A stretch of DNA of 64,000 nucleotides from Phyllobates terribilis (GCF_046119375.1 NW_027362761.1:803520001-803584000); one strand, 5' to 3'. Shown: positions 1 to 64,000, counted from the stretch's first letter. Translations and numbers: made by a program. The notes: a model not told the origin generated them from the sequence alone.

Positions 1-420
1 TTTGCATCCAGAAGAACTGGCTATACTCTATACAGAAGGCAAGAAAATAAGGCTTGACAGCTGCTGCATGGATAATGCAGTATTACATAGCAGCAATTCA
101 CATTTGGGCACTGCAGGAGTGGTGGAGGTTCAGAAGGTAAGGAACACTTATTTCTTTACTTTATATAGAGCCTCCTACCCTTCAAAAAGGGGTGGAAAAA
201 ATTGTATGGAATTTCCCACTTTTAGAAACTTAGTCCCATATAATTCCTATAATGTAAAATAGACAGGTGGTGATCGGTCTGGGAGGAGCTTTAAATAATG
301 TCTGTCGTTATTTTACGTTACAGGAATCATTTTGGGCCCCCTTTTCAAAAAGTGGAAACCCCTTTAAAGGGAAACTATTACTATATAAAATAATCAAAAG
401 ATATACATTTAAAGCAAGCT

Positions 421-1553
421 GAAGCCAAAATGCAACTGGCTTGTTTAGATGTTCTTTTGCATACTTTTGAAGCTGAATTTTATGGTGAGAACGCAGGAGA
501 GGTTTTCTTCTGATGACTTTTCCATGAAGGCCATATTGGTGCAGGTGTCTCTGAACAATAGAACAATGAATTACAACTCCAGAGTCGGCTAAATCTTTCT
601 GAAGGTCTTTTGTGGTTAAGCGGGGATTCTGATTTGCCTCTCTAGCAATCCTACGAGCAGCTCTCACTGAAAATTTGCTTGGTCTTCCAGACCTTATCTT
701 GACCTCCACTGTTCCTGTTAACTTTTATTTCTTAATTACATTTCGAACAGAGGAAAGGGCAACTTGAAAATGCTTTGCTATCTTCTTATAGCCTTCTGCT
801 GCTTTGTGAGCCTCCAGCATTTTAATTTTCAGAGTGCTAGGCAGCTGCTTAGTAGAATCCATAGCAGCAGTTTTTTAGCACACAGTTAGGGTACGTTCCC
901 ACGATCCGGAGCCACCTGCGACCCCAACGCTACAGAGCAGCTGCGCTGCTTCTGCCCTCATTTATGCACATGAGCGGCCGCATTTTTTTTTTTTCCACAT
1001 GCGAACTTTCCTCATAGAGGTTGGTCTATGGGGAAAGTCCACATGCGGACCCGCAAGAGAAATTGACATGCTGCGGGTCTGAAAGACGTGCCGCATGTCA
1101 CTTTCCGCGGATGATCCGCATGTGCCCAGAGACGCACAGTGGACACGGGATTTCTAGAAATCCCATCTACTATGCTGTAACATCTGGACACTGCGGGTTT
1201 GACGCTGCATAAACACGCAGCTTCAAACCCGCAGCGGCTCCTGATCATGTGCACATACCATTAGAAGAGGCTGGGTTTTTATAAAGCTGGGAAATTTGCA
1301 TCACCTGGCCTTTCCTAACAATGATAGTGAACAAGCCATAACCCTAAAAGGCTAGTTAAGGTCTGAAGCCTTGGTCAAAGTTACTTGAACACACATCTCC
1401 AAGGGTGAAAATATATTTTTTTTTGCCTAATATATAAAAGAAATGTGTCACCTTTGACTTTAGGCCTTTTAGAAATCATTTCATCTTCAACTTGCTTAAC
1501 TGTTCACAATAACAGTAATTTTGACCAGGGGTGCCCAAACTTTTACATGCCAC
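421..1553 (-). mobile_element. Truncated Tc1/mariner remnant interrupted by a MITE
   Basis: ORF 308..709 is a Tc1 HTH region (GRP..RKPLL); TIR-like GGGTGCCCAAACTTTTACATGCCAC near 1529-1553. Confidence 0.8.
889..1260. mobile_element. Harbinger/Tourist-like MITE
   Basis: GGGTACG...CATACCA termini with TTA flanks; a second copy at 60091-60438. Confidence 0.7.
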
Positions 1554-1619
1554 TCAATAGATGCACACACGTATATTTATTATATAATAAATATTTATTA
1601 TATCAATGCAACTGCTTAC

Positions 1620-10520
<8,901 letters not shown>

Positions 10521-11472
10521 AATGTGAAGAAGTCCATCCTACGAGCGGGATATTATGTCTGAACAAATATTCACTAAAGTCCCCAGGTAAAGACATGAGA
10601 TCCAATCTTGAAATCTCCTGCAGTTATTTAAATGTCATGTGTTTAATCTGTTTTCTTAAACTCTCCAAGGCTGGAATCCAAAGAAACATGGAGTGATATT
10701 TGACAGAACGCAAACATTTATGGTCACAGTTTCTTGGTTTTTGGTTGAAGATAAATCTAGGAGAATAGAACACTTTACTGTGTCTTGACGTATCCTGCAG
10801 ACTTGCTGATTTATTCCAGTTTTTAATGCAGAAGTCTAAAGAATGAAAAATAAGACCGTGATTAGCTGAACAAAAACCTATTAGTGTTAGACAAACTCAG
10901 GGAACCAGGGTTGCTCCTGGGCTTTCTTCTGTGGCATCTATGACATTTTTCATTGCCTTCCAGCATGGTCTACTTGGCTTCTGAAGTCTACAGTAAAGGT
11001 TATTCAAGATCTAATTCTTAATTATAGTTTAAATTATCAACGTACAGGAACAATAAAGGATATCTCAATTTTATAAAGTCATGTCCTAGCACAAGGACAT
11101 GCTATCACTTTATGATCATTGAGGGTTTGCTCTCTGGGACCCCAATGATGTAGAGAATTAAGGAACTGTAGCTCTGGTATACCCCTTAACAGTTTTTCCC
11201 TGTATACCAGCTCTAATGTCACCCATACTGCAAGAAACTTCAACCACAGATGGATTTGGATGAAGTATCTTGTGCTGCTGGGTGTGAAACGAAAATGTAC
11301 AAGAAGGTATAGCACTATACCATAATTGCGACCCTATTAACTTAGGCCTAACATGCCGGATCCAGCAGTAATTGCCACCTTATTCATTGTAAGGTCACGT
11401 AATCATGACAGCCATAAGCCGACCACCTTAGTAACGCGTCATTCGTAGCTAACTCTGCAGAAAACAAAGCAA

Positions 11473-11641
11473 GGCCACGTTCACATGTTCAGTATTTTAC
11501 CTCAGTATTTGTAAGCCAAAACCAGGAGTGGAACAGTCATAAAAAGTATAATAGAAACACGTCACCGCTTCTGTATTTATCACCCACTCCTGGTTTTGGC
11601 TTACACGTACTGATATGAAATACTGAAGGTGTGAACGTAGT
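11473..11641. mobile_element. Small palindromic Harbinger-like MITE
   Basis: GGCCACGTTCAC...GTGAACGTAG arms; same family as the element split at 32837/37077. Confidence 0.65.
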
Positions 11642-11741
11642 TTAACACACATCATGCATTAAAAATCCATGAAACCCATTTATCACCGCTCCACAACATA
11701 GATGATAAGTGTAGAATTGCTGGAGGGCTGACAGCTGAGAC

Positions 11742-11994
11742 CAGGGCTGTGGAGTCGGAAAGCCAAACCCAGACTCCACAGCACTGCCTCACTACTGAGC
11801 ATGTACATACAGTGCAGCACAGATTCATCTCACCTAAAAGCAGAGATCCTTAGATTAGGAATAGGACATTTCATAACTTTCGCAAATTCTTATGAAAACA
11901 TTTCCAGCACATCCTGCATTGAAATACTGTACCCAATTTATTATATATTTTAGGAGTCGGTCTATTTTATACAAACACCGACTCCGAAGCCCTG
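11742..11994. mobile_element. hAT-type MITE
   Basis: CAGGGCTGTGGAGTCGG TIR; exact 8-bp TSD GCTGAGAC. Confidence 0.85.
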
Positions 11995-12519
11995 GCTGAG
12001 ACTGCCATTAATAACAAGAACAAGGGTCCTCAAGCACCCTATGGGGGACTCCACTGATCATACATGTATCGTCTATACTAAGAACAGGTAAAAAAATAAT
12101 TTTAGCGGGTTAAAAGTACACTCTGGCGGTTTTTTACCCCCCATTACCAATTAGTAATGTGCATATACTGAGTGTATTAAAATTCTTACTAGTCGCTGCC
12201 TTTTGCTTTTTCCAGCATCACTTTGGTACTTCCCTACATCATGTAATTGCTGCTGTGACTTGCCGGAAGTCACTTTGAGCCTCGTAGACTTACTTACTAT
12301 GATAAAGTGTCCTTTGGTCCACATAGAAGATGCCATAGGTGCCGGCAAGTCACAATTGTGGCCAGTTGATGAAGAAGAGGGACCGAAGCAGCGCTGGGAA
12401 TGGCAGAACAGTGAAGATTTTCATACACTAACTACACACACCGATTGTTAACAATGGGGGTTATAGAAGAAAAAATTGCCGCGGTGCTCCTTTAACGATC
12501 TGATTATTGGAAAGGTTAC

Positions 12520-12795
12520 TAGTGTTGAGCGATTATGAACTGTTAACTCCTTCGGCGAGCACGCTCGGGTGCTCGCCGAGTATTTGCGGCGTGCTCGGCA
12601 TCGATGAAAGTGTCGCCACGCCAGCATGTGTCATATCTGTCATACACCTGGAACACATGCAGGGATTGCCTATTTGTCAGGCAACCCATGAATGTGTCAC
12701 AGCTGTCTAACAGCTGTGACACTTGCAGCCGCAGTGACAGTAAAAGAAACGCGTGCTCGTTTAAAGGGTTAAATGTGCACGCTCGATCATCACTA
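12520..12795. mobile_element. hAT-type MITE (TAGTGTTGAGCG family)
   Basis: TAGTG...CACTA termini; 8-bp flanks AAGGTTAC/CAGGTTAC. Confidence 0.7.
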
Positions 12796-13129
12796 CAGGT
12801 TACTCTTCAGTTCCATCAACATGTTGATGTTTTATTTCCAATCTCTCCACATCGGTTACAGCCACACAACAGATTACATACAAATAAATAGGTTTATCAA
12901 ATATAACTTTTATTTCTAATTTAATTGTAAAAAAAATAATGGCACAGCTTGACCAACAATTCCAACTATGACAGCTCACCTATTGAAAAGAACACTGTAG
13001 TCATGCTCTCCCTTGCCGGACATGGCTGATAACAGAGAACAGAAGAATGCATTTATCTGCAGTACATAGGTAAAGGTGGCAAGCAGTAATTATCTGAGCA
13101 GCTTTCCCCTACATGACCTCTGACCTTAC

Positions 13130-13544
13130 CTTAAGTCCCTGCGGTTTATCAGTGAATGTGTAGGAGATGCTCCTAACGTGTCTCCCCGAGCTGTATACAC
13201 CCAACTCTGTCAACAGACATTATTTGAATCTTTACGGTACGGCGCATGCTCATAGCAACCATGTAAGCGGCGCGTACTGATGACGGAACGCACTCCAGGC
13301 AGCCATGTTTCATTGGGGAAAACCCCATACTGTACTATAAATCCCAATACGGGTGTAATAAAGCGGCTCCCTTGTCCTCCCCTTAATCACGGTCTCTGGG
13401 TATTCGTAGTAGCAGTCTGTAGTGTGTTTGGCCCTTGTTGCTGTGACTTTTAGAATCCGGAACTGTAATGGATGAGGCAGTGTTGTGAGCCGGGCCGGTG
13501 AGGTGACGGGACACAGAGTGTAGCTGCTTCCTCTCCTTCTGCAG
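13130..13544. promoter_or_regulatory. Putative bidirectional HELQ/MRPS18C promoter with probable HELQ non-coding first exon (minus-strand donor AAG|GTAAGG at 13129)
   Basis: Local CpG enrichment; TGACG/CGGAA at 13281-13288; YY1-like GCAGCCATGTTT 13299-13310; ZNF143-like ACTATAAATCCCA 13334-13346; CCGGAA 13457-13462. Start sites are inferred, not seen. Confidence 0.55.
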
Positions 13545-13569
13545 GTCACAGGATACAGTGTGGGGAAGG

Positions 13570-13651
13570 ATGCTGCTGGTCACGGTACTGCGGGGAGCTG
13601 TGCTGAGGCGGCTGCCGGTCCTGTACTCCTCCTCCTCTGTACACAGCACAG
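13570..13651 (+). CDS. MRPS18C: MRPS18C first coding exon (mitochondrial presequence)
   Basis: ATG plus 27 codons rich in R/L/S/V with no acidic residue; ends CAG|GTAAGG in phase 1, as the next exon requires. It is the only array unit with an in-frame ATG and an upstream pyrimidine tract. Confidence 0.8.
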
Positions 13652-16600
13652 GTAAGGACTGGCAGGATAGGTCACAGGATACAGTGTGGGGTAGGGGGTG
13701 CTGGTCAGGGTACTACCGGGTCCTGTGCACCTCCTCCTCTGTACACAGCAAAGGTAAGGACTGATGCACTGGCAGCATAGGTCACAGGATACAGTGTGGG
13801 GTAGGAGGGTGCTGCCGAGTCCTGTGCACCTCCTCCTCTGTACACAGCACAGGTAAGGACTGATGCACTGGCAGCATAGGTCACAGGATACAGTGTGGGG
13901 TAGGAGGGTGCTGCCGGGTCCTGTGCACCTCCTCCTCTGTACACAGCACAGGTAAGGACTGATGCACTGGCAGGATAGGTCACAGGATACAGTGTGGGGT
14001 AGGAGGGTGCTGCCGGGTCCTGTGCACCTCCTCCTCTGTACACAGCAAAGGTAAGGACTGATGCACTGGCAGCATAGGTCACAGGATACAGTGTGGGGTA
14101 GGAGGGTGCTGCCGGGTCCTGTGCACCTCCTCCTCTGTACACAGCACAGGTAAGGACTGATGCCCTGGCAGCATAGGTCACAGGATACAGTGTGGGGTAG
14201 GAGGGTGCTGCCGGGTCCTGTGCACCTCCTCCTCTGTACACAGCAAAGGTAAGGACTGATGCACTGGCAGGATAGGTCACAGGATACAGTGTGGGGTAGG
14301 GGGTGCTGGTCAGGGTACTGCGGGGAGCTGTGCTGAGGCGGCTGCCGGTCCTGTGCACCTCCTCCTCTGTACACAGCACAGGTAAGGACTGGTGCACTGG
14401 CAGGACAGGTCACAGGATACAGTATGGGGTAGGAGTGTGCTGCCGGGTCCTGTGCACCTCCTCCTCTGTACACAGCAAAGGTAAGGACTGATGCACTGGC
14501 AGGATAGGTCACAGGATACAGTATGGGGTAGGGGGTGCTGGTCATGGTACTGCGGGGTCATGTGCACCTCCTCCTCTGTACACAGCACTGGTAAGGACTG
14601 GTGCACTGGCAGGACAGGTCACAGGATACAGTGTGGGGTAGGGGGGTGCTGGTCAGGGTGCTGCGGGGTCCTGTGCACCTCCTCCTCTGTACACAGGAAA
14701 GTGTAAGGTGCCCCAGCGAGGTAGTCGTGGGCGAGCTGTAGCCCCCTCTCGCTATGGCACCCTACAGACAATACGTGTCCTCCCTCTGAAGTGTGGCTGT
14801 GTATGTGGTGCTCTTCACTTACTTCAAGCCATCCGATCGCGGCTGTCTCCAGGCATTTCTCTTCTGGGACCAGGGCAGCAATAAATTCAGAGGACACAAG
14901 GGTCTTAACCAGAACTTGGACTTTACTTGGGGAAGAGGAATATGTACAATATTTACAGGCAGATATAATGGATAAGGCCCGACAGGTTACCATCTCTCTC
15001 ACAGGCGCTGGTAACTCCTTCAGCCCTGGTTCCCTCTTGAAATGAAGCATCTCTGTGACTCTAATCTCTGGCCCAAGAGACTCTTCTGCAATATCAACAG
15101 TGATCGGGATCCGATATCTCTCCCCCACGTCTTAGCCTGGAGTCCTATTTATCTTCCTCTGCTTCCTGCAGACTAGAAGTGCCCCGGGTCCTAACTACCT
15201 TTGATGAGTTTCTCCGGCCGGCTAACAGGACTCTTGCTCTTGCGTAGGGAGACTTTCACACTGGTGATCCCACTGTCTGAGGGTATGGAGCTCCATTCTA
15301 CCCTAGCAGCCACATATATTAGCTGCCCGTACAATTCACTGTCCTATCTCTTACTGCCCTCTGGACACTAAAACAGAGGCTTTTTGCTAATGTGCCCACC
15401 CTCTGTGAGCTGTCATCACCAACATTAACCCATCACTGTCTGTAACACTGCTAGCAGACTCAACCTGACATCTGCACCCAGGACAGTGGTATCTTGTGGC
15501 TGATTACAGGTACTGCTTCCCGCAAGGAACTATGCCAGAGCTAACCCCTTAGCTTGGCCTACCACAGTTCAGAGAGGACTGATTAAGGGAACACTTTCCT
15601 TAACTACTTCAGTGCCAAAGGAAGGCTACATCCTTCCCCACTATTACATAAGGACTGGTGCACTGGCAGGATAGGTCACAGGATACAGTGTGGGGTAGGG
15701 GGTGCTGGTCATGGTACTGCGGGGTCCTGTGCACCTCCTCCTCTGTACACAGCACAGGTAAGGACTGGTGCACTGGCAGGATAGGTCACAGGATACAGTG
15801 TGTGGGGTAGGGGGGTGCTGGTCAGGGTACTGCGGGGTCCTGTGCAATTCCTCCTCTGTACACAGCACAGGTAAGGACTGGTGTACTGGCAGGATAGGTC
15901 ACAGGATACAGTGTGGGGTAGGGGGGTGCTGGTCATGGTACTGCGGGGTCCTGTGCACCTCTTCCTCTGTACACAGCACAGGTAAGGACTGGTGCACTGG
16001 CAGGATAGGTTACAGGATACAGTGTGGGGTAGGGGGGTGCTGGTCAGGGTACTGTGGGGTCCTGTGCAATTCCTCCTCTGTACACAGCACAGGTAAGGAC
16101 TGGGGACATGGAAGTTACATGTTACATAGAGCCATGATGGGTATTTTCAATCATTGGCTCCTTGGATTATTGACTGTCAGGATCTGGTCCATCAGCGAAT
16201 CACATCCCGGAGTTCACAGCTCCTCTTATGATTAGCCGATGCCACGTCATTGTTGTGGCGTAACGTACACGTGACATCTCGCCAGTTCGGCTCATCAAAA
16301 GGGCTGTGGTTACCGGGAGGGAGAAGGCGACTCTCAGGGCTACCGGGTTACTGATGTGGCCACTGGACCGGGTCCTGGTAAACAAATGGCACCAGTATTG
16401 CCTATGCCATAATAGTATGGGGTAGCCGAATGCTGTGCCTTTATGACCCCAAGAAAATCTCTATTGCACGTGTGTGATTTACTGATGTGTGACTGTTAAT
16501 ATGCTGTGGTGTCTGGGGCAGCAGCAAAGTGGATGAGGTGACGGCACATCTCATCCACATGCCACAGATATTTTCCTCTCAGAAATTGATTTGTGGCAGC

Positions 16601-19600
16601 ATGTCAGTTCTGATTGGAAATTCTTACGTATGTTCCTCAATGAGTTCAAAGGGGAAAATGGATTGGTGAAAGTACCAACATGGCCATAAAATTTATTATT
16701 TGAACTGGAATCTATTGGCCTTCTCAAGTGGCGGACACAATAAACCACAATTTTATCATTTAACTTTTAATGGTTGTGTGAAGGGATGGAGAGGTTCTGG
16801 AGCTCTGTATCAAAGCCAGGAACGCCAATCTATGAAAAGATATCATGATGGATCATAAAATTAATTAGTACAACATTTTAGGTTCAACAAACAAAATAAT
16901 ATCCAGAGTTAGATGCATTTGGTCAGTTAGGTAAAAGAACACTGTTAGAATAAGACACTTATTGACTGATGTTCTTCTTTTCCTAGTAACCCCAGACAGT
17001 AACCAAGCAACACTTGAAGATATGGTAAAGATAAAACTTTAGTACGGTGTAATAATAGTTTAATGCATGTATTATTTTTTTCTTATAGCGGCACCTAAGA
17101 CGTAATTGATGCTGTCATCCCCCGTCTGCATGATTGTTCGTTACTTTCTTAATCTTGTGAGACAGAAATGATGTGCTCTGCAGGCAGTAAATTCACATAT
17201 ATTGCAGCAATTTTTATGACACCATGTCATTTTGCTTGTAGTACTTATGATGCTGTTATTTCATGCGACTGTGCACTGAGCCTAAAGAATACATCAGGGC
17301 CATTCCGATAGGCCGCCATTCACTAGATCGAGGCCAAAAGTGTGTTCTTTTGTCCTTCGCCTGGCAGGTATGCGTCTGCATACCATTTGTTTTACTACAC
17401 TGCTCAAAAAAATAAAGGGAACACTTAACAGAATATAACTCCAAGTAAATCAAACTGTCCACTTATGAAGCAACACTGATTGACAATCAATTTCACATGC
17501 TGTTGTGCAAATGGAATAGACAATAGATGGAAATTATTGGCAATTATCAAGACACCCTCAATAAAGGAGTGGTTCTGCAGGTGGGGACCACAGACCACAT
17601 CTCAGTACCAATGCTTTCTGGCTGATGTTTTGTTCACTTTTGAATGTTGGTTGTGCTTTCATACTCGTGGTAGAATGAGACGGACTCTACAACCCACAGA
17701 AGTTGCTCAGGTAGTGCAGCTCATCCAGGATGGCACATCAATGCGAGCTGTGGCAAGAAGGTTTTCTGTGTCTGTCAGCGTAGTGTCCAGAGGCTGGAGG
17801 CGCTACCAGGAGACAGGCCAGTACACCAGGAGATGTGGAGGGGGCTGTAGGAGGGCAACAACCCAGCAGCAGGACCGCTACCTCCGCCTTTGTGCTAGGA
17901 GGAACAGTAGGAGCACTGCCAGAGCCCTGCAAAATGACCTCCAGCAGGCCACAAATGTGCATGTGTCTGCACAAACTGTTAGAAACCGACTCTATAGGGG
18001 TGGTATGAGGGCCCGACGTCCACAGATGGGGGTTGTGCTCACAGCCCAACACCGTGCAGGACTCTTGGCATTTGCCACAGAACACCAGGATTGGCAAAGT
18101 CGCCACTGGCGCCCTGTGCTCTTCACAGATGAAAGCAGGTTCACACTGAGCACATGTGACAGACGTGACAGAGTCTGGAGACGCCGTGGAGAGCGATCTG
18201 CTGCCTGCAACATCCTTCAGCATGACCGGTTTGGCAGTGGGTCAGTAATGGTGTGGGGTGGCATTTCATTGGAGGGCCGCACAGCCCTCCATGTGCTCGC
18301 CAGAGGTAGCCTGACTGCCATTAGGTACACAGATGAAATCCTCAGACCCCTTGTGAGACCATATGCTGGTGCGGTTGGCCCTGGGTTTCTCCTAATGCAG
18401 GACAATGCCAGACGTCATGTGGCTGCAGTGTGTCAGCAGTTCCTGCAAGATGAAGGCATTGAAGCTATGGACTGGCCCACCCGTTCCCCAGACCTGAATC
18501 CGATTGAGCACATCTGGGACATCATGACTCACTCCATCCACCAACGTCACGTTGCACCACAGACTGTCCAGGAGTTGGCGGATGCTTTAGTTCAGGTCTG
18601 GGAGGAGATCCCACAGGAGACCATCCACAACCTCATCAGGAGCATGCCCAGGCATTGTAGGGAGGTCATACAGGCACGTGGAGGCCACACACAATACTGA
18701 GCCTCATTTTGACTTGTTTTAAGGACATTACATCAAAGTTGGATCAGCCTGTAGTGTGCTTTTCCACTTTAATTTTGGGGGCGACTCCAAATCCAGGCCT
18801 CCATTGGTTAATAAATTTGATTTCCATTGATGATTTTTGTGTGATTTTGTTGTCAGCACATTCAACTTTGTACAGAACAAAGTATTCAGTGAGAATATTT
18901 CATTCATTCAGATCTAGGATGTGTTATTTGAGTGTTCCCTTTATTTTTTTGAGCAGTGTATATAGGAAATCGCAGCAGACTGGTTTCTTCTAAAAGCGGC
19001 CATAAAAAGGAAAAAAGGTTACTTTGCAGCAAGGCTGTGGAGTCGGTAAGCCAAACCTCCGACTCCTCAATTTCCATGACTCCGACTCCCTCATACATGG
19101 CTCATGTTTAAGTGATAAATTTACTGTAGCACAGATTCATCTCAGCTAAAAGTCTAGACCCTTAGGTCAGGAATAGGACAGACATTTATAGGACATTTCA
19201 TAACTTTCCCAAATTCTTATGAAAAAATATTCCCCACAAACTGCATTGAACTACTGTACCCAATTTACTATATATTTTAGGCGTTGGAGTCGGTTCATTT
19301 TATACCGACTCCACCAAAATGGGCTCCGACTCCAACTCCGCAGCCCTGCTTTGCAGTGTTTTCATCAATTACTCTTTATGGGGAACGGCTGTTGGGACAC
19401 TCATCCAGATAGTGGGGACAAGCTCAGGACAGGACTTGTGGCTGTGAGACAGACACAAAAATATAACAACGCACACGCCCCTTAGTGACATTATGTTTCA
19501 TGTGCCCTTTCCCTCCAAAGTTCTTGTCTAATGCCAAAGGCAGCATGAGTATAAAGGAATCTTCCTGTCCCCCCTCTGTATTAGTAGTAGCAGATCAGAA

Positions 19601-22600
19601 ACTTCACAACATTCTGATTTGTGGTAACGATGGCATCCTATGACAGTGCCACACTTGTACAACTCCTAATAATGGAGGGATTTGGCCAGGCCTTTACGCC
19701 ACCTTCATGGTTTAAAAAGTTCATTTCAGTTCGCTCTATTTTTGCATTTTTTTTTTACCGATCTCAACACTTTTGAGAAGCAGCAAGAAAGCGGGGAAGG
19801 TTTTTTTTTTTTGAGAGGAGCAAAACCAACCACATGCTGACAATTTCCTATAATTTATGCCATAAATTTGTTAAAAAGGCAAATATGTGCCAAATTTATT
19901 AAGGGGTACTCCACTGGACATCTGCATGACTTGTTTGCAATAGGGGTGACTGAAATATCTGTTGAAAATGATAGAGCTGGATGATGGAGGCGCCTAGCTG
20001 CTGAAAGGGGAGAACTTTAATTTCGTTTGATCGATTCCTGTGGTTTTTTTGCCTTTATAGAGGAATCTGTATACAGTATTTAGCTTTTATTTACTACACT
20101 ATTTTCAGTCATTTATTTTTTTTAAATCCAATGTGTAAAAAATATCAGGTGTTTGTCACTTTTTATTGATTACAGCCACAGAAAATAGAAAATCCTTTTA
20201 AAGAGCCTCCAAAGAGGTGCATCTTGTGTGGCATCCCAGTAGATTACAAGAATACACAGGTATGTTTCTACAAGCTTAAAGGGGTTGGCCTCTACGTTAC
20301 ATGTCCCTCTCATGTGAACTAACTGCCATAGATAAATAAGCATTTCAATAAATATCTTGCTTTGTCAAATCTAGCTGTAACCTGAGCTGCTCTTCTGTTC
20401 ACATGATCTCTGGCAGACTTCTTGTGATGTCACTTCAAAATCTCCCTGAGTTCCTGGCTCTAGAATCTGATGGGTGGGTGGAGCTTGCCATGCTGGTGGG
20501 CGGTGCTCCATTCAGCCACCAATTGTGCAAGTTCTCCCACTTAAAAAGATGAGAGAGGCCTGTAATTGACATCATAGGTAGACCCCAACTATGAGAGACA
20601 AAATGAGAAAACAAATCCTGAAAATCACATTGTCTGATTTGGAAAGAATTTTTTTTTTTCAAATTTTGGTGGAAAATAAGTATTTGGTCACCTACAAACA
20701 AGCTAGATATCTGGCTCTCACAGACCTGTAACTTCTTCTTTAAGAGGCTCCTCTGTCCTCCACTCATTACCTGTAGTACTGGCACCTGTTTGAACTTGTT
20801 ATCAGTATAAAAGACACCTGTCTGCAACCTCAAACAGTCACACTCCAAACTCCACTATGGTGAGGACCAAAGAGCTGTCAAAGGACACCAGAAACAAAAT
20901 TGTAGCCCTGCACCAGCCTGGGAAGACTGAATCTGCAATAGGCAAGCAGCTTGGTGTGAAGAAATCCACTGTGGCAGCAATAATTAGAAATGGAAGACAT
21001 ACAAGACCACTGATAATCTCCCTCGATCTGAGGCTCCACACAAGTTCTCACCACGTGGGTTCAAAATGATCTCAAGAACTGTGAGCAAAAATCCCAGAAC
21101 CACACGAGGGGACCTAGTGAATGACCTGCAGAGAGCTGGGACCAACGTTACACATACTACGCCGCCAGGGACTCGGATCCTGCAGCGCCAGACGTGTCCC
21201 CCTGCTTAAGCCATTACATGTCTGGGCCCTTCTGAAGTTTGCTAGAGAGCATTTGGATGATCCAGAAAAGTATTGGGAGACTGTCATATGGTCAGATGAA
21301 ACCAAAGTAGAACAGTTTGGTAGAAACACAACTTGTCGTGTTTGGAGGAGAAAGAATGCTGAGTTGCATCCAAAGAACACCATACCTACTGTGAAGCATG
21401 GGGGTGGCAACATCATGGTTTGGGGCTGTTTCTCAGCCAATGGACTAGGACGACTGATCCGTGTACATGAAAGAATGAATGGGGCCATGTATCGTGAGAT
21501 TTTGAGTGCAAACCTCCTTCCATCAGCAATGACATGGAAGATGAAACGTGGCTGGGTCTTTCAGCATGACAATGATTCCAAGCACACCGCCAGGGCAATG
21601 AAGGAGTGGCTTCGTAAGAAGCATTTCAAGGTCCTGGAGTGGCCTAGCCCGTCTCCAGATCTAAACCCTATAGAAAACCTTTGGAGTGAGTTGAAAGTCC
21701 GTGTTGCCCAGCGACAGCCCCAAAACATCACTGCTCTAGAGGAGATCTGCATGGAGGAATAGGCCAACATACCAGCAACAGTGTATGCCAACCTTGTGAA
21801 GACTTATAGAAAACGTTTGACCTCTGTCATTGCCAACAAAGGATATTCAGTGGGTACAGAAAGTATTCAGACCCCTTTATATTTTTCACTCTGTTTCATT
21901 GCAGCCATTTGGTAAATTCTAAAAAGTTCATTTTTTTTCTCATTAAAGTACACTCTGCACCCCATCTTGACTGAAAAAAAACAGAAATGTAGAAATTTTT
22001 GAAAATTTATTAAAGAAAAACTGATATCACTTGGTCATAAGTATTCAGACCCTTTGCTCAGTATTGAGTAGAAGCGCCCTTTTGAGCTAGTACAGCCATG
22101 AGTCTTCTTGGGAATGATACAACAAGTGTTTCACACCTGGATTTGGGGATCCTCTGCCATTCTTCCTTGCAGATCCTCTCCAGTTCCATCAGGTTGGATG
22201 GTGAACGTTGGTGGACAGCCATTTTCAGGTCTCTCCAGAGATGTTCAATTGGGTTTAGGTCTGGGCTCTGGCTGGGCCAGTCAAGAATGGTCACAGTTTT
22301 TCTGAAGCCACTCCTTTGTTATTTTCGCTGTGTGATTAGGGTCAGTCTTGTTGGAAGGTGAACCTTCGGCCAAGTCTGAGGTCCAGAGCACTCTGGAAGA
22401 GGTTTTCATCCAGGATATCTCTGTTCTTGGCCGCATTCATGTTTCCTTCAATTGCAACCAGTCGTCCTGTCCCTGAAGCTGAAAAACACCTCCATAGCAT
22501 GATGCTGCCACCACCATGTTTCACTGTTGGAATTGTATTGGGCAGGTGATGAGCAGTTCCTGGTTTTCTCCACACATACCGCTTAGAATTATCACCAAAA

Positions 22601-25600
22601 AGTTCTATCTTCGTCTCATCAGACCAGAGAATCTTATTTCTCATAGTCTGGGAGTCCTTCATGTGTTTTTGAGCAAACTCTATGCGGGCTTTCATATGTC
22701 TTGCATTGAGGAGAGGCTTCCATCTGGCCACTCAGCCATAAAGGCCCGACTGGAGGGCTGCAGTGATAGTTGACTTTGTGGAACTTTCTCCCATCTCCCT
22801 ACTGCATCTCTGGAGCTCAACCACAGTGATCTTGGGGTTTTTCTTTACCTCTCTCTCCAAGGCTCTTCTCCCACGATTGCTCAGTTTGGCAGGACGGCCA
22901 GGTCTAGAAGACTTCTGTTGGTTCCCGACTTCTTCCATTTAAGGATTAATGAGGTCACTGTGCTCTTAGAAACCTTGAGTAATGCAGAAATTCTTTTGTA
23001 ACCTTGGCCAGATCTGTGCCTTGCCACAATTCTGTCTCTGAGCTCTTTGGGCAGTTCCTTTGAGCTCATGATTCTCATTTGGTCTCACATGCACTGTGAG
23101 CTGTGAGATCTTATATACAACCCCTGGCAAATTATGGAATCACTGGGCTCGGAGGATGTTCATTCAGTTGTTTAATGTTGTTGAAAAAAAAGCAGATCAT
23201 AGACATGTCACAAAACTAAAGTAATTTCAAATGGCAACTTTATGGCTTTAAGAAACACTAAAAGAAATCAAGATAAAAAATGTGGTACTCAGTAAGACTG
23301 TGTGCCCACTATGCGTTTTTTAAGCGTTTCCGCATCGGCAATTCCGCTGCAGAAACGCTTAAAAAACACTTGGTAGAAGGTCAGCCATGTTCCCCAATGA
23401 TAATCAGCATGTGCTGTGCACATGCTGGGGAAATTTCCGCTGCGGATTATCATTGCAGAAAAATCCGCAGCACTACCAATTATTTTGCGGAATTGCGGCG
23501 TTTTCGACGCCATTGACTTGCAATGGACCGCATGACATCCGCATCACTACATCTGCAGATGCGGATATATCATGCGGCTCAGTGTGCGGATGGAACCCGG
23601 GTTTGGAGAAGAGGAGACTCTCCTCCGGACCCGGGTACCATAGTACCTGTAAAAAAAAGAATAAAATAAAAAATATACATTATACTTACCTTCTGATGGC
23701 CCCCAGTCTCCATAGCGATGCGTCCTGGCTTGCCGGCAGCTTGCGATGGTCTAAAAAGGACCTACCATGACGTCATTTAGTCATGTGATGAGTCACGCGA
23801 CCGCCGACGTTGGTGGTCGCGTGTCCAATCACATGACTAAATGACGTCATGGCAGGTCCTTTTAGTCTACCGCGAGCTGCCGGCAAGCCAGGACGCATCG
23901 GATAAAGACACCGGGGGCCATCAGAAGGTAAGTATAATATTTATTTTTTTACCACTCTTTCGGTCACACTATATAAATCCATGCCGTTTGCATGGATTTA
24001 TATAGTGTGACCAAGTTGACAAGCACTTTCCAAGTGATGCTAAAATCGTTTGGAAAGCGCTTGACAACCCGCATGCGGAAATGCATGTGAAGAAAGCTTC
24101 ACATCCGCATGTCCCTGGCAGGAAAAACGCATGTAAAATCCTCATGCGTTTTTTCTGCAAGGGAGATGCAGAAACGCTCAGGAAAAATCCGGAGCATTTC
24201 TGCATCGTGGGCACATAGCCTAAGGCTATGTGCCCACGTTGCGGACCTGAAGCATATTTTTTACGCTTCTCCCTGGCGGGAAAATCGCATGCGGATATTA
24301 CATGCGGTTTTCCCGCCAGGTAGAAGCGTTTGTGAGGCGTCTTTGCATGCATTTCCGCATGCGGGTTATCAAGCACTTCTCCAAGCATCACTTGGAAAAG
24401 TGCTTGACAACTTGTTCAGAATGGTAAAAAATAAAAAAATAAACTTTATACTCACCTTCTGATGCATTCTCTGCCCCGTCCGGAGTCTTGAGCGGCTCAC
24501 GCTGTTGTGTGCAGGACCTGCGGTGACGTCATTGAGTCATGTGGTGGGTCACATGACTCAATGACGTGGCAGGTCCTTCAGACAACAGCGCGACGGAGGG
24601 AAAACATCAGAAGATAAGTATAAACTTTATTTTATTCTTTTTTTTACAGGTTCTTTGGTACCCAGGTCTGGAGGAGAGTCTCCTCTCCTCCAGACTTGGG
24701 TACCATCCGCACATTGATTCCGCAGCGCTTCCGCAAAATTAATGAACATGCTGCGGATTTTTGACTGCAGCATATACGCTGCGGAAAAATCCGCAGCATG
24801 GGCATTGACATTGCGGAATGCCATTGGGGACCATGGGGTGCGGATCTACATGCGTTTTTCAAGCGTTTACGCTGCGGAAATTCCGCAGCATATACGCTTG
24901 AAAAACGCTACGTGGGCACACAGCCTAAGGGTAACTTTTTTTCAGACCAAGCAGAGGGAAAAAATTATGGAATCACTCAATTCTGAGGAAAAAAATATGG
25001 AATCATGAAAAGCTTTGCAGGTTGGAGCCTTGTCATGGACCATTTTCTTCAACTTCCACCAAAGATTTCCAATTGGATTGAGATCCGGACTATTTGCTGG
25101 CCATGACATTGACCTTATGTGTCTTCTTTCAAGGAATGTTTTCAGTTTTTGCTCTATGGCAGGATGCATTATCATCTTGAAAAATGATGTCATCATCCCC
25201 AAACATCCTTTCAATTGATGAGATAAGAAAACTGTCCAAAATATCAATGTAAACTTGGGCATTTATTGACGATGTAATGACAGCCATCTCCCCAGTGCCT
25301 TTACCTGACGTGCAGCCCCATATCATCAATGACTGTGGAAATTTGCATGTTCTCTTCATGCAGTCATCTTTATAAATCTCATTGGAACGGCACCAAACAA
25401 AAGTTCCAGCATCATCACCTTGCCCAATGCAGATTCGCGATTCATCACTGAATATGACTTTCATCCAGTCATCCACAGTCCACGATTGCTTTTCCTTGGC
25501 CCACTGTAACCTTGTTTTTTTCTGTTTAGGTGTTAATGATGGCTTATGTTTAGCTTTTCTGTATGTAAATCCCATTTCCTTTAGGCGGTTTCTTACAGTT

Positions 25601-28600
25601 CGGTCACAGACATTGACTCCAGTTTCCTCCCATTCGTTCCTCATTTGTTTTGTTGTGCATTTCCTGTTTTGGAGACATATTGCTTTAAATTTCCGGTCTT
25701 GACGTTGTTTGCCTTTAACAACCTTCCCATGTTGTTTCTATTTGGTCCAGATTTTAGACACAGCTGACTGTGAACAACCAACATCTTCTGCAACATTGCA
25801 TGATGATTTACCTTCTTTTAAGAGTTTGATAATCCTCTCCTTTGTTTCAATTGACATCTCTCGTGTTGGAGCCATGATTCATGTCAGTCCACTTGATGCA
25901 ACAGCTCTCCAAGGTGTGATCACTCCTTTTTAGATGCAGACTAACGAGCAGATCTAATTTGATGCAGGTGTTAGTTTTGGAAATGAAAATTTAGAGGGTG
26001 ATTCCATAATTTTTTCCCTCTGCTTGATCTGTAAAAAATTACCCTTACCGAGTACCACATTTTTTTATTTCTTTTAGTGTTTCTTAAAGCCATAAAGTTG
26101 CCATTTGAAATGACTTTAGTTTTGTGCCATGTCTGTGATCTGCTTTTTTTTCAACAACATTAAACAACTGAATGAACATCCTCCGATCCCGGTGATTCCA
26201 TAATTTTTTTGCCAGGGGTTGTAGACAGGTATATGCCTTTCCAAATCAAGTCCTATCAGTTTAATTAAACCCAGCTGGACTCCAATGAAGGAGTACAACC
26301 ATCTCAAGGAGGATCAAAAGGAAATGGACAGCATGTGACTTAAATATAAGTGTCTGAGCAAAGAAAGGGTCTGAATACTTATGACCATGTGATATTTCAG
26401 TTTTTCTTTTTTAATAAATTTGCACAAATTTCTACATTTCTGTTTTTTTTCAGTCAAGATGGGGTGCAGAGTGTACTTTAATGAGAAAAAAAATGACCTT
26501 TTTAGAATTTACCAAATGGCGGAAATGAAACAAAGAGTGAAAAATTTAAAGGGGTCTGAATACTTTCCGTACCCACTGTATAACAAAGTATTGAGATGAA
26601 CTTTTGTAATTGACCAAATACTTATTTTCCACCAAAGTTTGAAAAAAAATTTCTTTCCAAATCAGACAATGATTTTCAGGATTTGTTTTCTCATCTTGTC
26701 TCTCATAGTTGAGGTCTACCTATGATGTCAATTACAGGCCTCTCTACTTTTTAAGTGGGAGAACTGCACAATTGGTGGCTGACCAAATACTTTTTTCCCC
26801 ACTGTACATACAAGGGTCTCTTGTATCTGTATGTACACACAGTACAGACCAAAAGTTTGCACACACCTTCTCATTTAAAGATTTTTTCTGTATTTTCATG
26901 ACTTTGAAAATTACATAGTAACATAGTTTGTAAAGCCGAATAAAGACTTGCGTCCATAAAGTTCGACCTGTTAGTTCTGTAATTGCTAAAGTTGATCCAG
27001 AGGAGGGCAAAAACCCCAAATGATTTAGCCAATCTTCACCTGAGGAAAAATTCCCTCCCGACTCTGAAACCAGCAGTCAGAATAAATCCCTGTATCAACC
27101 TACTATTTTATTTTATTTTTAAGTATATGCTGAAATCTGCCTGGTATCTAGAAAAGCATCCAGTCCCCGCTTGAACTGGTGTAGTGAATCCGACATTACC
27201 GTCTCCTCACTCAGTGAATTCCATATTCTCACTGCTCTTACCGTAAAGAACCCCTTCCTATGCTGGTGCTGAAACCTTTTCTCTTCCAGTCTTAGTGAGT
27301 GCCCTCTTGTTACCGTAATATCCCTCCTTTTGAACAAATCCCGGGCAAGATCTCTATACTGTCCCCTAACATATTTGTACACATCTATTATGTCCCCCCT
27401 CAACCTTCTCTTTTCCAGGCTGAATAGTCCTAGTTTTGCCAACCTCTCTGGGTATTGCAGTCCCTCCATTCCCTTTATTAATTTTGTTGCCCTCCTTTGT
27501 ACCTTTTTTTTTTTTTTTTCCTTTTCCAGCAATGTACCCTTCACCTCAATGCACTTCCAAATTGTACATTCACACTGAAGGCATCAAAACTATGAATTAA
27601 CACATGTGGAATTATATACTTAAAGGGGTATTCCCATCTCCAAGATTCTATCCCAATATGTAATAGGTGTAATAATAATAATAATAATATTATTAGCAAA
27701 TATCTTTAATTAGAAATGTAGTAATAGTACTTTTGATTCGCGATGTCTCTTTCCTCATGTGCAGACATTGCAGGATCTTAGGTATCCATGGTTACATCCA
27801 CTGATAAAGTCACAGTTAGTTAGCTAGTTGCTAGTGGACGTAACCATGGATACCTAAGGTCCTGCGATGCCTGCACATGAGGAAAGAGACATAGCGAATC
27901 AAAAATACTATACTACATTACTAATTGGAGATATTTGCTAATATTACTATTATTACACCTACTACATATTGGGATAGGATCTTGGAGATGGGAATACCCC
28001 TTTAACAAAAAAGTGTGAAACAACTGAAAATATGTCTTATACTCTAGGTTCTTCAAAGTAGCCACCTTTTGCTTTGATGACTGCTTTGCACACTCTTGGC
28101 ATTCTCTTGATGAGCTTTAAGAGGTAGTCACCGGAAATGATCTTCCAATAATCTTGAAGGAGTTCCCAGAGATGCTTAGTACTTGTTGGCCCTTTTGCCT
28201 TCACTCTGCGGTCCAGCTCACCCCAAACCATCTCGATTGGGTTCAGGTCTGGTGACTGTGGAGGCCAGGTCATCTGGCAAACCGGATGGAATAGCATGCC
28301 GCTGCAAGATGCTGTGGTAGCCATGCTGGTTCAGTATGCCTTCAATTTTGAATAAATCCCCAACAGTGTCACCAGCAAAGCACCCCCACACCATCACACC
28401 TCCTCCTCCATGCTTCATGGTGGGAACCAGGCATGTAGAGTCCATCCGTTCACCTTTGCTGCGTCGCACAAAGACACTGGTTGGAACCAAAGATCTCAAA
28501 TTTGGACTCATCAGACCAAAGCACAGATTTCCACTGGTCTAATGTCCATTCCTTGTGTTCTTTAGCCCAAACAAGTCTCTTCTGCTTGTTGCCTGTCCTT

Positions 28601-31600
28601 GGCAGTGGTTTACTAGCAGCTATTTTACCATGAAGGCCTGCTGCACAAAGTCTCCTCTTAACAGTTGTTGTAGAGATGTGTCTGCTGCTAGAACTCTGTG
28701 TGGCATTGACCTGGTCTCTAATCTGAGCTGCTGTTAACCTGCAATTTCTGAGGCTGGTGACTCGGATAAACTTATCCTCAGAAGCAGAGGTGACTCTTGG
28801 TCTTCCTTTCCTGAGGCGGTCCTCATGTGAGCCAGTTACTTTGTAGTGCTTGATGGTTTTTGCAACTGCACTTGGGGACACATTCAAAGTTTGCCCAATT
28901 TTTCGGACTGACTGACCTTCATTTCTTAAAGTAATGATGGCCACTCGTTTTTCTTTACTTAGCTGCTTTTTTCTTGCCATAATACAAATTCTAACAGTCT
29001 ATTCAGTAGGACTATCAGCTGTGTATCCACCAGACTTCTGCACAACACAATTGATGGTACCAACCCCATTTATAAGGCAAGAAATCCCACTTATTAAACC
29101 TGACAGGGCACACCTGTGAAGTGAAAACCATTTCCGGTGACTACCTCTTGAAGCTCATCAAGAGAATGCCAAGAGTGTGCAAAGCAGTCATCAAAGCAAA
29201 AGGTGGCTACTTTGAAGAACCTAGAATATAAGACATATTTTCAGTTGTTTCACACTTTTTTGTTAAGTATATAATTCCACATGTGTTAATTCATAGTTTT
29301 GATGCCTTCAGTGTGAATGTACAATTTTCAAAGTCATGAAAATACAGAAAAATCTGTAAATGTGGTGTGTCCAAACTTTGTCTGTACTGTGTGTATGTGT
29401 GTAATATTATATATTATATTATATGTGTGTGTGTGTGTGTGTGTTCACACACTGCTCTATACCCTGTGTAATGTATATATACCCTGCTGTATTCTCCTTA
29501 TACCATGATTACATTCATATCTGTCTCTTCGTCCATCTATCAGTCAATGAGAGGGAGTCAGGGAATAATCTTTAGTACCAGGGCTGTGGTTCACCTAGTG
29601 GTCGGCGCTCATAGTACAGGAGCATTTCTGCTATATAGAGGTGATCTGCTCATCACCTCTATGTAGCAGAGGCGCTCAGTTGCTGCTTCTAGTCTCCTTT
29701 GGAGACTATAGAAGCAAGCAAAAAGTGTTAAAAAAATGTTTTTAAAAAAAATAAAAGTTTAAATCACCCCCCTTTTGCCCCATTCAAAATAAAATAATAA
29801 AAAATAAACCCCACATACACACATTTGGTATCGCCGCGTTCGGAATCGCTTGATCTATCAATATAGAAAAAGAATTAATCCGATCAGTAAACAGCGTAAC
29901 GAGAAAAAAATTCCAAACATCAGAATTACGTTTTTTTGGTCGCCGCAACATTGCAATAAAATGCAATAACGGGCGATCTACCCCAAAATGATTAATCCCG
30001 AAAAATGGAGACGCTACGGGTCTCGGAAAATGGCGCTTTTTTTTTTTCTAGCGAACTTTGGATTTTTTTTTTACCACTTAAATATAAAAGAACCTATACA
30101 TGTTTGGTGTCTACGAACTCGTAATGACCTAGAGAATAATGATGGCAGGTCAGTTTTAGCATCCAGTGAACGTGGAAAGAAAAAATAAAACTGTGGAATT
30201 ACATCTTTTTTTTTTTGCAATTTCACCGCACTTGGAATTTTTTTCCCATTTTCCAGTACATGATATGGTAAAACTAGTAATGGCTTTGTCCCGCAAAAAA
30301 TAAGTCCTCACACGGCCATATTGCCTAAAAAAAAAAAGCTATGGCTCTGGGAACAAGGGGAGCAAAAAACAAAAAAACTGAAAATCCCAAGGTCGTAAAG
30401 GGGTTAAAGGGGTTTTCCCATGAACACAGTTAATTTTCATTAATAGATCTTTGAATAAAAATAAGTTCCACAATTGGATGTGATTAAAACAAAGGTTCCT
30501 GTGTGGAGATAATCTTATAAATGTGCCCCTGCTGTGTACTGAGTAATGGCTGTGTCTGACCGTACAGGGACATGGTCTGATCATACCACATCTCCTGGGC
30601 AGGGGGGAAGCAAAGGAATATACAGACAGGACAGCGTTTGACGACAGTTGATTCTTTCAGTTAAAACATTGCTTAAAAACGGGCAGTTAAATGTTCTGCC
30701 TCACAAAAATAATCAGCTGCGATCCCCTGCTGTAATGTAAGGTCTATATAGTCTTTTGCTTACTCCCCTGCCCAGGAGATGTGGTATGATCAGACCATGT
30801 TACTGTACAGTTAGACACAGCAGGGGAACATTCATACGATTATCTCAGCACAGGGACATTTTATCTAAACACATCCAATTGTGGAACTTATTATTATTCC
30901 AAGATCTATTGATTAAAGTGTACTGTGTTTGTGGGAAAATGCCTTTAAGCATTTATGGCAAATCCAGTACCTAAGTTAGGGTAGACAACCTCTTTAAGTG
31001 CTGGAAGGCATTTTGACTGGGAGAAACAGGTTACTATATTAGGATTCAGCATTTAGTTGAAATATTAGATTTTGATGGCAAGAGGGCAATATTTATCTGC
31101 CACGTTAAGGCTAGGGCTACACTGAAATTGCAGTCGCATATTTCCAGATGTGTTGGCTTTCCTGCCATCCGTCACTTGCCACAAATTTTAATGCAATCGC
31201 ACGTGACTTGCATTAGACTTGGCTGCAGTTTGGCCATTTTGTAATGGTAAAATCATTAAAATAAGTCACGCGGCCGTAAGTTGCACAATGTTTTTAGTGG
31301 TGCGACCACATGTCGCTATCTTGTCCCAGTATAAAGTACAATTTCTAAAACTGGTATCAACATTAAATACTTGATAATTCCATATCTAGTACATTGAGGT
31401 TAGCACTTGTGTTACAGTGTTGGTGCGTCAACATACTATTGTCCACTTCTGTACATAGATAATTTTCTTTCCCATTACTAAATTCCTGGTCAGTAGTTCT
31501 ATCTACCCCACTGGGGTCCCATTATACCCCTACTCCTTATCATTAGAGTATGTTCCCATGGGACGCATCCATATTGAAAATCCACAGCTTTTTACAGTAC

Positions 31601-34600
31601 TAGCATTGTGTATAAGACTTTTTAGAAATCTCCTGCTGAGAGCTGACCTGTGTTGTGGACTTAATTTGCAGCATGTCAATTTATATGGTGGGTGTTACCA
31701 GAGATTTCACAGAAATATATGTATTCCATTATGTCAGTGACGAGGGGGATGTGTTTGTTTTTCTGTTCCATTAGTTTTTTAGCAGATCAAGAATCATTTT
31801 ATTGTAACTACTTAGCTAGAATGTTAGACAAAAAAAGGCTGAATTAGTAAAATAACTATAAAACGTGCACCAAAATAAAAATGAGGCAAAAAAAAAATAA
31901 CGGTGTGAGTTACTCTTCTTGTATCGCCCATAGCTCCTGTCTCAGTTTGTTTCACCTCACACTGGTCGCATTTATGGAAGGCATATAACAGGTAATTCTC
32001 AGGAGGATATTTTAGATCAACTTTCTCTGAAATGTTATGAACTGTGGTTTTATTAAACATTTTTGTCAATGTATAAAATATCATACTCAGTTTTCAGGAT
32101 TGTGAATTCGTTGGGAACAGATTCTTGCTAGTAATGCTGCATGGCATCAATATATCTGGATGTCATCTTAACAGGGTTTTCTAGTACTAGGATACTGCTG
32201 CCCTGTCCTTAATGTAGGTCTTGAATATCCGATCAATGGCCATTACACAGTGTGACAGAGCTGTGGTGGTCTGCTCCGTCACACTTATTACACCCAGAGC
32301 TGGTAACAGCTGATTGGAGGTGCCAAACCCATATTGATGACAGGGATAGGTCATCAATATTACAGCAATGAAAAAAACTTTTAAAAGTGGTTGTCCAGGT
32401 TTGGGATGAAAGTCTGCAGTCACGCAATGTGACTGTAGACTTCTGAATACTCACAGCGCACGCACTGCACATGGTCAGGATTCTCCGGTACCAGCGCAAG
32501 AGCGGGCGGTCATGTGACCACTAGTATGCGATTTGCATATTTCCAGACACATTCTGACTAGATGTGCGCAGTCTTGTTTAATACAAGTGAATTGAGCAAG
32601 AACAAGCACATCTAATTGGCACGCGATTGCCCGCAACGGAGAATCCTGAGTATGTTCGATGCACACGCTGTGAGGATACAGAAGTCTGAAATCACCTACT
32701 GACTGCAGTTTTTCATCCCAAACCTGGACAATTCCTTTAAGGAAAATGAACGTCATATAGAGAAGTTTTCCCACTTGAGGCTCCCCTGTGATGATATGGC
32801 CAGATCAGTTGATCTCTGTGGTGGATTTCAGATTTAGGCCACGTTCACACGTTCAATATTGAGTCAGCATTTTACATCAGTATTTGTAAGCCAAATCCAG
32901 GAGAGGGTGAAAAAACGGTAATTAGTTTTACCGGTAATTTTATTTCCAGGAGTCCATCCTGACAGCACCATGGAGGACGTCCTTCTTATCCTTTCAGAGA
33001 CAGGAAACACAGAGAGGTTAAAAGCCCTCCCCTTCCTCCACCCCTCAGTGTTATTTCTAAGTACCACACCAGGATGGTTGCAACAAACAGAACATTTTTA
33101 TTACAATTCTATATGCCAATGTTACTTAACACTGTATATGACATGAAAGAGAGGGAACTAACTGTGCTGTCAGGATGGACTCCTGGAAACACAATTACCG
33201 GTAAGACTAATTACTGTTTTCCAGGACGTCCCCCTGACAGAACCATGGAGAATACCAAAGTATTGAGTTGGGGTGGGACCACCGCATGGAGAACTTTCCT
33301 ACCAAAAGCCATTCTCTGACTGGCTAAAACATCTAGCTTGTAATGTCTAGAAAATGTACTTAGGTTAGACCAGTGTTTCCCAAACTCCAGTCCTCACGGC
33401 CCCCCACAGGTCATGTTTTCAGGATTTCTATAGTATTGCACAGATGAGAGAATTCCTGATACCTTGATGATACTTTCCATCACCTGTGCAATACTATGGA
33501 AATCCTGAAAACATGACCTGTGGGGTCCGTGAGGACTTGAATTTGGGAAACACTGGGTTAGACCAAGTTGTGGCCGTACATATCTGCTCCATCGAGGGCC
33601 CCCCCCCCTTTCTCCGCCCAAGAAGTGACCATTGATCGAGTCGAATGAGCCCTCAACTCAACAGGAGGGATCGTTCTTTCTGCTGAATAGGCTAGAACTA
33701 TTGTAGACTTAATCCACCTGGCAACTGTCTTTTTTGACGCTTTTTTTACCTTTATTTCTACCCACAAACTGGACAAACAGGTTGTGATCCTGTCTCCAAC
33801 CCTGGGTGGCCTTTAACCACTTTACAGCCTGTGCCATATTTGTACGCAACAGGCTGTAACCCCCGGTTCAGTGAGGGCTCCGGCGCTGAGCCCGCACTGA
33901 ACCGGGCACATGTCAGCTGGTTATTACAGCTGACATGTGCCCGCAGCAACCGCGGGTGGAATCGCGATCCACCCGCGGCTGTTAACCAGTTAAATGCCGC
34001 TGCCAATCTCTGACAGCGGCATTTAACATCGCCGCGCTGGAAGCGCGTCACTTACCCCGCCCATCGGTGACCCCGTCACGTGATCGCGGGTCACCAATGT
34101 GTGGGCATGACAACCCTGGGTCTGCAGCAGACTGCAGTGGTTGTCATGAGCGGATCACTATGAGCGCCACCTAGTGGTCGGCGCTCATAGCACAGGACCA
34201 TTTCTGCTACATAGAGGTGATCTTCTGATCACCTCTATGTAGCAGAGGCGATCAGACAAGTGATGCTTCTAGTCTCCTATGGAGACTATAGAAACAAGCA
34301 TAAAGTGAAAAAAAAAAATGTTTTTTAAAAAAATATAAAAGTTTAAATCACTCCACTCAAAATAAAATAAAAAAAAACACATACACATATTTGGTATCTC
34401 TGCGTTCAGAATCGCCTGATCTATCAATATAAAAAAATAATTAATCCGATCGGTAAACGGCATAACGAGAAAAAAATTCTAAAAGCCAGAATTACTTTTT
34501 TTGGGTTGCCTCAACATTGCAATAAAATGCAAAACATCTGATCTACCCCAAAATGGTATCAATAAGAACTTCAGCTCGGTGCGCAAAAAATAAGCCCTCA

Positions 34601-37540
34601 TCCGGCCCCAGATCCCAAAAAATGGAGACGCTACGGGTCTTGGAAAATGGCGCCATTTTTTTTCACCACTTAAATAAAAAAGAACCTATACAGTTATATG
34701 AAAAAGTTTGGGCACCCCTATTAATCTTAAGCTTAATGTTTTATAAAAATTGGTGTTTTTGCAACAGCTATTTCAGTTTGATATATGTAATAACTGTTGG
34801 ACACAGTAATGTTTCTGCCTTGAATTGATGTTTATTGTACTAACAGAAAATGTGCAATCTGCATTCAAACAAAATTTGACAGGTGCATAAGTATGGGCAC
34901 CTCACCAGAAAAGTGACATTAATATTTAGTAGATCCTCCTTTTGCAAAAATAACAGCCTCAAGTCGCTTCCTGTAGCTTTTAATGAGTTCCTGGATCCTG
35001 GATGAAGGTATTTTTGACCATTCCTCTTTACAAAACAATTCCAGTTCAGTTAAGTTTGATGGTCGCCGAGCATGGACAGCCCTCTTCAAATGATCCCACA
35101 GATGTTCAATGATATTCAGGTCTGGGGACTGGGATGGCCATTCCAGAACATTGTAATTGTTCCTCTGCATGAATGCCAGAGTAGATTTGGAGCGGTGTTT
35201 TGGATCATTGTCTTGCTGAAAGATCCATCCCCTGCGTAACTTCAACTTTGTCACTGATTCTTGAACATTATTGTCAAGAATCTGCTGATACTGAGTGGAA
35301 TCCATGCGTCCCTCAACTTTAACAAGATTCCCGGTGCCGGCATTGGCCACACAGCCCCAAAGCATGATGGAACCTCCACCAAATTTTACTGTGGGTAGCA
35401 AGTGTTTTTCTTGGAATGCTGTGTTTTTTTTCCGCCATGCATAACGCCTTTTTGTATGACCAAACAACTCAATCTTTTTTTCATCAGTCCTCAGGACATT
35501 CTTCCAAAAAGAAATTGGCTTCTCCAAATGTGCTTTTGCATACCTCAGCCGACTCTGTTTGTGGCATGCTTGCAGAAACGGCTTCTTTCGCATCACTCTC
35601 CCATACAGCTTCTCCTTGTGCAAAGTGCGTTGTATAGTTGACCGATGCACAGTGACACCATCTGCAGCAAGTTGATGTTGCAGCTCTCTGGAGGTGGTCT
35701 GAGGATTGTCCTTGACTGATCTCACCATTCTTCTCTGCCTTTCTGATGTTTTTCTTGGCCTGACACTTCTGGCCTTAACAAGAACTGTCCCTGTGTTCTT
35801 CCATTTCCTTACTATGTTCCTCACAGTGGAAACTGACAGGTTAAATCTCTGAGACAGCTTTTTGTATCCTTCCCCTGAACAACTATGTTGAATAATCTTT
35901 GTTTTCAGATCATTTGACAGTTGTTTTGAGGAGCCCATGATGCCACTCTTCAGAGGAGATTCAAACAGGAGAACAACTTGCAAGTGGCCACTTTAAGTAG
36001 CTTTTCTCATGATTGCATACACCTGGCTATGAAGTTCAAAGCTCAATGAGGTTACAAAACCAAAAAAAGTGCTCTAGTAAGTCAGTAAAAAGTAGGTAGG
36101 AGTATTTAAAACAAGAAAATGATAAGGGTGCCCATACTTATGCACCTGTCAAATTTTGTTTGAATGCAGATTGCACATTTTCTGTTAGTACAATAAACCT
36201 CATTTCAAGGCAGAAACATTACTGTGTCCAACAGTTATTACATATATCAAACTGAAATAGCTGTTGCAAAAACACCAATTTTTATAAAACATTAAGCTTA
36301 AGATTAATAGGGGTGCCCAAACTTTTTCATATAACTGTATATGTTTGGTGTCTATGAACTCGTAATGACCTGGACAATAATAATGGCAGGTCAGTTTTAG
36401 CATTCAGTGAAAGTGGTAAAAAAAATAAAAAAACATCTGTGGTATTGCACTTTTTTTGCAATTTCACCGCACTTGGATTTTTTTTTCCCGTTTTCCCGTA
36501 CACAATATGGTAAAACTAGTAATGGCATTGAAAAGTACAACTTGTCCCGTAAAAAATAAGCCCTCACAAGGCCTTATTGACCAAAAAATAAAAACGCTAT
36601 CGCTCTGGGAACAAGGGGAGCAAAAACAAAAATGCAAAAACTGAAAATCCCAGGGTTGCGAAGGGGTTAAATAAGCGATGACTGCTTGCCTAACATCCAG
36701 GGAATGGAAGAAGGCTTCTTTTTGATTTTTAGGATTCTGACAAAAGGACGGAAGTACGCAGGCTGCTTCACAGGAGGAAGGAGAGGTTCTGCGCTGGCCG
36801 GTCCCCTGAGCCCGCACACAGGTACGCTCTTCTGCGCACATCACCTCTCTGTTCCCATTCTCACAGGGACAGGAAAAACACTGAGGGGTGGACGAAGGGG
36901 AGGGCTTTTAACCCCTCTGTGTTTCCTTTCCCTGAAAGGATAAGAAGGACGTCCTCCATGGTGCTGTCAGGGGGACATCCTGAAAATACAGAAATGGTGC
37001 ACGTGTTTCTATTATCCTTTTCCTGATTGCTCCACTCTTGATTTTGGCTTACAAATACTGATCGTGTGAACGTGGCCTTGAAAGGTTGTCTGTGAAGAGA
37101 AACCTTATGTTGTGGTCGCAGTTTAACTGCAAATATCTTCCATTGGAGAAAAAGTTGCAAGTGTTTTTTGCAAATCTTTCCTCTTTGGGAGTAATTTAAT
37201 GGGCATTATAGCTATAAGTTTCAGTCACTGTACAGCCTTAAGCCTTAGTGGTATTTCTATCTCAATATATAGCAAGGCTGTGTTGACACGTTGCTGGCTG
37301 TTGGTGAAATTGTATATAACCATTGCACTGTTACTTCTTTTACAGGGTTATGTGGTCTGAAACAAAGGGCAGTAGCAAAAGCCATTAAAAGAGCGAATAT
37401 TATGGGTAAGTTATAGTTTGCGTCTTTTTCTTCCCTTCATGATTTTGTACATAACGCATGAAATTTGTCTTCTAGGGTTTATGCCAGTCACATACAAGGA
37501 CCCTGCCTACCTCAAAGACCCAAAGATTTGTGATGTTTAA
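13570..37540 (+). CDS. MRPS18C: Mitochondrial ribosomal protein S18C (bS18m), 128 aa; exons 13570-13651, 16987-17024, 20176-20259, 31934-31991, 37346-37405, 37476-37540
   Basis: Joined CDS is 387 nt and open: [129 protein letters not shown]18 signature with CxxC; AATAAA at 37553-37558. Confidence 0.93.
14702..15648. mobile_element. Solo LTR (947 bp)
   Basis: TGTAA...TTACA termini; 4-bp flanks AAAG/TAAG (TSD with one mismatch); the array resumes exactly after it. Confidence 0.75.
16987..17024 (+). CDS. MRPS18C: MRPS18C exon ([12 protein letters not shown])
   Basis: TTCTTCTTTTCCTAG acceptor and GTAAAG donor; phase 1 to 0. Confidence 0.8.
17398..18958 (+). mobile_element. Tc1 element with open DD34E transposase ORF (17675-18700, 341 aa)
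   Basis: Identical 28-bp TIRs CACTGCTCAAAAAAATAAAGGGAACACT; TA flanks; FTDE...QDN-34-E. Confidence 0.95.
19030..19348. mobile_element. hAT-type MITE
   Basis: Same family as 11742; exact TSD CTTTGCAG. Confidence 0.85.
20176..20259 (+). CDS. MRPS18C: MRPS18C exon ([28 protein letters not shown])
   Basis: 84 nt with CxxC; GTATGT donor. Confidence 0.95.
23118..26221 (-). mobile_element. Tc1 element C nested in B (3' part of transposase deleted)
   Basis: TA|CAACCCCTGGCAAA...TTTGCCAGGGGTTG|TA; ORFs 24942-25644 ([17 protein letters not shown]). Confidence 0.88.
23296..24924. mobile_element. Two Harbinger-like non-autonomous elements in tandem (23296-24220, 24224-24924) nested in C
   Basis: G(G/A)CT(A/G)TGTGCCCAC termini; TAA at 23293-95, 24221-23 and 24925-27. 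Confidence 0.75.
26913..27558 (-). mobile_element. 5'-truncated CR1-type LINE 3' end
   Basis: [11 protein letters not shown]...[11 protein letters not shown]2 C-terminus; (CTATGTTA)n-type tail at 26913-26926; possible TSD AAATT. Confidence 0.85.
27624..28001. mobile_element. Near-perfect palindromic Kolobok/T2-type MITE
   Basis: TTAA|AGGGGTATTCCCATCTCCAAG...CTTGGAGATGGGAATACCCCT|TTAA. Confidence 0.88.
29570..30403. mobile_element. piggyBac-like non-autonomous element fragment
   Basis: Ends AAGGGG|TTAA; homologous to the copies at 33817 and 49258; left edge approximate. Confidence 0.7.
30408..30944. mobile_element. Kolobok/T2-type MITE
   Basis: TTAA|AGGGGTTTTCCCA...GGGAAAATGCCT|TTAA; partial copy near 56215-56650. 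Confidence 0.75.
31934..31991 (+). CDS. MRPS18C: MRPS18C exon ([19 protein letters not shown])
   Basis: 58 nt S18 core; AG/GT boundaries. Confidence 0.95.
32385..32736. mobile_element. Kolobok/T2-type MITE
   Basis: TTAA flanks; GTCCAGGTTTGGGATGAAA / TTTCATCCCAAACCTGGAC arms. Confidence 0.7.
33371..33555. mobile_element. hAT-type MITE inside the mini-DIRS
   Basis: CAGTGTTTCCCAAA TIRs; exact 8-bp TSD GGTTAGAC. Confidence 0.88.
33817..36666. mobile_element. piggyBac-like non-autonomous element inside the mini-DIRS
   Basis: TTAA at 33813-16 and 36667-70; removing it restores the recombinase frame (AYL-KATQGW). Confidence 0.82.
34691..36337 (-). mobile_element. Young Tc1 element with open DD34E transposase (ATG 35938 to stop 34919, 339 aa) and ~210-bp TIRs
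   Basis: TA TSD on both sides; TIRs differ at about 2 positions; TDE...QDN-34-E. Confidence 0.95.
37346..37405 (+). CDS. MRPS18C: MRPS18C exon ([21 protein letters not shown])
   Basis: 60 nt; GTAAGT donor. Confidence 0.95.
37476..37540 (+). CDS. MRPS18C: MRPS18C last coding exon ([20 protein letters not shown])
   Basis: Follows a 70-nt intron; TAA at 37538-37540. Confidence 0.95.
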
Positions 37541-37552
37541 TACGTTTTTGTT

Positions 37553-37591
37553 AATAAAAGATTGCTTTGGCAATATTTGTGAGGATTTATT
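37553..37591. terminator. Convergent polyadenylation signals: AATAAA (+, 37553-37558, MRPS18C) and AATAAA (-, 37586-37591, ABRAXAS1)
   Basis: Both hexamers read directly, each downstream of its gene's stop codon. Confidence 0.65.
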
Positions 37592-37880
37592 GACCATGGG
37601 AACCTTAACCCTATTTAACTATTAATATTAGCAAAGGAATTCATTATCAGTCAAAACACCAAGGTGAGAAGATAAATTTGTTGGTTTTAAGTTATCCATC
37701 CTCGCAACAAACTCATGATGGAGACCAGTAAAAAATGGAAAATATCAACCACTTCAGTATATTTGGCATATAAAAACTAATTTTACTCCTGCAACTAAAA
37801 AACATGTTCTTTTAAAGCAGAACTTGCTGTAAGAAGAGATTAGCTCACATCTCAGGTCCTGCCATTGCTATTTGAAACTA

Positions 37881-38278
37881 CTAAAATGTGGGGGATTGTG
37901 AGCCCGTCCAGTCCATTCTCAGCTGCTCAGAGTCATCTGTTTCGGTGCCACTCTTCAACAGTATTCTGTCATCGGTGCTGGTCTTCTCTAGTGTGGTACT
38001 TCTTTTCGTCGCTCTTGGTAAACAGGCTTTCCTTTTTAGATGTGGTCTTTTTCGCTTGCCAGCTTTTTGCATAGAAACTTTACAGAGGTCACCAGGTTGA
38101 ATTACTAAGGTAAGATTATTCAGGTCAGAGCAGTTATGGTTGGTGTCACAGATGTGTGGTATGGTCTCCCCATTCACAGTGAGGGAAGAGGACTGTAAAA
38201 CAGCAAAATTTGGGAAAAACTTTCGCAAAGCTTGACACAGGAACACATTTTCTTCGGGGCTAGCTGATTCTTTCTTGC
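37881..38278 (-). CDS. ABRAXAS1: ABRAXAS1 last exon (...[14 protein letters not shown]...GSQSPTF*)
   Basis: 398 nt to TAG; ORF track 37881..38363. Confidence 0.96.
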
Positions 38279-41200
38279 CTACAATATAAAAGATGTAAAT
38301 ATTAAACCTATTGTAAGAACAAATGATAAACAAAATAGTTTTTTTTTCCTTCCTTCTGAACATTATTATACAGCCTTGTAAAGTTGATTGGTGGAAATCT
38401 TACTATTAGTGCCCTCAGCGGTTAGAGATTGTAGAGTTTGTGCAAGTACAGCAGCCTTTTCAGATGAGCTGAGGTTATGCCAGTAGCCAGATCCCCTATT
38501 GATTTACAACTTACCACCTCTTTAAGGGGGTTCTCTTAAAAGAATAGCATAGCCCAGCTATATGCTATTAAATTATGTGACAAGTGAGGGTTCAACTTCT
38601 GGAACTCCCATTGATTACAAGAATCAAAAGCCCACAGCACTAATTTATTGCAGCATCCACTTTTTTAAAGGAGAACAGACAGCTGTTCTTATCAAGTAGT
38701 GTTCAAAATGGACGGCGCAAGGATTAATGTATCATACAGACCAGGCATCAGTATGTACTAATAAAAGAAAAAAAGCAATATGCTAGTTAACATTTTTTTT
38801 ATTCCACTTGTCCCCAATATAGCCAATGGGTGGGTAGACCAAAATAAAAAACTGATAACTTACAGACATTGTTGTTATGGCATTGGTTATTAACAAATCC
38901 ATTGTAAGGATTACATAGGAAATGGTATTATATCTTTTATATAGTTGTGAATGCAAAACGTAGATGTAATAATAATATTTTTATTTATATAGTGCCAACA
39001 TATTCTGCAGCGCTTTACAATTCAGACAATTTACAGACATTATGGGCACTGTCTCCATTGGGGCTCACAATCTAGATTCCCTATCTGTATGTCTTTGGAG
39101 TGTGGGAGGAAACCGGAGAACCCGGAGGAAACCCACGCAAACACGGGGAGAACGTACAAACTCCTTGGTGGGATTTGAACCCCGGACCCCAGCGCTGCAA
39201 GGCTGCAGTGCTAACAACTGAGCCACCGTGTTGTGAAAAGAGGGCATACTAAACACTTTACAGGCGAAACATTTTCTCCATAACTTTTGCTGTGTTTCTT
39301 ATATATACACATATTGGTGGGGGCATTGCCTAGAACGGTGTACTGGGACAGATTGACTGTTGTCCTATGCAGTCATGGCTTTTTTTTTTTTTTTTAAGTT
39401 GCTTTTTAAGGGACTCTTGTCAGCCCAGAATGACTGTTCAAACCATGTACAGGTGCTCGGTGCATCTTGGCATGGACACACATTTATATGCACCTTCCCA
39501 CCTACTTTCCATCTATCTCTACCATTCTCTGGCTCTATGAAGCCAGAGCTGTCAATCAAAGAACAGGGGAGCAGAGAAAAGGAAAACAAGCAGGTGGGAA
39601 GGTGTATATAAATGATTGGCCCCACCGTGAAGCACAAAGCAGCGGTACTTTGTCAGCAAAGAGTGACAGTTCTAACCATGTCTCTTTAACTTAGATGGAT
39701 TTAGTCTCGTTTGCCTTTTAATACAATTATACAGACCAATCTGTCAGCAGGTTTTTGCAAATTTAATTTGAGAACCGCATAATGTAGGAGCAGAGAGCCT
39801 GATTCCTGGGAAATGTCACTTGCTCAACAGCTTACTGTAGTCTCAATACAATCTGTGTTTTATCAGCAGGAGATTATCACGGCAAAACTAGCTATGACAT
39901 GCGAGGTAGCCCATCTAATCGCCCCCACCGCTGATTGACAGCTTACTAACAATGTACAGTGTAAACAGGAAGCTGCCAATCAGGGCGGTGGGTGGGGTTA
40001 TACACCGCTCCGCATTCTGGGCACTGTTACAGCTACAACAAGGGTTTTTATCAAAACTGCACTAAGCAGCCCAGTAAGTAATGCATCCCAGGAATCAGGC
40101 TCTCTGTCCCTATATCATGCAGCTAAGATTACATAGCAAAAACCTGCTGATAGATTCCCTTTAATATACTTGGGGTGACCTGGACTTACTTTCTCGAGGA
40201 TGTTGATATCTGCAACATATCAATTTCTGCTGTAAGTTTTACGGTGTGGACATACCCTAAAAGTCCGAAACTTTGCAATTTTTGTTGATGATTTAATGAG
40301 CTAAACCAATCTCGTATATCTGTATGGACCACCATTTCTAGACCCGCCATGAGTCTCCTGACCTGAACTCAGACTTCTAAGCACATATAAGGCTGTTGTG
40401 TCCTGGTCTGGAGACACATGAACGGTCCAGACATTGCGGCTTGCACACAGACAGTAAATGACTCCTGTGTAACCAGCCTTAATAAGGGGTCTGGCTTCAA
40501 GACAGCTCAGGACGCTGTCATATAAAAGTATTAACACTTACCTTCCTGACCCCAGCCTCTACAACCATTCCCTGTACTTCCTGCTCTGTCTTGAAGGACA
40601 TGACCACTGCAGCCAATCAATAACCGCATCCGTAGCCAAGATATCACTACTAGTGTCAATGATTGGCTACTGTGATACTAAAGAGACCGGTGGGAGGAAT
40701 CATAACATAAGTGACTGGAAGTAAGGTGAATATTACTACTTATAATTTTCCAACATTCTTTACAACACTTTAACACATTCTAAAGAAGCCATAAATACTA
40801 CAATGATAAACTGTAAAACTAAATCCTTGTAAAATCTTACAGTTACCATGTTTATGAAGTTGTAGCTTCTTTTTTGCAATTTGCATCTTCAGCTGGTTAA
40901 CTTGCTGCAATAGTTTTTCTACAAAATTTTCACTGTCTGCCACACGACTGCAAGTTTCCTGTAAAGGGAAGAGATCACAAATAATTACACAGACTGTCGG
41001 CCAATGATTAACCCCTTCCCAACCTTGCTATTTTCGGTTTTGTTTTTTTCCTCCCCTATTCCAAGAGCCATTACATTTTTAATTTTTCCATCCACACAGC
41101 CGTATGAGGGCTTATTTTATTGCAGGACGAATTGTACTTTAGAATGACACCATTCATTCTACCACATAGTGAACAGGAAAACGGGGAAAATATTCTAAGT

Positions 41201-44200
41201 GTGTTGAAATTGTAAAAAAAAAAAAAAAAATGAAATTCCACAAATTTTTTTTTTTATATATTTACCATACTCACCATATGATAAAACTGACCTGGCAATA
41301 TGATTCTCTGAGTCAGTACGAGTACACAGATACCAAACAGGTAGAGGTTTGTTGTTTTTTTTAGCGGTGAAAGAAAAAGTGGAAATTTGTAGTGGGGGGG
41401 GGGGGGGGAAATCACATTTATGTCACAATTTTTTGAGCCCCGTAACAATTTAATTTTCCAGGACGTCCCTCCTGACAGCACCCTCAGGAGGTCGTCCTTG
41501 ATAGGGACAGGAAACACACAAGAGGTTAAAAGGCCCCTCCTTCCACCACCCCTACTCCAGTGATTTCCCTGTCCCTATCAGGGACAGACACAGAAGAGGA
41601 CTCACGTGTGTCAGGAGCTGGAGTTTCTGAAGCCGGACGCATGAGGATCAGGATGGAATCCTCGCATTCCTCCCCTCCCTTCAGCCGAGGTCCGGACGCC
41701 GCCACCCCGCTGAACAAGGGGTCCCTCAGGTTTTCCCGGTTGGAGCGGAGACTACCAGTGAAGAACCGTCTCCCCAGCAAAGGGGGCTCTTGGTTCCAGC
41801 TGCTACAGCCCGCGCACAACTCCGGAGTGCGCCGCATGTGAGGAAGAAGAAGCACTTCCGGTTACAGAGGGAGCGCTGTGCGAACCTCAAGTAACCAACC
41901 TGCATTCCACCATGGAACGCACTTCGGTTTGTTTGAAAAAAATTACGCCAATCCAGAATTAAAGGACAAACGCCGTTTTGTGACGATTCAGATGGAAGAC
42001 AGGTGAGAAATGCTATTTAAAGAGGGGGAGGGGACTGAGGTTATCAGACTGCCAGATCACCAGTAATCGAAGGTCAAACCACTGGTTGCTCTGATACTTC
42101 AGCTGAACCTCCAGTTCATGTAAGTCTGCTGGTTAGTTCCCCTCTTGTCGCCTGTTCCCATCTGTCTACAGTAGTAAATTCTGGTGCGCCTTGTCATTTT
42201 AGGACAAGGTGACGCCTAAAAGACACATGACGACATCAGCTCCTAAGAAAAGAAGATGCGCCATCTGTAATAAACTGCCGGACACATATGGGAAACAGTT
42301 ATGCTCCGTCTGTATCGCCAAAGTAGTAAAAGATGAACATTCTTCCTTTATGTCTAACCTGAGAGCCATAGTGAGAGAGGAAGTCCACAGTACAGTAACA
42401 GACCTAGTATCCCAGCAAGCTCCTCTGGGTGCGCCCCGTCAGAAAAGACCCCGACGGGAGTTAACTTCTCCTCCTCTGCACTGGACGTTATCAGATTTCT
42501 CCAATCCTGATCAGGACAGGGAAGAATCCATCTCAGTTTCCCCAGAGGAGAAGAAAAAATACCTCTTCTCCTGGAAAGATACCAATACACTTTTAGCTGC
42601 AGTGAGGAACACTATGCAAGTAGAAGACACCAACCCTCGTCAGTACAAGATGAGATTTTTGGGGGATTGAGAACAAGCATGAACAGGGTTTTTTCCGTTA
42701 ATAATCACATAAAAGCTATGATTCTGGAAAAGTGGGAGGACATGGAAAAGAGGCTAGTCATTCCCAAAAGCTTCAAAACTCGCCTGCCATTCGAACCAGA
42801 AGACATAAAATTATGGGAAGAAACCCCTCAAATTGATATCCCAATAGCCAGAGTAGTGAAAAAGACATCCATTCCGTTAGTGGACTCGTCATGTCTTAAA
42901 GATTCTATGGATTGGAAGGCAGACAGTCTCCTCAAAAAAACCTGGGAAACCTCCGCCGCAATAATTAAAGCTAACATTGCCTTTACTTCAGTCGCAAGGT
43001 CCATGGTCATATGGTTGGAGCAGCTGGAAGGTCATCTAAAGATGAAAACTTCAAGGAAGGAGATCCTTGACTCCATTCCACTACTTAAGATGGAAACGGG
43101 ATTTATAGCCGATGCATCGGCAGAGTCAATTAGATTTGCTGCCAGGAACGAGGCACTTTCTACATCTATAAGGGCTATATGGCTAAAAACCTGGTCTGGG
43201 GATAGTCACTCTAAAAGCAAATTATGTGCCATTCCTTTTTCGGGCCTCCATGTATTTTGCCCAGTATTGGACAAAATACTAGAGAAGGCTTCTAAATGAA
43301 AAAAAGGGTTTCCCTGAGGAGAAACCTAAGAAAGTATTATCCTTTCTGAGACCACGTTACCAACAGAGGACGGAATACTCCGGGAAAGGAAAGTTGGGTA
43401 GGTGGAGCTACCAGAAGGGAGGTAAAACAAGAAATCCCCTTCCAGCTACGCGTTAACCCGCGTAGACAATGAAGCCAGGAAATTGAGAGGAAGACTCCAA
43501 CATTTAAGCAGGGCATGGAGGGAAGTATCTAAGTCCATGGATTCTCCAATCCATTGCAGAAGGCTACAAAACAGAGTTCGAACACATCATGCAAGAGAAA
43601 TTCTGCTTAACGATGACTCAGTCTCCTCAGGTCTCCAAGACTACAGACAGACGTGAGAAAACTGGTAGACTCAGGAGCAGCAATACCAGTGCCAGAAGCA
43701 GAACAGTTTCTGGGTTACTACTAAAGTCTTATTTCAATAAAAAAAAAAAAAAAACCAGGGGCGATTACCGCACGATTATAAATCTAAAATCCCTAAACAA
43801 ATAAGTTGTTTACAAAAGATTCAAAATGGAATCTATCAGATTGACCATTCCCCTAATCAGATGGAACATGGTGATGTGAGCAATAGACCTCAAGGAGACA
43901 TATTACAATGTACCTATTCACCATCACAGCCAAAATATCTACGATTTGCACTGAAAGAAGGAGACACCATATTACATTACCAATTCACTTGTCTTCCATT
44001 AGGGCTTTCCTCAGCCCCACGCATCTTTACCAAACTGATGGCCGAAGTAATGGCATTCCTCAGAGAACAAGGGATACTAATAATTCAATACCTGGACGAG
44101 TTCCTTGTATTGGCAGAATCTCCGCAGCATCTAAGAACCAGTCTTACCTCAACCATCCTGACCCTAAGAAATCGAGGGTGGATTATAAACTGGGAAAAGT

Positions 44201-47200
44201 CATACATTCCAGAAAGAAAGAAAATCTTTTTTGGGAATCCAACAAATGTCCTTCCTATCGGAAAAGAAACAAAAGGAGCTCAGAGACAGAATCAAAGATT
44301 TCAGGAGAAAATCTAGTCACCATCTGAGAATGAATGAAAATCTTGGGTCTCATGAGAGCCACCATACCGGGGTCAGATGGAGCCAATTCCATTCAAGACA
44401 ACTGCAACATCAAATTTTGTTAACTTGGAGCAGGAAGATTGTGGATCTGGACAAGAGAATATCCTTGTCAAAAATAATGAGGAGATCAGTGACATGGTGG
44501 TCCTCCAAGAACAACATACAGAAAGGAGTCATATGGAGATCAGCTCCATTCGTCAAGGTCACTACCGACGCAAGCAGTAGTGACTGAGGAGCTCACGTAA
44601 ACAATCAGTACATACAAGGCACCTGACAAGAGCAGGATCTTCCCAGATCGTCAAATCTGCGAGAGCTTCAGGCAGTCTGGAAGACATTGAGAAGATGTCA
44701 GAAGCAGTTAAGGAGTCAGCATGTCAGGGTGTTAACTGACAACATAACGACAGTGGCCTTAGCAGGAAAAAATTTCCAGTGGGCAGAAAAATCAATCCTT
44801 TCCTTAACAGCAATACATCTAAAGGGTTCCCGGAATACTATAGCAGATTTCCTCAGTCGAAAAACAGTTCTACAGTCAGAATGGGAGTTAAACTGGGAGG
44901 TACTTCATCACATAACACATCAATGGGGCATTCCCCAATGGGATCTATTCGCTACATGGAAAAATGCAAAAGGCGGAAAAATTCTTCTCCCTCAACACAA
45001 GAGACGGCCCTATGAGGATAGATGCCTTATCTCAGAAGTGGAACATGGACCTAGCTTACACTTTCCCTCCTTTGCCCTTAATACTAAGAAAGATTCAGGT
45101 GGATCAGGCCAGAGTGATGATAAGCCTATCCTTCTGGCCCAGGAGAAGCTGGTTCCCCTTGCTGAGGAAGATGTCCTTGGAAGATCCAATAATCCTTCCA
45201 GAGAGGCGAGACTTGCTATTTCAGGGTCTGATATACCATCCCCATGTGAAATTTCTTTAACTTTCAGCCTGGATCCTGAAAGGCAAATTATAAGATCCAG
45301 AGGGCTGTTAGATTCTGTCATCTAAGCCAGTGACATCGGCGATCTACACAAAAATTTGGAAGAAATTCTGTTCACAATATCAACCAAAATCAGAAAGTTC
45401 AGATGCAGACTTTCCTAAAATATTAGAATTCCTACAGATCGGGTTTGAGAAAGGCCTAAGGCTTAGCACCTTAAAAGTGCAGATTGCGGAATTAAGTGCT
45501 TTCATGGATTACCCACTAGCCTGCCTTCCATGGGTCAAAAGATTCACTAAGGCCACAACAAGACTAAAACCAACTATTAAATCCTATGTCCCACCATGGG
45601 ACTTAAACATAGTCCTGAGGAGTTTCTGTGACCAACCTTACGAGCTCCTACAGGAGTCGAGCATAAAATTTCTCTCCCTTAAAACTGTGTTCTTAGTGGC
45701 AATTACAGCAAGACGGATAGGGGAAATTCAGGCCTTTTCAATTAAAAAGACCCATACCTGAGATGCCTGGACGACTGTTATCCTCAGAACAGATCCAGCT
45801 TTTTTGCTAAAAGTAGTAACCCTTTCCATATGAATCAGGAGGTGGTATTGCCATCTTTCTGCCACGACTACAAAAATGACCAAGAATTAACATTTCACTC
45901 GCTAGATGTTAGAAGGGTGGTTCTACAGTACTTAGAAGTCACAAAAGACTGGCGTATAGACTCCAACCTGTTTACAATTTGGGGGGGGGGGGAACAAGGG
46001 AAAGAAGGTTACCACATCAACACTGGCAAGATGGGTCACATCTGTAATAAGTCTGGCCTATTCATCTGAAGGAATTTCCCCACCAGAGAACATCAGAGCC
46101 CATTCCACCAGAGCTATATCTACATCATGGGCAGAAAGAGCTGGGGCCTCGTTAGACCAAATCTGCAACATGGACAAATCTGAGCCCTTCTGCAGACATT
46201 ATAAATTGGACATTCTATCGGGTCAAAAGATGGCCTTCGGAAAGAAAGGCCTCCCTAAAATGTATACTCTGGTATTCTTCTGAGGGTGCTGTCAGGAGGG
46301 ACGTCCTGGAAAGTAGGCATTAGACCTACCGGTAATAGGTTTTCCAGGAGTCCCTCATGACAGCACCCATTATATTGCCTCCCTAAAATATTCTGAACGG
46401 TTATGTGAAGGTAACATAGGTTGTAGGAAAGCAAATAAAATAGAGTTGCATCCATCCTGGTGTGGTACTTGAAAAATCACTGGAGTGAGTGGAGGGAGGG
46501 GCCTTTTTAACCTCTTGTGTGTTTCCTGTCCCTACAAGGATCTGAAGGACGACCTCCTGAGGGTGCTGTCATCAGGGACTACTGGAAACCTTATTACCGG
46601 CAGATCTAATGCCTACCTTTTTTTGGGATCTAGGGATGTATGAGGGCTTATTTTTTGCACCCTGAGCTGACTATTACTATTGATACTATTTTGAGGTAGA
46701 TACAATGTTTTGTTCACCCATTATTGCATTTCATTGCAATGTTGCGGCGGCCAAAAAAACGTAATTCTGGTGTTTTGAATTTTTTTTTCTTATTACGCTG
46801 TTTACCGATCGGAATTATTTTTTTATATTTTGATAGATCGGGAGATTCTGAACAAAGCGATACCAAATGTGTATTTTTTAATATTTGAATTAATTAAAAC
46901 ATATTGTAACTGATAACTGGGCATAATGACACTTTGAAAAATCATTTCATATACCTTCAGTTCTTCTTGAAAACTTGTACACATAGCAGTGATTTTATCC
47001 ACTTCCTTTAACGTGCCATCATCATTAAAAAACTCCGATCTGCCAAAATAAAGCATGCCATGTTAATTAAATATACAAAGCGGAGTTAGGGGATTTAGTC
47101 AAAGAATAAAATCTTCATTTTTTTTAATTATAGACTTTTTTCAACTATAATATTGATTTTTCTCCTTTCTTTTAGCTAAACTTATATATTTGAACTATTT

Positions 47201-50200
47201 TTAAACCTAAGAACTAATATCCCCTCTATTGGTGCTTTTGTGGCAATGGCTCCTGATGAAGGTCTCGTATCCTGGCCTTCAGCAATGTGTTGTCACATGA
47301 GATTGCTGCAGCCATCATGTGTGGATATAACACATTGCCATCAGAAAGAATTGTAATCAGCACAGAAGTCAGAAAATAAAGGCAGTGGGAACAATATTGA
47401 AAAAAATCCATTAAATAAATCCACCCACGCCATACAACTAGGGTATATGCGCATGTTCAGAATTTGCAACAGAAAAATCTGCTGCAAATACTGATGTTGG
47501 CCGGAAAAACACTGCATGAAATATGCTTTCCCACCCCCATTCATTTGGATAGATAAAAAATGCTGCAAAAACAATGAAAGTTGACATGCTGCAGATTGGA
47601 AAAAATAAGCTACATGTGCATGAGAATTCAGGAATCTCATACACGTTCCTGGTACGTATAAAAAAATAACGTGCACATACCCTCATGTTTACATTTTCAC
47701 AATGAGTTTTTTACACTATGTATTTTCGCTATGCCAAAAATTCACAGTATCACAATTCCAGAAAAGTGGATGAAATTTATAGAAATCTGATACCCGCTGT
47801 TTGTTTTTTCTCACCGGGTAAAAAAAAAAAAAAATGCACGTAAAATCGCACATGACTGAATCGATAACGGTTTTGTCAAAGCCAAAATACCAGGAAGTAT
47901 CAAAAACAAATCCGTTTTATTTTAAAACATGCCATACCGAAAATGCACTTAAAGGATTTTAATAAATGAATAAAGGTTATATATATTAAATATTTCTATA
48001 TATCCACACTTCTCCTACTTCCCCTTTCCCCTAATCTAATATGACCATTTTGGTGGTGCACACCTGTGGATATAGATCTGATGAGAATAGACCATCTCTT
48101 TGACATACCGAAAAGAGACAAACCACAGCGTCAAAAATGCATGTTAAAATAAAAAAATGCATTCAAAACCGCAATGAAAACAACGCAAGAAACCTAATAG
48201 GTGCAGAAAATCTGCAACAGCAAGAATTCAAATACTCATCATGGGAATGTGGTCTAAATATGAAAAGTAGCAGGACGTCAGCATAAATCGCTTTTTTCAG
48301 GCAGGGGATACAAAACGGCAATCTCTCAGCTTACACAGAAGCCTTAGGCTTAGTGCCCACGATGCAGAAATGAAGCAGAAATTTTCCTGAGCATTTCTGC
48401 ATCTCCTTGGCAGAAAAACGCATGCGGTTTTTCCATGCGTCTTTGACACGTATTTGCCATGCGTTTTTCCAATGCATTGTATAGGCAAATACGCATGCAG
48501 AAACGCACAAGAATTGGTCATGTCCGGATTTTTTCTGCGAGTAAAATCTGCGCAGAAAAAATACGGACCATGTGCACAGAACTTGCAGAATGTCATAGGA
48601 AGTCATGGGATAAGGTATGCAATGTGTTTCTGGAGCGTTTACGCGCTGCAAATACGCACAAAAAAATGCACCAAAAACGCATCCTGGGCACACAGCCTAA
48701 ATCAAGTGTGGAACATCACATTTTCTGGATTCTGTGCCTGAACAATGGGGATGTCTTTCTACAACTTGTTTTTGAAAGCAGGATACAGAGACAGGCAGGG
48801 GGCAAATGGAAGCGTATTGCATATAACCGCCAGAGGAGGCAAGGAAGTATGCAAAAACAAGAAAAAGATTAGCACCAAAATCTGCTTGCCTTGTGTGCAC
48901 AGATGTCAAGCATTTTCCAGCAGTTTTCTTAGGATTTGCTGTGGAAACTTTTTATAAAACACAAGTACTAAGTGACATTTTTCCACCACATATTTTTATG
49001 CACTTGTAAACTGGTCTAACTGGGGTGGGCTGAACGCCAGAAAAGGGGTCAAGAATTCTCTTTTATTTCAATTTATGGAAGGCATGTGTGAGGAAGTTAA
49101 CCCTTACCCCATGCAGATAAAAACAATACAGGGGTTAGCACAGAGCCTGGATGCAGAAGTGGAGGTGAGGGTTAGTTAATGGAGCACACTAGCAGTGATG
49201 GAGATACAAGGGGTGACATAATTATTTCATCTTCTCCAGGCACCTTCATAAGATTAACCCCTTTCTGATGTGTAGCATAATAGTACGCCCCACATCAGAT
49301 ACCCGTTTGGTGCAGGCTCCGGCACTGAGCCCGCACATTTCCGGGCATATGTTAGTTGATCTATACAGCGGATATGTGCCCGCAACAGATGCAAGTGGAA
49401 TCGTGACCCCCCCCGGCGGCTGTTAACTAGTTAAATGTCGCTGTCACTCGTACTTCCAGGAAGCACGTCATTGGCCCCGCCCATCGGTGACCCCGTCACA
49501 TGATCATGGGTCACCGATGGGTTGGCATGACAATCCGGGGTCTGCAGGTGACCCCTGTGGTTGTCATTGCCAGATTGCTATGAGCGCCGCCCAGTGGTCG
49601 GCGCTCATAACAAGTGAGCAATTCTGCTACACAGGCGATCTGATCATCGCCTGTATGTAGCAGAGGGGATCAGACAATTGCAGCTTCTAGTCTATTCTAG
49701 AGACTATTGAAACATGCAAAAAGTGTAAAAAAAAAACAAAGTTTTTAAAAATATATAAAATCACCCCCCTTTCGCCCCATTCAAAATAAAACAATAAAAA
49801 AGAAACCGCACACATATTTGGTATCGCCGGGTTCAGAATTGCCCGATCTAGGAGTATGAAAAAAGAATTAATCTGTTCTGTAAACAGCGTAACAAGAAAA
49901 AAAATTCTAAAAGCCAGAATTACGTTTTTTTTGGTCGCCACAACTTTGCAAAAGAATACAATAACAGGCAATGAAAACATTGTATCTACCCCAAAATGGT
50001 ATCAATAAAAGCGTCAGCTCGGCACACAAAAAATAAGCCCTCATCCAACCCCAGATCACGAAAAATAGAGACGCTACAGGTCTCCGAAAAAGGCGCTTTT
50101 TTTTTTTTTTTTTTTTTTTTAAATACAAACTTTGGATTTTTTTTTCATCACTTAAATGAAAAAGAACCTATACATGTTTGGTGTCTACGAACTCATAAAT

Positions 50201-53200
50201 GACCTGGAGAATAATAATGGCAGGTCAGTTTTAGCATTCAGTGAACGTGGAAAGAAAAAAAAAAAAAACACAACTGTGGAATTGCACTTTTTTTGCAATT
50301 TCACCTCACTTAGAATTAAGGACCTCAGTAAGTTCGCCCCCCGCAGCAGCACTGCCTGACAATTGGCAAATTGTTATTATTTTAAGTGATTGCCACGTCG
50401 GCCTTAAAGAGGATATCTGGTTTCATGAAAACCAGTCGCCACCCTCCCTTTAGCAATGATGTGTAGCTGACACTTCTGCACCTACCTGTGATTTGTAACT
50501 GCACGGTTAAATCCAGAAGACATAGAGGATCCAAATAAAGAGCTGTATCCCTGTTGTTCTGACAACCCTAAGTTGGCAATTATAAGAGGCACTTTCTGTA
50601 AAAGACTGGGAGAATAAGAAAAACGTCAAGAAGGAGAACCAAGCGCATATCCACATGCATCAGATTTGTTATTCATTTTTCTGCACCTGATGGCAGATGT
50701 GTGGCAGAAAGACAGCCACGTGTTATCTTATGCAAAATGTTCTAATATACAATACACATACTGTATAGATTTTTTACAATATACACCTATTTCATAGAAC
50801 ACAAGTGCCAATATAGCACTATTTAATTACATATGAGTAACCCTTTTGCTGCCAGAACAAATTTTTTTACACTTTTTTCACATAGAAAATATTAATAAAT
50901 TCAAATTAAAATGTATTGATTTGTATAAAAAAAAAAAAAAAATACACGATTGGTAAGAGGGCTAATAAAATGAAGAAAAGATTCTGCTGCAGGAAAACAT
51001 GTTTTCCCTGATCCAGTGTTTCTGTTGCCACATTGTAACAGTACTTTGTAATATAAGCAGTATACTCTGTATGGCCAGAATCTAACTACCTTGAAAACCG
51101 AAAATTAATCTGAGCTAGAAACTTATTTTATCATTAACAACTAGACACAGGATGGAAGATACCGGTTATCCAAAATTTTTCTTCAGTTTACCAAAACAGC
51201 AGGAAATGCAATACATAAATAATAATATTATTAATACTTTACCCCCTTAAGAAGACCTGTCACTAGGTCAAAAGTAGCCAGTTTTTTCTCTTATTTTATG
51301 CCAGTTTCTCTCAAGTATTTCTTTTTTGTTTTTAATGTATCAGTCATACGGTTCCAGAGATATGCGCCTTTTTGCTTAGTGATCACGATTATGGTCTTTA
51401 AGTGGGGGCGTGGCTCTCAGGGTAATAAAGCAGAGCAGCCTAAAGACACGCCCCCAGGGAATCCTGCGAGCCACGCCCCCAGGGAATCCTGCGAGCCACG
51501 CCCCCAGGGAATCCTGCGAGCCACGCCCCCTTGGTAAACACCACAACAATTAGCATTAAATAAAAAAGCCTGGAATCGTATAGCGAATTTAACAAAAAAC
51601 ATAATACTAAGGGGAGCAGTGGGAATAACATAAGAGCTAATATGAGCCACTTTTGACCTAGTGACAAGTCTTCTTTAAATCCCTGCTGGCGCCATCCTGC
51701 TACAATAGATTCCATCAGTCTTTGCTTACTTCCCTGCACTGATGACATGTGGTTCATGTACATGTGACATCCGCAGCCAATCACTGGCCTCAGCAGTGCC
51801 ACCTGCATATGCAGAATGAGACGTTTACAGGCATGGCTGGCAAGTCATCAATGTTGGATTGGGAAAGACAGGCAGAGATCACCAAAACATCAGCGATGGA
51901 CCAGCAGGGATTCATAAGGGGAGTAATAGCTGATTTTTATTTTATACAGATGCACTTACTGATCTTGGGGTTTATGTAAAGCGTACTCCATGAGATGAGT
52001 AGATTCGGTCTCTGTAGTAGAGTGTGACGTGACCAATAAGAAAACAAGTTCTGGATTAGACAAGCAAGTCTGAAGGTTATGATGCAAAACCTTCTCCCTG
52101 AAACTTATCGTTTGTTCAGTGTTATGGCGAAATTTATACCATCCAATCACGTCCTATCACCACAAAAAAAAAGAGTAAATGCAGTCAGTATTACAGAAGC
52201 AGCTTTTTAAATATGCAACACAACAGCAAAGCAACTTTATTTAGACTAGTTATTAATCAGCCCAACATAATAAACTACAGGGTGGCAGATTATATATGAT
52301 AGTGTTTGAAACGCTATGTTCACACTGAAAGCTACGAGGATATGACAAAAAGTGTTTTCTGACAGTCAGTTAGGGTTCTGCCATTATTTACTGCAAGAAC
52401 AGCTCTGCAATTTGCAACATTCTTGCCTAAAAATCCTAGGAAAGTGAAGATTAAATTATAGGTTCAGGCTCTTTTTAAAGAGGACCTTTCAGTAGTTTGA
52501 GCATGTTATACTGGCCACATCACAGTATAGTGGCTGCAGAGCTGAGTAACATATACAGTAGTTTTCAGGGCTGTGGAATCATTAAGCCAAAGCTCCAACT
52601 CCTCAATTTCCCTGACTCCCGACTCCACAGCACTGCCTCACTACTGAGCGGGTACATGAAGTGCAGCACAGATTCATCTCAACTAAAAGCAGAGATCCTT
52701 ACATCAGTAACAGAACAGACATTTCATAACTTTCCCAAATTCTTATGAAAAAATATTCCCCACAAACTGCATGGTACTACTGTACCCAATTTATTATGTA
52801 TCTTAGGAGTCGGACCATTTCATACTGGCTGCGACTCCGACTCCACAGCCTTGCTAGTTTTTATATTTTAGATTTCTTCTCCCCATTGTGGAAATATTAG
52901 CTTCTAAAGTTTGGGTCATATTTTATAAGAGAGAGACTATTACGAGAGATTTGTGTACTTTTTCCCCTGCATGACTCCTCCTTATTGGCTGAGTCATGCA
53001 GGAGAAAAAAATAACACACCCCTTAGAAAGTCAGAAGAGCACTATGTAAGATATGTTATGATTCCCAGAATCGTCAGGGGGCCCAACAGTCAAGCCTTAG
53101 CTATCATATATCTTAGCAATATGAGAACATGATTATTTTTAAGCAATAACTGAAGCATAATTTAACTTATACCTGACTACTTGGATTGCTAAACTACAAT

Positions 53201-56200
53201 AAAAATAGGAATTTTTAAGGGAGACCCAGCAAAGACATTAAAAATGCTTTTGCATATATAACAATATTTTCTTCAACTCTTGCTTTGCTGAACTTAAGCT
53301 GACTACTTATTACATGAGCGGTCATTCATTTAAATTACCAACATGTAGTACTCCACCACAGAAAAAAAAATATGTATGGGAAGTCACAATTTCTTCTGGT
53401 GATATCACCAAATCAATGGGCTGGCATAATTGGAAAAGTATTTACAACTTTTATAAAGCAGACAGAAATCCCAATCATAGTTACATGTCTTGTAATGAGG
53501 AAATATTATAAATATATATATTACATCCATGCCCGACTTTAGGTTGGTTACCTTTTCTTGGCCAGCAAGTAGCTTCTGTAATGCACGCTTGTTCAATTCA
53601 CCCACTCCACTGTAAAACCTATACATATTTACATACCATTAGACATTCAGAACAGTATTCCTGGAGTTCAGTTTAAACAGAATTGAAATAGTTAAAAGAT
53701 GCTGCTTATTTAAAGGGGGACCATCTGCTATCATGGAGTCAAGCACTGCTGGTGGTAAATGGGCCTGGTGCTGTGACTGTCAGGGAAAGTGAAGGCAATG
53801 TTTGACTATTGAGGATAGTAAATGAAGGACACGGTTGTGATTAGAGGGCAGAGGGGGTTATAGGTAATGCTGTGACTACTTGGGAGTGCAGCAAAATATC
53901 AAGTTATCTGAATAACTAGTTAAAGGGACTCTGTCAAGAGGATCATCGCTCCTAAGCCGTCTTTGTGGGCATGCAGGTCATAAGAAGCTGAATAACATGA
54001 TACCTTGATATCTGCGATCCAATGCCTTATTCCAGAGAATCCAAGTTTTTCTTATATGTAAATGAGCTGGTCTGTGATATGGGATGGACACTAATCTGCA
54101 TGAGAATCTGAGTCCAGAGATTATTATAAATGAAAGGGGAGATTACTAGCGTGAGACATGTAACTAACAGGACAGTAGAACTGAACTTTTTCTCATTACA
54201 AACACATTTGCTGCAGCTCACAGCAACACTACTGCAGGTTTGTCTGCTTGTGAGATGGAAGCTGAAGCTGAGAGGAAACGGCAGATGTATCAGTTATCAC
54301 ATAAATCTGAAGGGAGACGAAGAGAGCAGATTGTCAGTCATTACATGTCTCACACTGGTAATGCCTCCTTTTATTTACAATAAACTGCGGAGGCAGATTC
54401 TCATGCAGATCAGTGTCCGGCCCATAGATCTTAAAAGCTTATTTACATATAAGAAAAACGTGGATTCTCTGGAATAAGATATCAGCTTGCAGATATCAAG
54501 GTATTATTTTATTCAGCTTCCTATGACCTACATGCCCATATAGACGCTTAGGAGGGAAATCCTACTGACAGATAGCCTTTAAATACTTAATGAAAATGGG
54601 CACCTGGATTGCACATCAAAATATTATACATTGATCTACTGAGTCTAAGCTAAGTTTTCAAAACTGAACAGGAGATTCTTAGTTAACATTTTGATCAAAG
54701 TGTATAAGCCCACTGCGACATCACAACAAATTCCCCATTCTATTGTGTGCAGCCCTGCACAGTGACCAGAGCTGGAACACGGTACCAGCATGGATAGCAA
54801 CCCAGGTGCCTACCAGCACCCATGCTGCCAAGCAAAGCCCACAGGGCTCATTTGGTGTTGGACCTGAATGGCAGCCATTGTTGCTGTGTCTTAGGGGTAA
54901 TGTGCACCATAGCTTTAAGGGCTTTGTCTACTAGCATGTGTGCTCTTGGGCACAAGGATCGCTGCACATATGGTGCTGTGAAAGTGGTAGTAACTATGTA
55001 GTGCTGCACCCAATAGAGTATAGAATCAATTAACCCCTTGCTGACATGACGTACTGGTAAGTCATATGCCAGCTCCCTAACTTTGATTTCAGGCTCAGAA
55101 ACTAAACCCACATTTTTGTCGGTAGATGATGACAGTGATATTCAGCCATCATCTGCCACCAATAGTCAAGCATGGAGCAAAGCTCTGCCCGTGGCTCAAA
55201 ATGCCACTGTCAATGCAGAATGTGTCCCAGGGGGCCTGCTCTTCTACCTGACCACAAGTGCCCCTATGACGCGATCGCTGGACACACATGGGTTGCCATG
55301 ATAGATCTGCTGAAGACCCATGTGGCTGTAATGAAGGTACTCCTGTGAAAGCCATCCTGTGGCTGCCATTCATTGGAGACCATGATTTTTGCCATATACA
55401 GCAATACTATAGTATTTGCCAAAGTCCCCTGAAGATACTAACAAAAATGTATTTATTAAAGTTTTAAAATATAATAAAATATATAAAAAAGTTCAAATCA
55501 CCCTCTTTTTACTCCATTTAAAATCAAGAATAAAAGAAAACGTATGTGGTATCAATAAATTCATAAAAGTCCCATCTATAAAAATAAGAAATTAATTAAC
55601 CCCATTGTTAAATGGCGTAATGAGGAAAAAGTAAAAATCAAAAAGCCAGAATCGTGTTTTTTTGGCAGTCACCGCAAACAAAAAAAAAATGCAATAAGAG
55701 GCAATCAAAACATCATATCTGCCTCAAAATGGTACCAATAAAAACATCGGCTCTGGGCGCAAAATATAATCCCTCAAACAGCTCCATTACCCCAAAATTT
55801 AAAATGGCTCTTGGAATATGGTGACACAAGCGAGATTTTTGTCTACAAATCCCTGAATTTTTCTCACCACTAAAAAATGGGCATGTTTGGCATATCTTTA
55901 ATCGTAATGACCTTGAGAATCATATTTCCATGTCATTCATATGGTATAATGAACAATGTAGATAAAGAACCCCCCGCCCCCCCCCAAAAAAAGTGGAATT
56001 GTGCTTTTTTTTTTGCTGAACTTGGAATTTTTTCCCACTTTCCGGTACATAACATGATAAAGTGGATTATGTCATTCTAAATGATAACTCCTCCCGCAAA
56101 AAAAACAAGCCCTCACATGGCTATAACAAAGGATGAATAAAGTTATGTCTCTTTGAAGAAGAGCAAGAAGAAAAAACCAAAGCGCAAAAAAAAAAGAAAA

Positions 56201-59200
56201 TCTCCTGGTGGGGGAAGGGACATGGGACTGACCGTACAGGGACATGGTCTGATCATACCACATCTCCTGGGCAGGGGAGGAAGCAAAAGAGTATACAGAC
56301 ATTACAGCACAGGATCACAGCTGATTCTTTCTGTGAGATAAAACATTTTTTTAAAAACAGACATGGAAATGCTTTACCTCAAAGAAAGAATTATTTGTGA
56401 TCCCCTGCTGTAATGTCTATATACTCTTTTCCTTTCTCCCCTGCCCAGGAGCTGTGGTATGATCAGACCGTGTTCCTGTACGGTCAGACACAGCCATTAC
56501 ACAATACACAGCAGGGGCACATTTATAAGATTATCTCAGCACAGGAACATTTTTTTTTTTTTTAAACATCCAATTGTGGAAGTAAATTATCCCAAGATCC
56601 ATCGATTAGAATGTTGATAGAAATTAACTTTGTTCTAGGGAAAACCCTTTTAAATGGAATCTGTCATGCCTGAAATGCTATTAACCTGCAGATATAAGAG
56701 CAATCCCCAGGTAAATTTTGTTCATGGGACAACCCCCTTTAATGACTATAAAGGTCATAGTTGAAAACTGGTATCACTATTAACATGAGTAGAACACATA
56801 GATGGCCGTGTTAATGGGGTCATCTACATGAGGCAAAGCCACTGCGCAATAAATGCAACTGCAACATCCACACCAGATGATGCTGGTTTCCACTGTGGCG
56901 TGTGGCACATTTAGATAAGTGCATGGATGGAGTCTCCTCTACAATTTGTAGACATGACTGGTCCATTAATAAGAACGTTTGTTTAAATGAAGGCAGATTT
57001 TTCTCCTTGGAAATCAGTTGAGCACATACACTAAAACATATATTTTTTATGCTAATCAAAACAAAATAATATTAATATAAAATGCAAGAAATCATAGCTC
57101 TTTTCTCTAATAAGCAGAAACATCTACAAACCTGCACGGGTGATATAAAGGTATACTTCTTTGGATATCTGTGAGATAGAATATGAATTGCATTAGAATA
57201 CTAATAGTTTACATTGCAATCTCATAAGAAGAAACTGTGTCCAACACTGAGGTTTAGGTAGTGAAGGATAGGGCATGCTGTATTAACCCCTTCACGCCGT
57301 GGCCCTTTTCGATTTTTGGTTTTTTTGCTCCTCTTCTTCCCAGAGCCATAACTTTTTTATTTTTTGTACAATATAGCCATGCTAGGGATTGTTTTTTTGT
57401 GGGACGAGTTGTACTTTTGAACAACATCATTGGTTTTACCATATCCTGTACTGGAAAACGGAAAAACAACTTCAGTGTGGTTAAATTGCAAAAAAAGTGC
57501 AATTCCACGGTTGTTTTTTTGAGATTTTTTTTTACCATGTTCACTAAATGCTAAAACTGACCTGCCATTCCAAGTTCATAGACACCAAATACGTATAGAT
57601 TCTTTTTTTATTTGTGTGGAGAAAAAAAAATCCAAAAGTTTATTAAAAAAAAGTCGCCATTTTCCAAGACCAGTAGTCTCCATTTTTCAGGATCTGGGGG
57701 TGGGTGAGGGCTTATTTTTTGCTCGCTGAGCTGGCGGGTAGATACGATGTTTTGATTGGCCATTATTGCATTTTATTGCATTGTTGCGGCGACGAAAAAA
57801 CGAAATTCTGCAGTTTGGATTTTTTTTTCGTTATACCGTTTAATGATCGGATTAATTTTTTTTATATTGATAGATCGGGCGATTCTGAAAGTGGTGATCC
57901 AAAATATGTGTATATTTGATTTTTTTTATTCTTTCATTTTGAATGGGGCGATCGTCTCCATGGGAGACTAGAAGCTGCGATCATCCAATCGCCCGGGCTG
58001 CAGCTCTGTTGTGTGTAGCAAAAATGCTCACTTGCTATGAGTTGTTAGTGTTAGGACGCAGCCCCATCATGTGACCGTATAGAAAGCGTCGACTCTTGCA
58101 TATTGATGACCAATATGTGACTATTGTCTTCAGGTGTATATATTGGACCGAGAATATTTCCAATTACGTTCTACCACGTCAAAATAATGGAGTGGGATGT
58201 GACTGTGCTGCATTTTGTACATTTTAACCACATTATAGGAAGAAAACAATATACATAATACATCTCAGAGCTGTGTGACATACTAGTCTCAATCTGCTGA
58301 ACATACCGATAGTGTAAACCACTTGTACATCGCTCATCTGAGAATCAGTGATATTATCCTCTGCTTCTCCCTTCACAACCCCCAGAAGAAATCCTTCCTG
58401 TGTACAGAAAACATAAAAGCATTATAGACAGTACTAAGACTGCGAGGGAGGGCTACCAGCTACAGTAATTCTACATCAAAAGTACACTGCACTAGCACTG
58501 TACAAAACGATAATGATCAGTAGTAACATGGCCTAATACAGCTGCAAGAAAACTACACCACTGCGTACAGTACATTAAAGGGGTTGGCCACTACTAGAAC
58601 AACCCCTTCTTGATATAAATGTTTGGCCCCGATAAAATAAAAACACCTATACTCACCTCCCGTTCCAGCGGTGTCGGCACTCGCGTTCCCGAGGCTCTTG
58701 TGCGGTTGTTGTGACACGTGAGCCCGGCGCCCGATCAGCGCTGTTGTCACTGTCCCCGGCTTCGGACGTATTAGAACATGAAGAGGAAGTCTGGGCTGCA
58801 GCTGATCTCTCACTTCCTCTTCATATTCAATGCGCACGAATGCGGAAACAGTGACAACAGCGCTGATTGGACGCCAGGCATCAAGTGTCATAACAACCGC
58901 ACGAGAGCCCCAGGAACGTGAGTTCTGTCACCGCTGGAACGGCGCCAACATGGGAGGGAAATATAAGCTTTTTTATTTTATCGGGTCCAAACACTTAGAT
59001 CAAGAAGAAGCTGTTCTATAATAGACAACCCCTTTGAGAGACTGTAGAGGTCTATGGATATACCCGAAAAAAGAATAAAATAAAAAATATACATTATACT
59101 TACCTTCTGATGGCCCCCGGTCTCCATAGTGATCCGTCCTGGCTCGCCAGCAGCTTGCGATGATCTAAAAAGGACCTGCCATGATGTCATTTAGTCATGT

Positions 59201-62200
59201 GACGGGTCAGGAAAAACGCATGCGGATTTTACATGCGTTTTTCCCGCCAGGTTGATGTGTTTGTCAAGCGTTCTTCACATGTATTTCTGCATGCCGGTTA
59301 TCAAGCGCTTTTCCAAGCGATTTTAGCATCACTTGGAAAGTGCTTGACAACTTGGTCACACTATATAAATCAATGCAACCGGCATGGATTTATATAGTGT
59401 GACCGTAAAAGAATGGTAAAAAATAAAAAATAAAGATTATACTCACCTTCCGATGGCCCCCAGTCTTTTCTCCCCTGCGTCCGGTCTCTTGCACTGCTCG
59501 CGGTGGTGTGAAAGGACCTCCATGATGTCATTTAGTCATGTGACAGGTCACGCGACTGCCGATGTCAGCGGTTGCGTGACCTGTCACATGACTAAATGAC
59601 GTCATGGCAGGTCCTTTCACACCACCGCGACCCATACAACAGACCGGACACAGAGGAAAAAAAACACCGGGGGCCATCGGAAGGCGAGTATAATCTTTAT
59701 TTTTTATTTTAAATTCTTTTTTTAACAGGTTCTATGGTACCCGGGTCTGGAGGAGAGTCTCCTCTTCTCCAGACCCGGGTACCATCCGCACATTGAATTG
59801 CATAATATCCGCTTGTGCACATGGGCTCATGCGGATATTATGCGATTCAATGCAAGTCAATGGCGGCAATTACGCTGAATGTCTGCAAAATTAATGGACA
59901 TGCTGCATATTTTTCCGCAATGATAATCCGCAGCGGAAATTTCCGCAGCATGTGCACAGCACATGCGGATTATCATTGGGGTCCATGGGGCACGTATTAC
60001 CAAATTTTTTTTAAGCGTTTTCGCTGCAGAAGTTCCGTGGCAAAAACGCTTGAAAAACACAAAGTGGGCAAGCAGCCTAAAGGACACTTCGGGTATGTTC
60101 CCACGATCCGGAGCCTGTGCGACCCCAGCGCTACAGAGCAGCTGCGATGCTTCAGCTCACAACTTTTTTTTTCCACATGCGGACTTTCCTCATAGATCTT
60201 AGTCTATGGGGAAAGTCCACATGCGGACCCGCAAGAGAAATTGACATGCTGCAGTCCTGAAAGATGTGCCGCATGTCAGTTTCCGCGGGTGATCCGCAGG
60301 TGCAAAGAGACCCATAGTGGACATGGGATTTCTAGAAATCCCATCCACTATGCTGTAACATCTGGCTGCTGCACGTTTGACGCTGCATAGACAAGCAGCT
60401 TCAAACCAGCAGCGGCTTTTGATCGTGGGCATGTACCCTTATTGTCCATAAGCTCTTTTCTTGGCCATTTCTCCAAAGTGTCTAAAGAGCCATTTTTCAA
60501 CCCAACGCCAGGACGAATGTTGCACGTGCTACTGTGAGCAGCCTGCGTGACCGAAACGCAACAGAGTTTCTGGACTTCTCTCCCGTAGAGAACATCAGGA
60601 ACATCATTGGTCGACAACTGCAAACGGAGATGCCAGCAGCAGGAATGTTTATATACAAAGTAATGTGCTAAAGTTTTAGGCAGGAGTGGAACAAAATGCT
60701 GCAAAGTAAGAATGATTTAAAAAATAAAAATAAACCATTAAAATTTCTATCAATTAACAAAATGCAAAGAGAACAAAAATGAAATCGAAATCAAATCCAT
60801 ATTTGGTGTGACCGCCCTTTTCTTTCAAAACAGCATTAATTCTTCTAGGCACATGGTTTTTGAAGGAACTCGGCAGGGAGGTTGTTCCAAACATCCTGGA
60901 GAACTAACCACAGATCTGCAGATGAAGGCTTGTGCATATCCTTCTGTCACTTCACGCAATCCCAGACAGACTCGATGAAGAGCTGCTGCTATATGACTTC
61001 CTCTGGATGTCAGTTACATCCACAGAGGTGAGAGTGAAGTGGCCAGATAGGCTGCAGGGCGTGCATAGCATAATAATTTCACGCAAGCCCCAGGAGAGCA
61101 GGCACTGACATTGTAGGAATGGCACCCGAACCAGAGGCGAGTATAGCTGCTATTATTTAACATGGGGGAACTATAGTGATTGGGAAAGGTTGTCTGAGTA
61201 GCGGACAACCCTTTTAAATGATGCACAACCCCAATTCAGACCAGTGCTCTCTGACCGTGAACAGGAGATGCATGAATTTTCTGAACTTCGGGGTTTCTCG
61301 GTGCGACCTTTGATTTCAAGGCCTGGTGTGAACTCTTCTGTACACTGCATAAGGGATGACGGGCCAGAATAGCAAAGCATAAGAGGAGTCTGGCATCCCA
61401 GAATGTGAGGTAATTTGTACAGCTGCTGTCCACAGCCAGAGAGCACTGATCTAGAATGGGGATGTGCCAAATGATTCACTCATCTCTTTTTGGGAGCTCA
61501 AAGTGTGGAACAGCAGTGCAGAACTATAACGCAGGTCAAGCTTCAGGAGCGCATCACACCAGGCAAAGCAGGAAGCTTGGCGGTAGACAAGCGCTTAAAG
61601 GGTTAGTCCAAAACCCAAAAGTAAATTTCAATTAATAAATCTTTAAAAACTAATAACTTTTGTAATTTAAGTCATGGTAAAATTCCTCACCATTCACTCT
61701 GTACCCTGTTCTATTTATATTACCCACTTCCTATGACGATTTGTTTGAGAACCCCAGAGCATGATGGGATACTTAAATGAACTGTCATCTGCCGGCTGAA
61801 ACTGCTGTCACTCCACTTTCCGCCCAGGAACGAAGCGTCATCAGTGTCGCTCGTATCAGGGGTGGTGCTGTCTCCCCTGGGAGACAATGCAGGGACACTG
61901 ATGACGCTTTGTTTGAGGGCAGCAAGGTGTCTGGTTGTCATAGCCCCTCCCCCGGATGATGCTTTGTTTCAGGGCGTAAAGGGGAATGACAGCAGTTTCT
62001 GCCGGCAAATGATGATTCGTTTAAGTATCCCATCATGCAGAGTGCAGGGTAGGGAATTTTACCGTGACTTAAATTACAGAAGATGTCACAGCCCTCCCTC
62101 CCCAACCCCATGGATGACGCTTCGTTTCAGGGCGTAAAGGGGAGAGACAGCAGTTTCAGCTGGCAAATGACGATCCCATCATGCAGAGTGAATGGTAGGG

Positions 62201-62697
62201 AATTTTACCATGACTTAAACAAAAGTTATTAGTTTTTAGAGATTTATTAATTGAAACTTACTTTGGGGTTTCGGACTAACCCTTTAAAGATAGATCAGCC
62301 CTTTAATTTCTGCAGCTTGCACTATATTTTATTCTAAAGTGAAGGAGGTGCCCTGCTGGGTGGAGTTTCTGTGCAGGGGCAGTTCTAATTGCACCTACCA
62401 CAGGTATGATGGCAGCTGGTGGATGGATAACCATGGGAGGTGGCTCCTGCATCATTATCTGACCAATCTGGATTAGAGATGGAGCTTCTTGTTTCCCAGC
62501 TCAATGGGCACCAGAAGGAAGGGGTCAGGGCACCTTACTGAGCAGCTTCATCTACAGGACAGCTCACGAAGCATCCCATACACCGCCGTGTCACATCAGC
62601 CTCTACTCACCGCGTCTGAGCCGGAGTTCACATGCTGGAAGGCGAGGGCGCCAAAAACAAACCCTGACATGAGCGCCCTGGTGCTCTCCCATGCCAT
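37881..62697 (-). CDS. ABRAXAS1: ABRAXAS1 (BRCA1-A complex subunit Abraxas 1, FAM175A), 396 aa; exons 62611-62697, 58307-58397, 57132-57168, 53552-53618, 51960-52153, 50486-50605, 46955-47039, 40847-40958, 37881-38278
   Basis: Joined CDS is 1191 nt and open. MPN-minus domain motifs ([14 protein letters not shown]), a coiled coil and the C-terminal SPTF BRCT-binding motif (SPTF distinguishes it from ABRAXAS2). All junctions GT-AG. Confidence 0.95.
38969..39232 (-). mobile_element. tRNA-derived SINE
   Basis: Pol III A box TGGCTCAGTTG and B box GGTTCAAATCC on the minus strand; AATAAA/(TAT)n tail. Confidence 0.8.
39735..40160. mobile_element. Kolobok/T2-type MITE
   Basis: TCTGTCAGCAGG / CCTGCTGATAGA arms; right end CCCT|TTAA. 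Confidence 0.6.
40847..40958 (-). CDS. ABRAXAS1: ABRAXAS1 exon 8 (coiled coil [20 protein letters not shown]...)
   Basis: 112 nt; CTCTTCCCTTTACAG acceptor. Confidence 0.92.
41012..46880. mobile_element. piggyBac-like non-autonomous element hosting the full-length DIRS
   Basis: TTAA|CCCCTTCCC start; homology resumes after 46620; right end truncated and approximate. Confidence 0.7.
41455..46616 (+). mobile_element. Full-length degenerate DIRS1-type tyrosine-recombinase retrotransposon
   Basis: ITRs plus ICR (46280-46368); gag-like ORF1 (42209-43299); RT ([19 protein letters not shown]) and RNase H (LTDN) at ~43600-44900; methylase-like and YR (RRIGEI, HSLDVRR, RAHSTR) at ~44960-46240; all frameshifted. 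Confidence 0.93.
46955..47039 (-). CDS. ABRAXAS1: ABRAXAS1 exon 7 ([13 protein letters not shown]...QEELK)
   Basis: 85 nt. Confidence 0.94.
48347..48697. mobile_element. Harbinger-like MITE
   Basis: GGCTTAGTGCCCA...TGGGCACACAGCC termini; TTA/TAA flanks. Confidence 0.65.
49258..50310. mobile_element. piggyBac-like non-autonomous element (truncated)
   Basis: TTAA|CCCTTT start; long homology to 33817-34688. Confidence 0.75.
50486..50605 (-). CDS. ABRAXAS1: ABRAXAS1 exon 6 ([20 protein letters not shown]...)
   Basis: 120 nt, phase 2-2. Confidence 0.95.
51251..51674. mobile_element. Kolobok/T2-type MITE containing a 25-bp triple repeat
   Basis: TTAA|GAAGACCTGTCACTAGG...CCTAGTGACAAGTCTTCT|TTAA; repeat at 51447-51530. 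Confidence 0.8.
51960..52153 (-). CDS. ABRAXAS1: ABRAXAS1 exon 5 ([14 protein letters not shown]...HKPQD)
   Basis: 194 nt; GTAAGT donor. Confidence 0.96.
52566..52853. mobile_element. hAT-type MITE (third copy of the CAGGGCTGTGG family)
   Basis: 8-bp flanks GTAGTTTT/CTAGTTTT. Confidence 0.8.
53552..53618 (-). CDS. ABRAXAS1: ABRAXAS1 exon 4 ([22 protein letters not shown])
   Basis: 67 nt; GTAACC donor. Confidence 0.92.
53924..54578. mobile_element. Kolobok/T2-type MITE
   Basis: TTAA|AGGGACTCTGTCA...TGACAGATAGCCT|TTAA with long internal inverted arms. Confidence 0.8.
55034..56200. mobile_element. Older piggyBac-like non-autonomous element
   Basis: TTAA|CCCCTTG start; diverged homology to the family; right edge approximate. 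Confidence 0.6.
57132..57168 (-). CDS. ABRAXAS1: ABRAXAS1 exon 3 ([12 protein letters not shown])
   Basis: 37 nt; phases fit both neighbours. Confidence 0.88.
57287..58030. mobile_element. piggyBac-like non-autonomous element fragment
   Basis: TTAA|CCCCTTCACG start; homologous to 41012 onward. Confidence 0.7.
58307..58397 (-). CDS. ABRAXAS1: ABRAXAS1 exon 2 ([21 protein letters not shown]...)
   Basis: 91 nt; GTATGT donor. Confidence 0.95.
58579..59033. mobile_element. Kolobok/T2-type MITE
   Basis: TTAA|AGGGGTTGGCC...GACAACCCCT|TTGA. Confidence 0.65.
59060..60077. mobile_element. Harbinger-like non-autonomous element (same family as 23296-24924)
   Basis: Extensive shared sequence; right end GCAGCC|TAA. 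Confidence 0.75.
60091..60438. mobile_element. Harbinger-like MITE (twin of 889-1260)
   Basis: GGGTATGTTCCCACGATC...GATCGTGGGCATGTACCC|TTA. Confidence 0.75.
61599..62283. mobile_element. Kolobok/T2-type MITE with internal ~140-bp duplication
   Basis: TTAA|AGGGTTAGTCC...GGACTAACCCT|TTAA. Confidence 0.8.
62611..62697 (-). CDS. ABRAXAS1: ABRAXAS1 exon 1 ([29 protein letters not shown])
   Basis: GCCATGG Kozak context, 87 nt, GTGAGT donor, CpG-rich surroundings. Confidence 0.95.
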
Positions 62698-62950
62698 GGC
62701 GAGCGCTCACCCTCCGCTACCATAACGGTCTCTGTGGGGAACGGACTGTTTTACCGGTTACAGCGTTCAGAAAGAAACTAGAGAGACGTTCACACTGTAA
62801 CGGAGTAACGCGTTATAGTAAAAGCAGGAAGTGTACTGCTCTCCTATACACAGCAGCAGCGAGAGGACCGCGGCATGTGTAGCGCGACACCACGGGAAAC
62901 AGCGCCCTCTGCTGCACGAAGTCTATACTGCAGCTGGGAGCGATGAAAAG
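62698..62950 (-). promoter_or_regulatory. ABRAXAS1 5' UTR / CpG-rich promoter region
   Basis: CpG-rich stretch directly upstream of the ATG; boundaries approximate. Confidence 0.45.
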
Positions 62951-63573
62951 CGCATTTACCGGCACACAAGATTGACCTTTTATTCTTTCAGTTTTTACTC
63001 TTTCATTTTTTTTTTCTCTCCCTTTCTTCCAAGAGTCACAACTTTTTTAATTTTTCCATCCACATCAATTATTTTTTGCAGGACAAGTTGTAGTTTTGAA
63101 CAGCGCCATTTATTTTACCGTATAGTGTACTGAAAAATGGGGAAAAAATTGCCCCCACCATTCCCCCCGGAAAAAAACAGCATTTCTGCCATTGTTTTTT
63201 GGGGTTTTGTTTTCACCGCATTCATTATAAAAATAACCATCTTCTCCAGTTTTATTAATTTAGTGTTGAAAAAAATTCAAATTAAATTTGTAAAATAATA
63301 AAAAAAAACATTGTGCAGCTATTTTCTGAGACCCCCTCACTTTTTTTTTTTTAAGTGTGGCGAGTAAAAGTTGGCAATTCAGGTGTTATGATTTTTTTTT
63401 TTTTTTTTTTTTGGGGCGTTTAACGTAGGTTTAAAAGATTTTCTATTTTGAGTGTTCAGACTGCCGATTCTTATGGGTGTTTTTAATCTTTTTTCTTTAG
63501 TAGTAGTGTATTATTTTGGATTTTTGTATCCAATAAAATTGATATATTTACATATGTTTATTGTCTAGTATAA

Positions 63574-63754
63574 TCGAACGACTCCCGGCACTCACGTTTA
63601 GATACATTTTAGATCTTCATTCTTTTATTCAAAATTGGACGCGTTTCAGCCCGTTCAGAGCTTTTAGCAGCAGTTATGGATGAGCTGAAACGCGTCCAGT
63701 TCTCAATAAAAGAATCAACATGCAAAATTTCCGTCAGTGCCGGGAGTCATTCGA
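63574..63754. repeat. Palindromic hairpin element
   Basis: Outer arms match at 18/19; inner arms TTCTTTTATT...GGACGCGTTTCAGC. Confidence 0.7.
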
Positions 63755-64000
63755 CTCTGCATTACCTATTTCCACGTGCACCACAATGTACAGTGGAGTG
63801 CCCATCACTGCTTGGCTTTCTAATTGTCTAGTATATTCTTTTTTCTTAGAGAGGTGCCTATCCTAGGTCATCAGTGCTAAAGCAGTGGACAACCTCTTTA
63901 AGGAGTAATTTATGTCCTTTTATTTTGTTAAAATGTTAGAAAAATTTTGCAGCAATTTTTCATTTTTCTCAAGGAACTTTTACAAATTTAATTTTTTATG

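What the first reader, a model, noticed from the sequence alone, without database searches (positions are those of the whole stretch)
13545..16102. A tandem array made from the mitochondrial-presequence exon of MRPS18C, multiplying its splice donor
Seen: unit 1 (13545-13670) is the real first coding exon (ATG 13570, [27 protein letters not shown], then CAG|GTAAGG). The following units are copies of that exon plus its donor. Intact GTAAGG donors start at 13652, 13754, 13853, 13952, 14051, 14150, 14249, 14382, 14481, 14591, 15758, 15871, 15982 and 16093; a 15th is broken by an LTR. Only unit 1 keeps an in-frame ATG and an upstream pyrimidine tract. Unit 8 (~14276-14408) keeps the full [13 protein letters not shown] segment but with GTG instead of ATG. 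Inference: an essential housekeeping gene tolerates, or is tuned by, a VNTR of 14 near-identical U1 sites, so copy number could act as a splicing/NMD rheostat for a mitoribosomal protein. I do not recognise this as described.
Basis: partly seen in the sequence, partly recalled or inferred. Interest (0 to 1): 0.85.

Follow-up and report, generated by a model that had tools for sequence, protein, structure and literature searches.

The report
Exon-derived minisatellite repeating a splice donor
In the golden poison frog, the first coding exon of the mitochondrial ribosomal protein gene MRPS18C and its splice donor were copied into a 15-unit tandem array inside intron 1; this kind of repeat is already known from several human genes, where the extra donors stay largely silent.

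Summary
Window 13544-16103 carries 15 head-to-tail units of 93-133 bp, and GTAAGG occurs at all 14 listed positions plus 14703. A 940-bp solo-LTR-like insert interrupts unit 11.

The gene is MRPS18C (bS18m). My six-exon model starting at ATG 13570 gives 128 aa. It is 100% identical to RefSeq XP_073493211.1 of Phyllobates terribilis, the only protein of this species among the hits.

Exon 1 is ancestral. Its peptide is conserved across neobatrachian frogs, and Leptodactylus fuscus and Pristimantis euphronides each have a single exon 1 with no reiterated donor. The array copies keep three ancestral bases that unit 1 has since changed.

The "splicing/NMD rheostat" idea has no support, and the class is already described. 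Minisatellites whose first monomer spans an exon-intron boundary are known from human F7, IFI 6-16, CBS, LMNB2 and PDGF. There only the most upstream donor, or the first two or three, is used (PMC1557585).

Most likely this is a lineage-specific, tolerated intronic minisatellite with silent pseudo-donors. Donor 2 would add 34 aa in frame; donors 3 and later meet a stop at 13762. No RNA or population data could be tested. It is a new member of a known kind, of modest interest.

The parts
13527..13540 (+). 14-nt pyrimidine run (CTTCCTCTCCTTCT) just upstream of unit 1. It is conserved in Leptodactylus and in a relative's mRNA. It lies inside the 5'UTR and is not a used acceptor. It may be a TOP/TCT-like start region (inference).
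   Evidence: the relative's mRNA L001 runs straight through it, and the block is identical in L003.
13544..13669 (+). Unit 1 (126 bp): the last 26 nt of the 5'UTR, coding exon 1 (ATG 13570 to 13651, 82 nt, phase 1), and the first 18 nt of intron 1 with the authentic donor CAG|GTAAGG at 13652.
13670..14708 (+). Units 2-11. Units 2 and 10 are the 110-bp type. Units 3-7 and 9 are the 99-bp type with a 198-bp higher-order period. Unit 8 is the full 133-bp type. Unit 11 is cut by the insert. All lack the ATG and each carries GTAAGG.
14709..15648 (.). 940-bp solo-LTR-like insertion with TG...CA ends, flanked by the 5-bp duplication TAAGG (14704-14708 and 15649-15653). No second copy in the window.
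   Evidence: self-hit only.
15649..16103 (+). Rest of unit 11 and units 12-15 (110-113-bp type). Donors at 15758, 15871, 15982 and 16093. Unique intron sequence follows from about 16104.
13762..13764 (+). First in-frame TGA met when exon 1 is read on into the array. It lies in the 8-nt insertion of the intron part of unit 2. It makes any use of donors 3-15 end early.
16987..17024 (+). MRPS18C exon 2 (38 nt), with acceptor ...ttcctag| and donor ATG|GTAAAG.
20176..20259 (+). MRPS18C exon 3.
   Evidence: PDB bS18m chains, E 5e-9.
31934..31991 (+). MRPS18C exon 4 (Ribosomal_S18 domain).
   Evidence: PF01084, E 4e-6.
37346..37405 (+). MRPS18C exon 5 (Ribosomal_S18 domain).
   Evidence: PF01084, E 4.5e-6.
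37476..37540 (+). MRPS18C exon 6 with stop codon; AATAAA follows about 20 nt downstream.
   Evidence: PDB bS18m chains, E 2e-9.

Best explanation
This is a lineage-specific intronic minisatellite. It arose by tandem duplication of a 126-133-bp segment spanning the end of the 5'UTR, the whole first coding exon of MRPS18C, and the first 18-26 nt of intron 1. One early copy lost the start codon. That copy was then amplified by unequal exchange or slippage, with internal deletions giving the 110-bp and 99-bp types and a 198-bp higher-order repeat. A solo-LTR-like element later landed in unit 11. The copies are dead pseudo-exons whose donors are pseudo-sites. The pre-mRNA is spliced from the most upstream donor (13652) to exon 2 (16987) and the whole array is removed with intron 1, as in the human genes of this class. 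Rare use of donor 2 would give an in-frame +34-aa protein. Use of donors 3-15 would give transcripts with an early stop, expected to be degraded. The array is tolerated rather than used. Shown: the anatomy, the gene identity, that exon 1 is ancestral, that two other hyloid frogs lack the array, and that the annotated product starts from donor 1. Inferred: the silence of the pseudo-donors, the way the first donor is preferred, and neutrality.
For: Array anatomy. Gene identity: Ribosomal_S18 on exons 4 and 5; bS18m/S18c chains of solved mitoribosomes as best hits for exons 3 and 6; HELQ-like and ABRAXAS1-like neighbours. The six-exon model from ATG 13570 with all GT-AG introns gives 128 aa, 100% identical to XP_073493211.1 of Phyllobates terribilis. 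The annotated gene span of 23,971 bp equals 13570-37540. No second protein of this species appears among the best 120 of 490 hits, though a 162-aa donor-2 product would fall in the length range searched. A relative's mRNA (L001) is spliced at the same exon 1/2 junction and holds one unit only. The exon 1 peptide is conserved in 15 frog species. Leptodactylus (L003) and Pristimantis (L002) have one exon 1 and no reiterated donor. Array units keep AGG and TGC ACC, as Leptodactylus does, where unit 1 has ACG and TAC TCC. Signs of decay and tolerance: ATG lost in all copies, internal deletions, a 940-bp insertion, and a weakened donor context in units 10 and 11. Precedent: in F7, LMNB2 and PDGF only the authentic upstream donor is used; in IFI 6-16 and CBS two further proximal sites are used too. 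F7 pseudo-sites are functional but lose to the most upstream one (PMC1557585).
Against: No RNA data from this species could be read, so silence of donors 2-15 is inferred from one RefSeq model, whose RNA support at exon 1 I could not inspect, and from mammalian precedents. Eight of the downstream donors are identical to the authentic one over all 9 positions. Other experimental systems with duplicated donors gave the opposite preference; the F7 paper itself notes contradictory results. The F7 case concerns an internal exon and a 37-bp monomer, whereas here it is the first exon and monomers of 99-133 bp. Neutrality cannot be shown from one haplotype.
Confidence: 0.7

Rival explanations
1. The 14 extra U1 sites compete with the authentic donor, a share of transcripts uses donors 3-15 and is lost to nonsense-mediated decay, so array length sets the output of MRPS18C.
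For: Eight downstream donors are identical over 9 nt to the authentic one and five more match 7 of 9. Donors 3-15 all lead to the stop at 13762. [quoted passage not shown]
Against: No isoform from a downstream donor appears in the protein hits for this species, and the 64-aa read-through peptide is in no collection. In the best-studied case the pseudo-sites do not compete at all. The array shows decay, with deletions, an insertion and weakened contexts, rather than maintenance. Length variation is untested. Where proximal pseudo-sites are used, the nearest one here (donor 2) is in frame and would not trigger decay.
Confidence: 0.08
2. The array helps expression. A block of promoter-proximal U1 sites in the sense direction boosts transcription or protects the long first intron, including the poly(A) signal brought in by the insert, from premature cleavage.
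For: The donors lie 80-2,500 nt from the start codon in the sense strand, at a promoter region shared head-to-head with the HELQ-like gene. AATAAA occurs at 14880 inside the insert and at 16739, both flanked by donors. The roles of U1 in promoter directionality and in suppressing premature polyadenylation are established knowledge, cited here from memory and not tested.
Against: There is no evidence specific to this locus. Two other hyloid frogs express the gene without any array. The array predates the insert, which interrupts a unit.
Confidence: 0.07
3. The units act as dual-specific or recursive splice sites. Each has a pyrimidine run followed by CACAG|GTAAGG, so exon 1 could be joined to the AG of a later unit. 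That would regenerate the same donor and remove the array stepwise without a trace in the mRNA.
For: Each unit carries CCTCCTCCTCTGT, then ACACAGCACAG|GTAAGG, with 15 of 20 pyrimidines at -5 to -24 by my count. AGGT sites that serve as both donor and acceptor are enriched in tandem repeats and are used in the UBC gene (PMC10809524).
Against: An AG lies 5 nt upstream of the junction AG. Under the usual first-AG rule it would be chosen and would add 5 nt, shifting the frame. No clear branch-point match was found. No RNA evidence exists.
Confidence: 0.05
4. The array, or its length, is an assembly artefact of a repeat-rich 12-Gb genome.
For: Tandem repeats are often mis-sized. The published draft of this species reports heavy repeat collapse (PMC12208295); that is a different assembly, GCA_045270155.1.
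Against: The units are individually distinct, with three size classes, private substitutions and a higher-order pattern. The array holds a unique insertion with a clean target-site duplication. It is flanked by unique sequence that matches the annotated gene. Collapse would reduce the number of units, not create them.
Confidence: 0.05

Closest known systems
Human F7 intron 7 minisatellite (37 bp x 5-9), first monomer spanning the exon 7/IVS7 boundary (PMC1557585)
   Same: A tandem array whose first unit holds the authentic exon-intron junction, so the donor is reiterated identically in the intron of an essential gene. The pseudo-sites are potentially functional.
   Different: The F7 monomer holds only the last 4 bp of the exon; here it holds the whole first coding exon plus 26 nt of 5'UTR. 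F7 involves an internal exon; here it is the first exon. F7 is shown to be polymorphic and its splicing was tested; here neither is known.
Human LMNB2 (100 bp x 10-15), PDGF intron 4 (81 bp x 16-18), IFI 6-16 intron 2 (25 pseudo-sites) and CBS intron 13 (15-20 repeats), as listed in PMC1557585
   Same: Similar monomer size and copy number (LMNB2, PDGF). Only the authentic donor is used in LMNB2 and PDGF; the authentic donor plus two proximal pseudo-sites are used in IFI 6-16 and CBS.
   Different: Different genes and lineage (mammal versus frog). I have these cases only from that paper's introduction and did not compare sequences.
Dual-specific AGGT splice-site arrays in tandem-repeat genes such as UBC (PMC10809524)
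   Same: A tandem array in which every unit boundary carries AG|GT.
   Different: UBC units are coding and are spliced to give variable numbers of monomers. Here the units are intronic pseudo-exons, and no use as acceptors is shown.

Membership tests
Minisatellite whose first monomer spans an exon-intron boundary (F7 IVS7 class) | Head-to-tail array of many monomers of tens to about 100 bp | tested here: met
   15 units of 93-133 bp; TRF scores 548-1178.
Minisatellite whose first monomer spans an exon-intron boundary (F7 IVS7 class) | The first monomer contains the authentic exon-intron junction | tested here: met
   Unit 1 holds exon 1 and donor 13652. The model equals XP_073493211.1.
Minisatellite whose first monomer spans an exon-intron boundary (F7 IVS7 class) | [quoted passage not shown] | tested here: met
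   GTAAGG in all 15 units; 9 of 15 read CAG|GTAAGG.
Minisatellite whose first monomer spans an exon-intron boundary (F7 IVS7 class) | Only the most upstream donor(s) are used in normal transcripts | tested here: inconclusive
   The only protein of the species among the hits uses donor 1, and a relative's mRNA uses the same junction. No RNA reads of this species could be examined.
Minisatellite whose first monomer spans an exon-intron boundary (F7 IVS7 class) | Copy number varies between alleles (VNTR) | not testable with these tools
   One haplotype only. DNA of the source record could not be fetched.
MRPS18C / bS18m gene | Ribosomal_S18 domain | tested here: met
   PF01084 on the exon 4 and exon 5 pieces, E 4e-6, above the gathering score.
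MRPS18C / bS18m gene | Closest to bS18m (S18c) rather than other S18 paralogues | tested here: met
   The only significant PDB hits are '28S ribosomal protein S18c / bS18m' chains. Protein hits are named bS18m/S18c.
MRPS18C / bS18m gene | Conserved neighbourhood: HELQ head-to-head, ABRAXAS1 tail-to-tail | tested here: met
   Neighbour products carry DEAD/Helicase_C/HTH_61/POLQ_helical and MPN_2A_DUB_like. The order is the same in Anomaloglossus and Leptodactylus. The gene names are my reading of the domains.
MRPS18C / bS18m gene | N-terminal mitochondrial presequence | not tested
   The peptide is Arg/Leu-rich and conserved among frogs. No targeting predictor was available.
Recursive / dual-specific splice sites | Pyrimidine tract followed by AG|GTAAG | tested here: inconclusive
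   The motif is present in every unit, but a competing AG lies 5 nt upstream.
Recursive / dual-specific splice sites | Use of the site as an acceptor (lariat or junction reads) | not testable with these tools
   No RNA reads.
Solo LTR | TG...CA termini and a 4-6-bp target-site duplication | tested here: met
   14709 TG ... CA 15648, with TAAGG on both sides.
Solo LTR | Homology to the LTRs of a full-length element | tested here: inconclusive
   No other copy in the window. No frog repeat library was available.

The most novel reading that the evidence does not exclude
The array is not inert. Its chain of identical donor (and possibly acceptor-like AG|GT) sites changes how intron 1 is removed or how much MRPS18C mRNA is made, for instance by stepwise dual-specific splicing or U1 loading near the promoter. 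Array length would then be a heritable modifier of mitoribosome protein supply in dendrobatid frogs.
Probability: 0.1. Interest if true: 0.6.

Novelty: new member of a known kind. Interest (0 to 1): 0.3.

Why it matters
This is a clean non-mammalian example of a boundary-spanning minisatellite. It is unusual in that the monomer is a complete first coding exon with its donor, in an essential housekeeping gene. The copies act as dated fossils: they keep three ancestral bases that the working exon has since replaced, all by amino-acid changes in the presequence. With 8 donors identical to the real one over 9 nt, spaced 99-133 nt apart, the locus is a natural test of how a first-exon donor is chosen. 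Existing RNA-seq and long reads could settle that without any manipulation. If the extra donors prove silent, as expected, the finding is an ordinary if tidy structural variant.

Tried and rejected
1. Pfam gave nothing for the exon 2, 3 and 6 pieces. Identity of exons 3 and 6 came from PDB sequence hits instead.

2. The first protein alignment, with all exon pieces (A1), misplaced exons 1-3. I dropped it and used A2.

3. DNA could not be fetched for the source record or for Anomaloglossus because the files were too large. I therefore could not check a second haplotype or the nearest annotated relative. The Eleutherodactylus protein was not on record.

4. The 64-aa read-through peptide (13570-13761) is not in the protein collection. 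This is weak negative evidence only.

5. A test for selection on the donors by column invariance was uninformative. 58 of 90 shared columns are invariant, and long blocks other than the donor are too.

6. I rejected an upstream acceptor at 13544. The relative's mRNA runs through that site unspliced.

7. I rejected a genome-wide repeat that merely overlaps the exon. No unit occurs elsewhere in the window, and the units align to exon 1 of other frogs.

8. One paper search failed on a syntax rule, and one Pfam call failed on a frame error.

9. I ran no further search on array ORFs. Short-read assemblies would not resolve the array.

10. A slip to report: while reasoning I wrote out from memory a stretch of the human MRPS18C protein. 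All comparisons rest on tool-returned sequences.

Full report
WHAT IS THERE

Window 13544-16103 holds a tandem array. Tandem Repeats Finder reports periods of 99, 198 and 297 at 13611-14308 (scores 788-1178), period 99 at 14347-14708 and period 111 at 15649-16103. It is the only strong tandem array in the 64 kb. A 16-nt anchor marks 15 unit starts at 13544, 13670, 13780, 13879, 13978, 14077, 14176, 14275, 14408, 14507, 14617, 15674, 15784, 15897 and 16008. It occurs nowhere else in the window.

Aligned, the units fall into three size classes:
- Full length: unit 1 (126 bp) and unit 8 (133 bp).
- 110-113 bp, lacking a 23-nt stretch bounded by CTGCGG/CTGCCGG microhomology: units 2 and 10-15.
- 99 bp: units 3-7 and 9, with a 198-bp higher-order period at 97% identity.

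Units 2-14 are 86-99% identical to each other. Unit 1 is the outlier at 82-90%.

Between 14709 and 15648 lies a 940-bp insert with TG...CA ends and a 5-bp duplication (TAAGG) on both sides. It has no second copy in the window. I read it as a solo-LTR-like insertion.

Two details of the finding need correction. The 15th donor hexamer is intact, and only its context is damaged (AGT|GTAAGG, 5 of 9 consensus matches). Unit 8's GTG aligns to codon 2 of unit 1, not to the ATG.

THE GENE

Stop-free pieces of the + strand downstream contain four further exons.
- The exon 4 and 5 pieces hit Pfam Ribosomal_S18 above threshold.
- The exon 3 and 6 pieces hit only the bS18m / "28S ribosomal protein S18c" chains of solved mitoribosomes, with E values of 5e-9 and 2e-9.

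Joining 13570-13651, 16987-17024, 20176-20259, 31934-31991, 37346-37405 and 37476-37540 gives an open 128-aa frame, with AG before every internal exon and GT after every exon.

A search of representative proteins with the exon 6 piece, followed by a profile search, returned frog orthologues. The model is 100% identical over all 128 residues to [quoted passage not shown], XP_073493211.1.

That protein is encoded on a 1.24-Gb record of GCA_046119375.1. Its gene span of 23,971 bp is exactly 13570-37540. A helicase gene with DEAD, Helicase_C, HTH_61 and POLQ_helical domains lies upstream on the other strand, and I read it as HELQ. An MPN_2A_DUB_like gene lies downstream on the other strand, and I read it as ABRAXAS1. 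The same order holds in Anomaloglossus and Leptodactylus.

IS UNIT 1 ANCESTRAL?

Yes. The N-terminal peptide is recognisably conserved in 15 neobatrachian frogs.

Genomic DNA of Leptodactylus fuscus (L003) shows one exon 1 followed by unique intron and no tandem array. Pristimantis euphronides (L002) also has one exon 1 with CAG|GTAAGGAC. It has only an unrelated 28-bp minisatellite about 250 bp further on.

A 933-nt spliced transcript from a related frog (Logan run SRR32314942, L001) maps to exons 1 and 3-6 of the window with the exon 1 end at 13651. It contains a single unit. The same transcript, and Leptodactylus DNA, run uninterrupted through the pyrimidine run and "CAG" at 13527-13544. 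That tract is therefore 5'UTR, not a used acceptor. A 14-nt run starting with C at this place could be a TOP/TCT-type start region (inference).

THE COPIES ARE FOSSILS

In a four-way alignment the array units share AGG (Arg5) and TGC ACC (Cys20, Thr21) with Leptodactylus. Unit 1 has ACG and TAC TCC at these places. The duplication thus predates three substitutions in the working exon, all of which change an amino acid in the presequence. All copies share the same loss of the ATG, so they descend from one early copy that had already lost it.

WHAT THE EXTRA DONORS WOULD DO

Nine of the 15 sites read CAG|GTAAGG (8 of 9 consensus positions, identical to the real donor). Five match 7 of 9, and unit 11 matches 5 of 9.

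Reading on from ATG 13570 gives two outcomes. Donor 2 (13754) keeps the frame and would add 34 residues. Every later donor lies beyond an in-frame TGA at 13762, so those transcripts would carry an early stop.

No such product is on record. Among 490 hits to the protein only one is from this species, and it carries no isoform label. The 64-aa read-through peptide is absent from the collection.

COMPARISON WITH WHAT IS KNOWN

The arrangement is a described class. Borensztajn et al. [quoted passage not shown]
- F7 intron 7: 37 bp x 5-9.
- IFI 6-16 intron 2: 25 pseudo-sites.
- CBS intron 13: 15-20 repeats.
- LMNB2: 100 bp x 10-15.
- PDGF intron 4: 81 bp x 16-18.

In LMNB2, PDGF and F7 only the authentic, most upstream donor is used. 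In IFI 6-16 and CBS the two nearest pseudo-sites are used as well. [quoted passage not shown] They explain this by a 5'-to-3' oriented search that takes the first functional site.

The frog array meets the three structural criteria of this class. Usage and polymorphism could not be tested. It differs in that the monomer is the entire first coding exon plus part of the 5'UTR, and in concerning a first exon.

A second relevant report is that AG|GT sites able to act as donor and acceptor are enriched in tandem repeats and are used in UBC (PMC10809524). Each unit here has a pyrimidine run followed by CACAG|GTAAGG, so stepwise removal that regenerates the donor is conceivable. However, a competing AG 5 nt upstream would shift the frame, and there is no RNA evidence.

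VERDICT

The functional part, a rheostat, is unsupported, and the claim of novelty in kind is wrong.

The best explanation is a tolerated, lineage-specific minisatellite with silent pseudo-donors (confidence 0.7). The rivals are the decay rheostat (0.08), a positive U1-loading effect (0.07), dual-specific stepwise splicing (0.05), and an assembly artefact in unit number (0.05).

The decisive evidence is descriptive: junction counts in RNA reads, long genomic reads across the array, and the orthologous intron in other dendrobatids.

I stopped and did not use it in any call or in this report. All comparisons use sequences returned by the tools.

Noticed in passing
window 13570-13651 versus units 2-15 and L003:4001-4089: Unit 1 carries three derived substitutions relative to both the array copies and Leptodactylus. 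All change an amino acid (Arg5 to Thr, Cys20 to Tyr, Thr21 to Ser) in the presumed presequence; none is silent.
   Followed up: partly
window 13527-13551; L003:3957-3982; L001:213-238: A block of about 25 nt (a pyrimidine run, then GCAGGTCACAG) just upstream of the ATG is nearly identical between Phyllobates, a relative's mRNA and Leptodactylus. It may be a conserved start-site or 5'UTR element. The repeat unit begins right after the pyrimidine run.
   Followed up: partly
window 17480-18700 (+) and 34919-35983 (-): Two long open Tc1/mariner-type transposase frames (406 and 354 aa; HTH_Tnp_Tc3_2 plus DDE_3, the second with a Sleeping-Beauty-type HTH) lie in MRPS18C introns 2 and 4. Shorter fragments of the same kind are at 21121-21762 (+), 25129-25644 (-) and 28450-28980 (-).
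   Followed up: partly
window about 42200-46300 (+): A retroelement-like stretch. One frame hits reverse transcriptase RVT_1 (43741-44313, E 6e-13) and another hits LAP2alpha (42667-43296, E 8e-8). The coding capacity is spread over several frames. It lies inside the range of the ABRAXAS1-like gene.
   Followed up: no
window 37540 and 37881: The MRPS18C stop codon and the stop codon of the convergent ABRAXAS1-like gene are only about 340 bp apart, so their 3'UTRs may overlap.
   Followed up: no
window 37406-37475: MRPS18C intron 5 is only 70 nt long, while the other introns are 3-11 kb and full of transposons.
   Followed up: no
L002:3003-3723 and L002:4333-4642: The Pristimantis MRPS18C promoter and intron 1 region carries two unrelated minisatellites (25-bp and 28/84-bp periods). 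Neither includes the exon or its donor.
   Followed up: partly
window 13240-13470: Upstream of the 5'UTR there is a GCGCATGC-like motif, CCGGAA motifs and a TATAAA at about 13337. From memory, these resemble NRF-1 and GABP sites typical of nuclear genes for mitochondrial proteins. Not tested.
   Followed up: no
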